UHGV virus genome: UHGV-0175244
Length of the DNA stretch: 44,935 nt
Reading direction: 5' to 3' (one strand)
Source of the DNA: a virus
In this document: positions 1 to 44,935 of the stretch, one piece after another
Layout of the letters: each line of letters opens with the position of its first letter
Numbering within the stretch: position 1 is the first letter of the stretch
Translations under genes and position numbers: made by a program
The notes under the pieces: model-generated
What the model saw: only the letters and a program-made list of their open reading frames with translations
Told to the model about the DNA's origin: nothing
Databases searched by the model: none

Positions 1-49
1 GGGAGCATAGCTTGTCACTGATGCGCTCAATTTTACAAGGAATAAACCG

Positions 50-589
50 ATGCCATTACCCGAACGTCTGCAACCAGCCAAAGTAAACCGCCAGAAACTG
101 AAACAGCTAGCGGACATGGCCGAAGAGATACTGGCGCAAATTGATAACGGGGCTAAGGAAGAGGATACCGGGTTGAAAATGTTGATAAATGACTGGAATA
201 GCCTGGTTATTAACCCGTATGCATTCTCTGATTTCCGGGATTTCTCTTCATGGACCAGTGCAAAAGACTTCACCCGGATGGCGTTTAATCAGGAAAAATA
301 CGTGGCGGATTTATCCTGGGATGAGCTGATTCAGATCATCCAGTTTGTGTGTCAGGCCGAAGGTAAGGAATCTGAACAAAGCTACGCGCTGGGACTGCTT
401 GAGAAAAACTTTGATGCCAATCCATCCGACCTCATCTACTGGCCTAATGAATGGTTTCAGGATAAAGACATGCTTCATGTCGATTTAACGCCTGAAGAAA
501 TCGCCGGATACCTGATGGCAAAATCTGGCCGGCGGCTAAGCGATGCGCCGCACATCGAGCTGAAGTATCCTATCCCTTCAAATATTTAA
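50..589 (+). CDS. hypothetical protein with C-terminal colicin/pyocin DNase-immunity-like (Im7/Im9-type) domain
   Basis: 179-aa ORF with AAGGA about 10 nt upstream; C-terminal ~85 aa recalls E-colicin immunity proteins (PSDLIYWPNEW cf. Im9 GSDLIYYPKEG); N-terminal ~90 aa unassigned; recall-based. Confidence 0.4.
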   Translation: MPLPERLQPAKVNRQKLKQLADMAEEILAQIDNGAKEEDTGLKMLINDWNSLVINPYAFSDFRDFSSWTSAKDFTRMAFNQEKYVADLSWDELIQIIQFVCQAEGKESEQSYALGLLEKNFDANPSDLIYWPNEWFQDKDMLHVDLTPEEIAGYLMAKSGRRLSDAPHIELKYPIPSNI

Positions 590-1056
590 GGTGTATTACC
601 CTGCCCGCAAAATGTGAGTACGGGCCCCGCTCCAGTGAGGAGTCTACCAGGTATATAGCCTGCGGATATTCAACGTAATGCGCGACTATTATGAATAGTT
701 CAGAGTAACGAACCATGCATAATTTGCGTTATGTCCGACGCCCTTCAGAAGCCAGCGATAGTGTAAGTATCACTGCAAAAAGCAGGGCGAGGCTAAACGT
801 TGTCTTGCAATAGGTAGACCAGGCGATCAACTACTGATGAATCCGTTTAATGCTCCGCCAGGCGCCAACTCAATGAATGCCAAGTCATCGACAGCATGCA
901 CATCTTTGCTGATGAGTTACCACTTAATAAACCCCTGAGTGCTATCCAGGATTGATAGCGGAAACTAGAGGATAAAAGTACATAGCTGCAAAGGTGTTCG
1001 AGTTAGTCGGTTACGTCGTGCTCATGAAGCTATTTTGGGTAATTTGGATGTTGCTA

Positions 1057-1341
1057 TTACCGCGGATGCGGAAAGTATTTCTCCATTTTCACGAACTCTG
1101 GTTCAACCCATTTAGGCCCCTTCACTACTTGACCATTCTCACCAGTCATCAAAATTCCGGCCTGATATAATCGGTCAAACGACTCGATTAATTCCGCATT
1201 TGTGATGTGCTCTGTTCGCCCCCTGATGATTAATGGGTCTAATCTGTACAAAGGAATCTTGTACGCAAGCGCGGTTAGCAGGTCATCAATAGACTCATCA
1301 CGAAGCATTGCCTTAAATCTTTCAAGTTCAATATCTGACAT
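1057..1341 (-). CDS. hypothetical protein
   Basis: 94-aa ORF in AT-rich left flank; no recognisable motif. Confidence 0.3.
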   Translation of the reverse strand: MSDIELERFKAMLRDESIDDLLTALAYKIPLYRLDPLIIRGRTEHITNAELIESFDRLYQAGILMTGENGQVVKGPKWVEPEFVKMEKYFPHPR

Positions 1342-1804
1342 GTGAAATCAGGCTCCTGTTCCTTCAATATAACGAAGGAGTATTCATATATTACCCAAGC
1401 CTTAATATTTTTGAGGAAGGCTCCTGACAGCAACTGTATCCTACCACAGCCGCCATGCTTAGCGCTCGCTGATTATCGGTCTGAAAACATGATGCGGGTA
1501 ATGAAGTGCCCCTGCTGTTACGTGTCGTTGGCTGACAATAATGCATTCCAACTCACGCGCATCAAACGGTGCTAAAGGCCACCGCCATCAGACAGCTTAT
1601 AGGGTTTGTCCTTAGTTTTAGATATATCGACCTGGCGGGCTGCGAGCTTCACCTGAGGTATCTCCTTTCATTGAACAGGAATCTCCCTCCACATGAATGT
1701 GGATTTCAATGAATCATACAAGACATTGAGGTAATGGAATATTTGAAAATGCCGCGTATATACTGGGCTGAGTAGACTTCAGGGGACGTTAAGAGAAGTG
1801 AGTA

Positions 1805-1849
1805 TGGCACGCCCTACAGGATTCGAACCTGTGACCTACGGCTTAGAAG
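1805..1849. repeat. int-distal attachment-site core (45-bp copy of tRNA-Arg 3' end)
   Basis: tggcacgccctacaggattcgaacctgtgacctacggcttagaag is identical to 43603-43647; flanks diverge immediately outside. Confidence 0.85.
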
Positions 1850-2014
1850 AAAGTAGAGCGTTAAATAACACACTGTAATCACACATGTTTTCCGCGTTCG
1901 CATCCGGTTTTGTGTCGTTTCGTGTCGTTGTGTGACTTCCTTGTCCTTATCGCGCTTTTCAGTTACGCCACAAATGCGACACATCAAACAGGACTGGCAT
2001 CCTGCCTCAAATCG

Positions 2015-2311
2015 TTAATCGTGTGTGGCTACGCCGAGAACTTCCACATCTTCCAGCGCCTCACCTTCAATGCTCTCGCCTTCGGCTGTGATAAAAGAGC
2101 TGCCCATCAATTTTGCAAACTGCAGTTCGCCAGCCAGGCGGATAAGCAGGACGCTTCCTTGCGTCACTTTTAACGACAGGTCAACTGAGTATTTTTCAGC
2201 GATTCCGACAGTAACGGTAACAGAAGCGGCATTTTCATCGAGAGAAAGAGACTTTACCTGCCACAGAGCTGACAAGTTGAGGATATGTGCATAGAGGGAC
2301 TTTTCGTCCAT
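2015..2311 (-). CDS. hypothetical protein (between att and gtrA)
   Basis: 98-aa ORF; GAGGT about 8 nt upstream of ATG; no recognisable family. Confidence 0.35.
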   Translation of the reverse strand: MDEKSLYAHILNLSALWQVKSLSLDENAASVTVTVGIAEKYSVDLSLKVTQGSVLLIRLAGELQFAKLMGSSFITAEGESIEGEALEDVEVLGVATHD

Positions 2312-2546
2312 GGTGGTGACCTCTGGCGATTTAATACGCCATTATCATGCCTTCAGCCACCACAACAAGGGAAGACCCATGGATAAACAGTAATATCGAT
2401 CGGTAGATTTGATCAAGGCGAAACGGCTCACAGTTTTGTAAAGCCACTGTTGGCGCTGAAATTTTAATCTGGCGGCTTCGTTTATGGGTGACTAACCTCA
2501 AATTACCCACCCCGTAGCCAGCTCAGAGAGGCGCGGTTGAGTCATT

Positions 2547-2567
2547 GCCCGGTCGCCGGGCTTTTTT
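2547..2567 (+). terminator. rho-independent terminator upstream of gtr operon
   Basis: gcccgg-tcg-ccgggc hairpin followed by T6. Confidence 0.45.
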
Positions 2568-2590
2568 CATTAACCCCGCTTTACTAATTC

Positions 2591-2619
2591 TTGCCAAAAA
2601 CCAGACGTAGTGGCAAGAT
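2591..2619 (+). promoter_or_regulatory. candidate sigma70 promoter for gtrABC
   Basis: TTGCCA, 17-nt spacer, CAAGAT; weak -10; about 30 nt upstream of gtrA start. Confidence 0.25.
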
Positions 2620-2648
2620 CCGCACCTTGCGATTATAGGAATATACTG

Positions 2649-3008
2649 ATGTTAAAGCTGTTCGCTCGCTACGCTTCAGTTGGGGCGGTTAACACTCTCA
2701 TTCACTGGATAATTTTTGCTGCTCTTTACTCACAGGGCTTCAACCAGTCGATGTCAAACTTTGCGGCCTTCTGTTGCGCGGTAACCTTTTCATTTTTCGC
2801 AAATGCCAAGTGGACATTTGACGCTGAGACCACCACGTTTCGCTACATAATTTATCTTTTCTTTATGGGCGGCATGGCATCTGCAGTTGGAATGTATGCG
2901 GACAGGTCGCACTCCAGCCCTGTTATTACGCTTATTGCTTTTTCTGCCATCAGCATGGTGTGTGGATTCATTTATTCAAAGTACATTGTTTTCAAGGATA
3001 GAGGATGA
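2649..3008 (+). CDS. gtrA: GtrA-family bactoprenol-linked glucose translocase (flippase)
   Basis: ~120-aa small membrane protein; internal ATG (M14 of listed ORF) with AGGA RBS; directly precedes and overlaps gtrB. Confidence 0.8.
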
Positions 3009-3934
3009 AAATATCCCTTGTCGTTCCGGTATTTAATGAAGAAGACGCCATAACCATTTTCTATAGGGAAATCCGTCATTTTCAGCCCTTCCAGGGGGAA
3101 GAGGTTGAAATTGTCTTTGTAGATGACGGTAGCACTGACTTCACTGCTGTTCTGATGAAAGAGATGGCGCAGGAAGATAGTCTGGTCAAAAACATATTCT
3201 TTACTCGCAACTTTGGTAAAGAAGCTGCGTTATTTGCTGGGCTAGCAGAGGCCAGCGGCGAGGTGGTAATACCTATAGACGTGGACCTTCAGGACCCGCT
3301 GGAAGTCATTCCGCGCATGATTGAGAAATGGCGAGAAGGGGCTGATGTTGTTCTGGCAAAGCGCATGGATAGGTCTTGCGATAGCTACCTCAAGAAAAAA
3401 AGCGCTGAATGGTTCTACCATCTTCACAACTTAATCAGTAATCCTCAAATTGAAGAGAACGTAGGCGATTTTCGTCTTATGTCCCGAGAAGTTGTCGAAC
3501 ACATCAAGCTGCTGCCTGAGAGAAACCTTTTTATGAAGGGGATACTATCCTGGGTAGGTGGTAAGACAGATGTGGTTGAATACGTAAGAGCCGAAAGAGC
3601 CGCAGGAAAAAGTAAGTTTAATGGCTGGAAGCTTTGGAATCTGGCGCTTGAAGGGATAACGAGTTTTTCTACCTTCCCGCTGAGAATGTGGACGTATATC
3701 GGTCTCTTCGTAGCCGGTTGCTCATTTTTTTATGGGGCATACATGATTGTGGATACCCTTTGTTTTGGCAATCCGGTGAAGGGATATACATCGATAATGG
3801 TATCGATGCTATTCCTTGGCGGCGTTCAGCTGATAGGTATTGGAGTGCTCGGCGAATACATTGGCCGCATTTACATCGAAACAAAGAACAGACCAAGATA
3901 CATTACGAAAAGGGATAATGTTGAACATGAGTGA
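3005..3934 (+). CDS. gtrB: GtrB bactoprenol glucosyltransferase (GT2 family)
   Basis: 309 aa; N-terminal [10 protein letters not shown] and VDDGSTD glycosyltransferase-2 motifs; C-terminal membrane segments. Confidence 0.9.
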
Positions 3935-5411
3935 TTCAGCGTTAAAAAACGATAAATTCCAGCGAATTTTTAGAATTGTTTTGCCATTGTCCCTTTTATA
4001 CATATCTTGGATTGTTTTTACTGGCAGACTTTACATTGATGACTTAGGCCGTTCTCTTTACGGTTATACATCGTGGGGACAGGACGGCAGGCCAGCCTCT
4101 GATCTATTAATGTCAGCCTTGAGTTTTGGCACGCCAATCCTAGACATTACACCCCTTCCCCAGATTTTATCTGTCATTGCCTTAAGTGCAGTTCTGTCAC
4201 TTTGGGGGGTAAAGTATCTGCCAAGAAAAGGCACAACCTCTTCTGCTGTATGTGTTTTATATTTTATTCTATCACCATTTTTCCTTGAGAATATCTCATA
4301 TCGTTATGACTCACTACCTATGTCTTTGAGTCTTGTTGCACTATTATTGCCATATGCATTGAAGAAAAAACCTTGGTCTCCTTTTCTACATTTCATTTCT
4401 GTTATCGCTTCCCTGTCTTTTTATCAGGCATCAATATCGTTATTCATATTACTTATGATTATTGATGTAATTCATCTTTATTTTTCTAAAAAAGATGATT
4501 TAAGACATCTAGAAATAATCAAGTCAATTGCAATTAACACGCTTGCCTTTGCTGCTGGATTTGTTTTTTATAAGGTATTAATTGCTAGCTCCTTTGCGTC
4601 AGGCTCTTATTCTGATGAGCACTCAAAAATTATAAACGTTGACCACACCTTTTTTGATGTACTGTATAATAATACAGTTGTCATATTTACGTGGCTTTTA
4701 AACCCGCTTTATAAGTGCTCACCTTTTCTCTTTAAGGGGTGCGCATTGATCTTGCTAGTTAGCATCATAAAGATATCAATGACATCCAAAGATGTGAAAT
4801 CCAGAGTTATTAACTTATTTTTACTTTCCGCCTTGATTACTGCGGGCTTTTTCTCTTGCTTTGCACACATTGCACTTCTTAAAACCCCTGTGCTAGCGCC
4901 TAGAGTATTAATATCTTTCACAGGATTCTTCCTGCTTTTTGCATACCTAGTAGTCCAAGCCTTTGAAAGTAAAAAAATTCAGCTGATACTTTTGGCCCCT
5001 GTTGTTTTTTTTAGTTTCATACTTTCATTTTCTTATGCAAACGCATCAAGCTCCCAAAAGGAGCTAGATAAATTAATTTCCACCTCAATTTATAACGACA
5101 TTTCTCATCAAGATTTGAGTTTTAAAAATGTTTTCATTCATGGCGTTATGCCAACATCGAAGCAGAGGGCATTGATAGTCGAGAGACTTCCGATAATGAA
5201 TTCTCTGATACCTATTTATTTAAATAACAATTGGTCTTGGGGGGCTATGATTCTTAAGCATTACCTTCTCGACTACAATGTGGACGCAACAATTACAGAT
5301 CCAAAAAAGGAAATCTGCTCCTTAACACCATTCTCCAGGTCTAAGGATTATTCACTATACAGCAAAGGTGATACCTTAATAGTATCATTTGATAAGACTG
5401 GATGCCGCTGA
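3918..5411 (+). CDS. GtrC-type serotype-specific O-antigen glucosyltransferase (polytopic membrane protein)
   Basis: about 497 aa, highly hydrophobic, markedly AT-rich relative to the rest of the prophage; start overlaps gtrB end (ATG at 3918 or 3927); third gene of a gtr operon. Confidence 0.6.
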
Positions 5412-5420
5412 TTAAAGTCT

Positions 5421-5447
5421 AGGCCGCCATGCGGCCTACTTTATTTT
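5421..5447. terminator. hairpin terminator between convergent gtrC and tfa
   Basis: aggccgc-cat-gcggcct stem-loop followed by T-rich tract. Confidence 0.4.
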
Positions 5448-5836
5448 GGCCAGTCAATATCAGGTGCCTTGGAAGTATCAACCCGGCTTAAAAGCACGCG
5501 ATATTTTTTCAGTGTAGTTAACTGTGTTCTTTCTTCATCTGTCGCCATGTCTAGGTCGACCGCATCCTGAAGTATGGAGATCGTCTGGCTTGCTTCAGCT
5601 ATAAGATTAGCCTTTTGCTGCTCTGCCTGAGAAATCAAATCCTCTTTTGGTACCTCCGGCTCAGGAGGAACGTTAAACACACCTTCTTTGTATGTTCCGC
5701 CAATCCCGCAAAGATTATCACCGCACCTTACTGCATGAGCGCCTTCAGGCGGCCCCCATTCTGTGACGCCATCCCATACAACAATATTAATTATCAGGCC
5801 ATCTGAGTTAACAACTGCATAGCTTTCCGGAACCAT
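5441..5836 (-). CDS. tfa: tail fibre assembly protein (chaperone)
   Basis: 131 aa; C-terminal ...DIDWPK typical of Tfa-type chaperones; immediately downstream of tail fibre gene. Confidence 0.75.
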   Translation of the reverse strand: MVPESYAVVNSDGLIINIVVWDGVTEWGPPEGAHAVRCGDNLCGIGGTYKEGVFNVPPEPEVPKEDLISQAEQQKANLIAEASQTISILQDAVDLDMATDEERTQLTTLKKYRVLLSRVDTSKAPDIDWPK

Positions 5837-6765
5837 TACGCGTACTCCATAATCAGTATTGCGCCATCATTTCCCGCAAGCCCAGCCTGAGCAGCGGAGC
5901 TTGCGTTAACAAAAATACCAGACCCCCCACGCCCTCTCTCACCACCAGGGAAAGGAGATGCCGGAGAAAGCCATCCGGTTCCCGATCCTGTCGCTGCCTG
6001 AAGAAAGTTCCACGCCTGTGAACCAGTACTGGAGAGAATAATCTCAGTACTGTGGTATTTGTTGATAACTGGCTTGTCATATGATGGCTGCGCAACTGCG
6101 GTAGTAGCGCCGACTGATCCCGGGCCTGACCCATACCCTCCAGTAACATCAGCGATATCTGCAATTGCGGTTGTACCACCTGCAAACCCGGCGCCATTTA
6201 CCTGTGACTTGCCACCAGTACCAACGCTTACAGCCTTACCTGCACCAATATCAGATGCATACGCCTTTATAAATGCGTAACCTCCACTGTTACCGGCGGC
6301 AGATCCACCAGTCTGATTCGACGAAGTTGCAGGAACTCCGCCTGACGCACCTCCACCGGCTATCATATGAGCAAGAATGAACTTCATGCCTGGAGTAGGA
6401 TTATAAATACCGGAGTTGTAGAATACCTGTATGTTTAGCAGCCTACCAACGTATCCGCTCGCATCTCCCAAACCAAGGTTTTCGAGAGCCGTTTTCACCG
6501 TGCCATCCGATTTGATATCACCAAACGGATTCTTGCGGCTTAACAGCAGCGCACGAAGCGCGGTAAGCAGCTGGTCGTGCCGCCCCTTCTCCAGGCTGGC
6601 ACCGGATGCCTCAACAACGCTACAAAGTTCTTCCTGCAACATGTCAAAGTAGTCATCATCCAGATCGGTGGCAGGTGTGCCGGTCTGGGGGTTACCACGG
6701 GTAAAACCGTTCTTACCCGCGCCGAACTTATCCTTCTGCGCGGTTTTCGTGTCTATACGATGCAT
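5836..6765 (-). CDS. tail fibre protein
   Basis: 309 aa; conserved fibre N-terminus ([27 protein letters not shown]), Gly/Ser-rich distal part. Confidence 0.8.
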
Positions 6766-6768
6766 GGA

Positions 6769-7353
6769 TTACTCCGGATATTTAAAAATTACGTAGGTAT
6801 GCGACGGGCAGAGTTTGTTAAGCACGCACTCGACAACGGTGTCGCCCCAGATACGCAGTGCGGAATCACAGGGATCGCCACATGTCATCCAGGTGGTGTT
6901 GGTGGCTGCTGGCATGTTGATCTGCCAGTAATACCGCCATTCAGGCGCGTTCACAGCGTCAGTACAGGCCGATGAGCAGGTGAACGTGCTTTTGTCGTAT
7001 CGCGTGATGGTGGCATCTGGTCTGCCCAGGGCAGCAAGCTGTGCAAGATAAAAATCCTCGTTGATGCCGCCCGCCAGGTTAACCTTCGCATCCAGTCGTT
7101 GCTGACGCTGGCGAAGGGTCTGTGTTCCTGCGGGAATACATTCATCCGGCAGGCCGCACAGACGCTCCCAGCGATTTATCAGTTCGGTGGTGGTGCGCGG
7201 ATCCAGCTCCCGCATCAGGGCATCCGCACGCTGATGAACGCGGGTTAATGACGGTGCCGCACCGGCAATCGCCGGATCGCTGGCTGACCACGCCGGACCG
7301 GGCGGCAGCAGTGCCGACAACAGACGGATGTAATCATCGTTTGTCACGTCCAT
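6769..7353 (-). CDS. putative tail protein (YmfQ/DUF2313-like, Mu gp48-like)
   Basis: 194 aa, between baseplate J-like gene and tail fibre; N-terminus recalls YmfQ family. Confidence 0.6.
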
Positions 7354-8402
7354 GAAATCGTCCCCAGAACCGCCAGTTCATTTTTTGCAATGGAGATATT
7401 TTCCGCCGGTGCAAGCAACTGATGGCTGTATTCCCCGTTCGCACCGGAAATCGCTTCACTGATACGCGACACCTTCAGTTCTCCCTGGGGATAACCATCA
7501 CGCAGCAGGAACGAACGCAACTCCGCGGTGATGGCAGCCCGTATTTCCGGTGTATCCGGCGTCACACGGATATGAAAATCCACCGTATGCGCCACCGGCC
7601 TGAACACATACAAATCAGAGCCTGCCACCGGGGCCAGTGGCCCGATATGTTGTCTTGCCGCCGTTTCCGTTGATTCTTCCGGAATGGGATTAATCAGGTC
7701 ACTGCTGGCAATCATCACACCGACAGTCCCCGTTCCCATCCAGTGACGGTATGCCCATGCGCGGGTAATGCCGGGCACTTCTTTAGCCCAGACAACATAG
7801 TCCCCGTCAGCCCCGCCCTGAGGAGTCCAGTAATACCGCTCAATGACGCGGGCGCGCCACGTTTCCAGATCTTCAGTATCAAATCCACCTGTCAGAGTGT
7901 CTGCCACGCCGGAAGACGGCAGACCATTAACCGGCGTAACCAGGATTAATGACGTACCGTCGTCAGCGTTACCGACCGCTCCTGCACTTGAGCAGGCGAT
8001 CGGCACGCGCAGGACACCACCGGCGCTGGTTGCATCGGCAGTTGCCGTGTACTGAACCAGGTCATCGCGCTGAATAACACTCCCGGCGGTCACCTTCAGG
8101 CCATCGCTGACGCCTTCCCAGCGCATATACCCGCTGGCAGTCGTGGCCCCCTTGCGCGGACACCGTTTCATCGCAGCATGTCGCGCCAGCCAGGACTCAT
8201 CGCACAGGTCAGGCAGCATGTTCATTGCCAGATAATCGATGTACCCGTAAACCGTATGCAGCGCCGCCGCATACACCTTTGCCCGCACGTCTTCATCCAT
8301 GCGCCGGAGCGTGTCGCTGACGTCCAGCCTGGCGAATAAATCGTTACGGAGCATACTGATATTTTCTGCCAGCGTCGGGCGCTGAAATTCACTGTCCGCC
8401 AT
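7344..8402 (-). CDS. baseplate J-like protein (Mu gp47-like)
   Basis: 352 aa; position and sequence character of baseplate wedge J family. Confidence 0.75.
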
Positions 8403-8817
8403 GCGTTATCGCACTCCACAGATCATCAAAAGAAATCATTACCGGTCCGTCACGACGCCAGAGAGTGATACTGTTACCCAGTTCATTAATCCCGGTGCGG
8501 CGGATATCCAGATCAATACGGGACACCACGCCGTCATCAATCATCCATTGCAGGCATTCGCGGATATACCCCCTTACCGTCTGCACCAGCTGATTGGTCA
8601 GTTTGCTGCGCTGAAGCAGCCACAGTCGGGAGCCGTAACGGTCATTCTGTACCGCAGGCCAGGTATCCCCCCACCATCCCATCGGGACGTCGGCGTTGTC
8701 ATCAGGCTCCGCCCGCCGCCAGGTAAACAGGGAAATCACCACGGCGCGGGTCAGCGGATCCAGCGGTGCGCTGGCGCAGGTGCGTTTACCGTTCACCGTC
8801 AGCCACAGTTCCATCAT
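8389..8817 (-). CDS. Mu gp46-like baseplate protein
   Basis: 142 aa; position between gp45-like and gp47-like genes. Confidence 0.6.
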   Translation of the reverse strand: MMELWLTVNGKRTCASAPLDPLTRAVVISLFTWRRAEPDDNADVPMGWWGDTWPAVQNDRYGSRLWLLQRSKLTNQLVQTVRGYIRECLQWMIDDGVVSRIDLDIRRTGINELGNSITLWRRDGPVMISFDDLWSAITHGGQ

Positions 8818-9362
8818 GCCTCCATCGCTTTATCAGGTTTGTCGGTGTTACTGCCCTGACCGTTCTCTCTGTGACGATGCCCGTTATAGGCAAGCCGCAT
8901 CGCTGACATGGTGGTGCCGCTGGAGTCGCACAGGTCTTTCACCTGTCCTGTCACTTCCAGGTCCATTTCAAAACGTGCTTTAGGTGAATTGCGAAACGTG
9001 ATCGTTTTGCCTGCACCGTCCACCACGATCCCCTCCCGGGTCAGCGTCACGGACTGCCCCTGATCGTCATAGACAGCCACCTCACCCGTTTGCAGCCCTT
9101 TCAGGCGGTAGCGACGGTCCGACACCGTAACAACCACCGCATGAGAACGGTCGCCATCCGGAAACAACACCACCGCTTCCGCACCGCTGTTTGCCCTTGC
9201 GGTAAAACCGTAGGGTTCAAGATGTTCAACCCCGGCTTTGGGTTCACCGGCAATCAGGGACACATCCACGGTCTGACATTTCGTGGCGGCACTGATGCTT
9301 TTCACCACGGCCCGCCCAATCAGGCCGAGGAGTTGTCGCTGCATGGCTTCAATCGTCCTCAT
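8814..9362 (-). CDS. baseplate assembly protein V / spike (Mu gp45-like)
   Basis: 182 aa; synteny in Mu-like tail module. Confidence 0.7.
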   Translation of the reverse strand: MRTIEAMQRQLLGLIGRAVVKSISAATKCQTVDVSLIAGEPKAGVEHLEPYGFTARANSGAEAVVLFPDGDRSHAVVVTVSDRRYRLKGLQTGEVAVYDDQGQSVTLTREGIVVDGAGKTITFRNSPKARFEMDLEVTGQVKDLCDSSGTTMSAMRLAYNGHRHRENGQGSNTDKPDKAMEA

Positions 9363-10441
9363 CAGAACGGGTCCTCCTGTACTCTGGCTTTTTTCTTTTT
9401 CCGCGCGCCGGGGGCTTCGGGTTCAGGCAGATAAGCATCAGGTGGGCCGACACGGATTTCCGTCAGGGTGCCGTTCTGGTCCTGAGTAAACGTGACTTCC
9501 GAAACAAGCAGTTCGGTATTGTCGAAACCACAGACCGGATCAAAGACAATCACCCGCTGGTTGGGCTGCCACAGCGTACCGTTACCCTGTCGCCAGCCCT
9601 GCACCACATAGGTGGTTTCATCCGTCCGCGCCGCCCGTTGCCGGGCTTCAAAGTCAGCACGCGCAATACAGCCTGCCCCCGTAGCCTGCCCTGTCTGCCT
9701 GATATACATCGGACGGTAACGGGCAATAAATGCGTCCTCTGCGCGGGCCCGCAGCGCGGTGGTGGTGGCCTCACCGAAATCATCGTCGTTTCCGGCACGC
9801 TGCCCCGCCACCTGGTAAACAGAAAATCGCTCCCGGATACTCTTCTCCGTATCGCAGGAAAGGATGTTTTCCCCGAGTACCAGCGCAGTATGTGCCCGCG
9901 TTGAGCCAATACCGCCAATCACCAGCCTGCCGTGCGGGTCGTCGTAAGCCAGTGCCTGCTGCTGACCGAGTATTTTGTTGATTACCTCAATCACCGTTTC
10001 ACCGTGATCAGGCTGAACATCAGGAATAACACCCGACGGCGCACCGCTGTTCACCACCTCAATGCCGAAAGGCGCAGCAAGCGCCTGCGCAATCTGTACC
10101 AGCGATCGTCCGTTAAACTGTGTCGGTTCGGCTGCACAGTCAATCAGGTCAGCGGTCAGACTGCGTCCGGCAATACCGGTGCTGACCGAACGGGCATCGT
10201 AACGAACGGGCGTCGCCTCCACCCAGCCGGTGATCACCAGCTCATCACCAATCAGCACCTCCACTTTTGAACCGTTTTTAATGCGCGGCTGAAGCGTGGT
10301 AATACCCTCATCTCCCGGCCACTGGCGGGTGATCTCCACACTGAAATCCCGCGCCAGCCGTTCAATACCGGCACCGATGCGCACCGATGTCCAGCCATTC
10401 CACTCCCGGCCATTTACCCGTAGCGTGACATTGTCGTTCAT
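9362..10441 (-). CDS. Mu P (gp44)-like tail/baseplate hub protein
   Basis: 359 aa; N-terminus MNDNVTLRVNGREW... typical of this family; synteny. Confidence 0.7.
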   Translation of the reverse strand: MNDNVTLRVNGREWNGWTSVRIGAGIERLARDFSVEITRQWPGDEGITTLQPRIKNGSKVEVLIGDELVITGWVEATPVRYDARSVSTGIAGRSLTADLIDCAAEPTQFNGRSLVQIAQALAAPFGIEVVNSGAPSGVIPDVQPDHGETVIEVINKILGQQQALAYDDPHGRLVIGGIGSTRAHTALVLGENILSCDTEKSIRERFSVYQVAGQRAGNDDDFGEATTTALRARAEDAFIARYRPMYIRQTGQATGAGCIARADFEARQRAARTDETTYVVQGWRQGNGTLWQPNQRVIVFDPVCGFDNTELLVSEVTFTQDQNGTLTEIRVGPPDAYLPEPEAPGARKKKKARVQEDPF

Positions 10442-11808
10442 TGCACTGGCACCTTCAGAGGGATCACCGGCACAAAGCCGGGATGCGTAATGGCATTACG
10501 CCGGATAATGTCCGCGTCACGCGCCGCGTTATCAAACCAGGTCGCCGCCAGCACCAGCGCGGGTAAAACCTCATCCGGTGTGCGCTGAATGATCCGTGCA
10601 GACTGTTCAAGGCGCGTGTTGATATCCGCATTCAGATCTGCTTTCACCCGGCGCAGCGCCAGAAACAGCGCATCACTGGTTGTACGGGACAACTCCTTAT
10701 CAATTGCCGTATTCAGTGTGTCGCGAATGTCAGTCAGTTCTTCCCACGTCGGCAGGTCAACCGTGTTTTTCACCGCCGGTGCATTGTTCAGTGCCGGATG
10801 CGTGACGGAAGGCCAGCCGGTGCTCTGCGCAGGTGTTGTTGCCTGCCCCACTGCGGAATTCAGCATCACCGCGGAAGTTGTTGGCGCAGGCAATCGGGTG
10901 ACGGCATACGCCGCTTCACTGATTGCGGTCGTACGAAGGGTGCTGGCAACCACATTACGCTGCTGCGTAGCCGTGGCGGTGGTTTTACTGTCCGTTTTCC
11001 AGACGCCGCGCGGTTGCAGATCGCTGCCGAGGCTGACACCGGAAAGCGTTTTGATCATGGTGACCAGGTCGCTGGCGTTACCATAAAGGCGTTTCCCGGT
11101 ACGCCACATTTTCTGCACCTGCTCAACGAAATTTTTGCCTGACGATGGCGGCGGCAGAAGTACCGAGATATCCCCCTGCAACAGCCTGGCAGCATCCGAT
11201 ACGGCAGAATCCACCACTTTCATCGCATCAGAAACATACCCCAGCATTATGCTGGCATTACCGATAACGTCGTTCTGCACGAAATCCGCCACACCATCGA
11301 TACTGAAACCGCTGAAGCTGTCACTGATGCAGTCATCCAGTGCAGAACAGGATGACATCAGCGTCTGCGCCGTCGCCGCACCTGAAGTGGGGTAAGAGAG
11401 TTCTCCCGCTTCGACAAACTTCAGGTCAAAGCGGACAATACGCCCTTCACTCTTCGATGTGCTGACCCGAACTTCCCCGTCAACACAGACTTTCAGCTCA
11501 CCGTAAGTCGGATGGACAAGCGTGCCGGGACCGGGTTTATTCAGCGCGTCAATCAGGCGATCGCGCTGGTCAAAGCAGTCATCTCCCACCACATAAGCTG
11601 TGATGGACGGGCGGAAAGTGATTTTCCCCAGGTCTTCGGTATAGGGTTTGTCGCGGTTCGGGTATTCGTGTGTTTCCACACGACGGCCGGTTCCCGCACT
11701 TTCTTCTTCAACCTTAAACGGCACACCGCGAAATGACGCGTCCTGAAGTCTGTCTTTCCACGTCATATAAACTCCGTACATAAAAAATCCCACCGGAGTG
11801 GGACTCAT
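10438..11808 (-). CDS. DNA circularisation protein N-like (Mu gp43-like) tail protein
   Basis: 456-aa ORF; true start probably an internal ATG (11781 or 11766). Confidence 0.7.
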   Translation of the reverse strand: MSPTPVGFFMYGVYMTWKDRLQDASFRGVPFKVEEESAGTGRRVETHEYPNRDKPYTEDLGKITFRPSITAYVVGDDCFDQRDRLIDALNKPGPGTLVHPTYGELKVCVDGEVRVSTSKSEGRIVRFDLKFVEAGELSYPTSGAATAQTLMSSCSALDDCISDSFSGFSIDGVADFVQNDVIGNASIMLGYVSDAMKVVDSAVSDAARLLQGDISVLLPPPSSGKNFVEQVQKMWRTGKRLYGNASDLVTMIKTLSGVSLGSDLQPRGVWKTDSKTTATATQQRNVVASTLRTTAISEAAYAVTRLPAPTTSAVMLNSAVGQATTPAQSTGWPSVTHPALNNAPAVKNTVDLPTWEELTDIRDTLNTAIDKELSRTTSDALFLALRRVKADLNADINTRLEQSARIIQRTPDEVLPALVLAATWFDNAARDADIIRRNAITHPGFVPVIPLKVPVQ

Positions 11809-11826
11809 TAACAGATTAATTTTTCA

Positions 11827-13662
11827 TTACCTGCCAAAGCGCGTATAGCCAACATCATGGCTGACATCAAAACCGCTGGATCGCGTTTCCATAACCCGCA
11901 TCCCCGGAGGCAAATTCACAAAAGAGACCTTGATCTCACCATCAACTTTTGGCGCAGAAGCTTTGTTAATCATGAAGGGATTCGAGCCTGTGGCATCGGA
12001 GGCGTTGTTTGACTGAGCCGGATCCACCGCCGGATAAGGTGTGTATCCCCGCGCCGGTATTCCCGTCCCATAAGCATCATAAGCACCCGCGCCCCACTGC
12101 GCAGAGTTAATGGCATCGACCGTGTCACCGGAACTGTCGGTAAACCACTCAATAATTGGCTTCAGCTTGTCCCACATATCCTGAAACCACTTAACAACCG
12201 GCCCCCAGTTATTGATCACCATCCCCAGCGGCGACCAGGCAAAAACTTTCTTAAGGAGTTCCCAGCCGGCCTCAAAATAAGGACCAATGGTTTCCCAGAG
12301 TTTCTTAAAATAAGGTCCGACAACATCCCAGTTAGTGATAATTAATCCCGCAGCCAGGGCTATCGCCGTCGCAATCATGCCAATCGGCGTCATCGACATG
12401 ATCCTGCTGACAATACTGATGGCACCGCCAACGCCCATCAATCCCAGTTTCAGAATCGCAAGACCGGCAGCAAGCCCGACGACGCCGCGAATAACCCGGG
12501 GATTTTCATCCGCAAACTTCGTGAATTTTTCCCCCAACTCCCCCAGCCATTGCGTGATATTTTTAGCGTCACCAGAAAATGCGCCGCCAATAGCTGCAAG
12601 ACCGTTAGTTGCGGTCCCCGTCATTGCCTCCCACAGGTTGGACAGCGTACCAAGCTGAGCCTGAACACGTTTATTCAGGCTGGCCTGTTTATTCATCTTC
12701 TGCTGGGTCTGATCGTAGCCATCCTTTCCTTTATCGATTAGTGCATTGACCACCTGAAGGGTTTCGGCATCATCACCAAATATTGCCTTAAGTACACCAG
12801 TTCGTTTAACGTCGGTCAGTTTTCGCAGCTTTGCCAGTTGCCTGAACATGTTATCAAGACCGCCAAAACTCCCTTTGCCGTCAGTAAAATCGAGCTGTAC
12901 CCCGAGTTTCTGGCGGGCCATGATTTTATTGACGTCCCTGATTTTCTTAACGCTTAATCCGGACTGGATAACTTTTCGCAGGGCGTTACCTGCCGACTCC
13001 CCGTTCATCCCCATCTGATCCATCATGACGCTGATGGGGGCAAGGCTCTGTGCAGCCTGAAGACCGTCCTTGTTCACCATCTTCAGAACAGAGCTGGTTT
13101 TAGTGAAGAAGGACAACATGTTGGTATCGTCAACGCCCAGATAAAACGCCTTCTGGATAGTGTCGAACAGCCCCATCATGTCTTCTGACGCCGTTCCGGT
13201 AGCATCCTGCATCTTTGCAGCAAACTCAGCAGCCGCTTCCGGTGTTTTTTTCAGTTGTACCGCAAGATAAGCTGTCGCTTTACCCACACCGCCAAGAATG
13301 TTTTCTGCCGGGATCCCCTGACGCACCAGCATCTGCATCATGTTCTGGAAATCAGCCGTTGTACCGGGTAGCTGGTTACCCAGACCAATAGCCAGTTTAT
13401 TGATGTCCTGAAAGCTCTTTCCGACCTCACCGTTCGCATCCATCATGGCAACTTTCAGCCCGGTGGCGGCGTTTTCCTGATCGGCATAAGATTTCAGGGA
13501 AAGCGTCAGACCCGCAGCCAGTCCGCCACCAAGCGCCAGCCCACCCTGTGACGCTTCTTCCGCCTGGCGTTTAAATCCCCGGATTTTCTTTTGCATTTTC
13601 GACAGCGCGGGAGAAAGCCTGTCGACACCGGTGATCAACGCCTTAAGCTCAAATTCAGCCAT
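11827..13662 (-). CDS. tail tape measure protein
   Basis: 611 aa, Ala/Gly-rich with coiled-coil and hydrophobic segments; downstream of frameshifted chaperone. Confidence 0.85.
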   Translation of the reverse strand: MAEFELKALITGVDRLSPALSKMQKKIRGFKRQAEEASQGGLALGGGLAAGLTLSLKSYADQENAATGLKVAMMDANGEVGKSFQDINKLAIGLGNQLPGTTADFQNMMQMLVRQGIPAENILGGVGKATAYLAVQLKKTPEAAAEFAAKMQDATGTASEDMMGLFDTIQKAFYLGVDDTNMLSFFTKTSSVLKMVNKDGLQAAQSLAPISVMMDQMGMNGESAGNALRKVIQSGLSVKKIRDVNKIMARQKLGVQLDFTDGKGSFGGLDNMFRQLAKLRKLTDVKRTGVLKAIFGDDAETLQVVNALIDKGKDGYDQTQQKMNKQASLNKRVQAQLGTLSNLWEAMTGTATNGLAAIGGAFSGDAKNITQWLGELGEKFTKFADENPRVIRGVVGLAAGLAILKLGLMGVGGAISIVSRIMSMTPIGMIATAIALAAGLIITNWDVVGPYFKKLWETIGPYFEAGWELLKKVFAWSPLGMVINNWGPVVKWFQDMWDKLKPIIEWFTDSSGDTVDAINSAQWGAGAYDAYGTGIPARGYTPYPAVDPAQSNNASDATGSNPFMINKASAPKVDGEIKVSFVNLPPGMRVMETRSSGFDVSHDVGYTRFGR

Positions 13663-13837
13663 GTGTGCGTTTCTCCTGCTCTATCCTGTTTGCCTGACTG
13701 ACCAGCAAGGGAATTTCACTGATCGGCATATTCAGCAATTCGAAGGGATTAATGCGCCAGTAGCTGGCGCAGTCAAAGAAGCGATCAGTGAGGTATTCAG
13801 CCGTCAGGCCTGGAGGAAAAAACCGGCCACAAGCCAC
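13655..13837 (-). CDS. tail assembly chaperone -1 frameshift extension
   Basis: -1 frame ORF overlapping the chaperone end; slippery heptamer T TTT TTC (plus-strand gaaaaaa at about 13816-13822) lets the ribosome shift into this frame. Confidence 0.55.
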   Translation of the reverse strand: MACGRFFPPGLTAEYLTDRFFDCASYWRINPFELLNMPISEIPLLVSQANRIEQEKRTHG

Positions 13838-14073
13838 GCCGCTGCATTCAGGTCTGCCGGAGACATCTGGTCGACAGAGCTTTGCGGCACTTTCGCCAGC
13901 CGCACAATGTATTTCGACACCACATGCGCCAGAAGTCTGACGGACTCATCCTGATTCATCTGGTAGGGATACCCCAGCTCGCGGACATCTTTCCCGGTGG
14001 GCTCATCAAACTCCAGTACGGAGAGTGTCTCGCCATGAGCGGTAATCGGTTTCTTTAACTCAAGCTCTTTCAT
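13804..14073 (-). CDS. tail assembly chaperone (short, in-frame product)
   Basis: 89-aa ORF between tube and tape-measure genes; ends just after slippery site. Confidence 0.65.
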   Translation of the reverse strand: MKELELKKPITAHGETLSVLEFDEPTGKDVRELGYPYQMNQDESVRLLAHVVSKYIVRLAKVPQSSVDQMSPADLNAAAWLVAGFFLQA

Positions 14074-14429
14074 TACTGGTAATCCCCTTCTTCACCGTGG
14101 AATTCAAGATCGACCGTGCCTTCTTCGGCATTATGGTTCGCTTCGCCGTGCAGCCAGGCAGACGACAGTACATAGACCTGACCGTTCGCCAGCTCGGCAG
14201 TGATGGTCATCTCATCAGACGAGGTGATTTTGTTCACCGGAAAATTCTTCGGCACCTTGAAGGTCCCTTTGACATAAGGCGCACGGTGAGTTTCCTTGCG
14301 GTCCACTGAACCGTCCAGGCCGATGATGTCATCATTGACCGTCCTGTTCATGGGCACCTCAATGCCGCCGGTCAGCGATAGCTGCTGACCGTCAATTTTG
14401 AAATAACAGGTTCCCCCGATACGGGCCAT
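14073..14429 (-). CDS. tail tube protein (Mu gpM-like)
   Basis: 118 aa, immediately downstream of sheath gene. Confidence 0.8.
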   Translation of the reverse strand: MARIGGTCYFKIDGQQLSLTGGIEVPMNRTVNDDIIGLDGSVDRKETHRAPYVKGTFKVPKNFPVNKITSSDEMTITAELANGQVYVLSSAWLHGEANHNAEEGTVDLEFHGEEGDYQ

Positions 14430-15925
14430 TATGCGGACTCCTCTGAATACTGAAGACGGAACTGGTTAACCACGGCAAAGACACGCAACTGGTTAACATA
14501 GTCAGGCGGGAACAGCGTGTTCAGGCGGTTCGGATCGCTGGCATCACGCTCCACAACCAGGTACTGCTTAAACAGTTCGTAGTTTTCCACGATCCCCGCA
14601 CGCTCAAGCTGACGGTAGGTTGCCAGCAGTTCCCCTTTGATCACCGCCGGGGTGACAATCGCCTGACCGGGACCAAAGCGGGTACCGTCACTGGCAAGCT
14701 TGTGACGCCCGTACTTACTGGTAATGACGGATTTCAGTTTGCGCAGTACATAGGCACTGGTATGCAGCGTCTCGCTGTCGAGGTAGCTGTTATCCGCAAC
14801 CCCGTAAGCGTTTTTCCTGTACGTGGTGACATCACGCTGAATGCGCAGCACCCCGCTTTCGACATATGCCGTTGCCACGCCATGAGACAGCAGGGTCTGT
14901 TGTTCGGTCATCGTGAACCGTTTCCCCTTCGGCGCAGGCAGCATACCCACCAGCTCACCGGTCTGCGTGGGACGTGCCGGATCGTTGCGAATAAACACCG
15001 CTGCGCGGGCGGTACGGCTTGCCGCCAGCTCATCGGCAGGCGTCTGGGTCTCTTTTTCGTACCCCGCCAGGGTAATGTGCTGCTGGTTAAACTGGTCACC
15101 TGCGGTCACCAGCTCTGACAGCGTGCCGATCTTTGCCGTATACACATGACCATACAGCTGACGCGCATAGCTCCAGCGACCGCTGGTATCGTTCATCTCG
15201 GTCACCAGCGTGTTAACGGAGGCCGTGTCGTTGAACGGCAGGCCGATATAATCAAACGGCTCATCCGCCATTGCAGCCACCGCGCCGGTGAGAACCGGAG
15301 CACCCGTTCCGGCGGTACCCGTCGCCACGGCAATCTGTACGCCCGCTGGCAGCACTTCGCCCCCACCGAAGCCGTAGTAATTGAGGCTGACAGGAATTTC
15401 ATTCCCGCAAAGCCCCTTATGACGCGCGGTCAGCGTGACCACACCAGCCGAAGATGAAGCTGTAAACGGCAGAGTCGGAACGGCATTGATGGCATCCTGG
15501 ATACTGCTGGCAATCGTCGTGACGTTATCGCCGTTGGTCACCGGAGCCTGCACGCGGGTACGTCCCACATAGACATTCACCGTGCCGCTTTCGGTTGCTT
15601 CCCCGGTCACCGTCAGCGTAACCGTTGCCGCCGCGCCTGTGGCTTCCGGAACGGCAATCACATACAGCTCACCAAACGGGTCGGTCTGGCGATAAGCCTC
15701 GACCATACGCGCCAGCTGACTTCCCGCACCACAAATCTGGCGTGCATAGTCTGCCGACGGCATTAGCACCAGACTGTTGGCAACAATCTCTGCACCGTTA
15801 TTGGCATGACCAATCAGCAGCGATGCCCCGCTGCTCTGTGCAGTATTCGCAGCCTGGTTATCCATTTCCGCATAAAACAGCGGAACCAGCGTATTCGACG
15901 GAATGGTGTTAAAGCTTGTCGTCAT
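14429..15925 (-). CDS. contractile tail sheath protein (Mu gpL-like)
   Basis: 498 aa; N-terminus MTTSFNTIPSNTLVPLFYAEMDN... characteristic of sheath proteins. Confidence 0.9.
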   Translation of the reverse strand: MTTSFNTIPSNTLVPLFYAEMDNQAANTAQSSGASLLIGHANNGAEIVANSLVLMPSADYARQICGAGSQLARMVEAYRQTDPFGELYVIAVPEATGAAATVTLTVTGEATESGTVNVYVGRTRVQAPVTNGDNVTTIASSIQDAINAVPTLPFTASSSAGVVTLTARHKGLCGNEIPVSLNYYGFGGGEVLPAGVQIAVATGTAGTGAPVLTGAVAAMADEPFDYIGLPFNDTASVNTLVTEMNDTSGRWSYARQLYGHVYTAKIGTLSELVTAGDQFNQQHITLAGYEKETQTPADELAASRTARAAVFIRNDPARPTQTGELVGMLPAPKGKRFTMTEQQTLLSHGVATAYVESGVLRIQRDVTTYRKNAYGVADNSYLDSETLHTSAYVLRKLKSVITSKYGRHKLASDGTRFGPGQAIVTPAVIKGELLATYRQLERAGIVENYELFKQYLVVERDASDPNRLNTLFPPDYVNQLRVFAVVNQFRLQYSEESA

Positions 15926-16079
15926 CGGTGTTCACCTTTTTATTCACGCGCCGGATATCACCCGCTGCTTCACGGCGCAGCCAGTAGTTGTTCTCGTCAA
16001 CATTTCGCCCTTCGGCGGGCAAAAGGTCGCCGCGGGCAGGGTCAGGCACTGACCGCCCTTTAACAGGTTTGACAAACAT
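15909..16079 (-). CDS. small phage protein (DUF2635 / Mu gp38-like?)
   Basis: 56-aa ORF absent from ORF track (below cutoff); GAGGA RBS 7 nt upstream; MFVKPVKGRSVPDP...; overlaps sheath start by 17 nt. Confidence 0.4.
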   Translation of the reverse strand: MFVKPVKGRSVPDPARGDLLPAEGRNVDENNYWLRREAAGDIRRVNKKVNTDDDKL

Positions 16080-16087
16080 GAGGATCC

Positions 16088-16648
16088 TCAGGAAGGAAGG
16101 GTTATTTCGGTGTGATGTTCGATATCGCCGTCAGGCCCGTTACCGGGATCGAGATAATCGACATCAATCGCCAGCGTTTGCAGTTCATCCAGACTGTTCA
16201 GATCATCCTGCTGGCGGGTATCGTCTTCAGTCAGCTCGCTGATGACCGAAAAATCGAACTGATAAATCAGCTCATGACGATTCAGATCCAGCAGCGTGCC
16301 GCCGTCATAGGTAATCGGGTTACCGCACGCTTCCGGGTTCCAGCCCAGCAGGGCCTTAAAGAGCATCTGCCGGACATCGTCCACCACATCATACGAGGCA
16401 AACTGACCGCGCTCATCACGCCCGTTACTCAGTATGACAACCACGGAGAAGCCCTCTTTCAGCTCCTGCCAGTAGTCGGTCTGGCTTTTGTTTTCTCCCG
16501 GAGAGTCATCACCCGGTACCACATACGCCGCCGGGAGTCTCAGCTTTCCGACCTCCGGCAGATTTTTGAACTGTGCCGCGCCTGCCACCCGGTTTTCAAA
16601 ATACGGGCAGCGGGCACGCAGCGCAGCAATAACAGGCGTCAGTTTCAT
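16088..16648 (-). CDS. phage structural protein (Mu gp37-like?)
   Basis: 186 aa; synteny upstream of sheath. Confidence 0.45.
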   Translation of the reverse strand: MKLTPVIAALRARCPYFENRVAGAAQFKNLPEVGKLRLPAAYVVPGDDSPGENKSQTDYWQELKEGFSVVVILSNGRDERGQFASYDVVDDVRQMLFKALLGWNPEACGNPITYDGGTLLDLNRHELIYQFDFSVISELTEDDTRQQDDLNSLDELQTLAIDVDYLDPGNGPDGDIEHHTEITLPS

Positions 16649-17151
16649 CTGTGTCGTCGCTCCGGCTTCAGTGATTTACGCAATTCCCGCGCCAGAAAAT
16701 AGCGTGTCCAGCTGCGGTTCTTTTCAAGAGTTTCCACCATGAAGTTATTACGTGGAGCCAGTCGCCAGCCGCTGCCACCGGATGCACCACGATGATGACT
16801 ACGACGACGTTTTGCTCCTCCCCGGACACCAAAAAACAGAAACGCCGGATAGAAGTCACCAGAGATCATCCGGTTCCCCTTCCCGTTGCGCTGGTTAGGG
16901 GCAATGCGTGTCATAAAACCGGCTCGCTTTTTACTGGCTCTCGGCACCATATAACCAATCGAACGAGCCAGGCGTCCGGTCTGATAACCGGGGTTTTCAC
17001 CCGGTGCCGATCGCGCACGGCGCATCACCAGCCGACGGGCATCACGCATATGACGCTGCCCAATCGTGACAAACGCCCGCCGGACACGGGCGCGGTTAAA
17101 GCGCATCTCGGCGGGCTGCTGAACATCAACGTGAAAAAAGGGAGTCGCCAT
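16645..17151 (-). CDS. virion morphogenesis / tail completion protein
   Basis: 168 aa, basic; position between head-tail joining genes and tail genes. Confidence 0.5.
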   Translation of the reverse strand: MATPFFHVDVQQPAEMRFNRARVRRAFVTIGQRHMRDARRLVMRRARSAPGENPGYQTGRLARSIGYMVPRASKKRAGFMTRIAPNQRNGKGNRMISGDFYPAFLFFGVRGGAKRRRSHHRGASGGSGWRLAPRNNFMVETLEKNRSWTRYFLARELRKSLKPERRHR

Positions 17152-17536
17152 TGCTGCCTCCGTGACTCTGCCTACATTCGCCCAGCTCCGTACACTCCAG
17201 CAGCAGAAAGCGCCGCGCCCCGTTCAGATCACGCTGACGTTTCACCCGGTACACACTGTCACCGCAGACCACCTCATAATCAGCGGTGATCCCCCGGCGG
17301 TAACGAATGGTGATGTAATGGGTGATGGCGTCCCCGGTCTGCGCGGTTTCCTGCCAGGTGGTGGCACTGGTCTGGACAACCTTCGCCCATGCCCGGAACG
17401 CAACCGGGTATTGAGGCTCCACGCCAAAGTTATCCGCGGGCATATCCACCCGCTGGCGGATCAGGACGCGTTTATTCAGTTCGCCGGGGTCCGGCAGAAT
17501 GTAGGTTGCGCTGGTCTGCGCCTGACGAATTTTCAT
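17126..17536 (-). CDS. head-tail joining (head closure) protein
   Basis: 136 aa; synteny. Confidence 0.5.
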   Translation of the reverse strand: MKIRQAQTSATYILPDPGELNKRVLIRQRVDMPADNFGVEPQYPVAFRAWAKVVQTSATTWQETAQTGDAITHYITIRYRRGITADYEVVCGDSVYRVKRQRDLNGARRFLLLECTELGECRQSHGGSNGDSLFSR

Positions 17537-17856
17537 TGCGGAAAGTACCTGTACGGGCCGACAAGCCAGCCAAAACTCTGCGGCATGTCGAGTTTCTCCA
17601 CTTCCGTAACCGACGAGCGGTTTTCGTAAAAATGGCTGATAAGCATCAGCATCCCCAGACGAATATCATCCGGCAGGTGCAGCCCGTCCGGATCGCTGTC
17701 CGGAATGGTTTCATCCGGTGCATAGAGCTTCCGGTTCAGATACGTTTCCGTCCGCTTTTGTGCCGCACATGCCAGCAGTTGCAGATGGCGGTCATCAGTA
17801 TCGAAATCCTCATCCAGCCGGAGTTGGGCTTTAATCTCTTCCATTGTCAGAAGCAT
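17533..17856 (-). CDS. head-tail connector protein (gp6-like)
   Basis: 107 aa; synteny directly after capsid-associated genes. Confidence 0.55.
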   Translation of the reverse strand: MLLTMEEIKAQLRLDEDFDTDDRHLQLLACAAQKRTETYLNRKLYAPDETIPDSDPDGLHLPDDIRLGMLMLISHFYENRSSVTEVEKLDMPQSFGWLVGPYRYFPQ

Positions 17857-17858
17857 AC

Positions 17859-18059
17859 TCAGCCCTCTTTACTGGTCGTGGCTTTTTTCTCTTTTGCCGC
17901 TTTACTGCTTTTTGCACTGATTCCGCGCTCTGCTAACCCGGCCTGAAGTGCAATCTCCTGCACCCGGGCAGGAAGCGCCCCGTCGTCATACTCACCGGCC
18001 TGAATGACCTCAACACGCATACCGTCCGGTGACCATTTCAGATCTTGTTTCAGGATCAT
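17859..18059 (-). CDS. small hypothetical phage protein
   Basis: 66 aa, Lys/Ala-rich C-terminus; between capsid and connector genes. Confidence 0.4.
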   Translation of the reverse strand: MILKQDLKWSPDGMRVEVIQAGEYDDGALPARVQEIALQAGLAERGISAKSSKAAKEKKATTSKEG

Positions 18060-18107
18060 GATTCTTCACCCATCAGAACAGGGGCGCAGTTCAGCGCCCC
18101 TGAGTGA

Positions 18108-19312
18108 TTACGCCGCAGCAATCTTCAGCAGTTTGATGGCCTGCGAATCGACCAGCATGCCGCCGGTGCGCTTGGTGGTATAAAAACCGACAAACGGTTT
18201 ATTGGTGTACGGATCGCGCAAAATGCGGGTACCGATACGGTCAACGATGGTGTAACCCCGTTTGAAGTTACCAAATGCAATGGCTTTCGCATCCGCGGCG
18301 ATATCCGGCATCTGCTCGTTTTCAGCGATACCGTAACCCGCCAGAGAGGACGGCTGCCCCAGTTCCAGCCCCGGACGCCACAGATAGTTACCCTCGGTGT
18401 CTTTCAGCAGACGAATGGCAAACAGGCTGTTGTTGTTCATCATGAACTTCGCACCGGTGCGATGTGCCTTACGCAGCGTGTAAATCAGTTTGATAATGGC
18501 ATCAGCGGTCACTGCCGTCGCTTCACCGGATACAATATGCTGAAGTTTGCCGAACGCACGTACCTTATCGGTTTCATCCGTGGACTCATACGCCAGGAAC
18601 CCTTTCGGCTTCTTGGTGCCATCACCAGTGGTAAAGGCAATTTCTTCCTGTTCGGCAAATTCGGTTGCCAGCTCGCTGTTGATCCAGGCCTCTACGTTGA
18701 AGAAGGCATCATCCAGCATTTTCTGGGTGGCCTGCGGGTTACCGTAGATTTCCCCCATGAAAGGTTCAATCAGTCCCAGTTTTGAGGTGGCGGTCTGGGA
18801 GCGCGCGTCAGTCTCGCCAACCCATCCGGAAGCCGTGCCGCCCAGATTCACCAGTTTTTTGTAGTCGGAACCGCCAACAGTGATTACCGTGGCTTCCTGG
18901 CGCATCACCACTTCATCTTTCAGCAGGGTGAGAATGTTGCGATCCAGTGCTTCCGGCACGGCATAGCCACCGTCTTCATCGGTGCCCACCTGCAATGCCT
19001 TACGCTCCAGATCGCGCAGACCGTCTTCACGGCCTTTACGCAAAAAGCCCACAAACGCTTCTTTATGCTCGGTGGCCAGTTTATTTTGCGCGCCACCTGC
19101 CGGACGTTTCAGCTCAAGCAGCTCTTTTTCAAGATCGCTTTTGAGATTTTCCAGCTCGCTGAGTTTCCCGTTCAGGGTTTCCACCTGCCCGGCAAGCTTG
19201 CCTTTTTCCTGCTCAATCGCATCCACGCGCTTGTCGTTCTTTGCTTTAAGTCGTCAAACTTCTGCTGCAGCTCCTGCGCGACCTGTTCGACATCTTTAAT
19301 ATCTACCGCCAT
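18108..19312 (-). CDS. major capsid protein, HK97 family (apparent frameshift near N-terminus)
   Basis: main ORF 18108-19226 opens with GTG and no RBS; ATG at 19312 with AGGAG RBS opens a 46-codon ORF encoding a coiled-coil delta-domain-like N-terminus in another frame. Confidence 0.8.
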
Positions 19313-19326
19313 CGTATTTCTCCTGA

Positions 19327-20013
19327 TTAGAAGTTCAGATTTTTCAGTGCATTCAGTGCAGAGCCCACATCCTCAGCGTCGCGCAGGGACAGTGCGCCAT
19401 AGCCCCCGGCCATGAATGCTTTGGCCTGGGTACGGGAGAGTCCGACATCACGCAGGACTCTTTCGATTTTTTTCTGTTCGGGGATTTCCCCGCGGGCCAG
19501 TGCGTTCTTGACGTCGCTGATCCGCGCCTCGTCGTTAGACGGGAACGTCACCAGGCTGACTTCCCAGAGGTCGATTTCTTTCAGCAGAAAGGCTTCTTTG
19601 CTCCGGTCGTATTCCCAGTCTTTCAGGACGTACCCAATAGAAAGGCCGGTTAACGAACCGGCCTTCATGTGTGCATGTGCGCGTTTTGCGAGGGGATCAT
19701 CATCAATAAGCAACCGTCCCCTGACGTAAAGCCCGACATCGTCTTCCTTCATTTCGGTGTAAACACCGATGGGTTCATCCATGCGGTGCTGCCAGAGCAG
19801 CGCAGGTAACGCTTTTCTGTCACTCCACGCCCGCAGGGAAGCAGCAAATGCCCCGGACATCACCACATCATCGTGGCTGTCCTTTACACCAAAGACGGAG
19901 CCATACCCTTCAAACTCACCGGAGTCACTGACAGATTTCAGACTCAGCGGTACATCAAGACGTTGTTTCGTCTGCATTGGCGTTATCCTTCTGCTTACCG
20001 GCCTTACTGCCAT
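19327..20013 (-). CDS. HK97-family prohead protease
   Basis: 228 aa; EFEGYGSVFGVKDSHDDVV...GAF motif block. Confidence 0.9.
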   Translation of the reverse strand: MAVRPVSRRITPMQTKQRLDVPLSLKSVSDSGEFEGYGSVFGVKDSHDDVVMSGAFAASLRAWSDRKALPALLWQHRMDEPIGVYTEMKEDDVGLYVRGRLLIDDDPLAKRAHAHMKAGSLTGLSIGYVLKDWEYDRSKEAFLLKEIDLWEVSLVTFPSNDEARISDVKNALARGEIPEQKKIERVLRDVGLSRTQAKAFMAGGYGALSLRDAEDVGSALNALKNLNF

Positions 20014-21196
20014 CGGAGGGTTTCGTGGTCATGTTCATCGGTGTGAGATAGACATCACCACCGGGACGCGGATTCATATCTTCCAGGTCGCGGCAGTCAT
20101 TGGGAGAGTAAATTCCCCAGTTGATCCCGGTGGCGTAGGCTTCAAAACGGGACTTCATATCCCCGCGCAGTAACGCCCCGGCGTTAAATTTGGCGTAATA
20201 AACGCCCTGCTTACTTTTTCGTACCAGTCCGGTGTTGATCCGCTGTTCGATGCGGGTCAGATACGGCACCAGTGAATAGTTGATAAATCCCAGCCCCAGC
20301 TCTTCGATATTGTTGAAGGTGGCGCGATCGGTGTTCTGCACCATGTGCAACGGCACCCGGAACAGACGACAGATTTCTTCAAGCTGAAACTTGCGGGTTT
20401 CCAGGAACTGGCTGTCCTCGGCGTTCAGCGCCATCGACTTCCAGTCCAGCCCCATCTCAAGGATCATTGGGCGGTGAGCATTGCCAAGCCCGGTGTGACG
20501 CTCCTCAAAATCTTTCTTCAGGCGCTCGTAAGCCTGATCTGACAGCGTCTGCTCTGTACGCAACACACCCGACGTCACCGCGCCATTGCTGAACAGTCTG
20601 GCCCCGTGCTCTTCGGTCGCTGCCGCCAGCGATATTGCCTCGCGGGCATAGGCGATGGGATTCAGCCCCACCAGTCCGTCCAGCGTCAGCGTGCGCACAT
20701 GCCAGATATCCTCCTGGCTCAGTACATCCGTGGAGCCATCCGGGAATGTGACCTGATAGACCGGCTCCCAGCTACTGTTAAGCTTCGGTACCACACAGCC
20801 GGGATCGACGGGCAGCAGTTCAGCCACTTCGCCAAATGTTTTCACTTTGTAGGCGTAAAAGTTTCCCCGCAGGCACAGACAGGTGACCACCAGCTCCCAG
20901 AACTCCTGCGGCGTCATATAGCCATTGGGATGCGTGGAGATCAGCTTATGCAGACGTTCGCCAGTGGCTCTCTGCTTCAGGCTGCCGTTCAGGTGATACA
21001 GGTTGCAGGGCAACATCCCGACCGACTCCGCCAGCACCCTGACGCAGGAAAAAACCGCCGTCAGTCGCATGGCCCTCTGGCTGCTGATCTGCTTTCCGGT
21101 ATAGGTGTCGTATGACAGCCCGATAGCATCCACCAGCTCTGCTGGCGTGGTCACCGGTGCGTCACTTTTTCGTTGAAATAATCCCGAAAAGAACAC
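19955..21196 (-). CDS. portal protein, HK97 family
   Basis: 413 aa; position between terminase and protease. Confidence 0.9.
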   Translation of the reverse strand: MFFSGLFQRKSDAPVTTPAELVDAIGLSYDTYTGKQISSQRAMRLTAVFSCVRVLAESVGMLPCNLYHLNGSLKQRATGERLHKLISTHPNGYMTPQEFWELVVTCLCLRGNFYAYKVKTFGEVAELLPVDPGCVVPKLNSSWEPVYQVTFPDGSTDVLSQEDIWHVRTLTLDGLVGLNPIAYAREAISLAAATEEHGARLFSNGAVTSGVLRTEQTLSDQAYERLKKDFEERHTGLGNAHRPMILEMGLDWKSMALNAEDSQFLETRKFQLEEICRLFRVPLHMVQNTDRATFNNIEELGLGFINYSLVPYLTRIEQRINTGLVRKSKQGVYYAKFNAGALLRGDMKSRFEAYATGINWGIYSPNDCRDLEDMNPRPGGDVYLTPMNMTTKPSDGSKAGKQKDNANADETTS

Positions 21197-21378
21197 TATT
21201 TACCTCCACCAACAGACATCTGTGTACGGTCGAGATATCGCGCTACCAGCCACGACCAGAACAGGCACAACGCCCCGGCAACAACAAACCCCGCCGGGGG
21301 ATAAATCAGCCAGGCGCCATACGCCAGCAAAAGCGCCCCCAGCACGCCCACCAGAGGCGCGAGAATCAGCATGATCAT
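21196..21378 (-). CDS. small membrane protein
   Basis: 60 aa, two hydrophobic segments; between terL and portal. Confidence 0.35.
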
Positions 21379-21389
21379 AATTACCTCAG

Positions 21390-23123
21390 TTAAAGCGAGC
21401 GGATCCCGTAGGACTCAATGTGGTCGGACAGCGTGTCTTCTTTCTCATACAGCATGGCTCTGCCAACCGCCATAATCAGCGCAACTGCACCATCGATTTT
21501 GTTTTCCGCCTGCTCTTTGACGGGCTTCACCACATCATCGTTACCCGGAATGGTTTTGCCGACCACGTTACCGATACACCAGGTCATGATGGGATTGCCA
21601 TCATGATGAAAGCGCCCCGATTCAATTGCCGCTTCCAGCTCTTTCATCGGGTCGGACATGTTGGTGTAGTTCTGAATGATGGTGATGGGATTCAGGTCTT
21701 CATCAGCAAGGTCATGTGACAGCCCGGTCGCCCCGAAGGGGTCGATGGGTGACTCGCTGACCGGGCTGATTTTGTTCGCCGCTTTGGCCTCTTCGAGGAT
21801 GTAGCGATAATCCACCTCCGCACCATCGGTAACGGTCAGGACGCCCATTTCCACCCATTTCTGAAAGCGTTCGGCTGTCCGGCGATCTTCATTTTTCTCG
21901 ACGCTGTACACCGTGTCATACGGTACCCAGAAACGCGGGGCCACACTATAGTAATGCGTTTTACCGTCAATCTCGCGGGTATAAAGTCGCGCCATGCTGT
22001 TCATATCCAGCTTACGCGCCAGGTCAAAGGCCAGAATGCACGGCTGCCCCTCGAACTGCTCAAGGGTCAGTGATTTATCCTCGCAGCTCTGCCAGCTCAC
22101 CAGGTTGAAATACGCCGAACGCGCCGACACCCAGATATTGAGGTGTTTTGTTTTAAAGACGTTTGCCAGACGGGCGTTATTTTTCGCACGCTGCTGCTGA
22201 CTTAACAAAAATTCGCGATAAACCGACACGCCAATATTCGGGTTAGCTTTTTCCAGCACCTGCGGGTCGGTCCAGTCATCGCCTTCGTCAACGGTATAGA
22301 TGATCCCGAACAGTTCATCGTTGGGTACCGACCCGTTGAGCATCTCGATAACTTCCCGTCGCTTGTCGTAGCACGGCCCCTCAATGTTGTACCCGGCAGT
22401 AGTAATGGCCCACATCAGTGGCTGACGTCTCGCCCCCATCCCGGTAAGCATCGTGGTGTAAAGCGCATCGGTGGCGTGCTCGTGATATTCATCCACCACC
22501 GCACAGTGGGGTGATGAACCATCACCGGGGTTACCGATCAGCGGTTCAAACCGCGCGCCATCCTCCGGACGATTCATGTTTGAGGCGTTAACCTCAATCC
22601 CGAACGCTTCCGTCAGCATGGGTGTGCGTTTACACATCAGTCGCGCCGGGCGAAAGACTTCCCACGCCTGTTTCTCTGTCGTGGCACCGGAATACACTTC
22701 CGCGCCAAACTCGTTATCACAGGCAAAACAATACAGGGCAACACCGGCAGAGATTGCCGATTTGCCGTTCTTACGGGGGATTTCGGTATACACCTCACGG
22801 AAGCGGCGCAGCCGGGAGCCTTTATTGACCCAGCCAAACGCGCAGCAGATCACAAAGAGCTGCCACGGCTCCAGCGTGATGGGCATCCGTTTAAATGCCC
22901 ACTCACCCTTGGTGTGCGGCAACAGCTGAATAAATTTCGCGGCTCGTTCAGCCAGGTCCTTGTCGAAGCGGTAACGAAACGACTTACTTTTTTCCTCCAT
23001 CAGGTCATCAAGATGGCGCTGGCAGGCCTGAATCACAAACTGGCAGGCCACAATCTTTCCGCGCACGACATCCCGGGCATACTGATTGGCAGCATTTACG
23101 TTGGGGTAAGATTTCCGGCTCAT
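21390..23123 (-). CDS. terminase large subunit
   Basis: 577 aa; ATPase and nuclease domain character; follows terS. Confidence 0.95.
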
Positions 23124-23623
23124 GATTCGATGATTTTCAGAAACGGGTTAGTGGCTTTCTTCTGCCCCGCCAGGCCAATCAGACGCTGGCGGCTGCTGGG
23201 GTCGAGTCCGAGCATTGCCCCCGTACTGCTCATCTCGGACTCCTGTTCTTTTTTGGCGGTCAGCTCCGGATTTTTGACCATACCGCCCATTGCACCGGTG
23301 ATGGTGTTGCCCTGTCTGGCAATATTTTTCACGGCACGTCGCCAGAACTCATAGGCCACGCACCACCGCTCAAGTACCGCCAGGTCAGTCACGCACAGCA
23401 GGCCCTGACCGCAGAGTTCTTTGGTTGTCAGTTGCCACATGATCGTGGCGAGAGGGAGATCTTCTTCAGCGAACCACTCCGGTGGGTCAGCACCTTTGAT
23501 GGGCGTAAAAACAGGTTCATCTTTATTCAGGGCTCGCTTGCCGGGGTTTCCGGCCAGCACCTTGCGCGCCGTTGGCTTGGGGCGACGCCCGGAACGCCCC
23601 GCCGTTCCAGCCATATGCGGCAC
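23120..23623 (-). CDS. terminase small subunit (P27 family)
   Basis: 167 aa; basic N-terminus [18 protein letters not shown]... Confidence 0.85.
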
Positions 23624-23721
23624 TCCTGGTTAAATTTCATTTTTCGCGGGTATAAAAAAACGATGGGGCGGGCAGTCCGGAAGACGTCAGGCTGCAGGGA
23701 TTTGACCCGCCCTCCCCTCAT

Positions 23722-23767
23722 GCAGTTGAGAATTATTATCACTAGGCAGTTGAGAATTATTATCACT
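23722..23767. repeat. tandem 22-bp direct repeat (x2) in candidate cos/terminase-binding region
   Basis: gcagttgagaattattatcact twice, 2-bp spacer; lies between HNH and terS, overlapping HNH stop. Confidence 0.45.
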
Positions 23768-24113
23768 TTAGCCGTTCACGGGCCGTCTTCGCCTTATGGC
23801 ACGGCCAGCACAGGCTCTGCAGATTACTGTCTGCATCGGTGCCGCCATGCGCTTTAGGGATGATGTGGTCAACGGTTTTAGCTTCACGCACCACACCGGC
23901 ACGCAGACATAACTGACACAGGCCTTTGTCACGTTTCAGCACACGCGCACGGATAACGTCCCACTTCGAACCATAACCGCGCTGGTGACGGGATTGTCCT
24001 GGCTTATATTGCGTCCAGCCTTCGCTTTTGTGGCTTTCACAATAGCCTGACGGATCTGTGGTGGTATGGCGGCAACCGCGAACACGGCAGGCTTTTGGGA
24101 TTCGTGGCGGCAT
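23763..24113 (-). CDS. HNH endonuclease (terminase-associated)
   Basis: 116 aa; Cys-rich N-terminus, DHIIP...H...N...C...H HNH motif. Confidence 0.85.
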   Translation of the reverse strand: MPPRIPKACRVRGCRHTTTDPSGYCESHKSEGWTQYKPGQSRHQRGYGSKWDVIRARVLKRDKGLCQLCLRAGVVREAKTVDHIIPKAHGGTDADSNLQSLCWPCHKAKTARERLK

Positions 24114-24524
24114 ATGTACTAATCTCCGATTTATCCAAATTTCACTGCCATAATGCCGACATTCTCTGCCATTATTGACTCCGTTTATCCGTTAAAAGGG
24201 ATATCAGTTAAGTTATCCCGTGCAGGGTATAAGCCATTGTCGAGACCATTCATTGAATGGCCTCTGCAATAACCGATGTCTTTCCATCAGTCCGCCACCA
24301 CAAAGAATCTTTTTTGCCATAAGGCAGGAGGTTCATCTTTCAGTGGCTGCCAGTGTTATTTCCCCACTTACTGGCTTGGGTTGTTTCGCTGTATTGCCGC
24401 AACTGGTGGTGCACAGATTTAGTTAAATCTGTTCTCGCCTGAACTATCTTTTACATACCCGGATTGTGGGGATGTAAATCACGGTTTCATTATCAAGCCC
24501 ACCCGTAGATGGGCTTTGGAATGG

Positions 24525-25043
24525 TCACTTTGGCAGTCCGGGGATCGATATTTGCGCCTGCTGCTCAAGCCTTTCGATTCTTGCTATGAGTTGCGGTTTT
24601 TTGATCCTGCCCCAGCGGTTCAGCAAGCGTCCTGACATACTGGCAACATCCTTTTCCTTCATGAACTCCAGCATTAACTCGTTGTGCTCTCTTTGGTATG
24701 AGTGAGCCATCTCCATCAGCCTGTCACGCATCCAATTAAATGCTTTGATAAACGCCTCTTTGATGGCGGCAGCTTTTTTGCCGGTAAACGACATGATGAT
24801 GTACATCGCGCCGTCTTTGGAAATTTCATATTCAACATACTGATTACCCTTGTGTTCATAGGTAACCCGCGAAAAGTTGCTGGTTAGAAATTCATCCGAA
24901 CAGTCTAGCTTTTCGATTTTCTGAATGATGTGGTGATGCTGCTTGTCGAAGTAAGCTGCTACCTTGCGGGAGGTTGTGATCACGCGATCACCAGAAACAA
25001 CCACCATGTCCCGGAAATCGAGATTAGCCAATTGATGATTCAT
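24525..25043 (-). CDS. Rha-family phage regulatory protein
   Basis: about 172 aa from internal ATG (M13 of listed ORF); Rha-like N-terminal domain. Confidence 0.7.
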   Translation of the reverse strand: MNHQLANLDFRDMVVVSGDRVITTSRKVAAYFDKQHHHIIQKIEKLDCSDEFLTSNFSRVTYEHKGNQYVEYEISKDGAMYIIMSFTGKKAAAIKEAFIKAFNWMRDRLMEMAHSYQREHNELMLEFMKEKDVASMSGRLLNRWGRIKKPQLIARIERLEQQAQISIPGLPK

Positions 25044-25192
25044 AGCGTCTTTACCTTTTAGAAAGTGAGCCTGTCTCACAGAAAAGCCGTCCCGAGATGG
25101 TCGCCACCATATACGGCAGTTCTCAGGCTCAACTTTCTGAAAGGCTCGGGTGATGTAATATGCGCGTGAGATGCGCTGTGAAATTCAGATGT

Positions 25193-25217
25193 AAAAAAAG
25201 CCCCGCATCGCGAGGCT
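25193..25217 (-). terminator. rho-independent terminator after lysis cassette
   Basis: minus-strand RNA hairpin agcctcgc-gat-gcggggct followed by U7. Confidence 0.5.
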
Positions 25218-25248
25218 CATTAAATGGACTTTGTGATTTGCAAAAAAA

Positions 25249-25707
25249 TTATTTCAGGCATTGCGTCCTGATGTACTCCTGCAGGTAGTTAACCTGCGCG
25301 GTTATCCTGTCGATTCCACTTCTGAGACGGTAATAATTGAGTTCAGCATCTGCTGTAAGTCTTGGGCTTTCTCCATCGCCCATGCCGCTGGCTCTGGTCG
25401 TTGACTTTGCACAGGTGGCGGCGACTTGCAGGCGCTTACGACCAGCAGAAACATCAGCACGGAGACTTTCGATAGTCGCGTTAGCATCAGCAAGCTCCTT
25501 TGTGTATCTGGCGTCGAGTTCTGCTACATCACGTTGACGCTTCTGCATGTCAGCGATAGTGTCATTTGCCAGGCTGAGTTGCTCAGTCACTTTGTCCCGC
25601 TGCCTTTTGAACTCGGTGGCGTTGTCGTGGTAGTGGCTGGCCAGCCAGCCGAGGCTGACTATCAGGCAGATCACAACAGCGCTGATAATGGCTGCTAATC
25701 GGCTCAT
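25249..25707 (-). CDS. Rz-like i-spanin
   Basis: N-terminal TM segment then coiled-coil; start overlaps endolysin stop; contains embedded Rz1 frame. Confidence 0.75.
25302..25493 (-). CDS. Rz1-like o-spanin (lipoprotein) embedded in Rz
   Basis: +1 frame inside Rz; lipobox ...LLVVSAC followed by Pro-rich segment. Confidence 0.7.
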
Positions 25708-26213
25708 TTCTGCCCCCACAAACAAACTTCGCGCTCAATCTCGCGGCGAGTCACCAGGCCTTTCCACTGCTTGCCCTTGGCATAGGTCCAGCGGCGCAAC
25801 TGGTCACACGCCCACTTCTGGTCGCCCTGGTTGATTTTGCGCAGTAGCGTTGAAGTCTGGAAATTGCCAGCGCCGACGTTATACGCGAATGAGTAAAGCG
25901 CCCCACGCATTGTTTCGGGGATCGGCTTCTGGATGTATGGGTTAATCTGGCGGGCGACGGCGTTCAGGTCTTTACTGAGAAGCGCACGGCATTCAGCCTC
26001 GGTGTACTTCTTGCCAAGAATGATATCTTTGCCAGTATGGCCATAGCAGACAGTCCAGACGCCTACCACATCCTGATAAGGGTTGTATCGCACACCTTCA
26101 AGACCATCGTTACCGGTTGGGCCAGTGATGAGCGCAGAGGCAATGGCTATGGCGCCACCGCCGCCGGCGATCACGCCAATCAGTTTATTCCTCATTGATG
26201 GCGTCATGCTCAC
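25704..26213 (-). CDS. SAR endolysin (T4-lysozyme-like, GH24)
   Basis: 169 aa; Gly/Ala-rich N-terminal SAR segment; E...D...T catalytic spacing ([17 protein letters not shown]). Confidence 0.85.
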
Positions 26214-26524
26214 CCCTGTGTATCACTTGCGATCCGCTTCAAGGCCTCGGTTACCACTTCGGCTGAAGCCGGGCGGTTACTTCCTGGCTTAGCGGAGACA
26301 TCAGCCAGATAACTGGCCAACAGTTGCGTGCGCTTTTTCTCTTCATCCAGTCGCTCTCGCTCTTCCTTGCGCTTTGCGTAATACGTCTTGATTGTGAAGA
26401 AGGCAGAGATCAGGGCGCCAATGATGAAGACATAATCCTGCAGACTCAGGACGGAAAAGATACCAAGCAAGGCTGACCACCAGTAAGGCAGATTGTGACC
26501 ATCGGTTGGGTTCATACGTTGCAT
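26210..26524 (-). CDS. holin (two TM segments)
   Basis: 104 aa; two hydrophobic helices then highly charged C-terminus; overlaps endolysin start. Confidence 0.65.
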
Positions 26525-26719
26525 CTCTCACCTCCGATAATGTTCGGGGTGCTATCTGTAGTCAGTAAAAGGTTCAGGGCCGTCGGGCTGATTTACCAAC
26601 AAAGCGTCGAGGGTGATTCCCGCGACCCTGAAAATAAAAAAAACCGCTCAAGGCGGGAAGAAATACCAAGGGTAAAAAGTGACGGCGCGGTAGCCGTAAT
26701 GGTCCCAAGGTAGAGGGAT

Positions 26720-26794
26720 TGGAGCATCTGGCGGGGATCGAACCCGCATATTCTGGTTGGAAGCCAGACGTAATTACCAAACTACGACAGATGC
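26720..26794 (-). tRNA. phage-encoded tRNA-Gly (anticodon UCC)
   Basis: 75-nt cloverleaf folded by hand: perfect 7-bp acceptor and 5-bp T stems, T-loop TTCGATC, anticodon loop CUUCCAA, discriminator U, CCA encoded. Confidence 0.8.
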
Positions 26795-26802
26795 AATCTG
26801 GT

Positions 26803-26865
26803 TCAGGGCTCTTGCGCGGCGGGTGTCGACGTGTCGTGCAGCACGTCTCTACCCAAGAGCCCTGA
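26803..26865 (-). other. 12-bp perfect hairpin with 39-nt structured loop, followed by ACCA; immediately 5' of tRNA-Gly
   Basis: tcagggctcttg / caagagccctga arms; inner 6-bp stem gacgtg/cacgtc; not a canonical tRNA. Confidence 0.5.
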
Positions 26866-26880
26866 CCGGATCGCAGGCAT

Positions 26881-26909
26881 AAAAAAGCCCAAGGCGTTAA
26901 CCTCGGGCT
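26881..26909 (-). terminator. rho-independent terminator (tR'-like) downstream of candidate late promoter
   Basis: 9-bp stem with one mismatch, followed on minus strand by U6. Confidence 0.55.
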
Positions 26910-26958
26910 TGAATTTTTTGCTTCGGAACGACTGAACGGATTCCCAGCGTTAGGGATG

Positions 26959-26987
26959 AATCTAACCAGTTTTTCCGGAGATTGCAA
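26959..26987 (-). promoter_or_regulatory. candidate late promoter PR' (with presumed qut region)
   Basis: minus strand TTGCAA, 17-nt spacer, TAGATT; located just downstream of Q. Confidence 0.4.
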
Positions 26988-27029
26988 TAGCTATTTTCCA
27001 CAAAATTTTATTTTTATAGAAAATACTCA

Positions 27030-27839
27030 TTATTTCGTCACCCGGGAGAGAATGACATCAGCGTAGGATTCCTGTTTGTGACATTCGGATACCAGCTCCT
27101 CGAAGAAAGGTTTCAGTTGCTCATAAGCTGCCGTTTTCTTAATGTCAGCCACGGCCCTTACCCCTTCCATCACCGTCGAAAACTTCATGCGCGCATAACC
27201 TCTTCCGCTGCAGCGATCGCATACCTTCATTACCGGTAGCCCAAGGCGCTCGCTGGTCTCTTTATCCAGTACCTTTCCTTTTCCATTGCAGCGACACGAA
27301 TTGCTGATAACACCCTTTCCGTTACAGGCTGAGCATTTAACTTTGACCACTTCGCGCACTTCGCTCCAGCTCTCCCAGTGGCTTGGGCGAACTGCTCGGG
27401 ACATCTTTGCCCAAAAAGGTGGCTTGCCCCACGGATATGAGCATTTATTGGTGAATACCTGGGCCTCTGTGAAGCCAGTCCCATCGCAGCAAGTGCATTT
27501 TCTAACGCTGGCAGCACTTCGCGTGTAATCCTGGTATGCAAAAGCACACAGAACTTCGAGAACTCTTTTGCGAACGTCCTGGCTGAGTTCTGAAACGATA
27601 TTAAAGCGGATTGATAATCGCTCTGCTGATTCATAAAGTAGCTCCATTGCTCGGTCAGGTGCGCTCACCCCAATCTTTGCAAGATAGAGGTCGAAGCCGA
27701 ATCCGCACTTGGCATTTACCAGACCAAGAGCGGCCATGATGTCAGTGCCGGTTAGACCATCAGATGCAGTAGCCCGTGGCGAGTCGCTCAGCATTGGTGA
27801 TTTAGGCGCGAAATATTTGGCGATAGATTCGAGGTTCAT
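27030..27839 (-). CDS. Q: late-gene antiterminator Q (lambda Q family)
   Basis: N-terminus [39 protein letters not shown] closely recalls lambda Q; C-terminal CxxC zinc-finger region. Confidence 0.85.
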   Translation of the reverse strand: MNLESIAKYFAPKSPMLSDSPRATASDGLTGTDIMAALGLVNAKCGFGFDLYLAKIGVSAPDRAMELLYESAERLSIRFNIVSELSQDVRKRVLEVLCAFAYQDYTRSAASVRKCTCCDGTGFTEAQVFTNKCSYPWGKPPFWAKMSRAVRPSHWESWSEVREVVKVKCSACNGKGVISNSCRCNGKGKVLDKETSERLGLPVMKVCDRCSGRGYARMKFSTVMEGVRAVADIKKTAAYEQLKPFFEELVSECHKQESYADVILSRVTK

Positions 27840-27976
27840 GCTGTCTCTCCCAGGGTCTGATAGATACGGACGAAATTGCGTAATATTTTGTAGTCAACCA
27901 GCACGGTGCCGCGGCTACGCAGGAGGCGGAGCTTTTGCCAGCGGTCGCGGATGCGTTCGATAACGTCACGGCTCAT
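27836..27976 (-). CDS. small protein (YlcG-position, between rusA and Q)
   Basis: 46-aa ORF not in ORF track; ATG overlaps rusA stop (ATGA), stop overlaps Q start. Confidence 0.4.
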
Positions 27977-28335
27977 GCGGACTCCATTTCGGTAATGGTT
28001 AGCTCAAGCCGCCCACCTTTGACTACAGGCATTCTCTTCACGCTGTAATAATCAACCTGCTGGTCATCGAGCCAGAAACCTGATTTCGTCAGAGCATCGA
28101 ATGCAGCCTTTTGCAGGTTGTCCAGGTCACGGCGCCGGCGATCCGGCATGTGGCACTCAATACGGATTTTCAGTGGTGTGGCCAGGCCGATATCAAGCAT
28201 CGAGTCTTTGATGATTCTGGCGACGCTGTCGCGGTATGCCTGCCCTTCCGCGCTGATGTGTGTGCGCCCCCGGTTGTGCCGGTAGTAACGGTTGTTGCTT
28301 GGTGGCCAGGGTAAAGAAATGCGATATTGGTTCAT
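27973..28335 (-). CDS. rusA: RusA-family Holliday junction resolvase
   Basis: about 120 aa from internal ATG (M22) overlapping upstream stop. Confidence 0.8.
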
Positions 28336-28622
28336 GCTTTTATCAACCCCTCTTTCATCCAGATAACCTGCGTGCGTGCCATGCCTTCCAGCGCGCACTC
28401 CTTTGCATATTCCGCATCGACCAGACGGGTGCGGCGATCAATCTCGTCGTGGCAACTGCTGCATGCGATGGTGGCGATCAGGTCAGGCGGCTTGATTCCG
28501 GTCCCGCAGAGGCCAGCAATACGGATGTGGGCCAGTACCGAGGTTTCAGAGTTGCCGTTGCATATGCCGGGGATCCGAACCTGACATTCGCGGCCGCGTG
28601 CCGCTTTGCATAAATTAGCCAT
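28332..28622 (-). CDS. YbcO/DUF1364-like nin-region protein
   Basis: 96 aa, Cys-rich (CQVRIPGIC...CSSCH); synteny with DLP12 nin region. Confidence 0.6.
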
Positions 28623-28785
28623 GCGCCTTCCTCGCCGCGAGACGCAGCCATTTCTGATCCACCAGGCGGGCGGTGTAGCCTTTCAGGGTCGGTATGTCGG
28701 ACGGCTTAACCGCTGGCTTGCGCTGGCGGCGCGCCGGAACGCGGAAGATTTCGTTTGAGATAACGCGGGAAAGTGGAGTTGACAT
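28615..28785 (-). CDS. ninE: NinE-like protein
   Basis: 56-aa ORF not in ORF track; C-terminal YTARLVDQKWLRLAARK recalls lambda NinE; overlaps flanking genes. Confidence 0.5.
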   Translation of the reverse strand: MSTPLSRVISNEIFRVPARRQRKPAVKPSDIPTLKGYTARLVDQKWLRLAARKAHG

Positions 28786-29240
28786 CAGGCCTCCTGCTTA
28801 TCGCGCAGCACCTGAAATTCGCTGCTTTGAGGTATGGTTAGCACCAGGCCAAACTGAGCGCACCAACCTTCCACCTGGCACATGAAATGATGCATGTCGC
28901 CAGTGTCCAGATCGGACGTGTGGCGCAGTTCTAATTCAATCGTCTTAATTCCGGTCACGAAGTCGGTGTATTCAACCTCTTCATAACCGAGATGGGTCTT
29001 TTTGAGGTTGCGCTTTACCCATGCAGGCGTGGCGTCAGTGCGCCCAGACTTGATCAGGTAATCGCTGATTTCCTCGTACCAGACATGGCTCAGACTATTT
29101 TGAGAAAGGCTTCTCTTCTCGCGCCAGTCTTTGAGTTGCAGCCGGAAGCACTCACCGTTTTCGAGAAGTGGCTTCAGATGCTGAGTGATAGCACCAAGAT
29201 TTCCACGGTGTAGCTTGATGCCGTCTTTGGGGAGAATCAT
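28785..29240 (-). CDS. ninB: NinB recombination protein
   Basis: 151 aa; strong AGGAGG RBS; NinB/YbcN family character. Confidence 0.8.
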   Translation of the reverse strand: MILPKDGIKLHRGNLGAITQHLKPLLENGECFRLQLKDWREKRSLSQNSLSHVWYEEISDYLIKSGRTDATPAWVKRNLKKTHLGYEEVEYTDFVTGIKTIELELRHTSDLDTGDMHHFMCQVEGWCAQFGLVLTIPQSSEFQVLRDKQEA

Positions 29241-29423
29241 ACGGCCTCCTTAACGGAAACCGCAGAATGCAGAAAATCGCAGGTGCATTTCTGCATCTGT
29301 GACAAGGTGAGGAGTTCAGATTGTGTTCGCATTTAAGTCCCCTTAAATGCGCAGAAGTCACCGGAGTTGTTCAGGCTCCGATGACATGATTATGGACGGT
29401 TGATTCAACAAAATCAACGCGAG

Positions 29424-29444
29424 AAAAAGGCCTCCGGAGAGGCC
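29424..29444 (-). terminator. rho-independent terminator (tR2-like) upstream of nin genes
   Basis: ggcctc-cgga-gaggcc hairpin followed on minus strand by U5. Confidence 0.5.
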
Positions 29445-29486
29445 CTGGCTGTCGATATGGGGATTCCCATATCGCTTGTATGGCAG

Positions 29487-29729
29487 TTACACCAAATCGG
29501 GCAATTTGAAGCCTGCCATGTCTTCCGCCCGGATTGGAGGCGATAGGCAGTCAGCAAACACCAGGGTGCCATCGAGCCAAATCACGAAACCCCACCCCAT
29601 AAACAGGTTGGCACTACACCAGTCAGCCTTTAGGGGCACATCTGGCATCTTGTCTGGAAAGACTGGGTAATGCTCAGCCAGCCACTCCATTGCGTCGCAG
29701 CGATTGAGAGTATATTTGTCGTACATCAT
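29487..29729 (-). CDS. hypothetical phage protein
   Basis: about 80 aa from internal ATG with AGGAGG RBS; overlaps DUF551 gene stop. Confidence 0.45.
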   Translation of the reverse strand: MMYDKYTLNRCDAMEWLAEHYPVFPDKMPDVPLKADWCSANLFMGWGFVIWLDGTLVFADCLSPPIRAEDMAGFKLPDLV

Positions 29730-30115
29730 GCCTCCTGCTGTGGTGCTGCTGGCAGAGGCATCCAGTGGGTAGGCTCGCAATAACAGTCGAATCCGTGATA
29801 ATACTCACGCCCTCCCTTGTAGGTTGCTGTTTTTACTGGCGGGTCATTTGACTCACTGGCACGAGGCCGGAAAACTATGACCTTGCTTCCTTCCTCAGGC
29901 ATCCGCTCACTGCAAGCCACCCAACCATCCGGAATCACCGGAGAGTTGCCATCGACACCCTGAAGCATGGCGGGGCGGCCTTGCCACCCCTCCCACATTG
30001 CCGCCATCATCATGAACCAGACGTTTCCACAGCCAGCCTTTTTGTTATCAAAGAACCAGTCAGCAAATTCACGACTCATGCCGTTTTGCTCTGCTATTTC
30101 GTAGCGATCATTCAT
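29726..30115 (-). CDS. DUF551-domain protein
   Basis: 129 aa; C-terminal ...THWMPLPAAP typical of DUF551 phage proteins. Confidence 0.55.
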   Translation of the reverse strand: MNDRYEIAEQNGMSREFADWFFDNKKAGCGNVWFMMMAAMWEGWQGRPAMLQGVDGNSPVIPDGWVACSERMPEEGSKVIVFRPRASESNDPPVKTATYKGGREYYHGFDCYCEPTHWMPLPAAPQQEA

Positions 30116-30539
30116 TGTTCTTCTCCTTGTTGAGCATGGCGGCGCGGCAGACTCTGAAAGCAGATATCACCGCCAGTACACCATGATTCCATGCTTGCTC
30201 ATCAATCGCATCAGACTTGCGACAGATATCAATCGCCGCATCGAATATCGCGGATTCATCCGGCACAGATACCGGCGCTGGCGGGGCGGTGTAGACTTCC
30301 CTGACCGGGAGTTCCTCGTTAAATCTATAGTGATCAACATCCTCCTTCTTGATGCTTACCCAATCTCCGCCATGCTTTTTGACTTGCCATCCTGCAGGCT
30401 CCGCTTCGAGCGATGCCAGCGCAATCTTCATCGCTGCCAGCGCCATCGACGCATCTTCGTTTACTGCGCCTGGCGTCGCATCGCGCTCTTCTTCAAGCTC
30501 CGAGATGGTCTGCTGGAGCCATTCTTTGGTTAATGTCAT
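30108..30539 (-). CDS. hypothetical phage protein
   Basis: 143 aa; AGGAG RBS; ead/nin-type accessory region. Confidence 0.45.
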   Translation of the reverse strand: MTLTKEWLQQTISELEEERDATPGAVNEDASMALAAMKIALASLEAEPAGWQVKKHGGDWVSIKKEDVDHYRFNEELPVREVYTAPPAPVSVPDESAIFDAAIDICRKSDAIDEQAWNHGVLAVISAFRVCRAAMLNKEKNNE

Positions 30540-30542
30540 GGG

Positions 30543-30830
30543 TTAGTAGCTCCTAAAACCGTTGCAACCGCGAAGAAATTCGACGATATAACTCTTCATT
30601 TTTTCTTGCTCGCTGCCAGACCAACCATCCGGTGGTGTCCATGCCTCGACAATCTCTGCCATCTTTTTCGCTTTGGCTGGCGTCACATCAAGCGAGTCAT
30701 TGGTATGCTGATTGTTGATAAGCTTTCCCATGCCTGGAATATCCAGAACTGCAAACCACGTCCAATTAGCGAGTCCGAGGCCGGGAATACGTTGCCCACC
30801 ACGGCGTTTATCTTCGAGTTCAACTGACAT
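30543..30830 (-). CDS. hypothetical phage protein
   Basis: about 95 aa from internal ATG (M16) with AAAGGAG RBS. Confidence 0.45.
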   Translation of the reverse strand: MSVELEDKRRGGQRIPGLGLANWTWFAVLDIPGMGKLINNQHTNDSLDVTPAKAKKMAEIVEAWTPPDGWSGSEQEKMKSYIVEFLRGCNGFRSY

Positions 30831-30832
30831 GC

Positions 30833-31234
30833 TCACTCTCCTTTGCCGGCTGCGGCGGCGCGTTCCGCGTCCCACTTCTGCATGTATTCTTCGATATCAC
30901 TCCATTCCTCACCTGAACTAGCCAACGCATCAATTACTGACTGGCGGTCACTGTGCTGTTCTTTACGCTCCAGTTCAGCAATCCGCTTCTCTGCGGCCAG
31001 GCATCGTTTCATCCATTCAACTCCAGATGCCGCAGCTTTATCTGCGCCTACAGATTCAGCCTCTGCCAGCTTTTCCAGCTTGAAGATTTGCCTCTCTGCG
31101 GACTCAAGGGCGTCGAGTGTCACTTCAAGGATGTCGCGCATTTTCTCGGCATTCCCGTGACTGGCTTCGTCGTAACGCTCCCATAGGCGTGAGAACTTCG
31201 ATTCGTATTGCGCCTGTTTGTCGATGTTGCTCAT
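30833..31234 (-). CDS. hypothetical coiled-coil phage protein
   Basis: 133 aa, acidic, predicted coiled coil. Confidence 0.45.
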   Translation of the reverse strand: MSNIDKQAQYESKFSRLWERYDEASHGNAEKMRDILEVTLDALESAERQIFKLEKLAEAESVGADKAAASGVEWMKRCLAAEKRIAELERKEQHSDRQSVIDALASSGEEWSDIEEYMQKWDAERAAAAGKGE

Positions 31235-31887
31235 TGGGCGGCCTCCTGGCGGTCTATGCGTTCAATTTCGGCCAGAATAAGTGCGCCAGCTTTCACCAGG
31301 TCACGGCGTGGATTTGTCGGCTTCCACCATTCTGGTGCCCACGGCCAGTTTTTAGGTGCTGGATGGATGTCATAAGGCGTTCCATCATCTTCAAAATCCC
31401 AGGATGCAGCGGCAGAATGGAACGCATAACACGATGCAGCAAAGGCCAATTCATTATTGTCATGCTTGTCGTCATGCTTAGACGTCCAGCCCTCAGCTGA
31501 TTGCTGGCGTTGACGCTCTGCAATTACTGACTGAACTGCATTGGATAGCGATTTCACACCCTGAGCCCGCACTTCATCCAGGAAAGCTTCGGTGGCCGTG
31601 GTTTCTGCTTCACGCATTAACTCCACAGCCAAGCCATAAAAATCATCTTTGACGCAATCTGCATACGCGATTCCATCAACGGTGTTCAAGTGTCCGTGGT
31701 TATAGCCTGCTGCGTAAACCTCTTCAGCCTGCTCAATAAGCCCCGCATTCTCCGCAGCCAGCGCCGCGCACATGGCATCCGCTTCGGCAAATTTACGCAC
31801 AAGATACTCGGCGTTGGTTTCGTTAACCTTCAGATCGCGTGGAATGCACTTGCCACGCAGAAAACCTTCCATCTCAAATAATTTCAT
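31231..31887 (-). CDS. hypothetical phage protein (DUF550-like?)
   Basis: 218 aa from internal ATG (M75); C-terminal NWPWAPEWWKP...PRRDLVKAGALILAEIERI recalls DUF550. Confidence 0.45.
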   Translation of the reverse strand: MKLFEMEGFLRGKCIPRDLKVNETNAEYLVRKFAEADAMCAALAAENAGLIEQAEEVYAAGYNHGHLNTVDGIAYADCVKDDFYGLAVELMREAETTATEAFLDEVRAQGVKSLSNAVQSVIAERQRQQSAEGWTSKHDDKHDNNELAFAASCYAFHSAAASWDFEDDGTPYDIHPAPKNWPWAPEWWKPTNPRRDLVKAGALILAEIERIDRQEAAQ

Positions 31888-32198
31888 ACCCCTACTCTCC
31901 CCCAAACCATCAATACTCGCTTCATTGCTGCGCTGTTGCGGCACTCCTGAAATATTCCGTTGGTGCAGCTGCGTGCGGTACCGGCCTGCTCTTCCTGCGT
32001 GGCCAGGCGATAAGTCACCGTTCGCCATACCTTGCTCACGCGTACAATCTTGCGGGCCCGCTCCAGGTCGAGAGCGTTTTTCGTGATGCAGTTGATGGTC
32101 ATGCCGCACTCTGTGGCCACATCCTTCGCGGTGAAGGTCCGGTGCGTTTCGAGATAACGCAGAATTGCCTGTTTGCCTTTCATCGTCTTAGCACTCAT
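31884..32198 (-). CDS. hypothetical protein, possible winged-helix DNA-binding
   Basis: 104 aa; downstream of helicase gene; stop overlaps next start (ATGA). Confidence 0.4.
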   Translation of the reverse strand: MSAKTMKGKQAILRYLETHRTFTAKDVATECGMTINCITKNALDLERARKIVRVSKVWRTVTYRLATQEEQAGTARSCTNGIFQECRNSAAMKRVLMVWGRVGV

Positions 32199-33561
32199 AG
32201 TCAGCCTCCTGTTGCATCTGGCCGCTGTAGGTGAAATCTACCGGGTCCAGGCCTGAGTAGCGGCTGCTGAAGTGGTAGGTCTTTTCTGCCCCCGGCGCAT
32301 GGCGGGACTTCACACAGATGATTTCGGTGATGCCTTTCAGTTCTGTGTTCGGGTTGTATTTCTCATCCCGGTAGATCATGAAAATCACATCGGCTTCCTG
32401 CTCGATAACACCGGACTCGCGGAGGTCAGCTGCGACCGGGCGCTTATTAGCACGTTCTTCGACCTTACGGTTAAGCTGAGCCAGTGCGATGACCGGGCAA
32501 CGCAACTCTTTCGCCAGGTTTTTCAGGCCGGTTGCGATCTCCCCTACGCTGCGGTTCATGTTCTCAGGGTCAGACATGCGCATCTTCTGGAGGTAATCGA
32601 CAATGACCACACCAAGTCCACCCAGTTTCTTGCTCATTCGCCTGGCTTCAGCACGCACCTGATGAACGCTGAGGGATGGCTTGTCGTTGATATAGATCGG
32701 GGCTTCGATGAAATCCTTCATGCAGTGGCCGACCTTTCCCCAGGCACCATCCATCACGCCGCTCTGCTTGCTGAGTAAATCCTCTTTGCTCACCCGGGCC
32801 CGGTGGAACGCGACTCGCTCAGAGATTTGTTCCACTGGCATCTCGAGACTGAAGAACAGCACCGGCTTTTTGTTTTTCAGGCCGACTGTCTCGGTCACTG
32901 TGGTGCTGAACATAGTTTTCCCCATGCCAGGGCGCCCGCCGACAACGATGAAATCGGTGTTGTTGAACCCGCCGAATGCGCTGTCGATGGTTGCCATGCC
33001 CAGCTCGGTTTTGTGCTTCCAGATATCGCCGCTGATAATCGACTGGATAGTCTCGAGGGACATGTCGATCCCGGTGGTGATGTGCTCGGTGCCGTAGTCG
33101 GTGTTGTGCTCGATGCCAGAGATATCCGCCTGTATGTTGCCGATGATGTCAGCGATACCCTCACTGGATGGTTCGGACAGCTTCTGGATCCCTACCTGTA
33201 GCGCCAGGGTCATCCGGCGGCCGAGATGCATTTCCCGCAACTTTTCGCAGTACGAGGCAAGGTTCGCGAACGACGGTGTGTTTTTGCTGCATTCAGCCAG
33301 GTAAGCGAATCCCCCGGCACTTTCCAGCGCGCCAAGCCGTTCAAGGTCGCTGGTCAACGTCAGCAGGTCTATCTTCTCCCCGGACTCGTTGAGGCGTTTG
33401 TAGGACCGCAGAGCCACCTTGTGAGGCGTTGCTGTGAAGTAGTCCTCAGTCAGCCCCTCAATCGCGTCAGTCGCCATGTCAACGCCGTCTGTGCGGCCCG
33501 CTGCGAGCATGATCCCGCCGATGACGGCCTGCTCAACGTACAAATCGATAAAACGGCTCAT
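32188..33561 (-). CDS. replicative DNA helicase (DnaB family)
   Basis: 457 aa; Walker A GGRPGMGKT, DnaB N- and C-domain character. Confidence 0.9.
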   Translation of the reverse strand: MSRFIDLYVEQAVIGGIMLAAGRTDGVDMATDAIEGLTEDYFTATPHKVALRSYKRLNESGEKIDLLTLTSDLERLGALESAGGFAYLAECSKNTPSFANLASYCEKLREMHLGRRMTLALQVGIQKLSEPSSEGIADIIGNIQADISGIEHNTDYGTEHITTGIDMSLETIQSIISGDIWKHKTELGMATIDSAFGGFNNTDFIVVGGRPGMGKTMFSTTVTETVGLKNKKPVLFFSLEMPVEQISERVAFHRARVSKEDLLSKQSGVMDGAWGKVGHCMKDFIEAPIYINDKPSLSVHQVRAEARRMSKKLGGLGVVIVDYLQKMRMSDPENMNRSVGEIATGLKNLAKELRCPVIALAQLNRKVEERANKRPVAADLRESGVIEQEADVIFMIYRDEKYNPNTELKGITEIICVKSRHAPGAEKTYHFSSRYSGLDPVDFTYSGQMQQEADYEC

Positions 33562-34643
33562 GCTTTGACTCCCTTGCGCTCACGGTGCTCGTTGATGGCC
33601 TGCTCGTAGACAGATCCCCAGTTCTTCGGATTCAGTATCCAGTCGAGAGTCAGCCATGGCTGATCGCCTCTGGTGCCGAACAGGGAAGACTTGCTAATCA
33701 GCTCGAAGGCCATTCCCATGTGCTTCAGTTCTCGCCAGTTGCCCTGGGTGGTTTTGCCGTTCCACACAGCTTCCAGGTCTCGATAGGCCGGACGGCGGCG
33801 GTTCCACTCATGCAGTGAAACGGCCTTTGAAGGGAATTTTTCATTCCAGAGCTTGATGATCTCTTCGTGCGGACAGGCTGCCGGATTGCTTCCATGACCA
33901 TCTGCCCATATCAGGGCGTCTGACAGGTATCCATCAAAGCGGGTCATACGGCACAGGTTCTCTGGCTTGAAGCTGTGACCCCAGTTCACATGGGCCCAGC
34001 GGATAACGAGTTTCAGCTCTTCAGCGGTGTAGCACTGGTCTTTGCTCTTCACCGTGGAGAGAGCTTTCTCGAAAGGTGCCAGCGCAGCACAACGACTACC
34101 AGTTAGCTCGTTGAAGTAATCCATCACCTCCTGAGCGAGTGAGTTTTCCCCCTTGGGGGATTTAGGGGGATCTTGTCTTTCTGTATTTTGATTATTGTCT
34201 TTTGTGGTTAGCACCTTCTGCTTAGTTCTGTTAGCAACTTCCGCTAAGGTTTTCTTAGCAGGTTTAGCTAATGTTTTGCAGAATCCGTTAACCTTCGTTT
34301 CCCACTCGGAAACATTGGTATTCATGCCCACTTTGCGGCCTTCCTGAATGAATACCTTCTTGCCGATCAGCAGGTTTTTGGCAGTAGAGCAATGCGTGTG
34401 GTGCTTACCAACCATCTGCTCAAGTTGCTCGTTGCTGACCCAATCCGTTTTTTTATTGAAGCCGTATGTTTTGCGCCAGACGGCCAGCACAATGCACATC
34501 TCAGTTTCGCTCAAACCTGAAGCCATAACGGCATCAAGAAGCTCATTCGCGACGCGAGTGAACCCATCTTCCAGTTGCGCCACACGATGCTCCACGACCT
34601 CCAGCGGCGGCCTGTAGTCTGCTAAATGCTTAACGACGCCCAT
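33558..34643 (-). CDS. replication initiation protein (lambda O-like)
   Basis: 361 aa; basic/polar linker in the middle coincides with iteron-like DNA. Confidence 0.75.
   Translation of the reverse strand: MGVVKHLADYRPPLEVVEHRVAQLEDGFTRVANELLDAVMASGLSETEMCIVLAVWRKTYGFNKKTDWVSNEQLEQMVGKHHTHCSTAKNLLIGKKVFIQEGRKVGMNTNVSEWETKVNGFCKTLAKPAKKTLAEVANRTKQKVLTTKDNNQNTERQDPPKSPKGENSLAQEVMDYFNELTGSRCAALAPFEKALSTVKSKDQCYTAEELKLVIRWAHVNWGHSFKPENLCRMTRFDGYLSDALIWADGHGSNPAACPHEEIIKLWNEKFPSKAVSLHEWNRRRPAYRDLEAVWNGKTTQGNWRELKHMGMAFELISKSSLFGTRGDQPWLTLDWILNPKNWGSVYEQAINEHRERKGVKA
34146..34275. repeat. candidate origin of replication (iteron-like repeats plus AT-rich tract) inside O-like gene
   Basis: ttcccccttggggga and tttaggggga; AT-rich stretch; two 15-bp units GTTAGCA(C/A)CTTC(T/C)GC spaced 23 bp; further TTAGC motifs. 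Confidence 0.4.
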
Positions 34644-34797
34644 GCTTCACCCCTGCCTGAATCAGTGCCAGTCTTGCCATGCCAACAAAGCGCTCAGCGA
34701 ACGCCCGGTTTTTTGAGGCAGCGACAACCAGGCCATCTGGTGAATCTGGGTGGCGACGTTCCTCTTTTTCCTGGTACTTTTTGCGAGTTTTTGACAT
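34630..34797 (-). CDS. small basic hypothetical protein
   Basis: 55 aa from internal ATG with GGGAG RBS; between cII-like gene and O-like gene. Confidence 0.35.
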   Translation of the reverse strand: MSKTRKKYQEKEERRHPDSPDGLVVAASKNRAFAERFVGMARLALIQAGVKHGRR

Positions 34798-34885
34798 ACT
34801 TACTCCCGTTACTTGGCGTAACACAGTGTGATAAGGGCCTTTGAAGTGACCGCTTCAAGGGCTTTCGCTTTTTTGGTAGTACCCA

Positions 34886-35452
34886 TCACATAACTCCCGG
34901 CGCCATAGCGGCCAGACTTGTCACCACCGCAGCGATTGATTCAGTTGGCAGGAGGCGCAGCAGTGCTTCAGCAGCTTCTCTCACCTCTTTCTCAAGGCGT
35001 TGTATCGGCTGACCAAGTAACTTCGCCTGATGCGCTTCAGTGCACTCTTTCATGGCCTCGGCTATCAGTTCGGCCTCAGTCTTTGCGACAAGACCGAACT
35101 CTCTCGCCACTTTCTCGTTATCCCGAGCCATCACATCAACAATGACGGGGATAAGTAGCACCAGGCCTTTATCGTTCTTAGGTCCCGGGTCGTTAATCAT
35201 CCGGAAGAAGTTCTGCTTGGTGTTGTGCTCAGAACCGGCCAGCAGCAATCCACGACCGCCGCGCGCCAGCCACTCCTTTGCTACCAGTTGCGAAATGTGA
35301 ACCTGAGCCTGTCCGGGCGTTGCCTTCTGCCAGGCGCGAACAGCTTCGCGGATCCTGGTCAGCTTACTGTTATTGCGCGGAACGCTTTGATTTATCGAAA
35401 TCATCGGATTCGCAGTGAATCCGTTATTCTCGTGATACGTAAGTGAATGCAT
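34886..35452 (-). CDS. cII/YdaT-like regulatory protein (putative)
   Basis: 188 aa immediately downstream of cro-like gene; assignment by position. Confidence 0.35.
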   Translation of the reverse strand: MHSLTYHENNGFTANPMISINQSVPRNNSKLTRIREAVRAWQKATPGQAQVHISQLVAKEWLARGGRGLLLAGSEHNTKQNFFRMINDPGPKNDKGLVLLIPVIVDVMARDNEKVAREFGLVAKTEAELIAEAMKECTEAHQAKLLGQPIQRLEKEVREAAEALLRLLPTESIAAVVTSLAAMAPGVM

Positions 35453-35469
35453 TGCTTTCCCTTTCGTGG

Positions 35470-35703
35470 TTAGGCCGCAGTATCACGCGGCGATGCGAAT
35501 ACCAGGCTTTCTTTGAGGACCGGAGCCTGGCGGTGAAAATTCTTCGTGCCTTTTTCGATAGCAGATGCCATTTCTGGAGATGCCCGGCGATTTCCGTAGG
35601 CAATCTGGTCCAGGTAACCTGGCGTCGTGTTAGCCAACTTTGCGAGCTGTGCCCATTCGTCGGTAGTGGCGGCCTTGCGCCAGCGGTGTAGTTCAGTGCT
35701 CAT
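35470..35703 (-). CDS. cro: Cro/YdaS-like HTH regulator
   Basis: 77 aa; HTH segment WAQLAKLANTTPGYLDQIAYG; divergent from cI; GGAG RBS. Confidence 0.65.
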   Translation of the reverse strand: MSTELHRWRKAATTDEWAQLAKLANTTPGYLDQIAYGNRRASPEMASAIEKGTKNFHRQAPVLKESLVFASPRDTAA

Positions 35704-35735
35704 TGTTGTCTCCGGGTGAGTCGTTTAATTTGGAG

Positions 35736-35801
35736 TTTAGCGTTATGCTAAATACTACGCAAGCATCATTTAGCAATTTGCACATTTATCATTCTGCTAA
35801 A
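35736..35801. promoter_or_regulatory. OR operator region (PR/PRM) between cro and cI
   Basis: 17-bp palindrome tttagcgttatgctaaa (35736-35752) plus two related sites; possible PRM -10 TAACAAT at 35807-35813 giving leaderless cI. Confidence 0.5.
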
Positions 35802-35819
35802 AGCAGTAACAATGCAGGG

Positions 35820-36497
35820 ATGGAAAATAAAGAAATCAGAAAAGCCAACCTGGAAGCGCTGTACGAGAAACGTCAGCACGAATCTGGAATGACCAAGGCG
35901 CAGTTCGCCGAGCTCATCGAGACAAGTCCGGCTGCGCTTAGCCAGCTACTGGGACCAAACCCTCATCGCAATATCGGCGATAAGATGGCTCGCAAAATTG
36001 AAACTGCGCTTGATCTGCCTTTTGGCTGGATGGATGTTTTACACGCCAGTGAAGAACCTTCGAACGTTGCATTTCGAGGACTTAACGAGATAAAAGGAAG
36101 TTATCCTGTGATCAGCTGGGTAAGCGCGGGGCAATGGATGGAAGCTGTAGAACCTTATCACCGAAGAGCGATAGATCGCTGGTATGACACGACCGTTGAT
36201 TGTTCAGAAGATTCATTCTGGCTTGACGTTAAAGGGGATTCTATGACCTCCCCGGCCGGACTGAGCATACCAGAGGGAGCAGCGATACTTGTTGATCCTG
36301 AAGTCGAGCCGCGCAACGGAAAGCTGGTTGTCGCGAAGCTAGAAGGCGATAACGAAGCGACCTTTAAGAAGCTTGTAATCGATGCCGGCAGACGCTTCCT
36401 TAAGCCACTTAACCCCGCGTATCCAATGCTAGAAGTTAATGGAAACTGCAAAATTATTGGCGTTGTGGTCGATGCAAAAATACTAAACATCCCATAA
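35820..36497 (+). CDS. cI: CI-type repressor (HTH plus LexA-like S24 peptidase domain)
   Basis: 225 aa from ATG at 35820; HTH MTKAQFAELIETSPAALSQLL; C-terminal autocleavage-domain character; listed ORF start 35703 is a TTG artefact. Confidence 0.85.
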   Translation: MENKEIRKANLEALYEKRQHESGMTKAQFAELIETSPAALSQLLGPNPHRNIGDKMARKIETALDLPFGWMDVLHASEEPSNVAFRGLNEIKGSYPVISWVSAGQWMEAVEPYHRRAIDRWYDTTVDCSEDSFWLDVKGDSMTSPAGLSIPEGAAILVDPEVEPRNGKLVVAKLEGDNEATFKKLVIDAGRRFLKPLNPAYPMLEVNGNCKIIGVVVDAKILNIP

Positions 36498-36516
36498 CCA
36501 CACGCAAAACCCCTCA

Positions 36517-36541
36517 AGCCCGCCATTGCGCGGGCTTTTTT
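36517..36541 (+). terminator. rho-independent terminator after cI
   Basis: agcccgc-cattg-gcgggct followed by T6-7. Confidence 0.6.
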
Positions 36542-36580
36542 GCGTCCCGAATTCCTGCGCTGTAAATTTTTAATCGCTTA

Positions 36581-36655
36581 TTAATCAAAAAGCTAAATAA
36601 AATCCGCCAATAATTTAGCATTTTGCTATTGCGCATAATTTAGCATCACGCTAAA
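36581..36655. promoter_or_regulatory. OL operator region / candidate pL
   Basis: perfect 17-bp site tttagcatcacgctaaa (36639-36655) plus two degenerate copies; same half-sites as OR. Confidence 0.45.
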
Positions 36656-37150
36656 TTTACCCCATCGAAACGAAACATCGACAGCTGAGCGAAGTTAGCC
36701 AGCGGCGGATAGCGAGTCGCCTGCTCATTAAGAATTCAGTCAAGCAGCAAATCACCCGGAGCGCTCCTGGCAAATTGAAATGGCGCCCAATGGGATTGAG
36801 GCAGGTGTGTAACGCGTGGCGGGTATAGCACACGAAGAGGACTCCGCACCGGAATGGTTTGCTGCTCAGTTCCCGAACATCGGGGAATCTTCAGTGGGAA
36901 TGTTTTGGGATTGGATGAATGCGCAGGCTGATGCGCGGGGTGGAGCGGCCCGGGTGGCTACTGAATCAAGACAGGCTGTAAGACAAGCTGTGTAAATAAC
37001 TGGTAAGCCGTAGTAGCCAATAAAGCAGGTGAAAATCATAACGTCTATCCCGCTTCGGCGGTGGCAGCTAACACCTGTGATAGTCAATGCCGGAGATCAG
37101 CGCCGGCCATCCAATCACCAAAGCATTTCGATTCATCAACCCACGCAACA

Positions 37151-37241
37151 AAGGAGCTTCTATGCGACGGCAAAGCTATATCGCTCACAAATAATCGGTA
37201 CCACAAATGCTTTCGGAAACCCCGGCGATGTCGGGGTTTTT
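37151..37241 (+). other. strong RBS plus 10-codon mini-ORF followed by rho-independent terminator (attenuator-like)
   Basis: AAGGAG-5nt-ATG CGA CGG CAA AGC TAT ATC GCT CAC AAA TAA (37162-37194); then accccg-gcgatgt-cggggt plus T-run (37219-37241). Confidence 0.4.
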
Positions 37242-37389
37242 GGTGAGTGCTTTGGGTTGGCAGACGGTTATCAGCTAGTTGGTGAGGTAATGGCTCACCA
37301 AGGCGACGACGACCTTCCCCGCTTCATTGTGGGGAGCCAGCGCCAAAGCATTTCTCCCGCATCAGCGGGTAACGACAGAGGGTAAGGCG

Positions 37390-37557
37390 ATGAGAAACAC
37401 AACAGATAAATATGCTGCCGAGTGCAGTGAAGATTACAGGCAGTATCGCAAAAAATGTCGAGCATCAGTGCGTGGTGATGGGTTTCATGACCTTTGGGTA
37501 AAGCTGGCATGGATGTGCCGACGCAACGCACGAGAATGGATTAACAGAGCCGCCTAA
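37390..37557 (+). CDS. small hypothetical protein (55 aa, Cys/Arg-rich)
   Basis: internal ATG (M22 of listed ORF) with GGGTAAGG RBS; stop codon sits in loop of a strong terminator. Confidence 0.4.
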   Translation: MRNTTDKYAAECSEDYRQYRKKCRASVRGDGFHDLWVKLAWMCRRNAREWINRAA

Positions 37558-37571
37558 CCAGCGGCTTTTTT
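37549..37571 (+). terminator. rho-independent terminator
   Basis: gccgc-ctaacca-gcggc followed by T6. Confidence 0.6.
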
Positions 37572-37707
37572 CATACCTCAGTCGCTTCACCGAGGCGGCT
37601 TAGTTATGACAATCGGCGGCCATCCACCGCCCATTGAAACACTGAATAAATGCGTTGAAGTCTTGTATTAACCGTTCGGCGGCGCGGCCTTAAGCGCGGA
37701 GATGATT

Positions 37708-38064
37708 ATGAAATACACCATGAAGGTTTATAAAAACTCTGATGACCATGCTGCTTATCTGAAAGCGCGATCCGACAGCGCCAGAAATGGCCAGTCATTT
37801 GAATGGGCGGGTCACCGCTGGGCGTACGAAGTCACCAGTTTTGACGATGCCGGCGATTACGACCTGCTTTACCGGTTTGATGACAAGCCATATCCAGAAG
37901 AAGTTTCAGTCACTACAGATGACATGACGATCCGTGACTACTTTGCGGCCAAGGCTATGCAGGGAATCATCAGCAGCGAATGCAAATATGGAGCGTTTAG
38001 TTATTTAGCAAGCGATGCATACAGCATTGCCGACGCAATGCTCCGCGCCCGGGAGGCATCATGA
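37708..38064 (+). CDS. small acidic hypothetical early protein
   Basis: 118 aa from ATG with GGAG 7 nt upstream; Asp/Glu-rich. Confidence 0.45.
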   Translation: MKYTMKVYKNSDDHAAYLKARSDSARNGQSFEWAGHRWAYEVTSFDDAGDYDLLYRFDDKPYPEEVSVTTDDMTIRDYFAAKAMQGIISSECKYGAFSYLASDAYSIADAMLRAREAS

Positions 38065-38225
38065 CAGTCACCCACAACGGCAGGCAGTACACCTTTAAGC
38101 GCTGCGCCATGAACGATAACGAATGGCGGCTAACGTCGATCACCAATCTGCGAGAGCAGGTCACACTGAACAGCGGGCAGATGCACATTGCTGGCTTACT
38201 GGCCCAGGTGGAGGGTAAAAAATGA
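38061..38225 (+). CDS. small hypothetical early protein
   Basis: 54-aa ORF not in ORF track; GGGAGG RBS; ATGA overlaps with both neighbours. Confidence 0.4.
   Translation: MTVTHNGRQYTFKRCAMNDNEWRLTSITNLREQVTLNSGQMHIAGLLAQVEGKK

Positions 38226-44935: not shown

Follow-up and report, generated by a model that had tools for sequence, protein, structure and literature searches.

A chromosomal gene beside a prophage in Klebsiella pneumoniae, the host of the 44,935-nucleotide stretch of DNA analysed here (the window), encodes a protein whose C-terminal half resembles the immunity (Im) proteins of DNase-type colicins and pyocins. Profile comparisons and the predicted fold support a remote relationship between the two, and we give about even chances to the reading that this gene, ORF179 (positions 50-589, plus strand; 179 aa), is a solitary or 'orphan' representative of a two-domain branch, so far without a name, of the Im superfamily that would provide protection against DNases.

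ORF179 is a real gene under purifying selection. It starts with ATG, preceded at a distance of 8 nt by an AAGGA Shine-Dalgarno sequence, and has a dN/dS of 0.16 against homologs in Klebsiella sp. I138 and Pantoea. Both K. pneumoniae and K. variicola have the identical protein under the label 'hypothetical protein', and searches of Pfam, NCBIfam, PADLOC and PHROGs returned nothing significant. The AF2 model (pLDDT 92.4) comprises an N-terminal helical domain (residues 1-80), an Im-like domain (approximately 82-160) and a proline-rich tail, with no DNA-binding or enzymatic domain found. The N-terminal 80 residues matched nothing known, as the earlier note on this DNA had anticipated for that half of the protein, and across the family this domain carries a nearly invariant FSDFRDFSSW motif. 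The idea that it represents a second, internally duplicated Im domain was discarded when hhalign gave no match between this half and an Im alignment. A phage origin was likewise discarded: the sole 'phage' matches of ORF179 are two prophage records that share the host flank of the window near one end, and no viral fold relatives were found.

The likeness of the C-terminal region to colicin E-type DNase immunity proteins, first proposed from the sequence alone, was borne out by a family profile, by profile-profile comparison and by the predicted fold, while the plain search with curated immunity profiles gave a divided answer. The Pfam Colicin_Pyocin model (PF01320) does not match ORF179 at E <= 1; it matches 4 of 40 homologs weakly (best E 0.033), and a precomputed match is recorded for a few database homologs. 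Phmmer, however, pairs ORF179 with an Im9 variant (E = 0.0024), and a family profile built from 40 sequences and run against the PDB places Im9, Im8, Im7 and Im2 at the top (E 8.5e-5 to 1e-2). Every one of the 11 best PDB matches is a chain of Im9, Im8 or Im7, and Im-type proteins make up 18 of the first 19 (E 8.5e-5 to 0.27), the single exception being an unrelated acetyltransferase at rank 12. In the profile alignment residues 82-135 of ORF179 correspond to Im residues 4-59, and when the C-terminal half is compared with an Im alignment by hhalign, P = 1.1e-5. Foldseek ranks Im8 first and a designed Im protein second, but with poor E-values (0.3-0.6). Im proteins thus come first by sequence profile, by profile-profile comparison and by two fold-comparison methods, the predicted structure adopts the distorted four-helix Im fold, and helices I-III of the colicin E/S-type pyocin immunity proteins (Im2, Im7, Im8, Im9, ImS8; PF01320) can be aligned with ORF179.

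The closest correspondence is in helix III. In HMMER alignments the segment S126-D-L-I-Y-W-P132 (codons at 425-445, plus strand) falls in register with S50-D51-L-I-Y54-Y55-P56 of Im9 helix III, the DNase-binding hot spot, so that ORF179 and Im proteins share an S-D-L-I-Y-(Y/W)-P motif together with acidic residues in the preceding helix. N124, P125, L128 and P132 do not vary among 40 homologs, and conservation is at least 90% for S126, D127, I129 and W131; residue 130 is Tyr or Phe, and the position of Im9 Tyr55 is occupied by Trp in the chromosomal protein and by His in a plasmid paralog. This segment has the lowest entropy of the C-terminal half. ORF179 nevertheless departs from the Im proteins in several respects. 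Those are single-domain proteins of about 85-95 aa, whereas ORF179 has 179 residues against about 85, with an additional N-terminal domain that is unrelated to Im by hhalign and a proline-rich tail, and it is missed by Pfam. Some distant family members consist of the C-terminal half alone (93-126 aa). The substitution of Tyr55 by Trp is a further difference, as is the helix II equivalent (residues 107-120), where a mean entropy of 0.86 bits lies below that of most other ORF179 segments; this helix is hypervariable in true Im proteins, and its conservation therefore argues against a toxin-immunity arms race.

Relatives of ORF179 adjoin DNase bacteriocin or effector loci, a location beside Col-Pyo_DNase toxins that they have in common with Im genes. 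A 58%-identical paralog is carried by 523 plasmids, 492 of them from Klebsiella. The accession of the paralog is WP_004178052 and that of the neighbouring klebicin WP_004228432. In one 5.8-kb ColRNAI plasmid and one IncFII plasmid the paralog divergently adjoins a bacteriocin gene with Pyocin_S and Col-Pyo_DNase domains, which is itself adjoined by a canonical Colicin_Pyocin immunity gene in the IncFII record; the 5.8-kb plasmid also carries a lysis gene. In a 9-kb Enterobacter plasmid the paralog is about 0.8 kb from the bacteriocin gene, with an entry-exclusion gene in between, and the immunity and lysis genes of the bacteriocin come directly after it. A 3.5-kb klebicin module is at least 80% present in 420 plasmid records, and the linkage of paralog and klebicin is kept down to 76-78% DNA identity. 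The klebicin B cluster of Klebsiella plasmids has been described as kba-kbi-kbl (PMC10269471, PMC5536347). On about 420 plasmids the gene for the klebicin-B-related DNase bacteriocin has the paralog approximately 360 bp upstream, in divergent orientation; those two papers describe kba, kbi and kbl alone and make no mention of a divergent fourth gene, which is annotated 'hypothetical protein'. Compared with this paralog, ORF179 is chromosomal, 42% diverged and unaccompanied by klebicin genes. The second toxin-linked context is in Salmonella, where a homolog is the last gene of an orphan-immunity-type array consisting of an Hcp-Pyocin_S effector, three Colicin_Pyocin immunity genes and an HNH DNase remnant.

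These contexts bear on whether the resemblance has any functional meaning. It might be too remote to do so, with ORF179 an accessory helical protein on a scrap of foreign DNA and the DNase neighbourhood of its relatives a matter of hitch-hiking. The failure of the curated Pfam model fits such an account, as do the count of just two independent toxin-linked contexts (klebicin plasmids as one family, and the array in Salmonella) and the fact that the 420 plasmid copies are one spreading module. We nevertheless regard it as quite unlikely: sequence-profile, profile-profile and two fold-comparison methods agree in ranking Im proteins first, a diagnostic SDLIY(Y/W)P motif is matched in register, the klebicin linkage persists across plasmids at 76-78% identity, and the Salmonella array offers a second context with an unrelated delivery system.

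ORF179 itself has no toxin beside it. The earlier note could see no cognate nuclease in the short sequence available upstream, and this was upheld when the locus was extended in 8 genomes: the gene does not lie directly downstream of a DNase toxin; no HNH, Rhs or CdiA gene was found upstream, where a transthyretin-like gene, citrate synthase, an acetyltransferase and cadCBA are located; and no toxin gene occurs within 10 kb upstream or between ORF179 and the tRNA. No DNase remnant was detected near ORF179 by tblastn, and the 20-kb neighbourhood is free of toxins. The same is true of most family members, with no toxin found nearby in Serratia, Pantoea, Pseudomonas, Xenorhabdus or the screened Myxococcota and Planctomycetota loci. 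Clustering the neighbours in 62 species-level loci yielded local synteny only and no conserved partner gene; a two-component system, for example, lies upstream of the Pseudomonas homologs. Orphan immunity genes are familiar from the extra immunity genes of ColE plasmids and from orphan cdiI/rhsI modules. The AID arrays of Bacteroides have also been named among them (PMC12469244). ORF179 is like such genes in being kept with no toxin nearby in horizontally acquired, strain-variable DNA, and unlike the arrays in being a single gene with no recombinase and with a protective role that is predicted.

In the reading to which we give even chances, the Im-like domain would bind the HNH DNase domain of incoming bacteriocins of the klebicin, colicin or pyocin type, or of T6SS or CDI DNase effectors, with SDLIYWP, the conserved motif of helix III, and the acidic helix that precedes it as the contact surface. 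DNA cleavage would then be blocked, as it is by Im7 and Im9, and cells that are not producers of the toxin would be protected. In favour of this reading, nuclease bacteriocins are reported in 31% of K. pneumoniae genomes and are commonly of the DNase type (PMC5536347). Counting against an immunity role are the missing Pfam match, the poor Foldseek E-values, a protein twice the size of Im, and a family whose members are mostly solitary, with toxin-linked contexts numbering just two.

The arrangement of the klebicin modules raises a different possibility. There the toxin already has a canonical Im gene behind it, while the paralog is transcribed from its own, divergent side, so that the role of the paralog may not be immunity. 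The Im-type fold might have been put to another use, as an accessory factor on bacteriocin plasmids of which the chromosomal ORF179 would be a stray copy, a reading that we consider unlikely on balance. Such a factor could be a nuclease chaperone or handling factor, could regulate the SOS-controlled klebicin operon or could contribute to plasmid fitness. On both Klebsiella plasmids that were inspected the paralog diverges from the klebicin promoter region and stands outside the toxin-immunity operon, and the canonical Im gene is already present after the toxin wherever the record lists one. A helix II that is conserved and not hypervariable, and the extra N-terminal domain with its nearly invariant motif, would also suit an accessory role. 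The family moreover extends to phyla without described colicin-like bacteriocins, nuclease bacteriocins having been reported in gamma-proteobacteria only (PMC5536347). On the other hand, there is no DNA-binding or enzymatic domain, and the best-conserved part of the Im-like domain is precisely the helix III motif that contacts the DNase. The Salmonella copy stands in line with three immunity genes, and an accessory role would leave it unexplained that most copies are solitary, in genomes with no bacteriocin nearby.

The DNA in which ORF179 resides is best explained as an islet of K. pneumoniae that was acquired horizontally, varies between strains and directly adjoins the tRNA-Arg 3' end. The features of the flank lie outside the prophage, as had been claimed, for the latter is bounded by two identical 46-bp att cores formed from the 3' part of the tRNA gene (1804-1849 and 43602-43647) and starts at 1850, directly after the left core. 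The intact tRNA-Arg(tct), identified by ARAGORN at 43603-43679 on the minus strand, is the integration target, and the prophage integrase was located at 42424-43584 by tblastn with the integrase from a sister locus; a weak tRNA match is also present at 1808-1861. Several different prophages integrate at this same tRNA-Arg site, and in genomes with an empty site position 1849 is joined straight to 43648 through a single core. The flank is present in two such empty-site genomes, a comparison that the earlier note had proposed, and is 99.8-100% identical among 8 K. pneumoniae genomes including these two.

Positions 1-1803 form the right-hand 1.8 kb of this islet, which we call type A. It measures about 2.05 kb in all and lies between hiuH, a transthyretin-like gene, and the tRNA-Arg 3' end, with its left edge approximately 250 bp beyond the start of the window. 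Other K. pneumoniae genomes carry at the same position an unrelated segment of about 1.06 kb (type B), and the two types become homologous again precisely at the att core/tRNA 3' end on one side and some 82 bp upstream of hiuH on the other. Type B is the commoner of the two among the sampled genomes, which disposes of the concern that the flank might be conserved core genome. The flank had also been called AT-rich, with particular reference to its non-coding part; the GC content is indeed low in the islet (46%, compared with 60-65% in the flanking core genes), but the whole of 1-1800, ORFs included, has a GC content of 42-50% and the non-coding stretch is no richer in AT than the ORFs. The suggestion that an older element had left a remnant beside the tRNA fared similarly. 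A boundary flush with the tRNA, low GC and mosaic content agree with it, as does the presence or absence of the segment between strains, and such features are shared with tRNA-associated islets and decayed integrative elements generally. Unlike decayed integrative elements, however, the islet is only 2 kb long and has no integrase, integrase remnant or second direct repeat: no integrase similarity was found in 1-1850, and a search of the 3.3 kb to the left of the tRNA for any 18-mer of the core, allowing up to 4 mismatches, gave none. It differs from other tRNA-associated islets in that the alternative allele is another small islet and not an empty site. The flank had no match in E. coli genomes by megablast.

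Downstream of ORF179 the content of the islet is best read as the mosaic debris of earlier acquisitions at a tRNA hot spot, made up of a conserved element of about 170 bp, a second ORF, and a spacer with a palindrome. The element (618-790, plus strand) is unannotated and contains a degenerate short ORF with ATG at 731 and a stop codon at 764-766. Segments with 76-85% identity to it occur in 76 of 5426 E. coli genomes, and also in Pantoea, Enterobacter and E. coli plasmids. In five of six inspected loci it lies inside or directly downstream of cdiA or of an orphan-CT array, in three of them 29-37 nt past the stop codon of a small gene; its place outside this locus is at the distal end of orphan CdiA-CT/immunity modules. 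The proposal that the flank is the tail of a toxin-immunity locus gains from this association with CDI orphan toxin/immunity arrays, but no toxin gene is nearby. The element has no Rfam match and its short ORFs no Pfam match. Its identification as a SymE/SymR remnant found no support, there being no SymR match in Rfam on the element, either in the window or in three related loci, and no tblastn similarity to SymE. The sole SymE likeness is an 'RLTVG' motif, and in one of the three related loci SymR was found elsewhere, away from the element.

The 94-aa ORF reported earlier at 1057-1341 (ORF94) is present, and lies on the minus strand, which had gone unstated, so that it converges on ORF179. 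Its family is narrow (11 clusters, in Klebsiella and Serratia), and the homologs in Serratia marcescens, which are 76% identical, occupy a moron position between the lysis cassette and terminase of lambdoid prophages. Searches of Pfam, NCBIfam, PADLOC and PHROGs gave nothing significant for ORF94, and its AF2 model is poor (pLDDT 52.6). It was set aside as a linked partner of ORF179, since the two do not co-occur outside K. pneumoniae.

The 462 bp from ORF94 to the att core at the tRNA 3' end (1342-1803) are a non-coding spacer, in good agreement with the 450 bp or so first estimated and gene-free in 8 annotated genomes. It has no Rfam match, promoter-like site or integrase remnant, and no similarity outside K. 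pneumoniae was found. The nested inverted repeat that had been noticed near the att site is present at 1667-1713, ending 91 bp from the core. Its outer arms, TTCATTGAA (1667-1675) and TTCAATGAA (1705-1713), are 9 nt each and 100% complementary, and enclose an inner repeat, TCCACAT-GA-ATGTGGA, at 1688-1703. One could imagine an operator, an integrase/IHF arm-site remnant of a decayed element or a read-through terminator for tRNA-Arg. The analysis lends no support to a functional site, however, and we consider one very improbable. The nested arrangement arises in about 1% of dinucleotide shuffles, which is not a proper probability because the pattern was defined after it had been seen, and a perfect 9-nt inverted repeat within 60 nt, equivalent to the outer arms alone, arises in 25% of shuffles of the flank. 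Each arm is nearly palindromic in itself, the att core is close, and the plus-strand RNA fold has a z-score of -2.1; the strand transcribed with the tRNA, though, folds in an ordinary manner (minus strand, z = -0.9 alone and -0.16 with the tRNA-side flank) and lacks a T-run. A terminator scan gave no site there, and neither a promoter-like site in the flank nor an Rfam match was found. The palindrome is also missing from type B K. pneumoniae, where tRNA-Arg is evidently expressed without it, and the copies that were compared show no sequence variation.

A broader claim can be framed for the family, namely that these proteins of about 180 aa constitute a distinct and so far unrecognised class of DNase-toxin inhibitor and, at the same time, an overlooked fourth component of klebicin-B-type modules. 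We hold this to be unlikely. Here an Im-type domain would be coupled to a conserved N-terminal domain and would present a binding face that is conserved rather than shaped by an arms race, possibly affording broad or second-line protection against colicin-type HNH DNases; hundreds of Klebsiella plasmids, conjugative IncF-type replicons among them, carry the modules concerned.

Were ORF179 and its paralog to neutralise DNase bacteriocins, some K. pneumoniae strains would be shielded from weapons of the klebicin and colicin type independently of any toxin of their own, which would be relevant to competition between strains in the gut and to the therapeutic klebicins that have been proposed. The Im superfamily would gain a two-domain branch overlooked by current Pfam and NCBIfam models, and the conserved, unannotated neighbour of klebicin B on hundreds of Klebsiella plasmids would acquire a candidate function. 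If they do not, the locus is a clean but ordinary case of a prophage hot spot at a tRNA gene where alternative islets are found.

The 179-aa gene ORF179 (50–589, + strand; ATG start, AAGGA ribosome-binding site), the 94-aa gene ORF94 (1057–1341) which converges with it because it lies on the − strand, a 462-bp spacer with no called gene and a nested inverted repeat (1667–1713) are all present in the left flank (50–1800), as the earlier note had listed them from sequence alone. The same note had called the flank AT-rich, and its GC content is indeed low (42–50% versus 60–65% in neighbouring core genes), but this holds for the entire flank and not for the spacer alone. Comparison with eight genomes encoding a protein identical to ORF179 defined a 46-bp att core (1804–1849 and 43602–43647) for a prophage whose integration target is tRNA-Arg(tct) (43603–43679, − strand). 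In two of the eight the site is empty and window positions 1–1849 lead directly into the tRNA, folD, ybcJ, cysS, ppiB, lpxH and purEK; in the remaining six, other prophages or islands occupy that core. The location of the att core and the empty-site genomes therefore identify 50–1800 as host-side DNA abutting the distal end of the prophage. The host is Klebsiella pneumoniae, and the exact ORF179 protein is found in this species and also in K. variicola. A segment containing ORF179, ORF94 and the spacer is matched at 98% DNA identity, at approximately 46580–48334 and near one record end, in GenBank OK490410.1 and OK490415.1 ('Klebsiella phage Kp4856-1/Kp4862-1'); the prophage limits in these records appear over-wide, since the matched segment is host-side flank in the window. 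Just within the prophage end (2610–3934) are ORFs of 132 and 309 aa, which, judged from sequence, we take to resemble GtrA- and GtrB-type O-antigen glucosylation genes.

ORF179 is not recognised by the curated libraries Pfam, NCBIfam, PADLOC and PHROGs. When PDB sequences were searched with the single sequence, variants of the colicin immunity protein Im9 ranked first (E 0.0024 to 0.1). A profile of 40 homologs retrieved Im9, Im8 or Im7 chains as all of its top 11 PDB matches; of the first 19 (E 8.5e-5 to 0.27), 18 were Im-type proteins, the exception being an unrelated acetyltransferase at rank 12, and residues 82–135 align to Im residues 4–59. Local profile–profile comparison matched the C-terminal half to an Im alignment, which includes manually entered Im7 and Im9 sequences, with P = 1e-5, and gave no match of the N-terminal half either to Im or to the C-terminal half. 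The AlphaFold2 model is confident (pLDDT 92.4, pTM 0.82; nine helices), and Foldseek ranked Im8 first and a designed Im protein second, with weak E-values. Residues S126-D-L-I-Y-W-P132, the most highly conserved segment of the Im-like domain, align on Im9 S50-D51-L-I-Y54-Y55-P56, which in helix III forms the conserved DNase-binding hot spot of colicin–immunity complexes. The gene is under purifying selection (dN/dS 0.16 versus two relatives). The immunity-like C-terminus proposed earlier is thus backed by the profile, profile–profile and predicted-fold comparisons, although the Pfam model misses it, and this evidence places the C-terminal half in the Im superfamily.

The most likely reading, which we hold at about even confidence, is that ORF179 is an orphan Im-type anti-DNase protein, which would bind incoming HNH DNase toxins via its helix II/III face like Im7 and Im9. 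Against this, besides the Pfam miss, the helix II equivalent is conserved as opposed to hypervariable. The family is small yet taxonomically wide, with 208 representatives at 50% identity in a set of 1.84 billion proteins, distributed over Enterobacterales, Pseudomonas, Yersinia, Myxococcota, Planctomycetota and one actinobacterium, and in certain distant members only the Im-like half is present. Most members are solitary, which also counts against an anti-DNase role, and their genomic locations are unrelated from one genus to the next and even among species of Klebsiella; in Pseudomonas the gene comes after a two-component system. Truncated or split homologs were seen in Klebsiella sp. R390 (L053), Kosakonia (L076), Edaphovirga (L059) and Raoultella ornithinolytica (L055), where the gene looks divided by an insertion, its two fragments (1853–2060 and 10002–10180) being ~8 kb apart. 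An 83%-identical homolog (6001–6546 in loci L084 and L085) lies within an island of two assemblies carrying protein P0006, whose sources are named Klebsiella pneumoniae; the island also encodes a primase of the P4 type (DUF927/Toprim) together with an AAA_15/AAA_21 ATPase gene pair, a neighbourhood typical of defence hot spots.

Toxin linkage is found for a 58%-identical paralog, located by tblastn on 523 plasmids (492 from Klebsiella, 412 conjugative). On a 5.8-kb ColRNAI plasmid, whose record lists a lysis gene, and on an IncFII plasmid, it is divergently adjacent to a Pyocin_S plus Col-Pyo_DNase bacteriocin, which in the IncFII record has a canonical Colicin_Pyocin immunity gene beside it. 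A 9-kb Enterobacter plasmid has an entry-exclusion gene in the ~0.8 kb separating paralog and bacteriocin, and after the bacteriocin come its immunity and lysis genes. At least 80% of the 3.5-kb paralog–bacteriocin module is held by 420 plasmid records, and the linkage is retained between Klebsiella and Enterobacter modules of 76–78% DNA identity. Two metagenome contigs considered as independent toxin-linked cases were rejected as derivatives of the same plasmid. The paralog sits outside the toxin–immunity operon, beside a canonical Im gene, a further point against the anti-DNase reading. Together with the Pfam miss, the conserved helix II and the solitary members, it keeps two rival readings alive: an accessory function other than immunity that is tied to the bacteriocin modules, which we regard as possible but doubtful, and an Im resemblance that is functionally uninformative, which we consider unlikely. 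One annotator names the module toxin a 'klebicin B-related nuclease bacteriocin'. PMC10269471 and PMC5536347 describe klebicin B clusters as kba, kbi and kbl only; PMC5536347 reports DNase bacteriocins to be frequent in K. pneumoniae, and PMC10269471 that klebicin B-like genes are mostly disrupted with kbi intact. Annotation splits the klebicin gene of the plasmids into two overlapping CDSs of 128–130 and 672 aa (L094:4323–6640 and L092:211–2534), a pattern that points to a kba with a frameshift or other disruption, and LexA-box-like sequences can be read between it and the paralog. Also bearing on the anti-DNase reading, the ORF179 homolog of Salmonella enterica is the final gene of an effector/immunity array, preceded by an Hcp-Pyocin_S effector and a 112-aa gene, by three immunity genes of the Colicin_Pyocin type and by the 83-aa remnant of an HNH DNase.

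The earlier idea that the flank is the tail of a toxin–immunity locus gained independent support from a ~170-bp element (618–790) which begins 30–40 nt past the ORF179 stop codon. Unannotated segments 76–85% identical to it occur in several plasmids and in 76 of 5,426 E. coli genomes (counterparts at L095:2501–2615, L096:4001–4132, L097:4001–4116, L098:4001–4116 and L099:4001–4087), and in five of six inspected loci they lie within or directly downstream of cdiA or an orphan CdiA-CT array. In three array-linked loci the element lies 29–37 nt beyond the stop of a small gene; the hosts of such loci are E. coli, Pantoea and Enterobacter. Its short conserved ORF is degenerate in the window, where a stop codon interrupts it, and the element may be the 5′ end of a lost gene, an array boundary or a small RNA. 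A symE/symR remnant was not supported, as the element has no SymR Rfam match and its short ORFs no Pfam match. The orphan CDI array of a Pantoea dispersa megaplasmid (L095) has a SymR antitoxin RNA match (4304–4377, E 1.4e-5) at a gene annotated as symE, along with two isrA sRNA-like matches (1725–1839, 4443–4553), all interleaved with immunity genes.

The ORF94 family is narrow, and its structure model was too poor for use. Serratia members lie in lambdoid prophages between lysis genes and terminase, the typical moron position; in S. marcescens prophages (L089–L091:6001–6601) the homolog adjoins a DNA polymerase III theta (HOT-like) gene. Similarity searches gave no match for the spacer outside K. 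pneumoniae, and Rfam gave none. The outer 9-nt arms of the inverted repeat have an equivalent in 25% of shuffles and the nested form, a pattern noticed before testing, in ~1%; folding z-scores are modest, −2.1 for the + strand and −0.9 for the − strand, and a terminator scan found nothing terminator-like there. The segment is invariant among strains having it, and we regard it as a chance feature or a relic.

Those K. pneumoniae genomes whose site is unoccupied, found via the window's own folD product, carry one of two islets: type A, as in the window (hiuH, ORF179, ORF94, tRNA; ~2,050 bp), or type B, lacking the inverted repeat (hiuH, a different 97-aa ORF, tRNA; ~1,064 bp; L102:4521–5585, also L101, L103, L105 and L108). 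The N-terminus of the 97-aa protein resembles a signal peptide, and its sequence (MNIKFVAISVFAVVCVFA...) has several cysteines. The two islets share no similarity, and homology resumes exactly at the att core and ~82 bp upstream of hiuH. Type B is commoner in the sample (five listed places plus 26 similar, versus one plus two), and the database index places the exact ORF179 protein in 1,358 blocks versus 51,786 for folD, which roughly indicates that type A is the rarer islet; ORF179 variants exist, so the count underestimates it. With this polymorphism in K. pneumoniae, the objection that the flank is conserved core genome does not apply. A remnant of an older element at the tRNA had also been proposed; neither a second att copy nor an integrase remnant was found in the islet, but it behaves like the residue of earlier acquisitions at a tRNA hot spot. 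The ORF179 locus within it belongs to a known class as a variant and is not a new system.

Follow-up and report, generated by a model that had tools for sequence, protein, structure and literature searches.

The gtr cassette of phage P22, which belongs to GtrC family I of Salmonella (Davies et al. 2013), adds glucose through a 1-6 linkage to the galactose of the O antigen, giving the O:1 factor (PMC3688519). Within the Salmonella GtrC families, identity is generally above 96% (PMC3688519), a level that implies a common acceptor and linkage. Phase-variable gtr operons of the P22 type are controlled by Dam and OxyR; in the roughly 115 bp that precede the transcription start, they carry four GATC sites, in two pairs spaced 13 nt apart, which overlap three OxyR half-sites. 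In Klebsiella, gmlABC has been called functionally homologous to gtrABC; it adjoins rfb and branches with galactose (PMC7556023), and gmlABC and gmlABD place galactose side branches on the O2a galactan of K. pneumoniae (PMC9176290, PMC7556023).

Here we describe a gtrABC cassette in the window, by which we mean the whole analysed stretch of 44,935 nt from virus genome UHGV-0175244. It lies in a 41.8-kb, SfII-like prophage in tRNA-Arg(UCU) of Klebsiella pneumoniae. Positions 2649-5411 hold an intact Gtr cassette, and we consider it probable that it is a lysogenic-conversion cargo that glucosylates a periplasmic glycan, most likely the host O antigen.

Genomic context and operon layout

The features of the locus are collected in Table 1. 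Just past the tRNA lies folD, whose product is 100% identical to a Klebsiella protein. The att core matches the annotated attP of epsilon34, which resembles argU, at 41 of 46 bases, and the integrase is 61-63% identical to those of SfI, SfII, SfV, P22 and epsilon34. Over about 17 kb, the packaging, head and tail genes share 97% nucleotide identity with those of SfII, SfI, SfIV and SfV, and Mu Gp45/46/48 and Baseplate_J domains were called in two near-identical loci (L016 and L022), reflecting the shared SfII/SfV-like tail module. A sequence-only reading made earlier had placed the cassette at the int-distal end. This is confirmed by the att repeats, which bound the element with the integrase near one of them and gtrA starting 800 nt from the other. 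In the circularised phage genome, int adjoins gtrA; the gene order is tail fibre, tfa, gtrC, gtrB, gtrA, attP, int.

Table 1. Coordinates of the cassette and of the elements that frame it
Feature	Position	Strand	Description
att core repeat, gtr end	1804-1849		46 nt, recurring without mismatch in direct orientation at 43602-43647; displaced copy of the tRNA-Arg(UCU) 3' part
Upstream region travelling with the cassette	2477-2648	+	172 nt, nearly invariant in the alignment
gtrA	2649-3008	+	119 aa; small membrane protein, proposed undecaprenyl-phosphate-glucose flippase
gtrB	3005-3934	+	309 aa; family-2 glycosyltransferase, bactoprenol (undecaprenyl-phosphate) glucosyltransferase
gtrC-type (type-specific) transferase	3918-5411	+	497 aa from the first ATG; multi-pass membrane protein, GT-C fold
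Terminator-like hairpin closing the gtr operon	5420-5438	+	8-bp stem with 6 G-C pairs, then a T-rich tail
Tail-fibre assembly gene (tfa)	5441-5836	-	PF02413 at 1.5e-30; convergent with gtrC
Integrase, far end of the prophage	42424-43587	+	387-aa tyrosine recombinase
tRNA-Arg(UCU), integration target	43603-43679	-	ARAGORN and direct repeat; its 3' part is the att core at 43602-43647

The cassette consists of three intact, co-directional, overlapping ORFs, present where the earlier reading had located gtrA, gtrB and gtrC and arranged as in the known gtrABC cassettes of P22, SfI, SfII, SfIV and SfV. The gtrA and gtrB frames overlap by 4 nt, and gtrB and gtrC by 17 nt, or by 8 nt when gtrC is read from its second ATG. 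This second ATG (3927) is the start in homologues and in the RefSeq annotation, and its methionine, M4, is an invariant alignment column. The 497-aa frame is thus one of two near-equivalent start choices, and the true start is likely the second ATG, giving a protein of 494 aa. The hairpin at the end of the operon sits in the 29-nt gap between gtrC and tfa.

Protein families of the cassette

Family searches and identities to known proteins agree with the earlier assignment of the first two genes to a flippase and a bactoprenol glucosyltransferase, and the Pfam matches of all three genes exceed the curated cut-offs. The gtrA product matches PF04138 (GtrA_DPMS_TM) at 2e-14 and phrog_2224, annotated 'GtrA-like', at 3.5e-50, and is 54-60% identical to GtrA of P22, the Sf phages and epsilon34 and to K-12 YfdG. 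The gtrB product matches PF00535 (Glycos_transf_2) at 2e-31. Its identity is 75-76% to GtrB of the Shigella phages SfI, SfII, SfIV and SfV, with 76% for SfI, SfII and SfV, 72.5% to that of P22 and 72-76% over the whole set, including epsilon34. It also matches the solved Synechocystis sll0501 glycosyltransferase (5EKP), which we take to be a GtrB homologue, at 4e-86, and ArnC at 2.5e-47. The 72-76% identity to GtrB of the glucosylating Shigella phages and P22 suggests that the donor sugar is glucose.

For the third gene, the point named beforehand as decisive was whether it matches any GtrC-like family, and it does so in three ways. The protein matches Pfam Glucos_trans_II (PF14264) at 4e-27, phrog_4829, annotated 'GtrC-like', over its full length at 1.8e-88, and P22 GtrC with 31% identity over 489 residues (8e-63). 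P22 GtrC is the only characterised type-specific protein with detectable similarity to it: GtrI, GtrII, GtrIV and GtrV gave no BLASTP similarity, and K-12 YfdI is a different, unrelated type-specific protein. Since the nearest characterised GtrC is only 31% identical, neither acceptor nor linkage can be transferred from it, which bears out the earlier statement that linkage specificity is unreadable from the sequence.

GtrC is modelled with a GT-C fold, that of transferases whose sugar donors are lipid-linked. D41, D42 and R45, immediately after the first membrane helix, are invariant, as are E124, D131 and R329. A PDB sequence search with the GtrC profile returned only chance-level matches (E of at least 0.33), and the BFVD viral structure library held no significant match to GtrC. 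Likewise, a scan of species-representative genomes with GtrC found no relative. Among plasmids, tblastn with GtrC gave only matches of 23-32% identity, none in E. coli or Klebsiella, and tblastn with GtrB found 15 Klebsiella plasmids, all below 47% identity; gmlABD has been described on a plasmid of E. coli.

Base composition and exchange of the type-specific gene

As the earlier reading had observed, the third gene is far more AT-rich than the rest of the prophage. Its GC content is 0.364, and 0.347 at third codon positions, against a mean of 0.543 +/- 0.026 over 734 segments of 1494 nt from the rest of the prophage (z = -6.8). Nowhere else in the window is GC content as low; gtrA and gtrB, at 0.45, fall in between. 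The same composition was found in all eight reference type-specific gtr genes, which have a GC content of 0.28-0.41 compared with 0.40-0.51 in their gtrAB. The AT-richness had been taken as a sign of recent exchange. The exchange is indeed recent, on the grounds of mosaic identity described below, but the AT-richness does not date it, since this is common to all the characterised type-specific gtr genes in the comparison.

The gtrC block was recently exchanged horizontally between phages, as is seen from a near-identical gtrC standing beside gtrA and 5' gtrB sequences of about 77% identity. In E. coli strains BY63, 30EVA2 and ET120, gtrC is 99.8-100% identical to that of the window and lies after gtrAB and before tfa. 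By BLAST, gtrA and the 5' part of gtrB of these carriers are about 77% identical to the window at the nucleotide level (59% and 84% at the protein level); an alignment profile gave 55-67%, a figure deflated by gap columns. ET120 additionally has a 114-nt insertion at the gtrB/gtrC junction. The prophages of the E. coli carriers occupy two other sites, argW (CPS-53-like; yfdGHI in K-12) and a position beside dacD, and the regions upstream of their gtr loci are unrelated to that of the window. Conversely, a Klebsiella prophage at the same site as ours carries the same gtrAB followed by an unrelated third gene of 482 aa.

On the tfa side, the shared block ends at 5654 in two loci (L018 and L025), at 5848 in ET120 and at 6490-6531 in three others (L020, L021 and L024), so that either the 3' part of tfa or the whole gene travels with the cassette in other prophages. 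The recombination anchors for exchange of the specificity gene are the 3' end of gtrB and the tail-fibre assembly gene.

The same intact cassette occurs in many genomes, on many phage backbones and in many K. pneumoniae assemblies, and none of the copies examined has a broken ORF. Besides E. coli, an identical gtrC was found in Klebsiella, Cronobacter and Citrobacter records. The exact GtrA sequence is present in 258 contigs of the protein collection and in 546 blocks of the contig index. The locus is a clean example of a Gtr specificity gene moving between phage backbones, attachment sites and genera.

Upstream region and regulation

Similarity to five loci in differing genomic contexts begins at 2477, and in a sixth it reaches left to 1573. 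Within the conserved region, a terminator scan identified a terminator-like hairpin at 2547-2561, an inverted repeat, CTTGCCA-N14-TGGCAAG, occupies 2590-2617, and an AGGA ribosome-binding site lies 8 nt ahead of the gtrA ATG. A scan of the + strand upstream of gtrA found no convincing sigma-70 promoter, with site counts equal to those of shuffled controls. An Rfam search of the conserved upstream region found nothing, and the RNA fold of 2470-2572 was no better than that of shuffled sequence (z = -0.79).

Phase variation of the P22 type was considered and rejected, as the GATC and OxyR layout that it requires is absent. The conserved 172 nt contain a single GATC (2617). A pair with 13-nt spacing does occur at 2398 and 2411; it is 238-251 nt upstream, past a terminator and outside the cassette.

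Proposed mechanism and acceptor

In the proposed mechanism, GtrB would move glucose from UDP-glucose onto undecaprenyl phosphate at the cytoplasmic face, and GtrA would help to bring undecaprenyl-phosphate-glucose to the periplasmic face. There, the GtrC-type GT-C enzyme, with its Asp-Asp pair after the first membrane helix, would place the glucose on one particular sugar of a glycan in the periplasm, most likely the host O antigen prior to its ligation to lipid A-core. A glucose side branch would alter O-antigen antigenicity, and phages whose receptor is the unmodified chain might adsorb less well. The host, K. pneumoniae, makes its O antigens through ABC-transporter pathways, and we know of no glucosylated O type in its typing scheme. 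The predicted O-antigen change is one that we infer, as are the acceptor, expression and any effect on serotype or phage adsorption. A literature search found no paper describing Gtr glucosylation of K. pneumoniae O antigen.

The O loci of the E. coli strains with near-identical gtrC bear on the acceptor. ET120 has an O8-family wzm/wzt locus, while BY63 (O2/O50) and 30EVA2 (O174) have wzx/wzy loci. With three unlike O loci among the carriers, possession of the gene is no sign that its host offers a matching acceptor, and an enzyme strictly specific for one O unit should not suit all three. E. coli O8/O9 and Klebsiella O5/O3 share polymannose O antigens. We rejected polymannose as a shared acceptor: the wzm/wzt locus of ET120 fits, but the wzx/wzy loci of BY63 and 30EVA2 do not. 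ET120 also has a separate galF-gnd cluster, which is found in 67 genomes; among the 60 listed there is no other gtrC carrier.

These O loci also fit a cassette that is genuine and intact yet inert in this host, K. pneumoniae having no sugar motif that GtrC recognises, so that its O antigen is unchanged. Carriage across unrelated O loci and across Klebsiella, Cronobacter and Citrobacter as well as E. coli means that gtrC follows phage spread, not O type. Furthermore, some Salmonella GtrC families gave no detectable O-antigen modification (PMC3688519), and the promoter scan upstream of gtrA was negative. We nevertheless regard an inert cassette as unlikely. Its ORFs are intact in every examined copy and gtrC is 99.9-100% conserved across hosts, which recent spread or purifying selection fits better than decay, and many K. 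pneumoniae assemblies contain the cassette.

An active cassette might instead modify another glycan that Enterobacteriaceae share and expose in the periplasm. Enterobacterial common antigen would be one example, and intermediates of the capsule or core would be others. In principle, any periplasmic acceptor could serve a GT-C enzyme, and a shared glycan of this kind would accommodate the multi-genus spread, the lack of an O-locus association among carriers and the unchanged GtrC in hosts with unrelated O antigens. To our knowledge, however, the phage Gtr systems of this layout that have been characterised in Salmonella, Shigella and E. coli all act on O antigen. Such an acceptor is a pure supposition, and the nearest characterised relative, P22 GtrC, acts on O antigen (PMC3688519), which makes this reading improbable.

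That the sugar transferred is not glucose but, say, galactose, as has been proposed for gmlABC and gmlABD, we judge very improbable. The host genus does possess these galactose-adding Gtr-like systems (PMC7556023, PMC9176290), and sequence is a poor guide to the donor that a family-2 polyprenyl-phosphate transferase uses. Against this, GtrB closely resembles the glucose-transferring GtrB proteins of the Shigella phages and P22, gmlABC lies beside the rfb cluster and not on an att-adjoining prophage, and the tblastn search of plasmids with GtrC gave no match in E. coli or Klebsiella, although gmlABD is known from an E. coli plasmid. Finally, although the name gtrC in Salmonella is reported to extend (PMC4413052) to O-antigen acetyltransferases such as the 'GtrC' of family II and that of prophage BTP1, we rejected such a function on domain and fold grounds, as the protein has no acyltransferase domain, matches Glucos_trans_II and phrog_4829 over its full length and is modelled with a GT-C fold.

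Our preferred reading is glucosylation of the host O antigen. In K. pneumoniae, vaccines and antibodies are directed at O antigens, and a tetravalent O-antigen bioconjugate has been in a clinical trial (PMC13017035). To call the O type, typing tools use the rfb locus and a few additional genes, namely wbbY, wbmVW and gmlABD (PMC9176290). We suggest tentatively, and with some doubt, that prophage Gtr cassettes function in K. pneumoniae and that their glucose branches create O-antigen subtypes missed by current genotype-based typing. If so, the swappable third genes at the same site, encoding the 494-aa GtrC or the unrelated 482-aa protein, would give alternative variants, and active prophage gtr cassettes in Klebsiella would be altering epitopes and phage receptors unreported.

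Comparison with known systems

The locus resembles gtrABC of P22 in gene order, in its overlapping ORFs and in its place between a receptor-binding tail gene and attP-int. GtrB and GtrA are 72.5% and 57% identical to their P22 counterparts, the two GtrC proteins share Pfam and PHROG families, and the third gene is AT-rich in both. In contrast, P22 has a podovirus backbone with a tailspike and another host, and the locus lacks the P22-type regulatory region with its four GATC sites and its OxyR half-sites. At 31% identity, against the criterion of more than 96%, the window GtrC is a homologue of Salmonella GtrC family I and not a member of it.

With SfII, SfI, SfIV and SfV, the locus shares the prophage backbone, the layout tail fibre-tfa-gtr(type)-gtrB-gtrA-attP-int and a GtrB of 75-76% identity. 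SfII and SfIV have an IS element after the type-specific gene; the layout of SfI, SfV, P22 and epsilon34 is that of the window. Unlike in the Sf phages, however, att is separated from gtrA by some 600 bp of additional sequence, in which two small ORFs lie on the minus strand, and the host is K. pneumoniae. Their type-specific proteins show no BLASTP similarity to the window GtrC, their integrase is only 63% identical, and the SfII attP region matches the window att core in tRNA-Arg(UCU) at only 29 of 46 bases.

Like gmlABC and gmlABD, the cassette is a three-component modification system, found in the same genus, and the gml systems show that a Klebsiella O antigen can be branched in this way. 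It differs from gmlABC in location and sugar: gmlABC adjoins rfb and adds galactose, whereas the cassette described here is prophage-borne, adjoins att and has a GtrB that groups with glucose enzymes. The locus is an ordinary gtrABC cassette and a textbook type of lysogenic-conversion cargo.

Identity of the cassette and its relation to characterised transferases

Three co-directional open reading frames (ORFs) exactly fill the interval 2649-5411, which the sequence-only reading had interpreted as a gtrABC operon. The Pfam matches of all three products exceed the curated cut-offs, and PHROGs assigns GtrA to "GtrA-like O-antigen conversion" (3.5e-50) and full-length GtrC to "GtrC-like O-antigen conversion translocase" (1.8e-88). 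Both the gene identities and the operon interpretation are thus borne out, supporting the assignment of 2649-5411 as a standard prophage gtrABC lysogenic-conversion cassette. The gtrA-gtrB overlap is 4 nt and the gtrB-gtrC overlap 17 nt, or 8 nt if gtrC starts at its second ATG (3927). Because the RefSeq annotation and all close homologues start at 3927, a GtrC of 494 aa is more likely.

Features of the cassette and of the prophage around it
Feature	Position	Strand	Remarks
att repeat, first copy	1804-1849		46-nt perfect direct repeat
98-aa ORF	2015-2311	-	phrog_3469 "UmuD-like protein", 1.5e-21
59-aa ORF	2331-2510	-	no match in PHROGs search
gtrA	2649-3008	+	119-aa ORF; Pfam GtrA_DPMS_TM
gtrB	3005-3934	+	309-aa ORF; Pfam Glycos_transf_2
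gtrC	3918-5411	+	497 aa from first ATG; Pfam Glucos_trans_II
Terminator-like hairpin	5420-5438		in 29-nt gap between gtrC and tfa
Tail-fibre-assembly gene (tfa)	5441-5836		convergent with gtrC
tRNA-Gly(tcc)	26720-26794	-	inside prophage
Integrase gene	42424-43587		at tRNA end of prophage
att repeat, second copy	43602-43647		46-nt perfect direct repeat
tRNA-Arg(tct)	43603-43679		3' part forms the att repeat

GtrA is 54-60% and GtrB 72-76% identical to their counterparts in the Shigella flexneri serotype-converting (Sf) phages, P22, epsilon34 and K-12. GtrB also matches the solved Synechocystis glycosyltransferase sll0501 (5EKP, 4e-86) and ArnC (2.5e-47). Comparison of GtrC with characterised Gtr transferases, which had been proposed as a check, identified it as a homologue of P22 GtrC (31% identity over 489 residues, 8e-63), with 27.5% identity to a protein of Cronobacter phage ENT47670; BLASTP found no similarity to GtrI, GtrII, GtrIV, GtrV, K-12 YfdI or the epsilon34 protein. 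Within-family identity of Salmonella GtrC proteins exceeds 96%, and two families with less than 18% mutual identity attach glucose to one and the same galactose by different linkages (Davies et al., PMC3688519). At 31% against more than 96%, GtrC is a homologue of Salmonella family I and not a member, so that acceptor and linkage cannot be inferred from the match, in agreement with the earlier view that linkage specificity is not readable from sequence. A search of 5.8 billion proteins returned a small close family. Its core is a 100% cluster of 88 member sequences; most of the named ones are E. coli, and Cronobacter, Klebsiella and Citrobacter also appear among them. The next relatives are at 81-82% identity, one of them with a Pantoea name, and further ones at 49%, 45% or below.

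Fold and predicted pathway

An AlphaFold2 model of GtrC built with 17 homologues was confident (mean pLDDT 86.8, pTM 0.88), and its top Foldseek matches were STT3, PglB, ALG9 and DPY19. GT-C enzymes carry catalytic acidic residues just after the first membrane helix. In GtrC, Y39, D41, D42, G44 and R45 are invariant immediately past this helix, as are E124, D131 and R329 further along. The C-terminal alpha/beta domain (100 residues) contains two cysteines, both present in 11 of the 17 homologues and both absent in the other six, a paired pattern consistent with a disulfide; if present, the disulfide would place this domain in the periplasm.

The analysis establishes the gene identities, the GtrC fold and the conserved motifs; donor sugar and acceptor, like expression and phenotype, we infer. 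In the standard pathway, GtrB would make undecaprenyl-phosphate-glucose, GtrA would aid its flipping, and GtrC would then move the glucose onto an acceptor sugar in the periplasm.

Prophage setting and host

The att repeats bound a 41.8-kb element. With the integrase at the tRNA end and the gtrA start 800 nt from the opposite repeat, the cassette was correctly placed at the int-distal end. The circular-genome order tail fibre, tfa, gtrC, gtrB, gtrA, attP, int is the same in SfI, SfV, P22 and epsilon34.

The flanks identify Klebsiella pneumoniae, and not E. coli, as the host: FolD, past the tRNA, and the product of a 179-aa flank ORF match Klebsiella proteins exactly, and the left flank has no match among 5,426 complete E. 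coli genomes. Approximately 17 kb of packaging, head and tail genes (6460-23700) are 97% identical in nucleotide sequence to SfII, SfI, SfIV and SfV, and likewise to E. coli phages, whereas integrase identity to the Sf phages drops to 61-63%. The same structural backbone therefore recurs in another genus, combined with another integration module. Of the 46 positions of the att core, 41 agree with the argU-type attP of epsilon34. That a phage with 97% identity to Shigella serotype converters has a Klebsiella host is worth recording.

Elsewhere in the prophage, two perfect copies of the 22-nt sequence GCAGTTGAGAATTATTATCACT, with starts 24 nt apart (23722-23767), adjoin the low-coordinate start of a 116-aa minus-strand ORF (23763-24113). 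A partial Rfam match to IS009 (5469-5600, minus strand), overlapping tfa, scores 38 bits against a gathering score of 117 and is probably not meaningful.

Modular exchange of the specificity gene

gtrC occurs at 99.9-100% DNA identity in 7 of the 5,426 E. coli genomes. In strains BY63 and 30EVA2 it lies in an argW-intS-gtrA-gtrB-gtrC-tfa arrangement resembling the K-12 CPS-53 prophage, and in strain ET120 beside dacD. Relative to these loci, the window is approximately 77% identical in gtrA and 5' gtrB and essentially identical from ~3500 to ~5500, across 3' gtrB, all of gtrC and the tfa 3' end.

Further contexts were located by look-up of the exact GtrA protein. Two other K. pneumoniae assemblies (L016, L022) carry the same prophage at the same site (99.7-99.99% identity across 9 kb), while the Klebsiella locus L017 follows the window at this site with 99.1% identity as far as 3894 and then has an unrelated third gene. 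In five other genomic contexts (L018, L020, L021, L024, L025; L021 is a P2-like prophage), a block from 2477 to 5654, or to 6490-6531, is 96-98% identical. As the left edge is 2477 in five of the loci, the 172-nt upstream region travels with the cassette. Exchange is anchored in 3' gtrB on one side and in tfa or the fibre-tip region on the other, which agrees with recombination in Salmonella gtr operons, where gene boundaries are ignored (PMC3688519). This mosaic identity bears out the proposed recent exchange of the serotype-determining module and provides clean evidence of very recent cross-genus exchange of a specificity gene.

The gtr cassette, tfa and the C-terminal two-thirds of the tail fibre (2477-6531) are 97% identical in L021 (5829-9842), and 96% identical in L020 and L024. 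Evidently, the receptor-binding tip of the fibre can be transferred as a unit with its chaperone and the genes that modify the receptor. The ET120 fibre tip differs from that of the window. The ET120 gtrB/gtrC junction has a 114-nt partial duplication (L001 5824-6051), which accounts for the 532-aa GtrC annotated there by RefSeq and looks like a scar of junction recombination.

The third gene of L017 (7304-8752, GC 0.397) encodes a 482-aa multi-pass membrane protein unrelated to GtrC, with no Pfam hit and, by BLASTP, no resemblance to the GtrC types compared. It has a 'GFSDDYS' motif after the first membrane helix, and the gene also follows the same gtrAB in L019 (a P2-like prophage) and L023, both at 7304-8752. 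It is probably a type-specific transferase, and deserves record as an unrelated, unclassified alternative in the gtrC slot at the same site.

Base composition

gtrC has a GC content of 0.364 (0.347 at third codon positions), lower than any other stretch of the window, and deviates strongly from the rest of the prophage (z = -6.8; 1494-nt windows, mean 0.543 +/- 0.026); gtrA and gtrB are at 0.45. The reported AT-richness thus stands, but not its reading as a sign of recent exchange. In all eight reference cassettes (SfI, SfII, SfIV, SfV, P22, epsilon34, ENT47670 and K-12 yfdGHI) the type-specific genes are low in GC (0.28-0.41, against 0.40-0.51 for their gtrAB). AT-richness is a trait of this gene class, and therefore says nothing about recency.

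Upstream region

The P22-type epigenetic switch comprises four GATC sites within ~115 bp, arranged as two pairs with 13-nt spacing that overlap OxyR half-sites (PMC2909390). This layout is absent here, as only one GATC, at 2617, lies in the conserved region upstream of gtrA. A GATC pair at 2398/2411 (238-251 nt upstream of gtrA) has the 13-nt spacing of the P22 gtr pairs; it lies outside the mobile cassette, beyond a terminator-like hairpin (2547-2561). No convincing plus-strand sigma-70 promoter was found upstream of gtrA, and the cassette upstream region is unrelated to those of E. coli, SfII and P22. Within 2590-2620, an inverted repeat, CTTGCCA-N14-TGGCAAG, abuts the only GATC of the conserved region and could be an operator.

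The stretch from the att repeat to the cassette holds two short ORFs on the minus strand, where other loci have genes for Peptidase_S24 and DinI. E. coli phage SaltyDalty shares the segment 2300-2567 at 98% identity.

Carriage across O types and comparison with known systems

Identical gtrC genes do not track one O antigen in E. coli, since the cluster is of the O8-family wzm/wzt mannan type in ET120, O2/O50 in BY63 and O174 in 30EVA2. This leaves three readings: GtrC may recognise a small motif that various glycans share, may have no activity in some hosts, or may act on an acceptor other than the O antigen. ET120 itself carries two polysaccharide clusters (L013, NZ_CP101001.1 1822800-1850000; L012 41900-47800): the O8-family cluster sits between gnd and his and carries frameshift annotations in rfbK and wzzB, and the second, a wzx/wzy cluster between galF and gnd, is found in 67 complete genomes.

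The absence of an O-type association among gtrC carriers is itself worth recording. Should chemistry reveal unrecognised K. pneumoniae O-antigen variants created by such cassettes, this one would gain interest; otherwise its interest is modest. Precedent for carriage without an O-type link comes from Salmonella GtrC families II and IV, which are not limited to related serogroups and for which no O-antigen modification was detected (PMC3688519). For Klebsiella, the only related system documented here is gmlABC/gmlABD, which adds galactose branches to the O2a galactan and whose genes are found next to rfb or at other genomic positions (PMC7556023, PMC9176290).

What the first reader, a model, noticed from the sequence alone, without database searches (positions are those of the whole stretch)
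19172..19312. Major capsid gene appears split by a frameshift in its N-terminal coiled-coil region
The ATG at 19312 has an AGGAG RBS and opens a 46-codon frame (MAVDIKDVEQVAQELQQKFDDLKQ...) that reads like the start of an HK97 delta domain, then stops at about 19172. The main capsid frame is open from about 19253 (KNDKRVDAIEQEKGKLAG...) but has only a GTG and no RBS. A single-base indel in the A-rich run ttaaagcaaagaacgac (about 19237-19254) would fuse them into a continuous coiled-coil sequence. A -1 ribosomal slip at AGG AAA AAG is also possible but fits the protein less well. Either the prophage is defective for head assembly or the assembly has a homopolymer error.
Basis: seen in the sequence. 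Interest (0 to 1): 0.55.

Follow-up and report, generated by a model that had tools for sequence, protein, structure and literature searches.

The report
One-base deletion breaks prophage capsid gene
An otherwise complete Klebsiella pneumoniae prophage has lost a single C at codon 22 of its HK97-type major capsid gene, so it almost certainly cannot build phage heads; this is an ordinary, recent case of prophage decay and not a sequencing error or a programmed frameshift.

Summary
A 46-codon ORF (19312-19172, minus strand, AGGAG RBS) overlaps the main capsid frame, which is open from 19253 to 18108.

**What relatives show.** Every relative has one 401-aa capsid gene. The window lacks one C between 19248 and 19247: relatives read GAC GAC TTC AAA GCA, the window GAC GAC TT-AAA GCA. 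The lost base is not in a homopolymer.

**Distribution.** No matching record among complete E. coli genomes, no GTDB species representative, no viral or metagenome contig and none of 76 contigs sharing a lineage marker has the deletion. Separate assemblies of at least two sequencing runs plus an ENA scaffold do reproduce it, each 100% identical to the window. It is therefore a real mutation private to one K. pneumoniae strain.

**Context.** The other 27 head, tail and packaging genes, the att sites and the early and lysis genes checked look intact, so the lesion is recent.

**Not programmed.** There is no canonical in-phase slippery heptamer, no stimulatory RNA structure (z = -0.37) and no conservation of the split. 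The deletion did create an in-phase C_UUA_AAG; a -1 slip there would give full-length capsid with only F22L, but published rates for unstimulated tetramers are near background (about 0.15%).

Interest is low.

The parts
19172..19312 (-). Upstream fragment of the capsid gene. It has the authentic start codon, and codons 1-21 are identical to the intact capsid protein. Codon 22 (TTA, Leu) spans the deletion junction. Codons 23-46 are out of frame, ending at TGA 19174-19172.
19320..19324 (-). AGGAG Shine-Dalgarno sequence, 7 nt upstream of ATG 19312. It is the only good ribosome-binding site for the capsid gene.
19247..19248 (-). Deletion junction. One C present in all relatives (GACGACTTCAAAGCA) is missing between T19248 and A19247. 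It is not in a homopolymer run.
18108..19253 (-). Main capsid reading frame, now without its start. It encodes residues 22-401 (L instead of F at 22, otherwise identical to WP_000257493.1). Pfam Phage_capsid PF05065 covers residues 115-398 of the intact protein. The first in-frame start is GTG 19226, with no RBS.
19244..19250 (-). C_UUA_AAG in the ATG frame, created by the deletion itself. A spontaneous -1 slip of tRNA-Lys from AAG (19246-19244) to AAA (19247-19245) would give a 401-aa capsid differing from wild type only by F22L. The expected rate is near background.
   Evidence: product; literature rates
19202..19208 (-). A -1 slip here gives a 401-aa product with 14 substituted residues (22, 24-36).
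19327..19977 (-). Prohead protease (Peptidase_S78), intact. It is 100% identical to the E. coli relative, and its stop lies 14 nt before the capsid ATG. There is no separate scaffold gene.
1804..43647 (.). The whole 41.8-kb prophage in K. pneumoniae. It is bounded by exact 46-nt direct repeats (1804-1849 and 43602-43647, the latter being the 3' end of tRNA-Arg(UCU)). The gene set is otherwise complete, from gtrABC through tail, head, terminase, lysis, Q, replication, cI/cII and recombination to xis/int.

Best explanation
**What it is.** A real, recent, strain-private deletion of one C in codon 22 of the major capsid gene. The gene belongs to an SfIV/ST64B-like temperate phage integrated at tRNA-Arg(UCU) in Klebsiella pneumoniae.

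**How it works (shown).** Ribosomes start at the only good RBS and ATG (19312) and make 21 correct residues. They then read 25 out-of-frame codons and stop at 19172.

**How it works (inferred).**
- The HK97-fold body of the protein (residues about 115-401) and most of the N-terminal coiled-coil scaffold domain are not made in useful amounts.
- In HK97 the capsid protein aggregates without its fused scaffold domain, and residues 2-66 form the coiled-coil towers that recruit the portal.
- No restart product could therefore assemble. GTG 19226 has no RBS, and GTG 19184 would give a product lacking residues 1-43.
- The prophage can probably still excise, replicate and lyse, but it cannot build heads. 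It is a defective prophage one mutation away from function.
- Near-background -1 slippage at the C_UUA_AAG created by the deletion may give about 0.1-0.2% of normal full-length (F22L) capsid. That is too little to matter.
For: **The lesion**
- The window lacks one C relative to three E. coli prophages, SfIV and ST64B.
- Nearly all full-length E. coli hits span 1302 nt against 1301 nt of query.

**Private to this strain**
- No place in the 1,064 matching E. coli records shares the junction.
- No match in GTDB species representatives, IMG/VR or JGI metagenomes.
- 76 contigs share the GTA codon-3 marker, and all have an intact junction.

**Real, not an artefact**
- The exact 46-aa and 372-aa products are on 5-10 contigs.
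- The fetched contigs from Logan SRR5963258, Logan SRR5963406 and ENA ERZ28628485/SAMN07501313 are 100% identical to the window, deletion included.
- The lost base is not in a homopolymer.
- No other coding indel occurs in 17.7 kb aligned to the closest relative.

**Recent**
- The 27 other structural and packaging genes are full length and gap-free.
- The att repeats are exact.
- The early and lysis genes examined give full-length family matches.

**The N-terminus matters**
- Pfam Phage_capsid starts at residue 115.
- Residues 1-70 are heptad-patterned with no proline.
- The N-terminus is conserved down to 78% nucleotide identity.
- The HK97 scaffold-domain data are in PMC10275583.

**Precedent**
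- ST64B prophages in Salmonella fail to make infectious particles because of a frameshift in a tail assembly gene (PMC7067206).
Against: - No read-level data were available, so independence rests on separate assemblies. These probably come from one study and one strain (accession series SRR5963xxx and SAMN07501313).
- No experiment shows that the prophage is inducible or headless.
- The importance of the first 21-43 residues is extrapolated from HK97, which is only a distant relative. HK97 was not among the seven sequence-level PDB hits at E <= 0.001; the best match was the RcGTA capsid.
- Low-level frameshift suppression or restart cannot be excluded.
Confidence: 0.86

Rival explanations
1. 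Leaky, self-suppressing frameshift. The deletion placed A_AAG in phase exactly at the lesion (C_UUA_AAG). A meaningful fraction of ribosomes would slip -1 there and make full-length F22L capsid, leaving the prophage attenuated but not dead.
For: - The -1 slip product is 401 aa with the single conservative core substitution F22L.
- A_AAG is the most shift-prone tetramer in E. coli.
- A (G_UU)A_AAG site is the classic example of a site whose slippage compensated a nearby -1 frameshift mutation (PMC5009743).
Against: - Without a stimulator, Z_ZZN tetramers average 0.147% against 0.112% background. A_AAG reaches 5.6% only with a strong pseudoknot (PMC4066793).
- The downstream RNA folds no better than shuffled sequence (z = -0.37).
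- Capsid assembly needs hundreds of subunits per particle, so about 0.1% output should be ineffective (inference).
Confidence: 0.07
2. Sequencing or assembly error. The strain really has an intact capsid gene and one base was dropped in the consensus.
For: - A single-base gap is the commonest assembly artefact.
- All deletion-bearing contigs may derive from one study.
Against: - The missing C is not in a homopolymer.
- Three separately assembled contigs from different run or sample accessions carry it, at 100% identity over 6-21 kb. In all, 5-10 contigs carry the split products.
- There is no other coding indel in 17.7 kb.
Confidence: 0.05
3. Evolved programmed -1 ribosomal frameshift, or a genuine two-gene arrangement with a small N-terminal peptide plus a shorter capsid protein.
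For: - The two frames overlap by 27 codons.
- The overlap contains two A_AAG motifs in phase.
Against: - The split is absent from all homologues examined, including 1,064 E. coli records, 6 phage or prophage references down to 78% identity, and 76 marker-sharing contigs.
- There is no canonical X_XXY_YYZ heptamer and no stimulatory structure.
- In intact relatives the same nucleotides are read in the other phase.
- The downstream frame has no RBS.
- By contrast, the window's tail-chaperone gene shows what a genuine site looks like: U_UUU_UUC followed by an open 53-codon -1 extension.
Confidence: 0.02

Closest known systems
HK97 gp5-type major capsid protein with fused N-terminal scaffold (delta) domain, encoded directly after an S78 prohead protease
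   Same: - Pfam Phage_capsid (E = 1.6e-79) covers residues 115-398, preceded by about 114 residues of charged, heptad-patterned, proline-free sequence.
- An S78 protease gene lies immediately upstream, with no separate scaffold gene.
- The closest solved structure is the HK97-fold capsid protein of RcGTA (6TB9, E = 8e-75).
   Different: - Here the gene is interrupted at codon 22, so it is a pseudogene of that family.
- The maturation cleavage site of this protein was not determined.
Defective ST64B prophage of Salmonella Typhimurium (frameshift in a tail assembly gene; PMC7067206, citing Figueroa-Bossi & Bossi 2004)
   Same: - Same phage family: the ST64B capsid region is 92.5% identical in DNA.
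- An otherwise complete prophage is disabled by a single frameshift in one morphogenesis gene and is in principle revertible.
   Different: - The ST64B lesion is in a tail gene and is conserved across a widespread Salmonella lineage, giving tail-less particles.
- Here the lesion is in the capsid gene, is seen in one K. pneumoniae strain only, and should block head assembly altogether.
Leaky -1 frameshift mutants suppressed by slippage at (G_UU)A_AAG (reviewed in PMC5009743)
   Same: The mutated sequence reads C_UUA_AAG in phase. It has the same UUA_AAG core, and a slip there restores the downstream frame.
   Different: - No evidence of suppression was obtained here.
- Measured unstimulated rates for tetramers are near background.
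Programmed -1 frameshift of phage tail assembly chaperones (lambda G/GT type)
   Same: Both have two overlapping frames, with the downstream one in -1. A genuine example lies in this same window at 13822-13816 (U_UUU_UUC).
   Different: The capsid split lacks a canonical heptamer, a stimulator and conservation. It is a mutation, not a decoding signal.

Membership tests
HK97-family major capsid protein (PF05065) with fused scaffold domain | Phage_capsid / HK97-fold domain | tested here: met
   PF05065 E = 1.3e-79 on the window's 372-aa ORF. phmmer to the RcGTA capsid 6TB9 gives E = 7.9e-75. PHROG 10 'major head protein' gives E = 2e-102.
HK97-family major capsid protein (PF05065) with fused scaffold domain | About 100-residue N-terminal alpha-helical coiled-coil domain preceding the fold | tested here: met
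   The Pfam domain starts at residue 115. In residues 1-70, 70-88% of a/d positions are hydrophobic against 31-39% overall, there is no proline before residue 71, and 41% of residues are charged. These are sequence proxies only; no structure was predicted.
HK97-family major capsid protein (PF05065) with fused scaffold domain | Prohead protease gene immediately upstream, with no separate scaffold gene | tested here: met
   Peptidase_S78 at 19977-19327. Its stop lies 14 nt before the capsid ATG.
HK97-family major capsid protein (PF05065) with fused scaffold domain | Single uninterrupted ORF encoding scaffold domain plus fold | tested here: not met
   The frame breaks at codon 22. The window therefore holds a pseudogene of this family, not a functional member.
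HK97-family major capsid protein (PF05065) with fused scaffold domain | Proteolytic removal of the scaffold domain on maturation | not testable with these tools
   Needs N-terminal sequencing or mass spectrometry of virions from an intact relative.
Programmed -1 ribosomal frameshift | In-phase canonical slippery heptamer X_XXY_YYZ | tested here: not met
   The overlap contains only C_UUA_AAG, G_AAA_AAG and G_CCG_GGC.
Programmed -1 ribosomal frameshift | Stimulatory RNA structure or upstream SD-like element at the proper spacing | tested here: not met
   MFE -33.6 kcal/mol against a shuffled mean of -32.5, z = -0.37.
Programmed -1 ribosomal frameshift | Two-frame arrangement conserved among homologues | tested here: not met
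   No place in 1,064 E. coli records, none of 76 marker-sharing contigs and none of 6 reference phages or prophages has the split.
Sequencing / assembly indel artefact | Indel lies in a homopolymer or low-complexity run | tested here: not met
   The lost base is a lone C in TT[C]AAA.
Sequencing / assembly indel artefact | Not reproduced in independent assemblies or read sets | tested here: not met
   It is reproduced in Logan SRR5963258, Logan SRR5963406 and ENA ERZ28628485. Read-level support was not inspected.
SfIV / SfI / SfII / ST64B / phiP27-like temperate phages | Gene order HNH, P27-type terS, terL, portal, S78 protease, HK97 capsid, contractile Mu-like tail, with high DNA identity | tested here: met
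   The capsid region is 92-97% identical in DNA to SfIV, SfI, SfII and ST64B. The window is 98.4% identical over 17.7 kb to an E. coli prophage with this gene order.

The most novel reading that the evidence does not exclude
By deleting the C, the mutation converted TTC AAA G into an in-phase UUA_AAG shift site at the lesion itself. If tRNA-Lys slippage there ran at percent level instead of background, the prophage would make small amounts of near-wild-type (F22L) capsid. It would then persist as an attenuated, low-burst phage: a 'self-suppressing' frameshift in a structural gene.
Probability: 0.06. Interest if true: 0.4.

Novelty: already known. Interest (0 to 1): 0.12.

Why it matters
**Practical value.** The capsid gene at 19312-18108 should be annotated as one frameshifted pseudogene, not as a 46-aa hypothetical protein plus a 372-aa capsid protein, which is how automatic gene callers split it. 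Prophage-completeness tools would otherwise score this element as intact.

**Biology.** It is a clean snapshot of the first step of prophage decay: one lesion in an otherwise complete 41.8-kb element. It adds to evidence that this phage family is often disabled by single point lesions. Other examples are the ST64B tail gene and the independent nonsense mutations seen here in contigs L010 and L072.

It opens no new question.

Tried and rejected
- **Homopolymer error.** Rejected: the missing base is a lone C.
- **Generally indel-prone sequence.** Rejected. There are four indels in 17.7 kb. Only this one is coding; the other three lie in the HNH-terS spacer.
- **Programmed frameshift or two-gene arrangement.** Rejected by comparative data and the absence of signals.
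- **Transcriptional slippage.** The longest A run in the overlap is 5 nt. From general knowledge that is too short for RNA polymerase realignment. Not tested.
- **GTA at codon 3 as a private marker for the immediate ancestor.** The marker is shared by 76 contigs. The closest capsid gene (L054, 2 substitutions, intact) sits in a prophage only about 97.8% identical overall, so it is not the direct ancestor.
- **L010 and L011.** They came up with the 372-aa product but have the intact junction. L010 carries a different lesion (Q18 amber). L011 is a contig end beginning with Nextera adapter.
- **Searching the wild-type junction in genome contigs.** I used a window-derived pattern instead.
- **Unavailable papers.** Figueroa-Bossi & Bossi 2004 and Oh et al. 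2014 are not held. They are cited only through papers that quote them.
- **The ORF at 2015-2311.** My recollection that it resembled an ISL3 transposase was not supported: no Pfam hit, and a PHROG 'UmuD-like' hit instead.
- **Not run.** No structure prediction or large protein-database search was run, because neither would change the verdict.

Full report
**Observation**

On the minus strand, AGGAG (19324-19320) lies 7 nt before ATG 19312. The ORF that opens there runs for 46 codons to TGA 19174-19172. A second frame, in -1 relative to the first, is open from 19253 to the stop at 18110-18108. Its first possible start is GTG 19226, which has no Shine-Dalgarno-like sequence upstream.

**What the two ORFs are**

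The 372-aa ORF carries Pfam Phage_capsid (PF05065, E = 1.3e-79). Its best solved relative is the HK97-fold capsid protein of the Rhodobacter gene transfer agent (6TB9, E = 7.9e-75). The gene immediately upstream is an S78 prohead protease.

BLAST against complete E. coli genomes and against phage records finds more than 1,000 close relatives annotated as 'phage major capsid protein'. They include the Shigella phages SfIV, SfI and SfII (95.5-96.4% identity), Salmonella phage ST64B (92.5%), phiP27 (83%) and Klebsiella phages (78%). Nearly all full-length hits span 1302 nt against 1301 nt of query.

An alignment across the junction shows that all five relatives read GAC GAC TTC AAA GCA AAG (D-D-F-K-A-K). 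The window reads GAC GAC TT-AAA GCA AAG, so one C is missing between T19248 and A19247.

At the protein level the two window fragments map collinearly onto one 401-aa protein. Residues 1-21 come from the ATG frame and residues 22-401 from the -1 frame. The only difference from WP_000257493.1 is L for F at position 22. Even the most distant homologues examined begin MAVDIKDVEQVAQ...FDDFKAKNDKR in a single ORF.

**Real mutation or artefact?**

Three lines of evidence point to a real mutation.

- The lost base is a lone C flanked by TT and AAA. It is not a homopolymer-length ambiguity.
- The sequence is not indel-prone. Over 17.7 kb aligned at 98.4% to the closest prophage (E. coli MRSN346647) there are four indels. 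Three lie in the non-coding HNH-terS spacer, and this is the only one in a gene.
- The deletion is reproduced elsewhere. The exact 46-aa and 372-aa products, which can only exist where the deletion exists, are on record on 5-10 contigs. The contigs I fetched are 100% identical to the window over 6.1, 21 and 16 kb, deletion included. They come from Logan assemblies of runs SRR5963258 and SRR5963406 and from an ENA scaffold of sample SAMN07501313.

The accession series and record name suggest a single study, and probably a single strain sampled repeatedly. The independence is therefore at the level of read sets and assemblers, not of lineages. I could not inspect reads.

**How widespread is it?**

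It is not widespread.

- No place in the 1,064 matching E. coli records reaches 99% identity to a 91-nt probe spanning the junction.
- The 34-nt junction has no exact match in GTDB species representatives, IMG/VR or JGI metagenome contigs.
- The window's other distinctive change, GTA instead of GTT at codon 3, is shared by 76 viral or metagenome contigs. All have an intact junction: 71 read TTCAAAG and 5 read the synonymous TTCAAGG. Of the 64 complete copies, 62 encode 401 aa.
- The three GTDB-representative loci that carry the gene are intact too.

**Context**

The flanking FolD is identical to K. pneumoniae FolD (FOLD_KLEP7). The left-flank protein and the integrase are also K. pneumoniae proteins. 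The E. coli collection matches the flanks only at about 80-90%.

The prophage is bounded by exact 46-nt direct repeats at 1804-1849 and 43602-43647. The second repeat is the 3' end of tRNA-Arg(UCU).

All 27 other genes from gtrB through tail, head and terminase to HNH are full length with no gaps. The 25 tail, head and packaging genes from ymfQ to HNH are 95-100% identical in protein to the E. coli relative, and the tail-fibre assembly protein is 85% identical. The remaining genes that were checked give full-length family matches: Rha, spanin, endolysin, holin, Q, NinB, DnaB, O, cII, a cI-like repressor, gam, bet, exo, a methylase, xis and int. The capsid lesion is thus the only visible defect, which implies a recent event.

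**Mechanistic consequence**

Shown: ribosomes starting at the only good start site terminate after 46 codons. The downstream frame has no RBS at GTG 19226 and only a weak, mis-spaced purine stretch before GTG 19184.

Inferred: the N-terminal 70 residues are heptad-patterned, proline-free and highly charged, and they are conserved down to 78% DNA identity. This matches the fused scaffold domain of HK97. Residues 2-66 of that domain form trimeric coiled-coil towers that contact the portal, and without it the capsid protein aggregates (PMC10275583). A restart product lacking 29 or 43 residues should therefore not assemble, and the prophage should be head-less.

The same phage family supplies a precedent. 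ST64B prophages in Salmonella make no infectious particles because of a frameshift in a tail assembly gene (PMC7067206).

**Could translation bypass the lesion?**

Three in-phase Z_ZZN motifs lie in the 27-codon overlap.

- C_UUA_AAG sits exactly at the lesion and was created by it. A -1 slip of tRNA-Lys there yields a 401-aa protein differing from wild type only by F22L, at a heptad core position.
- G_CCG_GGC would give 17.

A_AAG is the most shift-prone tetramer in E. coli, and a (G_UU)A_AAG site is a classic case of slippage compensating a nearby -1 mutation (PMC5009743). However, the systematic study found that tetramers without a stimulator average 0.147% against 0.112% background. A_AAG reached 5.6% only with a strong pseudoknot (PMC4066793).

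Here the downstream RNA folds no better than shuffled sequence (z = -0.37). I therefore expect rescue at about background, which is functionally negligible. This remains the only mildly novel reading.

In intact relatives these nucleotides are read in the other phase, so nothing here evolved as a signal. For contrast, the window's tail-chaperone gene has the real thing: U_UUU_UUC at 13822-13816, followed by a 53-codon open -1 extension that ends at the tape-measure start.

**Comparison and verdict**

This is a frameshifted pseudogene of an HK97-family capsid gene in an otherwise complete SfIV/ST64B-like prophage of K. pneumoniae.

- Programmed frameshifting fails all three defining features tested.
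- The artefact reading fails the two features testable here.

Other knock-outs of the same gene turned up in passing: Q18 amber in L010, Q139 amber in L072 and a disruption after about residue 229 in L039. This shows that such lesions are routine prophage decay. The finding is correct and well observed, but ordinary.

Noticed in passing
window 13816-13822 (minus strand), extension to about 13655: The tail assembly chaperone gene (14073-13804) contains a canonical U_UUU_UUC slippery heptamer 5 codons before its stop. The -1 frame is then open for 53 codons and ends at a TGA overlapping the tape-measure start (13662). This looks like the conserved G/GT-type programmed -1 frameshift of tail chaperones. 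The downstream RNA fold is weakly better than shuffled (z = -1.89).
   Followed up: partly
L010 (Logan SRR8533827) about 1289-1291; L072 (IMGVR_UViG_3300029619_000296); L039 (IMGVR_UViG_2529293239_000006): There are independent knock-outs of the same capsid gene in other prophages. L010 has CAG->TAG at codon 18, L072 has CAG->TAG at codon 139, and L039 diverges completely after about residue 229. About 2 of 64 complete marker-sharing copies are disrupted.
   Followed up: partly
window 23710 and 23722-23767: The spacer between HNH (24113-23763) and terS (23614-23123) is where a cos site would be expected in HNH/P27-terminase phages. Here the window has an exact 22-nt tandem duplication (GCAGTTGAGAATTATTATCACT, twice, 2 nt apart) and a C3-versus-C4 run difference relative to the E. 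coli relative.
   Followed up: no
window 6417-24114 versus 24114-43600: The prophage is strongly mosaic. The tail, head and terminase module in this Klebsiella host is 98.4% identical to E. coli/Shigella SfIV-like prophages. The early, replication and lysis region matches E. coli records only in patches (85-94%), and the integrase is a typical K. pneumoniae one. This suggests a recent inter-genus module exchange.
   Followed up: partly
window 2610-5411 (plus strand): A gtrA-gtrB-gtrC-type glucosylation cassette (GtrA_DPMS_TM, Glycos_transf_2, Glucos_trans_II) sits at the attR-proximal end. Against the E. coli relative, gtrB is 99.7% identical but gtrA only 62% and gtrC only 39%. The serotype-specific parts have therefore been swapped. 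The target in Klebsiella is unknown.
   Followed up: no
window 26720-26794 (minus strand): A tRNA-Gly(UCC) gene is carried inside the prophage, between the Q antiterminator and the holin.
   Followed up: no
window 2015-2311 (minus strand): A 98-aa ORF lies between attR and gtrA. It has no Pfam hit but does hit a PHROG labelled 'UmuD-like protein' (E = 1.5e-21). It may be a moron or a gene remnant at the prophage end.
   Followed up: partly
L011 (Logan SRR29416414) 1-19: The contig begins with Nextera transposase adapter sequence (GATGTGTATAAGAGACAG). This made a gene caller report a '372-aa capsid' identical to the window's truncated ORF, and it is a caution for exact-product look-ups.
   Followed up: yes

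Follow-up and report, generated by a model that had tools for sequence, protein, structure and literature searches.

The late-operon leader of this prophage carries a glycine tRNA, which is real, and directly upstream of it a hairpin that is not specific to that tRNA. The hairpin is the core of an autonomous and widespread module of about 83 nt. Fold prediction, covariation, and strand-specific wobble tolerance indicate that the module is a self-contained RNA helix on the strand of the late transcript. As an RNA motif it is new, although the setting is well known, and it was previously undescribed (no Rfam family, and no paper with its sequence in the literature that was searched). The best guess for its role, a modest and tentative one, is that of a tRNA acceptor-stem mimic that is recognised by RNase P and marks a processing site. 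An RNase III site or a stabilising hairpin is nearly as likely. In what follows, the window is the whole 44.9-kb stretch of DNA that was analysed.

Late-operon leader and tRNA-Gly(UCC)

The sequence marks the region as an untranslated leader in front of the late genes of a Klebsiella-type prophage, whose late operon is of the phi80 type. The phage vB_Kpn_RAH1 is nearly identical to this prophage. The leader features Q, pR', tR', hairpin, and tRNA-Gly(UCC) are all on the minus strand (Table 1). The Q gene stands immediately upstream of the leader, and its product matches Pfam PF03589 (Antiterm, E 6e-35) and is 77% identical to gp17 of phi80. The promoter pR' aligns with the annotated -35 (TTGCAT), gp17(Q) binding site, and -10 (TAGATT) of phi80, and by this alignment its 17-nt spacer contains the equivalent of the Q-binding element. 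It is missing from a generic promoter scan because it agrees with the sigma-70 consensus at only 8 of 12 positions. Leader positions 6-149 are 85.6% identical to phi80. The tR' terminator was found by a terminator scan and corresponds to an annotated terminator of phi80. Two weaker terminator-like hairpins lie between the tRNA and the holin gene, and both phi80 and HK620 have an annotated second terminator at the equivalent position. The CCGC-loop-GCGG hairpin of this pair has a 4-bp stem and falls under the threshold of the terminator scan.

Table 1. Features of the late-operon leader and its surroundings in the window (all on the minus strand)
Feature	Position	Strand	Details
Late antiterminator Q gene	27030..27839	-	269 aa, phi80 gp17 type, DnaJ-like CXXCXGXG zinc-finger repeats
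pR' late promoter	26959..26987	-	-35 TTGCAA 26987..26982; 17-nt spacer; -10 TAGATT 26964..26959
tR' intrinsic terminator	26881..26910	-	stem 26910..26885, 11 pairs, 4-nt loop; T6 26886..26881
Conserved post-terminator hairpin module, ~83 nt	26794..26876	-	MFE fold, covariance model, pair counts
12-bp hairpin	26803..26865	-	arms 26865..26854 / 26814..26803, perfect; 39-nt structured loop
ACCA (family consensus RCCA)	26799..26802	-	directly 3' of the stem; then GATT 26798..26795, tRNA nucleotide 1 at 26794
tRNA-Gly, anticodon UCC	26720..26794	-	ARAGORN; Rfam RF00005
Weak terminator-like hairpin 1, tRNA-holin interval	26697..26682	-	terminator scan
Weak terminator-like hairpin 2, tRNA-holin interval	26656..26636	-	CCGC-loop-GCGG and T8, by eye
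Holin gene, first late gene	26210..26524	-	Pfam PF16080 (below its cutoff); homologues annotated holin
Lysozyme gene, after holin	26213..25704	-	Pfam PF00959
Rz/Rz1, after lysozyme		-	Pfam PF03245 (Rz)

The first-pass annotation had placed pR' (TTGCAA-17-TAGATT), a tR'-like terminator, the hairpin, the tRNA, and the holin gene in this order. The layout is borne out by the homology to phi80, as are the promoter, at the coordinates proposed for it, and the terminator, which the scan also finds. The same annotation had likened the region to the slot in which lambdoid phages carry tRNAs and other cargo, and this is supported by the phi80 homology and by the varied tRNA arrays in the same slot of related phages. 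Its statement that no protein genes lie between Q and the holin holds only insofar as the open reading frames of the leader are implausible, for mechanical ORFs do exist. One example is an ORF of 137 aa (26574..26987) that spans the tRNA and has no Pfam match.

The tRNA-Gly, likewise proposed beforehand, is confirmed by ARAGORN and by the Rfam tRNA model, in which the cloverleaf scores 59.6 bits (E 1.6e-10) and is thus above the curated gathering score of 29. The gene encodes its own CCA (26722..26720) and has U73 as the discriminator. The glycine identity set of the E. coli GlyRS comprises U73, G1-C72, C2-G71, G3-C70, C35, and C36. The phage tRNA has U73, G1-C72, C2-G71, C35, and C36, and at position 3-70 it has A-U, not G-C. 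The same tRNA-Gly(UCC) is found downstream of the module in 20 other contigs.

Structure of the hairpin module

The 12-bp hairpin with its 39-nt loop, the ACCA, and the 8-nt gap to the tRNA were all described exactly by the first-pass annotation. No other inverted repeat in the window has 12 perfect pairs and a loop of at most 60 nt. At least one such repeat occurs in 14% of simulated windows, so the inverted repeat alone is not decisive. The doubt about the hairpin is removed because the module is conserved elsewhere.

In the predicted fold, the module is an interrupted hairpin of 28-30 bp, and the 12-bp hairpin is its core. It comprises a basal helix (GCGAUC/GAUUGC, the outermost pair of which uses tRNA bases 1-2), a C.A mismatch, GG/CC, a bulged purine, a stem of 10-12 bp, a 3' bulge of 7-9 nt, GGU/ACC, a 3x3 internal loop, GACGUG/CACGUC, and the loop CUGCACGA. 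The 83 nt have a minimum free energy of -40.6 kcal/mol (z = -4.62), and 0/200 shuffles fold as well. A covariance model of the module finds a single copy in the window with 104 bits (E 1.5e-27) on the sense strand, as against 34 bits on the opposite strand.

The arms of 12 bp first assigned to the hairpin therefore stand, but the helix is longer than was drawn, with the upstream GCGAUC-C-GG pairing with CC-A-GAUUG(C). The ACCA had been read as a discriminator plus CCA. It is present, but because the helix extends in this way the predicted fold has both of its C's paired, with the upstream GG, between the bulged purine and the C.A mismatch. This closure consists of two weak pairs and could open. 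Position +1/+72 of the stem is U-A and position -1 is G. The 5' arm contains a boxA-like core, GCUCUU, which followed by a hairpin has a nut-like look; the core lies sequestered inside the conserved helix, and the module stands after tR', not before it.

The module is about 87-91% conserved overall. The 5' strand of the stem is always 12 nt throughout the family, and the 3' strand has either 12 nt or 11 nt and one bulged U. About half of the copies have 10 pairs, a bulged U, and 1 pair, while the copy in the window has 12 perfect pairs. The apical loop has the consensus CYGCACNA, with 6 of its 8 bases invariant in both clades. The first data set had shown a fully invariant loop, in part because of the pattern used for the search; the consensus comes from a retest on copies collected by the 5' arm only, with no selection on the loop.

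Pair counts agree with the fold. The proposed register pairs 95-97% of cells, compared with 20-46% in slid registers. Compensatory changes are present in all three helices, and one pair in the independently collected clade occurs as A-U, G-C, and G.U (14, 13, and 13, respectively). The thinned alignment has 8 double-changed cells versus 0/500 shuffles. Strict covariation is modest: for pairs with double changes, the best figure is 19/500 shuffles. G.U cells number 165 and occur at frequencies of up to 38/72 (about 50% at three positions), whereas there are 17 A.C cells, which are singletons at 10 of their 12 positions and are never found in more than 4/72 copies. Such an excess of G.U over A.C fits a helix formed by the sense strand alone. 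Among copies, the 3' bulge, in the 3' half of the module, has indels of 1-4 nt, which rule out coding, and the candidate of a small ORF was rejected on these indels and on the lack of a Pfam match for the leader-spanning ORF.

The RCCA is retained in 79/81 copies that abut a tRNA and in 58/64 that do not. A second clade, collected independently, has the purine in 40/41 copies, the first C in 40/41, and the second C and the A each in 41/41. The neighbouring GATTG drops to 42/64 copies when no tRNA follows. The A of RCCA never becomes G in the second clade, though G would close the C.A mismatch, and two of the three other right-arm C's that face G's drift to U there, in 27/42 and 10/42 copies. 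Conservation of the RCCA is only moderately higher than that of the rest of the module. Some tRNA-less copies have a longer basal helix (CUGC/GCAG), in which the RCCA would be buried.

Distribution and modularity

About 190 phage or prophage sequences contain a related copy of the module; they come from Klebsiella, Kluyvera, Raoultella, and E. coli. In E. coli the module is rare, with 60 of 5,426 complete genomes. Each phage has one copy, which rules out a dispersed repeat of the REP or MITE type. A match in Marinobacter and 11 IMG/VR matches to the 5'-arm pattern were attributed to chance.

The module is an accessory cassette right after tR', whichever Q and terminator precede it, with or without tRNAs after it. 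About 90% of the copies are directly behind an intrinsic terminator. Such a terminator is present in 65 of 73 distinct upstream contexts, among which there are 45 different hairpin sequences, and the upstream antiterminator genes are several and differ in size and annotation. Downstream, a tRNA is absent in 45/132 copies of the first set and 36/56 of the second, about 43%. Where tRNAs are present, the first begins 0-2 nt past RCCAGATT in 76/87 tRNA-bearing copies of the first set and 20/20 of the second. These tRNAs vary among copies and include Thr, Gly, Asn-Phe-Thr-Arg, and others. Where module and tRNA meet, the sequence ACCA-GATT-G has the pattern of the spacers that separate tRNAs within the arrays, CCA-AATTA(C)/ATTCA-G. 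Homology stops sharply at both ends of the module, and in Lastaviruses the cassette is at a different genomic place. A second long conserved hairpin, which lacks a CCA, lies beside the module in 27 related loci.

Four relatives with the same pR'-tR' unit have a tRNA-Asn directly after tR', and the covariance model finds no copy of the module in these or in phi80. The idea that the hairpin is required for tRNA expression was rejected, because these relatives have a tRNA without the module and about 43% of copies have the module without a tRNA.

Rfam 15 gives no match on the hairpin, either at gathering thresholds or at E up to 10, and on the Lastavirus copy with its flanks it matches only the tRNA. 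A known RNA family (ribozyme, riboswitch, or sRNA) was rejected, as the weak matches to isrJ, Acido-Lenti-1, MicC, and Esr41 cover terminators only and are far below thresholds. A full-text literature search found neither the module sequence nor a description of the element as a prophage late-leader RNA. A Q-controlled late leader with tRNA cargo is a textbook setting, and the hairpin within it is a well-conserved, single-copy structured RNA that marks the exact point at which differing tRNA arrays and cargo are attached to the late operon. In practice, the module can help to locate late promoters, terminators, and cargo slots when Klebsiella prophages are annotated; many of these prophages originate from clinical carbapenemase-producing strains.

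Possible roles and comparison with known systems

E. coli RNase P cleaves hairpin-loop substrates, for which the 12-bp stack of acceptor plus T stem is the ruler, and the GGU of the RNase P RNA pairs with the 3' RCCA of the substrate (PMC11143913). Natural phage hairpin substrates of RNase P include M3 of phi80, CI of P4, and C4 of P1/P7 (PMC5499578). Of the features of RNase P minihelices (PMC11143913), the stem of the module has the stacked helix of about 12 bp and the RCCA right after it. At the far end of the 12-bp stack, where such minihelices have an element like a T-loop, no T-loop sequence is present, and a 3' bulge of 7-9 nt and a further helix are found there instead.

If the module is an acceptor-stem mimic for RNase P, the late transcript may be processed as follows. 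By homology to phi80, pR' would fire constitutively, and without Q transcription would stop at tR' after about 70 nt. Polymerase modified by Q would pass tR' and transcribe the module of ~83 nt and then tRNA-Gly(UCC). With the 12 nt of its 5' strand stacked in the helix and an RCCA following, the module would resemble the acceptor stem of a tRNA. Host RNase P would then cut just before U26865, where the 5' strand of the stem begins, and also at G26794, the 5' end of the tRNA, 8 nt past the stem. These cuts would sever the pR'-tR' leader from the cargo. Where a tRNA lies downstream, the hairpin would be released as an RNA of ~70 nt, and the cut at G26794 with 3' trimming would give the mature tRNA-Gly. 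Where none does, the hairpin would form a protective stem-loop at the 5' end of the late mRNA.

An RNase P decoy or a processing signal had already been suggested for the hairpin. The reading as an RNase P substrate or processing signal is still viable and is somewhat strengthened by the retention of the RCCA beside a tRNA, away from one, and in the second clade. Several features weigh against it. The U-A at +1/+72 and the G at -1 are not the preferred context of RNase P, in the predicted fold the CC of the RCCA is engaged by the 5' flank, and about half of the copies lack 12 perfect pairs. The second, CCA-less hairpin in the leaders of relatives hints at a more generic role of double-stranded RNA.

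Such a generic role is nearly as likely. The module may be an RNase III site, like the intergenic sites of T7 and the N-leader and sib sites of lambda, or an uncleaved stabilising or insulating hairpin, which would keep the tR' leader from disturbing the folding of the tRNA or mRNA downstream and would block exonucleases. The RCCA would then be kept merely as a part of the helix, in line with the predicted pairing of its CC and with the longer basal helix of some tRNA-less copies. The 28-30 stacked pairs with a conserved mismatch, bulge, and internal loop resemble phage RNase III sites, and the adjoining CCA-less hairpin of the 27 related loci and the retention of the module in copies without a tRNA also fit a generic helix. 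RNase III sites are expected to have about two turns of coaxially stacked double-stranded RNA, and the 28-30 pairs of the module are broken by the mismatch, the bulge, the bulge of 7-9 nt, and the 3x3 loop. No sign specific to RNase III was seen, and the longest unbroken helix is 10-12 bp. A generic helix also does not explain that the mismatched A of the CCA never becomes G, that the bulge stays a purine, that the CC resists the drift from C to U, or that the tRNA docks exactly 4 nt past the CCA. If the module is a site for either RNase P or RNase III, it would show how these phages split a constitutive pR'-tR' leader from late messages and mature their tRNAs, and it would add a natural non-tRNA substrate to a short list.

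It is rather doubtful that the module yields a trans-acting sRNA excised from the late transcript, with the loop CYGCACNA as its active part, either as an antisense RNA like C4 of P1 and CI of P4 or as a decoy for host factors that bind or target tRNAs. The invariance of 6 of 8 loop bases in both clades, including copies collected without selection on the loop, would suit such an RNA. Processed phage hairpin RNAs with regulatory roles are known (PMC5499578), and in Stx phages the pR'-tR' transcript upstream has a regulatory function of its own, as the sRNA StxS (PMC7547250). However, complementarity in the window is at chance level, with one 10-mer compared to 3.6 expected and one complement of the loop 8-mer compared to 0.69 expected, and a C4/CI-type antisense RNA with a target in the same phage was rejected for this reason. 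The tRNA-less copies have no obvious 3' processing site for release, and the hairpin is without an Rfam match at E up to 10.

A more speculative and improbable variant is that the module is a phage mimic of the tRNA acceptor end, a minihelix with a genuine RCCA, which RNase P excises as a stable small RNA, which acts in trans on the tRNA machinery, and to which the tRNA cargo was recruited secondarily. Such an RNA could be a decoy, for example for host defence nucleases that target tRNAs or for CCA-modifying toxins, or alternatively it could compete for RNase P or for the enzyme that adds CCA.

Conservation at the level of DNA is unlikely. In that case Q/pR' modules and cargo such as tRNAs and homing endonucleases would be swapped at the module, which would serve as a mosaic junction, as a linker for recombination, or as a site where a protein binds or a cruciform forms. 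The abrupt breaks of homology at both ends, the many terminators upstream and many cargoes downstream, the fixed position at which tRNA arrays start, and the different location of the Lastavirus cassette would agree with this. A DNA palindrome or cruciform would penalise G.U and A.C variants equally, which disfavours this reading, as G.U is common at three positions and A.C is rare and mostly in singletons. The compensatory changes keep pairing, and the score of the covariance model depends on the strand.

Least likely is a remnant of a tRNA gene at the head of the array, one of the suggestions of the first-pass annotation, in which the acceptor stem and CCA were retained and the interior decayed. 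The 7-bp acceptor-like stem with five further pairs, the discriminator purine, the CCA, and the array-like spacer recall a tRNA, but the hairpin forms one unbroken line of helix where a tRNA would form a cloverleaf. Its interior, too, is conserved, and the covariation there follows another structure, which points to selection for the present fold and not to decay. The module is common in phages without any tRNA, and on the hairpin ARAGORN finds no tRNA or tmRNA and the Rfam tRNA model no match at E up to 10.

The phi80 leader is similar to that of the window in its Q protein, in the alignment of the -35, Q-binding element, -10, and terminator with equal spacing, in its short pR'-tR' unit (~70 nt), and in a second terminator ahead of the holin gene. 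In contrast, it has neither the hairpin module nor a tRNA. Divergence starts right after the T-run of the terminator, and phi80 has no homology to the window downstream of tR'.

Stx phages carry tRNA cargo genes, together with stx, between Q and the lysis genes. Their late leaders resemble the present one in having a constitutive pR' that is terminated at tR' in lysogens, and cargo between tR' and the lysis genes that is expressed via Q antitermination (PMC7547250). The pR'-tR' unit of Stx phages differs in its length of 258 nt and in being cut by RNase E, and nothing like the hairpin is described there.

The RNase III hairpins of phages (T7 early region, lambda N-leader and sib) are likewise long, imperfect, and conserved, belong to an untranslated part of an operon, and lie near a terminator. 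The module differs in that it lacks an unbroken stretch of about 20 bp, and conservation of an RCCA and of the loop is not a feature of RNase III sites.

With the hairpin substrates of RNase P (the 4.5S RNA precursor, M3, C4, CI, and synthetic acceptor/T-stem minihelices), the module shares a helix of about 12 stacked pairs with an RCCA on its 3' side. Like the phage members of this group, it is phage-borne, and it is part of a transcript that RNase P must cut at the adjacent tRNA anyway. It differs in having no detectable sequence or Rfam homology to them, no antisense target, and no equivalent of the T-loop, and in its partly paired RCCA.

The species 1 and 2 RNAs of T4 are small stable RNAs that are co-transcribed with a phage tRNA cluster. 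They belong to an unrelated phage group and are unrelated in sequence, and the module, in contrast, occurs also without a tRNA. The similarity is that both are structured non-tRNA RNAs embedded where a phage tRNA array begins or ends, and that the enzymes which process tRNAs presumably mature them.

The late leader and its prophage setting

The late region is read from the minus strand, and its Q antiterminator shares 77% identity with that of coliphage phi80, gp17. The two proteins have DnaJ-type CXXCXGXG zinc-finger repeats in common, four of them in the window's Q, with a sub-threshold Pfam DnaJ_CXXCXGXG match (E 1.9e-5). The first-pass annotation had described a late promoter (pR'), its terminator (tR'), a perfect hairpin and a tRNA-Gly(UCC) in the leader behind Q, and these are borne out. 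The candidate pR', TTGCAA-17-TAGATT, aligns base for base with the annotated phi80 -35, Q-binding site and -10; it scores only 8/12 against the consensus, and a generic promoter scan raised no flag there. The terminator aligns with the annotated phi80 terminator, and leader positions 6-149 are 85.6% identical to phi80. The tRNA is called by ARAGORN and by Rfam (59.6 bits, threshold 29), and its CCA is encoded. The 12-bp stem with its 39-nt loop is followed by ACCA, GATT and base 1 of the tRNA. It is the only perfect inverted repeat of its kind in the window, and since at least one occurs in 14% of simulated windows, the repeat alone is not compelling.

Features of the late region, the window end and related loci
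Feature	Position	Strand	Remark
Q antiterminator ORF	27839..27030	minus	Pfam PF03589, E 6e-35
Leader, 505 nt	27029..26525	minus	directly after Q
Candidate pR'	26987..26959	minus	
pR'-tR' unit	26881-26952	minus	
tR'-like terminator	26910..26881	minus	
Hairpin module	26876..26794	minus	about 83 nt
Perfect 12-bp stem	26865..26854 with 26814..26803	minus	
tRNA-Gly(UCC)	26794..26720	minus	
Holin-like gene	26524..26210	minus	after leader; lysozyme, then Rz/Rz1
Rha/ORF11CD3-domain regulatory protein gene	24525-25079	minus	directly 3' of the Rz/Rz1 lysis genes
Tyrosine integrase	42424..43587	plus	far window end
tRNA-Arg(UCU)	43679..43603	minus	far window end
folD	44019..44885	plus	far window end
Second hairpin (related phage loci)	e.g. 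L135 (LASTA) ~1590-1700, L012, L002 ~1300-1400, L140, L141		not in window

The integrase, tRNA-Arg(UCU) and folD at the window end indicate a prophage inserted at a host tRNA-Arg gene of the argU type, and this tRNA is thus host or att sequence, not phage cargo. BLAST groups the window with Klebsiella temperate phages.

Fold of the module and selection at the RNA level

There is good evidence that the hairpin module, the conserved element containing the stem, is a real, selected RNA. By ViennaRNA the module folds into a hairpin of 28-30 pairs with interruptions (-40.6 kcal/mol, z = -4.62, matched by 0/200 shuffles). The helix reaches beyond the perfect stem, with upstream GCGAUC-C-GG opposite CC-A-GAUUG(C). 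Both C's of ACCA are accordingly predicted to lie in base pairs; the purine before them is bulged and the last A lies opposite a C. About half of the copies have a stem of 10 pairs, a bulged U and then one pair.

The proposed register pairs 95.6% of cells across 72 distinct copies, and slid registers pair 24-41%. Double-sided covariation in this set is thin (4 pairs; 62/500 shuffles) because the copies are about 91% identical. A later alignment, thinned and enlarged by copies gathered without selection on the interior, has 96.7% paired cells (0/500 shuffles). Double-sided changes affect 8 of its cells (0/500), which belong to four pairs (19/500) and touch each of the three helices. One stem pair in an independently fished clade is A-U in 14 copies, G-C in 13, G.U in 13 and broken in 2. 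Single-sided changes are heavily skewed: G.U accounts for 165 cells, three of which reach about 50% frequency, and A.C for 17 cells, with singletons at 10 of the 12 A.C positions. Each Watson-Crick pair has one transition to either kind, and the G.U bias is therefore expected if purifying selection maintains an RNA helix on the sense strand. A DNA palindrome would not predict it. Tolerance of G.U on the sense strand also accounts for the seemingly higher conservation of the 5' arm, which is rich in G and U, relative to the 3' arm. The proposal of a decayed second tRNA failed with both ARAGORN and Rfam.

Because the 3' bulge carries indels (1-4 nt), a coding role is excluded. The 5' arm (26854-26862, minus) holds GCUCUU, the core of the NusB/NusE-bound boxA, with a stem-loop 7 nt on, a superficial likeness to a nut site. 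The likeness is probably a coincidence, given that the conserved helix encloses this core and that it lies after tR'.

Distribution and surroundings

The module is present in 42 phage records, including the E. coli phages HK620 and HK633 and Klebsiella Lastaviruses, in at least 120 IMG/VR contigs by one anchor pattern and 57 more by another, in 60 of 5,426 complete E. coli genomes, and in representative genomes of Klebsiella, Kluyvera and Raoultella. With a covariance model trained on 22 thinned copies, the window yields a single copy (104 bits; reverse strand 34 bits) and phi80 none. A weak match at 9470-9545 (minus; 16.9 bits, E 0.05) is probably noise.

An intrinsic terminator ends within 16 nt before the module in 65 of 73 distinct upstream contexts, with 45 different terminator sequences, and a T-run lies just 5' of it in 52 of 57 copies of the second, independently fished clade. 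Further upstream, the antiterminator genes are of various sizes and annotations (phi80-type, lambda-Q-like, DUF1133 and others). On the downstream side, 45 of 132 first-set copies and 36 of 56 second-set copies lack a tRNA over roughly the next 600 nt; the remainder precede arrays of Thr, Gly, Asn-Phe-Thr-Arg, Met/Ile-Arg, Asn-Arg, Arg or Ser. Among tRNA-bearing copies, 76 of 87 in the first set and 20 of 20 in the second have their first tRNA beginning 0-2 nt after RCCAGATT, RCCA being the family consensus of ACCA. Relatives with the same pR'-tR' unit and no module have tRNA-Asn directly after the terminator.

In the Lastaviruses LASTA and ZX1 (L135/L136 1380-2100; phages of about 60 kb), the cassette lies not between Q and holin but after the lysis genes, before tRNA-Arg and an integrase gene, with a promoter-like TTGCAA-17-TATATT and a degenerate terminator 5' of it; it appears to have moved between phage types. 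The slot in Klebsiella phage RothC (L138 1882-2421) and RothD comprises the module, tRNA-Ile, tRNA-Arg and an annotated homing endonuclease gene, and so takes protein-coding cargo besides tRNAs. These varied contexts make the module an optional, self-contained cassette, tied neither to tRNA-Gly nor to any one Q.

Possible function and comparison with known systems

RCCA is retained in 79 of 81 copies beside a tRNA and in 58 of 64 without one; for GATTG next to it the corresponding counts drop from 79/81 to 42/64. The second clade has a purine right after the stem in 40 of 41 copies, and C, C and A are retained in 40, 41 and 41. The A never changes to G, though G would mend the mismatch, and the facing C becomes U in five copies; of the three further C's in the right arm that lie opposite G's, two become U, in 27 and 10 of 42 copies. 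The junction ACCA-GATT-G(+1) is similar to the intra-array spacers CCA-AATTA(C)/ATTCA-G(+1).

Bacterial RNase P cuts hairpin-loop substrates, with the 12-bp acceptor plus T stack as ruler, and its GGU pairs with the substrate's 3' RCCA (PMC11143913). Natural phage hairpin substrates are phi80 M3, P4 CI and P1/P7 C4 (PMC5499578). With these precedents and the conservation of RCCA, the preferred reading, inferred and held at modest confidence, is a putative acceptor-stem mimic recognised by RNase P. Such recognition would mark where processing parts the tR' leader from the cargo; the hairpin RNA would be released where a tRNA follows, and a 5'-terminal stem-loop would stay on the late mRNA where none does. 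Counting against RNase P are the predicted pairing of CC, the interrupted stem in half of the copies, the lack of a T-loop equivalent and an unusual +1/-1 context. Another conserved hairpin, about 84 nt long and without CCA, in the same leaders of 27 related loci also counts against it; its conserved stem has 18-19 bp (ACAACAGGTAAGAGCATTG ... CAGTGCTCTTTCCGTTGTGG), its interior is variable (38-68 nt), and it has no Rfam match. The RNase P mimic is only slightly more likely than an RNase III site or a hairpin that passively stabilises or insulates. No antisense target for the module was found within the window.

The module can be classed as a structured leader element of a phage with a probable role in processing or stability, and possibly as a new natural RNase P hairpin substrate. 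The hairpin itself matched no family in Rfam 15, and its sequence is in no paper of the searched literature; the pR'-tR' setting and the tRNA cargo slot were already known. tRNAs between Q and the lysis genes are a known theme of lambdoid phages such as Stx phages. The window's pR'-tR' unit is a late leader of the phi80 type, with about 86% identity to its phi80 counterpart. It would give a constitutive terminated RNA of about 70 nt in lysogens, which may be the classical phi80-induced M3 RNA, a substrate of RNase P. This predicted RNA would be analogous to StxS, the pR'-tR' RNA of Stx phages (PMC7547250).

What the first reader, a model, noticed from the sequence alone, without database searches (positions are those of the whole stretch)
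29241..29486. Intergenic region upstream of ninB packed with palindromes and a terminator
In about 250 bp there are four separate inverted repeats: tgcagaaa ... tttctgca (about 29270-29298), gcatttaag-tcccc-cttaaatgc (9-bp arms, about 29330-29352), ttgattcaacaaaatcaa (about 29401-29418) and atatgggga/ttcccatat (about 29455-29473), plus a minus-strand rho-independent terminator (29424-29444). The position matches lambda tR2 ahead of the nin genes. The density of palindromes suggests extra regulation, for example protein operators or a small structured RNA.
Basis: seen in the sequence. Interest (0 to 1): 0.4.

Follow-up and report, generated by a model that had tools for sequence, protein, structure and literature searches.

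The report
Conserved structured leader before prophage ybcN
The palindrome-rich stretch is real: it holds an ordinary transcription terminator followed by a widely conserved promoter, folded RNA leader and tiny reading frame that sit in front of the recombination/late-regulator genes of many lambda-like prophages and probably gate their expression, but whose function has never been tested.

Summary
All four palindromes and the minus-strand terminator are present and far denser than chance (4 perfect repeats in 246 bp against 0.26 expected; 0/500 shuffles). Genes here run on the minus strand. The region has two unrelated parts. (1) 29474-29424: a stem-loop plus an intrinsic terminator ending the upstream gene block. 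This part is mosaic and rare. (2) 29418-29237: a sharply bounded module found in 3051 of 5426 complete E. coli genomes (K-12 DLP12 ylcH, phage 82 orf33, phi80, HK639). It consists of a conserved TTGATT-17-CATAAT promoter overlapped by a DNA palindrome, then three RNA hairpins supported by compensatory changes (18 of 27 pairs; shuffles 6.4). The first hairpin has an invariant CUGAACA loop. The second is GNRA-capped and hides the start codon of a 31-codon frame. The third is followed by a U-tract and looks like a terminator. A fourth hairpin covers the Shine-Dalgarno sequence of the next gene, and the small frame's stop overlaps that gene's start (ATGA). The peptide sequence is not under selection. 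The best reading is a leader/attenuator analogous to lambda ninA-tR2. No Rfam family matches and I found no functional study. The mechanism is inferred.

The parts
29453..29474 (-). Stem-loop CGAUAUGGG-GAUU/AAUC-CCCAUAUCG just after the stop codon (29489-29487) of the upstream 81-aa ORF. It is not conserved with the module.
   Evidence: Perfect 9-nt arms. Folds. Present in only the few relatives that share the upstream segment.
29424..29444 (-). Intrinsic (Rho-independent) terminator T1: GGCCUC-UCCG-GAGGCC followed by UUUUU. It ends the upstream gene block and sits in the position of lambda tR2.
   Evidence: Read directly. Folds with z=-3.7 together with the preceding hairpin. A terminator abuts the module in only 5 of 102 distinct contexts.
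29399..29418 (.). DNA palindrome GTTGATT-N6-AATCAAC overlapping the -35 hexamer. The arms are conserved and the 6-bp centre is free. It may be a regulator site.
   Evidence: column information 8-9 of 9 in the arms, 1-4 in the centre.
29389..29417 (-). Sigma-70-type promoter-like element: -35 TTGATT (29417-29412), 17-bp spacer, -10 CATAAT (29394-29389). Homology with all relatives starts exactly at the -35.
   Evidence: TTGATT in 78 of 86 copies, CATAAT in 78 of 86, spacer of 17 bp in 83 of 86. 84 different 12-mers abut the -35. L175 has a 4-nt insertion but gains an extended -10, TGGTATAAT. GenBank X92588 annotates the same hexamers as putative.
29357..29385 (-). Hairpin 1 at the predicted 5' end of the transcript: GUCAUCGGAG-CCUGAACAA-CUCCGGUGAC. 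The stem covaries and the loop core CUGAACA is fixed.
   Evidence: At least 6 wholly different stems with the same loop. 8 of 10 pairs have changes on both sides and 95.9% of cells are paired. The loop is kept in the diverged copy L179.
29349..29359 (-). Invariant single-stranded linker GACUUCUGCGC between hairpins 1 and 2. Its role is unknown. UUCUGC could pair with GCAGAA of hairpin 3.
   Evidence: Invariant columns in 109 sequences. The alternative pairing is inference only.
29328..29351 (-). Hairpin 2: CGCAUUUAAG-GGGA-CUUAAAUGCG. It has a GNRA-type loop that doubles as a Shine-Dalgarno-like GGGGA. The start codon AUG (29332-29330) of the small ORF lies in the 3' arm.
   Evidence: Five different stem sequences, loop always GGGA or GGAA, ATG or GTG always in the 3' arm, -13 to -17 kcal/mol. 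Annotated as IR4 in phi80.
29237..29332 (-). 31-codon leader ORF (MRTQSELLTLSQMQKCTCDFLHSAVSVKEAV), homologue of phage 82 orf33 and K-12 DLP12 ylcH. Its stop TGA (29239-29237) overlaps the ATG of ybcN (29240-29238).
   Evidence: The frame, start and ATGA/GTGA overlap are kept in about 115 of 124 distinct copies, whatever gene follows. There is no codon-position bias.
29300..29327 (-). Variable, unstructured, C-rich and G-poor spacer inside the ORF. Its composition resembles a Rho-loading (rut) site.
   Evidence: 51 distinct versions, mean C 39% and G 8%.
29267..29299 (-). Hairpin 3 plus U-tract, a terminator-like attenuator T2. The conserved core is CAG.AUGCA-GAAA-UGCA.CUG (29299-29280), followed by CGAUUUUCUGCAU.
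   Evidence: RNAalifold picks the core. Compensatory changes occur in L053, in the GCUUAACGGC variants and in L179. Flagged as terminator-like in the window and in phage 82. 66 of 89 copies meet the terminator criteria against 50 of 3000 random 50-mers.
29240..29264 (-). Hairpin 4: UGCGGUUUCC-GUUAA-GGAGGCCGUA. It sequesters the Shine-Dalgarno sequence (AAGGAGG, 29251-29245) and the first base of the ybcN start codon. Its 5' arm lies inside the leader ORF.
   Evidence: Three unrelated 3'-end types each form their own hairpin over the SD, -6.8 to -16.1 kcal/mol.
28785..29240 (-). Regulated gene: YbcN-family protein (151 aa), a distant NinB/Orf recombination mediator. It is followed by ninE, ybcO, rusA and the Q antiterminator.
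   Evidence: NF007281, 1.9e-74; PHROG 72, 3.6e-40; PMC4118853.

Best explanation
The 246 bp contain two juxtaposed things on the minus strand.

First, a stem-loop and an intrinsic terminator (T1, 29444-29424) close the upstream accessory-gene block, in the position of lambda tR2.

Second, from 29417 down to 29237, there is a self-contained, horizontally shuffled 'nin-leader' cassette. It has a sigma-70 promoter overlapped by a DNA palindrome, followed by a leader RNA of about 145 nt. The leader is a cis-acting gate for the genes behind it (ybcN/ninB, the other nin genes, and Q).

Proposed working (inferred):
- Hairpin 2 hides the start codon of a 31-codon leader ORF.
- When the ORF is not translated, hairpin 3 plus its U-tract (and perhaps Rho loading on the C-rich spacer) stops transcription. 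This gives a short RNA of about 115 nt.
- In that state hairpin 4 keeps the ybcN ribosome-binding site closed.
- When a ribosome does translate the leader ORF, it melts hairpins 3 and 4 and terminates on the ATGA overlap. Transcription then reads through and ybcN is translated by coupling.
- Hairpin 1, with its fixed CUGAACA loop at the 5' end, is a recognition or stability element for an unknown partner.

Shown here: the anatomy, the conservation boundaries, the RNA pairings, the maintenance of the ORF frame and overlap, and the lack of selection on the peptide.
Inferred: promoter activity, termination, coupling, and what flips the switch.
For: Anatomy and chance:
- Repeats are far above chance.
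- The leader folds at -56.6 kcal/mol, z=-5.1, into exactly these hairpins.

Distribution:
- The module is in 3051 of 5426 E. coli genomes and in phages 82, phi80, HK639 and HK225.
- It lies upstream of 21 of 23 metagenomic YbcN homologues.
- It has sharp borders: the 5' end is at the -35, next to 84 different flanks.

Promoter:
- Hexamers and the 17-bp spacing are conserved while the spacer centre and discriminator vary.
- An extended -10 compensates for a spacer insertion in L175.

RNA structure:
- 18 of 27 pairs show changes on both sides, against 6.4+-1.4 in shuffles (0/500) and at most 7 in slid controls.
- Whole-stem swaps keep the loops fixed.
- G-U pairs dominate on the sense strand only (U-G 54, C-G 29, U-A 6 at one pair).

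Leader ORF:
- The start codon, frame-preserving indels and ATGA/GTGA overlap are kept before YbcN, NinB, NinG, Q or a small hydrophobic peptide, and in the diverged L179 copy.
- Substitutions fall evenly on codon positions (19/25/24 and 25/31/28). The synonymous fraction is near neutral.
- A 5-nt swap changes QKC to LNG but keeps the hairpin.

Attenuator:
- 74% of copies have a terminator-like hairpin and U-tract, against 1.7% of random 50-mers.

SD hairpin:
- It is present in three unrelated 3' types.

Analogy:
- Lambda and P22 have a 26-codon ninA ORF that contains tR2 and overlaps ninB by ATGA.
Against: - No transcript data were available. Promoter use, the 3' ends and translation of the ORF are untested.
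- Published work says DLP12 rusA needs an inserted promoter for adequate expression (PMC4118853). This fits either a tight attenuator or a weak or dead promoter.
- Hairpin 3 is a weak terminator: it has an internal A.C mismatch and 2-3 nt lie between the core stem and the U-run. 26% of copies fail the simple criteria.
- The diverged L179 copy keeps the leader but has no recognisable promoter, so the promoter may be a later addition.
- Openness of the ORF frame is weak evidence by itself: the +1 frame is also open in 79 of 90 copies.
- No antiterminator alternative is supported by covariation.
- The sequences are related, so cell counts overstate the number of independent events.
- My SD-accessibility statistic was uninformative.
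Confidence: 0.55

Rival explanations
1. The cassette is first of all a small-RNA gene. The promoter plus the hairpin-3 terminator make an RNA of about 115 nt. Its conserved unpaired stretches (hairpin-1 loop CCUGAACAA, linker GACUUCU) base-pair with host or phage targets, or bind a protein, in trans. Read-through into ybcN is secondary.
For: - It is a complete promoter-to-terminator-like unit.
- Stems vary while the loops and the linker are invariant, the usual pattern of seed regions.
- A second copy is detached from ybcN in some phages.
- ylcH RNA is reported on its own as changing 2-fold under microaerobiosis (PMC8910356).
- Precedent: short PR'-tR' transcripts act as the sRNA StxS (PMC7547250).
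Against: - The ORF frame, the ATGA overlap and the SD hairpin are maintained downstream of the putative 3' end. That only makes sense for a cis function.
- The detached copies are still coupled to a downstream ORF.
- No target was found. The loop motif is not enriched in the window.
- No published sRNA matches.
Confidence: 0.2
2. The palindromes are DNA operators for regulatory proteins. This is the first reader's idea and the 1996 GenBank note for phage 82 ('possible regulator-binding site').
For: - The TTGATT-N6-AATCAA palindrome has conserved arms and a free centre, and it overlaps the -35, as a repressor site would.
- X92588 annotates hairpin 1 as a possible regulator site.
Against: - For hairpins 1-3 the arms are what varies and the centres are what is fixed. 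That is the reverse of a protein operator.
- Changes are compensatory, and T-G 'mismatches' predominate on one strand only.
- The module is shared by hetero-immune phages with different repressors.
- By eye, against consensus sequences recalled from memory, it does not fit FNR (spacing 8, not 4), LexA, IHF or Fur. No tool was run for this.
Confidence: 0.1
3. The small ORF encodes a functional small protein (YlcH), and the conservation reflects the protein.
For: - The ORF is annotated in K-12 and RefSeq.
- The start codon and frame are kept.
- The core SQMQKCTCDFLHS is nearly invariant.
Against: - The invariant core shows no synonymous variation at all, and overall there is no third-position excess.
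- The N-terminal third is replaced wholesale between types.
- The C-terminus is dictated by the next gene's Shine-Dalgarno sequence.
- L179 has SLTFADAS in place of SQMQKCTC but keeps the hairpin.
- The peptide has no Pfam, NCBIfam or PHROG family.
Confidence: 0.1
4. The conserved block is only a recombination 'linker' or hitch-hiking mosaic joint with no function, and the palindromes are incidental.
For: - It has sharp homology borders at gene junctions, as seen in lambdoid mosaicism.
- The downstream genes are recombination functions.
Against: Compensatory stem changes, conserved promoter geometry, a maintained frame and overlap, and retention in a 70%-diverged relative are not expected of neutral DNA.
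Confidence: 0.05

Closest known systems
Lambda / P22 ninA-tR2 junction (26-codon ninA ORF containing the tR2 intrinsic terminator, directly upstream of ninB)
   Same: - Same map position: after the replication and accessory genes, before the NinB/Orf-family gene.
- A small ORF whose stop overlaps the ninB start as ATGA.
- A terminator hairpin plus U-tract inside that ORF.
   Different: - No sequence or model similarity: the covariance model finds nothing in lambda, P22 or lambda-type NinB loci.
- Lambda ninA has no promoter of its own, no 5' hairpins and no start-codon hairpin. It is coupled to the upstream gene ren or gene 12.
- In the window a separate strong terminator (T1) precedes the cassette.
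Phage 82 orf33 region (GenBank X92588, Mahdi et al. 1996) and E. coli K-12 DLP12 ylcH
   Same: Direct homologues, about 80% nucleotide identity over window 29417-29258. They have the same promoter hexamers, the same inverted repeat and the same small ORF overlapping orf151/ybcN.
   Different: - In those records the features are only 'putative' annotations, with the inverted repeat read as a protein site. No RNA structure or function has been described.
- The hairpin-2 stem and the 3' end differ from the window's by compensated changes.
Leader-peptide transcription attenuators (trp, pyrBI type) and translational coupling through SD-sequestering hairpins
   Same: A short ORF in a structured leader, a terminator hairpin within or just after it, and downstream expression that depends on a ribosome moving through the leader.
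   Different: - No run of regulatory codons.
- No covariation-supported antiterminator.
- The ORF's own start is buried in a -13 kcal/mol hairpin, so the input signal, if any, is unknown.
Short promoter-proximal phage transcripts (lambda 6S/PR'-tR' RNA, StxS; oop RNA)
   Same: A constitutive-looking promoter followed within about 115 nt by a terminator-like hairpin. Read-through gives the downstream operon (PMC7547250 for StxS).
   Different: Different locus (upstream of Q, not downstream), no Q-utilisation site, contains a translated-looking ORF, and no evidence of Hfq binding.

Membership tests
Intrinsic (Rho-independent) terminator - T1, 29444-29424 minus strand | G+C-rich stem-loop | tested here: met
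   GGCCUC-UCCG-GAGGCC; extended to 8 pairs in the fold.
Intrinsic (Rho-independent) terminator - T1, 29444-29424 minus strand | Run of U immediately 3' of the stem | tested here: met
   UUUUUCUC directly after the stem.
Intrinsic (Rho-independent) terminator - T1, 29444-29424 minus strand | Transcripts actually end there | not testable with these tools
   Needs 3'-end mapping or in vitro transcription.
Lambda tR2 / ninA junction | Position between the replication/accessory genes and the NinB/Orf-family gene | tested here: met
   A helicase-like ORF and accessory ORFs lie upstream; YbcN (PHROG 72 NinB/Orf), NinE, YbcO, RusA and Q lie downstream.
Lambda tR2 / ninA junction | Small ORF overlapping the ninB start and holding a terminator hairpin | tested here: met
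   The 31-codon ORF has an ATGA overlap and contains a terminator-like site at 29295-29268.
Lambda tR2 / ninA junction | Sequence homology to lambda/P22 ninA-tR2 | tested here: not met
   Model R1 finds nothing in lambda, P22 or lambda-type loci. The sequences are unrelated by eye. It is therefore an analogue, not a member.
ylcH / orf33 leader module (phage 82, DLP12) | Nucleotide homology across promoter, hairpins and small ORF | tested here: met
   Identity is 75-96% over query positions 70-246 or 84-243. Alignments A1 and A2. Covariance-model score 196.7 bits.
Sigma-70 promoter | -35 and -10 hexamers at 16-18 bp spacing | tested here: met
   TTGATT-17-CATAAT, 9 of 12 matches, conserved across the family.
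Sigma-70 promoter | Mapped transcription start | not testable with these tools
   No TSS data were reachable. The supplement look-up found nothing.
Leader-peptide attenuator | Translatable short ORF with SD and start codon in the leader | tested here: met
   GGGGA lies 5-6 nt before the ATG/GTG in all stem variants. The frame is kept.
Leader-peptide attenuator | Terminator whose formation depends on ribosome position | tested here: inconclusive
   A terminator-like hairpin and U-tract lie inside the ORF in 74% of copies. Dependence on translation was not tested.
Leader-peptide attenuator | Mutually exclusive antiterminator structure | tested here: inconclusive
   Linker UUCUGC could pair with GCAGAA, but both are invariant, so there is no covariation. 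The pairing is lost in the GCUUAACGGC variants.
Leader-peptide attenuator | Regulatory codon run in the leader peptide | tested here: not met
   No repeated codons in any peptide type.
Any Rfam 15 family | Covariance-model match | tested here: not met
   No hit at gathering score in the window apart from two tRNAs. The only hit with E<=10 is a spurious snoRNA at E=9.5.
NinB (Pfam PF05772) for the downstream gene | Pfam NinB domain hit | tested here: not met
   No Pfam family at E<=0.01. It is YbcN/PRK09741, a remote relative of the Orf family (PMC4118853).
Trans-acting Hfq-type sRNA | Own promoter, intrinsic terminator with U-tail, conserved unpaired seed | tested here: inconclusive
   All three are present in form, but the terminator is weak and a cis function is also encoded.
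Trans-acting Hfq-type sRNA | Chaperone binding and target regulation | not testable with these tools
   No data.

The most novel reading that the evidence does not exclude
The cassette is a new, very widespread class of phage regulatory RNA, present in more than half of E. coli genomes. Its 5' hairpin loop (CUGAACA) and GNRA-capped hairpins are recognised by a phage or host factor, or act in trans as an sRNA of about 115 nt. That recognition decides whether transcription and translation proceed into the nin genes and the Q antiterminator. It would be an N-independent checkpoint on the lysis decision and on prophage-encoded recombination functions.
Probability: 0.2. Interest if true: 0.7.

Novelty: new variant of a known kind. 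Interest (0 to 1): 0.5.

Why it matters
The element stands at the entry to the nin-Q block. That block sets the timing of late gene expression, and in Stx phages toxin release. It also carries recombination genes (orf/ybcN, rusA, ninG) that prophages lend to their hosts.

A conserved promoter plus attenuator here would mean that many lambdoid prophages, including DLP12 in K-12 and prophages of O157, have a second control point for these genes that is independent of the immunity region. That could explain why rusA is silent in K-12.

The element is also an unusually clean example of a structured RNA with whole-stem swaps that is absent from Rfam. It is easy to test with reporter fusions in K-12.

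Tried and rejected
- Rfam at gathering and at permissive thresholds gave nothing.
- The literature on ylcH/orf33 and on exact sequence strings gave nothing functional. The 1996 phage 82 paper is not held.
- The prophage sRNAs Pas and svsR lie elsewhere, next to the holin genes and at the cI 3' end.
- The supplement look-up for small-protein ribosome profiling holds no files.
- Recalled by eye and rejected, with no tool test:
  - boxA/boxB nut site (wrong loop, wrong order);
  - HK022/HK639 put RNA (not annotated there, different position);
  - FNR (TTGAT-N4-ATCAA, whereas the spacing here is N8);
  - LexA, IHF, DnaA and Fur boxes.
- A search for complements of the hairpin-1 loop in the window gave 6 near matches against 2.8 expected, which is not significant.
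- The related-loci run with lambda NinB returned only identical copies, so it served only as a negative set.
- Two of my scripts had faulty anchors and were redone.
- The SD pairing-probability statistic did not discriminate from its control and is not used. Only the three hairpin types from that call are used.
- MAFFT misregisters hairpin 2 between stem types, so alifold missed it. The per-pair counts for helix 2 understate the pairing. The per-variant folds are the better evidence.
Full report
**Observation**

Genes in this part of the window run on the minus strand. Reading right to left, the order is:
- a DnaB-like helicase ORF (33561-32188);
- several accessory ORFs, including a DUF551 protein (30115-29726) and an 81-aa ORF of unknown function (29732-29487, PHROG 34180);
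- the finding;
- a 151-aa YbcN-family gene (29240-28785);
- ninE, ybcO, rusA and a Q antiterminator (27839-27030).

The minus-strand terminator GGCCUC-UCCG-GAGGCC-UUUUU lies at 29444-29424.

The density is not chance. The window as a whole has 0.26 such repeats per 246 bp. This is its only stretch with four. None of 500 dinucleotide shuffles reaches four.

**Two parts with different histories**

BLAST against phages and against 5,426 complete E. coli genomes shows that only window 29417 to about 29241 is widely shared.
- It occurs in 3,051 genomes. These include K-12 (prophage DLP12) and O157 EDL933.
- It occurs in phages 82, phi80, HK639, HK225 and others.
- Only 8 genomes also share the terminator and the 29453-29474 palindrome.

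Among 102 distinct upstream contexts the homology always begins at the hexamer TTGATT. Eighty-four different 12-mers abut it. A terminator-like site lies just upstream in only 5.

The terminator T1 and its companion hairpin therefore belong to the mosaic segment that ends the upstream genes. The rest is a discrete cassette.

**What public records already say**

- GenBank X92588 (phage 82) annotates a putative -35/-10, a 'possible regulator-binding site', a ribosome-binding site and orf33, which overlaps orf151.
- In K-12 the small ORF is the 33-codon hypothetical protein upstream of ybcN, known to me as ylcH.
- The phi80 record marks the second palindrome as IR4.
- I found no functional study.
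- YbcN is a remote member of the lambda Orf/NinB family. The same paper notes that rusA downstream in DLP12 needs an inserted promoter for adequate expression (PMC4118853).

**Promoter**

The promoter-like element is TTGATT (29417-29412), a 17-bp spacer, then CATAAT (29394-29389).

Across 86 distinct copies the -35 is TTGATT in 78, the -10 is CATAAT in 78, and the spacer is 17 bp in 83. The spacer centre and the discriminator are free to vary.

One lineage (L175) carries a 4-nt insertion that spoils the spacing, but it has TGGTATAAT, an extended -10.

Its arms are conserved and its centre is free, and it overlaps the -35. That is the behaviour of a DNA site, not of an RNA stem.

**RNA structure**

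I collected about 150 copies from genome, viral and metagenome collections. I reduced them to 109 distinct sequences (A2).

The loop core CUGAACA stays fixed in all of them.

*Hairpin 2 (29351-29328).* It occurs with five different stems. The loop is always GGGA or GGAA. An ATG or GTG is always present in the 3' arm.

It is CAG.AUGCA-GAAA-UGCA.CUG (29299-29280). Four lines of evidence support this:
- RNAalifold picks it.
- L053 has a compensated CCG/CGG change.
- Several copies replace GCAGAAAUGC by GCUUAACGGC and keep the hairpin.
- The diverged copy L179 rebuilds it from different letters, including the internal A.C mismatch.

*Counts on a model-based alignment of 90 distinct copies.*
- 18 of 27 pairs show changes on both sides.
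- Shuffles give 6.4+-1.4 (0 of 500 reach 18).
- Slid registers give at most 7.
- Caveat: this alignment was fitted to the structure, and the sequences are related.

*Strand.* G-U pairs predominate on the minus strand. One pair is U-G in 54 copies, C-G in 29 and U-A in 6. This fixes the strand and argues for RNA rather than a protein-bound DNA palindrome.

*Fold and known families.* The window's leader folds into exactly these hairpins at -56.6 kcal/mol (z=-5.1). No Rfam family matches.

**The small ORF**

The ORF runs from ATG 29332-29330 to TGA 29239-29237 and has 31 codons. Its stop overlaps the ybcN start as ATGA.

In about 115 of 124 distinct copies the ORF has 31-33 codons and ends in ATGA or GTGA on the next gene. 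That next gene can be YbcN, a true NinB (HK639), NinG, a Q antiterminator, or a 27-aa hydrophobic peptide.

The diverged L179 copy also has a 31-codon ORF with the ATGA overlap.

Several observations show that the peptide itself is not conserved as a protein:
- Substitutions fall equally on the three codon positions (19/25/24 and 25/31/28).
- The synonymous fraction (0.32 and 0.29) is close to the neutral expectation (0.24 and 0.21).
- The N-terminal third is replaced between types.
- The C-terminus is simply the translated Shine-Dalgarno region of the next gene.
- The invariant middle has no synonymous variation and coincides with hairpin 3.

Openness of the frame alone is weak evidence, because the +1 frame is open in 79 of 90 copies. 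The argument rests on the start codon, the frame-preserving indels and the overlap.

The best reading is that the act of translation matters, not the product.

**Terminator-like element and SD hairpin**

Hairpin 3 is followed by CGAUUUUCUGCAU. The consensus scan flags a terminator-like site there in the window (29295-29278 plus tail) and in phage 82.

By the same criteria 66 of 89 copies qualify, against 50 of 3000 random 50-mers.

Between hairpins 2 and 3 lies a 31-nt segment that varies freely (51 versions) but is always C-rich and G-poor (39% and 8%). That composition resembles a Rho-loading site.

The last hairpin (29264-29240) pairs the ybcN Shine-Dalgarno sequence with a 5' arm lying inside the leader ORF. 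The three unrelated 3'-end types of the family each have their own version.

**Comparison with lambda and P22**

In both phages a 26-codon ORF, ninA, lies directly upstream of ninB. It overlaps ninB by ATGA and contains the tR2 hairpin and U-tract.

The window's cassette has the same logic in the same place, but no sequence or model similarity. It adds a promoter and two 5' hairpins. I therefore call it an analogue of ninA-tR2, not a member of that family.

**Mechanism (inferred)**

T1 stops unmodified transcription from the early operon. The cassette promoter starts a leader whose uORF start is buried in hairpin 2.
- Without leader translation, hairpin 3 and its U-tract (and possibly Rho) end the transcript at about 115 nt, and hairpin 4 keeps ybcN closed.
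- With leader translation, the ribosome opens hairpins 3 and 4 and reinitiates at the ATGA overlap.
- Antiterminated polymerases coming from upstream would ignore both terminators.

What opens hairpin 2, and what reads the invariant hairpin-1 loop and the invariant linker GACUUCUGCGC, is unknown.

A trans-acting role for the short RNA is the main rival. The two roles are not exclusive.

**Verdict**

The object is a previously annotated but uncharacterised cassette. Its RNA structure is well supported by comparative evidence, and its function as a leader/attenuator is a reasoned inference.

I rate it as a new variant of a known kind of cis-regulatory leader, of moderate interest.

Noticed in passing
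L128:475-790 (also L061, L064, L060, L121): Some phage contigs carry a second copy of the cassette 2-4 kb upstream of the ybcN copy. There the extended leader ORF ends in TGATG on a 27-aa very hydrophobic peptide (MSWPKVVATVGAVIVVVVIIAPPICKG). The peptide has no family in NCBIfam or PHROGs and could be a small membrane toxin. In L060 and L121 the second-copy leader ORF has a premature stop.
   Followed up: partly
L104:10919-11090 and L031:7255-7425: In these contigs the cassette sits directly in front of a Q-antiterminator-like gene (271 aa, ATGA overlap) or a NinG-like gene (187 aa). The cassette therefore marks the start of the nin-Q block rather than ybcN specifically.
   Followed up: partly
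window 26720-26794 (-) and 43603-43679 (-): A tRNA-Gly(TCC) lies just downstream of the Q gene inside the prophage. A tRNA-Arg(TCT) lies next to a 387-aa ORF (42424-43587, +) that I guessed by position to be the integrase; no family search was run on it. If so, this would be the likely attachment site and prophage end.
   Followed up: no
window 18079, 19642, 21584: There are three further perfect inverted repeats with arms of 9-10 nt elsewhere in the window. They were not examined.
   Followed up: no
window 27030-27839 (-): Besides the Q antitermination domain (PF03589), the Q-like protein has a sub-threshold match to the DnaJ CXXCXGXG zinc-finger repeat.
   Followed up: no
window 29260-29272 (-): A second weak terminator-like hairpin, CUGCA-UUC-UGCGG plus UUUCCGUU, lies directly after hairpin 3. 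It is specific to this 3'-end type of the cassette and overlaps the 5' arm of the SD hairpin.
   Followed up: no
L179:1345-1505: A 70%-diverged YbcN locus from a metagenome keeps the leader hairpins and the uORF. The leader starts immediately after the upstream gene's stop codon and there is no recognisable promoter. The RNA leader may therefore be older than the promoter.
   Followed up: partly
window 29417-29241 versus public phages: The closest phage matches are Enterobacter phages (CobraSix 95.5%; ENT1/BHUENT 99.2% over half the query). The genome-collection hits are mostly Enterobacter, Citrobacter and Trabulsiella. No E. coli genome covers 80% or more of the surrounding 3 kb. The window's host is therefore probably not E. 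coli.
   Followed up: no

Follow-up and report, generated by a model that had tools for sequence, protein, structure and literature searches.

Genes, dyads and predicted promoters around cI

The window, that is the whole 44.9-kb stretch of viral DNA analysed here (44,935 nucleotides), carries a divergent pair of genes, cro and cI, whose 116-bp gap holds three 17-bp dyads; three further dyads lie past the terminator of cI. The minus strand carries the cro, YdaT-type, O and DnaB genes, and the plus strand carries kil. The genes closest to the dyads and the terminator are the following.

34886–35452, minus strand: gene for the YdaT-type CII equivalent, second gene of the putative PR operon, 17 nt from cro
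35470–35703, minus strand: cro-like gene, 77 aa, first gene of the putative PR operon, with a GGAG Shine-Dalgarno 6 nt before its ATG
35820–36497, plus strand: cI, 225 aa (MENKEIRK...), with an N-terminal HTH and a C-terminal S24 domain
36516–36543, plus strand: intrinsic terminator 3' of cI, an 8-bp stem with 6 G-C pairs, then a T run

Protein alignments identify the gene between the palindromes as a full-length homologue of lambda cI. Its product matches the Pfam domains Peptidase_S24 (2e-29) and HTH_3 (8.8e-5), and its residues 10-218 align with residues 17-227 of the lambda repressor (3bdn, E = 1.1e-31). The same alignment places a cleavage site at Ala103-Gly104 (VSAGQW, resembling VQAGMF of lambda), along with the serine of GDSM and the lysine of FKK. 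The Cro-like protein is 61% identical to Cro of phage H-19B over 77 aa and matches PHROG 35 (transcriptional repressor, 7.5e-8) and, weakly, HTH_3. The YdaT-type gene matches PHROG 163, 'CII-like transcriptional activator' (2.2e-37), and its match to Pfam YdaT_toxin is weak (17.2 bits, under the cutoff); RefSeq names its homologues 'toxin YdaT family protein'. A separate dyad of the YdaT type, TTGATTTATCGAAATCAT, is found near the cro/ydaT junction. The cI terminator is conserved in the E. coli and KO-TP1 homologues.

A sequence-only reading of this DNA had reported a perfect palindrome, TTTAGC-N5-GCTAAA, on each side of cI, with two degenerate copies near each. The coordinates and letters of both palindromes proved correct, and the four copies were found at the positions it gave. 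Together they form six sites.

35736–35752: OR1, TTTAGCGTTATGCTAAA, perfect palindrome, near-invariant in 12 protein-selected relatives; centred at about -17 of PR, where it occupies the spacer and overlaps the -10
35769–35785: OR2, TTTAGCAATTTGCACAT, 3 mismatches, strong left half and weak right half; centre at -43 of the proposed PRM start
35785–35801: OR3, TTTATCATTCTGCTAAA, 1 mismatch, weak left half and strong right half; covers -35 to -19 of PRM, has base 35785 in common with OR2, and keeps this placement in all relatives
36581–36597: OL3, TTAATCAAAAAGCTAAA, 2 mismatches, weak left half and strong right half; centre at -75 of PL
36614–36630: OL2, TTTAGCATTTTGCTATT, 2 mismatches, with GCTATT invariant in relatives; centre at -42 of PL
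36639–36655: OL1, TTTAGCATCACGCTAAA, perfect palindrome; centre at -17 of PL

The exact motif occurs twice in the window against 0.01 expected, a count that none of 100 shuffles reached. When up to two mismatches are allowed, six matches are found in the whole window, five of them within the 319 bp of the cI flanks, where 0.018 would be expected from the local A+T-rich composition (59% A+T). The sixth, at 28837, lies within a coding region and agrees with the chance level of about 1.4-1.5 per window. With its three mismatches OR2 is non-significant by itself (0.18 expected), and is credible because it is conserved and covaries in relatives. The cI flanks contain no other repeated dyad, and an OL2-like site 25 bp from OR1 was looked for and is absent.

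OR2, OR3, OL3 and OL2 each pair a consensus half with a weak one, and relatives conserve the weak halves in their weak form; affinities are therefore probably graded, with filling aided by cooperativity. OR2 and OR3 abut with one base in common, at 16 bp from centre to centre. The centres of OR1 and OR2 are 33 bp apart, a spacing seen again between OL3 and OL2. The PL -35 begins with the final two T's of OL2.

Three promoters are predicted among these sites.

35734–35739, minus strand: PR -10, TAAACT, with TAAA supplied by OR1; predicted start near 35726–35729
35757–35762, minus strand: PR -35, TTGCGT, with TTG invariant at 17-bp spacing in relatives
35808–35813, plus strand: PRM -10, AACAAT, then 6 nt to the A of the cI ATG (35820), the predicted +1
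36629–36634, plus strand: PL -35, TTGCGC; TTGnnn in relatives, including TTGACG and TTGCCA
36652–36657, plus strand: PL -10, TAAATT; predicted start A36664

The proposed PRM -35 is TTTATC. An automated sigma-70 scan of positions 35400-37400 returned no promoter, and PR and PL, like PRM, match the consensus at 7 of 12 positions; the promoter calls consequently rest on conservation and position. Two other candidates were dropped: CATAAT (36634-36639) as PL -10, since its position 2 varies in relatives, and TTGCAC (35778-35783) as PRM -35, since it would leave a spacer of 24 nt. At the RNA level, the PL leader (36664-36830) is not more stable than its shuffles (z = +2.0), no boxB or N gene was found after PL, and Rfam at gathering thresholds gave two tRNAs only, the immunity region being without match.

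Start codon and leader of cI

The sequence-only reading had drawn attention to a -10-like TAACAAT ending 6 nt before the cI ATG, and had proposed a leaderless cI transcript from PRM. The element is indeed present at 35807-35813, followed by GCAGGG and the ATG at 35820, and the comparison with relatives lends support to the proposal. Upstream of cI, A(-11) and T(-7) are found in all 28 distinct relatives, A(-9)/A(-8) in 26 and G(-14) in 25. The gap between nAnAAT and the ATG keeps its length of 6 nt in 28 of 28, while its letters vary. No Shine-Dalgarno was found upstream of this ATG in the window and its relatives, and in-frame stops occur just upstream of it in 18 of 83 relatives; in the loci L022 and L023, TAG or TGA directly precedes the ATG. 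Because PRM is predicted to start at the A of this codon, the cI mRNA would be leaderless, as it is in lambda. The paaR2 transcript of CP-933P was found to be leaderless by 5' RACE (PMC8630535).

RefSeq and phage annotations begin cI further upstream (250 or 264 aa), which implies a leadered mRNA. Translation from the in-frame ATG at 35745, inside OR1, would yield a 250-aa protein with the N-terminus MLNTTQ, and PRM would then not give a leaderless transcript. This start agrees with the 753 nt of the E. coli homologue in its PGAP annotation and with a GGAG (35732-35735) located 9 nt before ATG 35745 in the window. However, the 25 extra codons are interrupted by the in-frame stops described above, including those of L022 and L023, and the GGAG is not conserved (CTGA in L022, ATCA in L023, GCGA in L043). 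The extension also overlaps the operators, and it is their conservation that keeps the upstream frame open. MENK or MESK at the downstream ATG is common to all relatives, and the short form aligns with lambda CI from its residue 10 onwards. We regard the upstream start as quite improbable, and the alignments would correct the cI start of public annotation to 35820.

Conservation of the dyads and immunity specificity

The relatives comprise 12 loci selected by protein similarity, from Enterobacter, Citrobacter, Atlantibacter, Phytobacter, Biostraticola, Pantoea and Klebsiella phages, and more than 58 viral contigs. The search for the motif in related prophages recovered the same six positions: the sites keep their exact places while the spacers drift in sequence, and in the protein-selected loci their offsets from the cI ATG are identical, without indels. 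All 58 viral contigs holding enough DNA present the OL layout O3-16 nt-O2-8 nt-O1 and a perfect OL1, and the OL3-OL2 spacer has a fixed length of 16 nt in 54 distinct sequences. Over these 54 sequences the information content is 1.95 bits in the OL half-sites and 0.81 bits in the inter-operator spacers.

The sequence-only reading had also assigned the immunity specificity of the prophage to this motif, an idea strengthened by covariation with the CI N-terminal domain. In L009-L021 the CI C-terminal domain is 81-90% identical to that of the window, the N-terminal domain is different and the motif is absent. In L022 and L023 the C-terminal domain is about 55% and the N-terminal domain about 58% identical, and the motif is kept. 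In L042, L043 and four viral contigs, with an N-terminal domain about 50% identical, TTTATC-N5-GATAAA stands at all six positions (T-type loci, against G-type here). The Klebsiella phages KO-TP1 and vB_Kpn_Chronis are G-type. In these patterns the motif follows the N-terminal DNA-binding domain of CI and not its C-terminal domain. The left half of OR2 is invariant in relatives and reads TTTATC in T-type ones. At position 5 of the half-site the window has G, where the H-19B and Pantoea types have T or C.

The promoter elements follow the same scaffold. Alignment shows TTG-17 bp-TAAAnT, overlapping OR1 at PR and OL1 at PL, to be conserved in all relatives and in H-19B. The PR -10 is conserved as TAAAnT (TAAAGT in H-19B and T-type loci), and the PL -10 is invariant as TAAATT or TAAAGT across relatives and H-19B.

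The change from G to T could not be assigned to a single residue of the recognition helix, since the helices differ at several positions (SPAALSQLL, SASQFSQLL and SPAQLSQML in the G-type; NPAQLSQVL and SAQLLSQRI in the T-type). As cI and cro are inherited together, this covariation cannot tell whether CI or Cro is the reader of the motif.

A proposed switch and its relation to known systems

Taken as a whole, the region very probably constitutes a lambdoid prophage immunity switch, with predicted CI sites OR1-3 and OL1-3, the promoters PR and PL and a leaderless PRM. The same high probability extends to the consensus of the 17-bp dyad to which CI is predicted to bind, TTTAGCA-N3-TGCTAAA, and to the view that bases 5 and 13 of the dyad (G and C here, T and A in relatives) are part of the immunity-group determinant. 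CI dimers would recognise the three dyads between cI and cro and the three past the cI terminator. PR (minus strand, TTGCGT-17-TAAACT) would drive cro, the ydaT-like cII equivalent, O and dnaB, and PL (plus strand, TTGCGC-17-TAAATT) would drive kil and recombination genes. As OR1 and OL1 each occupy the spacer of their promoter and extend into its -10, CI bound there would shut off lytic transcription. At OR2, centred at -43, CI may activate the weak PRM as in lambda, and OR3 may turn cI off at high CI concentration or upon Cro binding. By homology, induction of the prophage would follow RecA-stimulated cleavage at Ala103-Gly104.

The arrangement had been likened to OR and OL of lambda. This holds for the divergent cI and cro, the three 17-bp dyads at both OR and OL, the strongest sites centred at -17 of the predicted PR and PL, OL2 at -42 of PL, and the -10 followed by 6 nt and the ATG of a leaderless PRM transcript. 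The OR2 centre of lambda lies at -42 of PRM, against -43 in the window. The comparison does not hold for the spacing: OR centres are 33 and 16 bp apart here (lambda: 24 and 23), OR2 stays clear of the PR -35, unlike in lambda, and about 0.9 kb with no rex separates OR from OL, against 2.4 kb. The lambda operator TATCACCGCCAGAGGTA is unrelated to the dyad of the window, the Cro and the YdaT-type CII equivalent are not homologous to the lambda proteins, and no N or nut was recognised.

Judged from alignment, the closest characterised system is that of the Shiga-toxin phage H-19B. The N-terminal domain of its CI is homologous (MENK(D/E)IRK..., 50.7% identity over 75 aa), and the geometry of its OR is that of the window base for base: OR1, the PR -35, OR2 abutting OR3, the -10 (GAAAAT), 6 nt and the ATG. 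Its OL aligns without gaps from OL3 to the PL -10 (O3-16 nt-O2 ending in GCTATT, TTGCCA, O1, TAAAGT). The half-sites are TTTA(T/C)C and G(A/C)TAAA in H-19B against TTTAGC and GCTAAA here, and heteroimmunity between the two phages would be expected from this difference; the sites of the window are not those of H-19B (TTTACCATTTTGATAAA, TTTATCATATTGCGTAT, TTTATCCATTTGCTAAA, TTTATCATTCCGATAAA), as homoimmunity would demand. H-19B also has a fourth OR repeat, TTTATCACACAGAACAA, 18 bp before OR1; the equivalent stretch of the window (35718-35734) gave no match and is not conserved. The C-terminal domain of H-19B CI belongs to another S24 subfamily, that of the window CI being of the lambda type. 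Between its cI and OL, H-19B further carries a HigB-like cargo gene, and PL is followed by nutL boxB and N; for none of these is a counterpart recognisable here. A passage of PMC8065619 gives the OR of H-19B 'four operator sites' and cites an experimental study of its operators (Shi & Friedman 2001).

The CP-933P/Rac-type switch, PaaR2(RacR)-YdaS-YdaT, offers a second comparison (Jurenas et al. 2021, PMC8630535; Prolic-Kalinsek et al. 2023, PMC9986795). As here, a YdaT-type CII equivalent directly follows the Cro position. The intergenic region is short in both, 97 bp in CP-933P and 116 bp here, and contains several dyads with a TTTAG core (GTTTAGTAA in CP-933P). The OM site of CP-933P has a position like that of the TTGATTTATCGAAATCAT dyad of the window. 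In contrast, the inverted repeats of CP-933P, four of 18 bp at equal distances, have a dyad spacing 1 bp off that of the window, PaaR2 and RacR consist of the HTH only whereas the window CI has a complete S24 self-cleavage domain, and the repressor operon of CP-933P carries a toxin-antitoxin pair, unlike that of the window. A literature search for TTTAGC/GCTAAA operators returned papers on KorA and KorB of RK2 as its top matches. The RK2 operators have the same half-site with a different spacing, and we treated the link as coincidence.

Within these comparisons, other readings of the dyads can be weighed. That they arose by chance in A+T-rich intergenic DNA, or are generic promoter elements with no repressor role, would fit the composition of the flanks and the presence of TAAA in -10 elements; the excess of sites over the chance expectation, their exact positions across genera and the joint switch to TTTATC/GATAAA reduce its probability to almost nothing. 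A different proposition makes the Cro-like (YdaS-type) protein the main or sole reader of the palindromes, with CI binding another sequence. Covariation does not separate two genes that always travel together, and the repeats of CP-933P, whose half-site GTTTAGTAA is related, lie under overlapping footprints of YdaS and PaaR2 (PMC8630535). But an operator set downstream of cI at PL and perfect sites on both early promoters correspond to what a maintenance repressor needs, lambda-type switches have CI and Cro on the same sites, and the flanks offer no second repeated dyad. We consider a reading by Cro very improbable.

The interpretation of OR2 and OR3 leaves more room. OR may hold two true dimer sites, OR1 and OR3, with 35769-35801 forming a composite 33-bp element, TTTAGC-N21-GCTAAA, for one higher-order CI assembly. 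In its favour are the base common to OR2 and OR3, the restriction of the consensus to the outer halves, and the identity of 33 bp with the centre spacing of OR1-OR2 and OL3-OL2; as separate sites, OR2 and OR3 would show a packing not seen in lambda, and two dimers might not fit together. However, the weak halves on the inside, GCAyAT and TTTATC, show conservation of sequence and not of length alone, and the four operator sites given for the OR of H-19B, which has the same layout, are reached only if the equivalents of OR2 and OR3 are counted separately. The composite element is unlikely, with a small but appreciable chance, and six separate CI sites are retained in the proposed switch.

A broader and equally doubtful idea is that MENK-type repressors form a series in which base 5 of the operator is switched at all six sites together with the recognition region of CI and Cro, OR2/OR3 being composite. 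If this were so, new immunity groups would arise on a frozen promoter-operator scaffold, and a single CI assembly on OR2/OR3 would first activate and then shut PRM, a logic unlike that of lambda with its separate OR2 and OR3 and its OL-OR looping.

Of 5426 complete E. coli genomes, 126 carry the immunity type; it is also present in more than 120 contigs of IMG/VR and in Enterobacter, Klebsiella, Citrobacter and related genera. On the alignments presented here, its operators add a new immunity specificity to a known kind of switch. The understanding of how lambdoid switches work is left unchanged, and the result may be called correct but ordinary. It provides an operator consensus and predicted promoter positions for a common and uncharacterised type of prophage immunity. 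With G-type and T-type operators on identical scaffolds, it also provides a clean pair for the study of repressor-operator co-evolution and of the origin of immunity groups.

Probable operators and genes of the immunity region

TTTAGC-N5-GCTAAA operators had been claimed on both sides of cI, and direct reading and a pattern search reproduced the palindromes and their degenerate copies in every sequence and coordinate. The 17-bp sites, named as in lambda (mismatches from a mismatch-tolerant search), and the surrounding features are as follows.

Features of the window
35736-35752: OR1, exact dyad
35769 (start): OR2, 3 mismatches
35785 (start): OR3, 1 mismatch
36581 (start): OL3, 2 mismatches
36614 (start): OL2, 2 mismatches
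36639-36655: OL1, exact dyad
35703-35470, minus strand: Cro-like gene, 77 aa, 61% identity to H-19B Cro
17 nt past the cro-like gene, minus strand: YdaT-type gene (PHROG 163 'CII-like transcriptional activator', 2e-37)
beyond the YdaT-type gene, minus strand: replication protein O, then DnaB-type helicase
35820 (ATG), plus strand: cI ORF between the dyad clusters, 225 aa, Peptidase_S24 (2e-29) and HTH_3 matches
36516-36537: intrinsic terminator, 3' of cI and ahead of the second operator cluster
past the second cluster, plus strand: small genes including kil
26723-26794, minus strand: tRNA gene inside the prophage
42424-43587: 387-aa ORF
43606-43679: tRNA gene near the right end, just past the 387-aa ORF

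The motif is far from randomly scattered. Its two exact matches in 44,935 bases compare with 0.01 expected, and none of 100 dinucleotide-preserving shuffles reached two. Five of the six dyads with at most two mismatches lie in the two flanks of a single gene, cI (319 bp), against 0.018 expected from the flanks' own A+T-rich composition; the sixth, at 28837, is within a coding region, and chance predicts 1.4-1.5 per window. With 0.18 expected, the 3-mismatch site at 35769 is not significant by itself and therefore leans on comparative evidence. The half-site widens to 7 bp (TTTAGCA-N3-TGCTAAA). A literature search with TTTAGC/GCTAAA, as found at 35736-35752 and 36639-36655, led to papers on the RK2 KorA and KorB operators, which have the identical half-site with other spacing; we regard this likeness as coincidence.

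The gene order is that of lambda, with PR pointing left and PL right, and together with the conservation of site positions it supports the lambda-like OR/OL interpretation of an arrangement that is itself confirmed. L001, the E. coli homologue, has gam, bet and exo next on the PL side. The alignment of the window CI to lambda repressor (PDB 3bdn) spans residues 10-218 (E = 1e-31) and takes in the cleavage-site motif (VSAGQW versus VQAGMF), GDSM and FKK. Given its position, the 387-aa ORF could be an integrase, which would make the adjacent tRNA gene (43606-43679) a possible attachment site.

Predicted promoters and the start of cI

OR1 and OL1 share a context that reads as -35 TTGnnn, 17-bp spacer and -10 TAAAnT: TTGCGT-AGTA-TTTAGCATAACGCTAAA-CT for PR (minus strand) and TTGCGC-ATAA-TTTAGCATCACGCTAAA-TT for PL (plus strand). 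The operators take up the whole spacer and one half of the -10. The TTG and the last T are placed outside the dyads or at their edge, but all relatives, H-19B and the loci with T-type half-sites (TTTATC/GATAAA) share them without exception. A caveat on these calls is that a consensus promoter scanner missed both PR and PL, because only 7 of 12 consensus positions match. The predicted transcription starts are about 35726-35729, minus strand, for PR and A36664 for PL; they place OR1 and OL1 at -17, OL2 at -42 and OL3 at -75. The final TT of OL2 forms the first bases of the PL -35. OR is unlike OL: OR2 lies 33 bp from OR1 and makes no contact with the PR -35, and it abuts OR3, base 35785 being common to both.

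In such a switch, CI at OR1 and OL1 would block PR and PL, its cooperative binding to OR2 would activate a weak PRM, and at high concentration it would occupy OR3 and turn PRM off; Cro would act the reverse way. RecA-stimulated cleavage at Ala103-Gly104 would lead to prophage induction.

The sequence-only reading had also suggested a leaderless PRM transcript, and the comparative data point the same way. Across the 28 distinct sequences that precede cI in 83 loci, with the first base of the cI start codon counted as +1, A(-11) and T(-7) are invariant, A(-9) and A(-8) occur in 26 and G(-14) in 25, and positions -6 to -1 vary in sequence but never in length; no Shine-Dalgarno sequence was found at usable distance before the ATG (35820). 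The conserved element is best read as a -10 placed for transcription to start on the AUG. If transcription starts at 35820, as predicted, the centre of OR2 falls at -43 and OR3 spans -35 to -19; in lambda, OR2 has position -42 relative to PRM. The alignment of CI residue E31 with D38 of lambda's activating patch offers a hint only.

RefSeq starts cI at the in-frame ATG 35745, within OR1, giving 250 aa (L001 4326-5078), and the Klebsiella phage Chronis annotation gives 264 aa (L049 1684-2478). The 250-aa start is not credible, because 18 of 83 relatives have in-frame stops within the extension (in L022 and L023 the stop immediately precedes the downstream ATG) and the apparent GGAG is not conserved. 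The comparison favours a 225-aa CI beginning MENKEIRK. This systematic upstream over-extension of cI in public annotation (window 35703-35819) is mildly unusual, as are the abutting OR2/OR3 and the switch of a single base, in concert, that separates the specificity groups.

Operator sequence and the repressor N-terminal domain

The motif was held to define immunity specificity, and across loci it indeed goes with the repressor N-terminal domain. Where the C-terminal domain is 81-90% identical to that of the window CI and the N-terminal domain differs (L009-L021), TTTAGC dyads are absent; where the C-terminal domain is only ~55% and the N-terminal domain ~58% identical (L022 and L023), the motif is kept. 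In two Pantoea loci (L042 and L043), whose N-terminal domain is 50% identical and whose C-terminal domain is a different one, each of the six positions has TTTATC-N5-GATAAA in unchanged register. From these comparisons, the motif tracks the DNA-binding domain, positions 5 and 13 changing together at every site. When OL scaffolds with a base other than G were searched for, four more loci with MENK/MESK N-termini emerged, all T-type (five with L177, whose cI gene falls beyond the DNA examined). An immunity determinant would be expected to change in this concerted way. Since cro is always co-inherited, covariation does not tell CI from Cro as reader of the motif; in lambda-type switches both use the same sites.

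A second group of viral contigs (L171, L173, L175, L176, L178, L179, L182 and L183) shares the OL2-8 nt-OL1 promoter scaffold, as TTTATCA-N3-TGATATTGACA...TTTATCAC-N3-GATAAATT. The DNA examined showed no MENK-type cI upstream of it, and the group may represent a different repressor family that uses a similar scaffold.

Known relatives and distribution

By tblastn, the N-terminal domain of the window CI is 51% identical to cI of Shiga-toxin phage H-19B and many Stx-phage relatives. OR and OL align gap-free with those of H-19B; the aligned elements include the -10/6 nt/ATG arrangement, GCTATT at the end of OL2, the -35 (TTGCCA) and TAAAGT. Shi and Friedman reportedly studied the H-19B operator-promoter regions experimentally in 2001. 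H-19B differs in its half-sites, TTTA(T/C)C, in an extra repeat beside OR1, in a CI C-terminal domain from another S24 subfamily, and in having N and a P22-like boxB after PL; its OR has four operator sites (PMC8065619).

In the window, ~1 kb 3' of PL (36656-37700) lacks a convincing gene, neither an N gene nor boxB could be recognised there, and the 17 nt between cro and the ydaT-like gene leave no room for nutR. Among the closest homologues and phage KO-TP1 (L001-L004) the first ~70 nt of the PL leader hardly vary, and the leader RNA is predicted to be no more structured than shuffles (z = +2.0).

The PaaR2-YdaS-YdaT switch of CP-933P resembles the Cro/YdaT half of the module; its repressor lacks the S24 domain of the window CI. 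Its repressor mRNA is leaderless by 5' RACE and its repeats share a TTTAG core (PMC8630535); the operator of YdaT, the CII equivalent, is TTGATT-N6-AATCAA (PMC9986795). The window has only two matches to the latter with at most one mismatch: TTGATTTATCGAAATCAT (35387-35404, 1 mismatch), in a PRE-like position close to the cro junction, ~65 nt into the ydaT-like gene from its 5' end, and the perfect TTGATTCAACAAAATCAA (29400-29417), between ORFs of the nin-like region.

Prophages in 126 of 5426 complete E. coli genomes match the 1.4-kb region at 96-97% identity; among deposited phages, only Klebsiella phage KO-TP1 (90%) covers most of it. When one genome per species was scanned with the protein as guide, 45 loci of graded CI identity emerged. 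Searching related prophages for the motif recovered the dyads at fixed positions across genera: in Enterobacter, Citrobacter, Atlantibacter and Phytobacter (L003-L008), Biostraticola (L022), Pantoea (L023) and Chronis, the OR sites keep their offsets from the cI ATG, without indels, amid differing neighbouring bases. An exact OR1 match was found in >120 viral contigs, and all 58 with enough DNA have the same OL layout (O3, a variable spacer of 16 nt, O2 with GCTATT at its end in every contig, 8 nt, perfect O1). Over 54 distinct OL sequences, half-sites hold 1.95 bits per position versus 0.81 in the inter-operator spacers. Cargo of 0.8-2.3 kb separates the cI stop from OL in 12 of the 58 IMG/VR contigs, the place occupied by rexAB in lambda; L022 (3160-4755) and L048 (2505-3100) belong to the same observation. 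The H-19B ORF directly 3' of cI, judged by eye from its sequence, resembles a HigB/RelE-type toxin.

We found no published experimental characterisation of this immunity type. Sequence comparison identifies it as a new immunity specificity inside the H-19B branch of lambdoid CI/Cro switches, with a lambda-type C-terminal domain, a combination that is ordinary lambdoid mosaicism. It is common among Enterobacteriaceae prophages.
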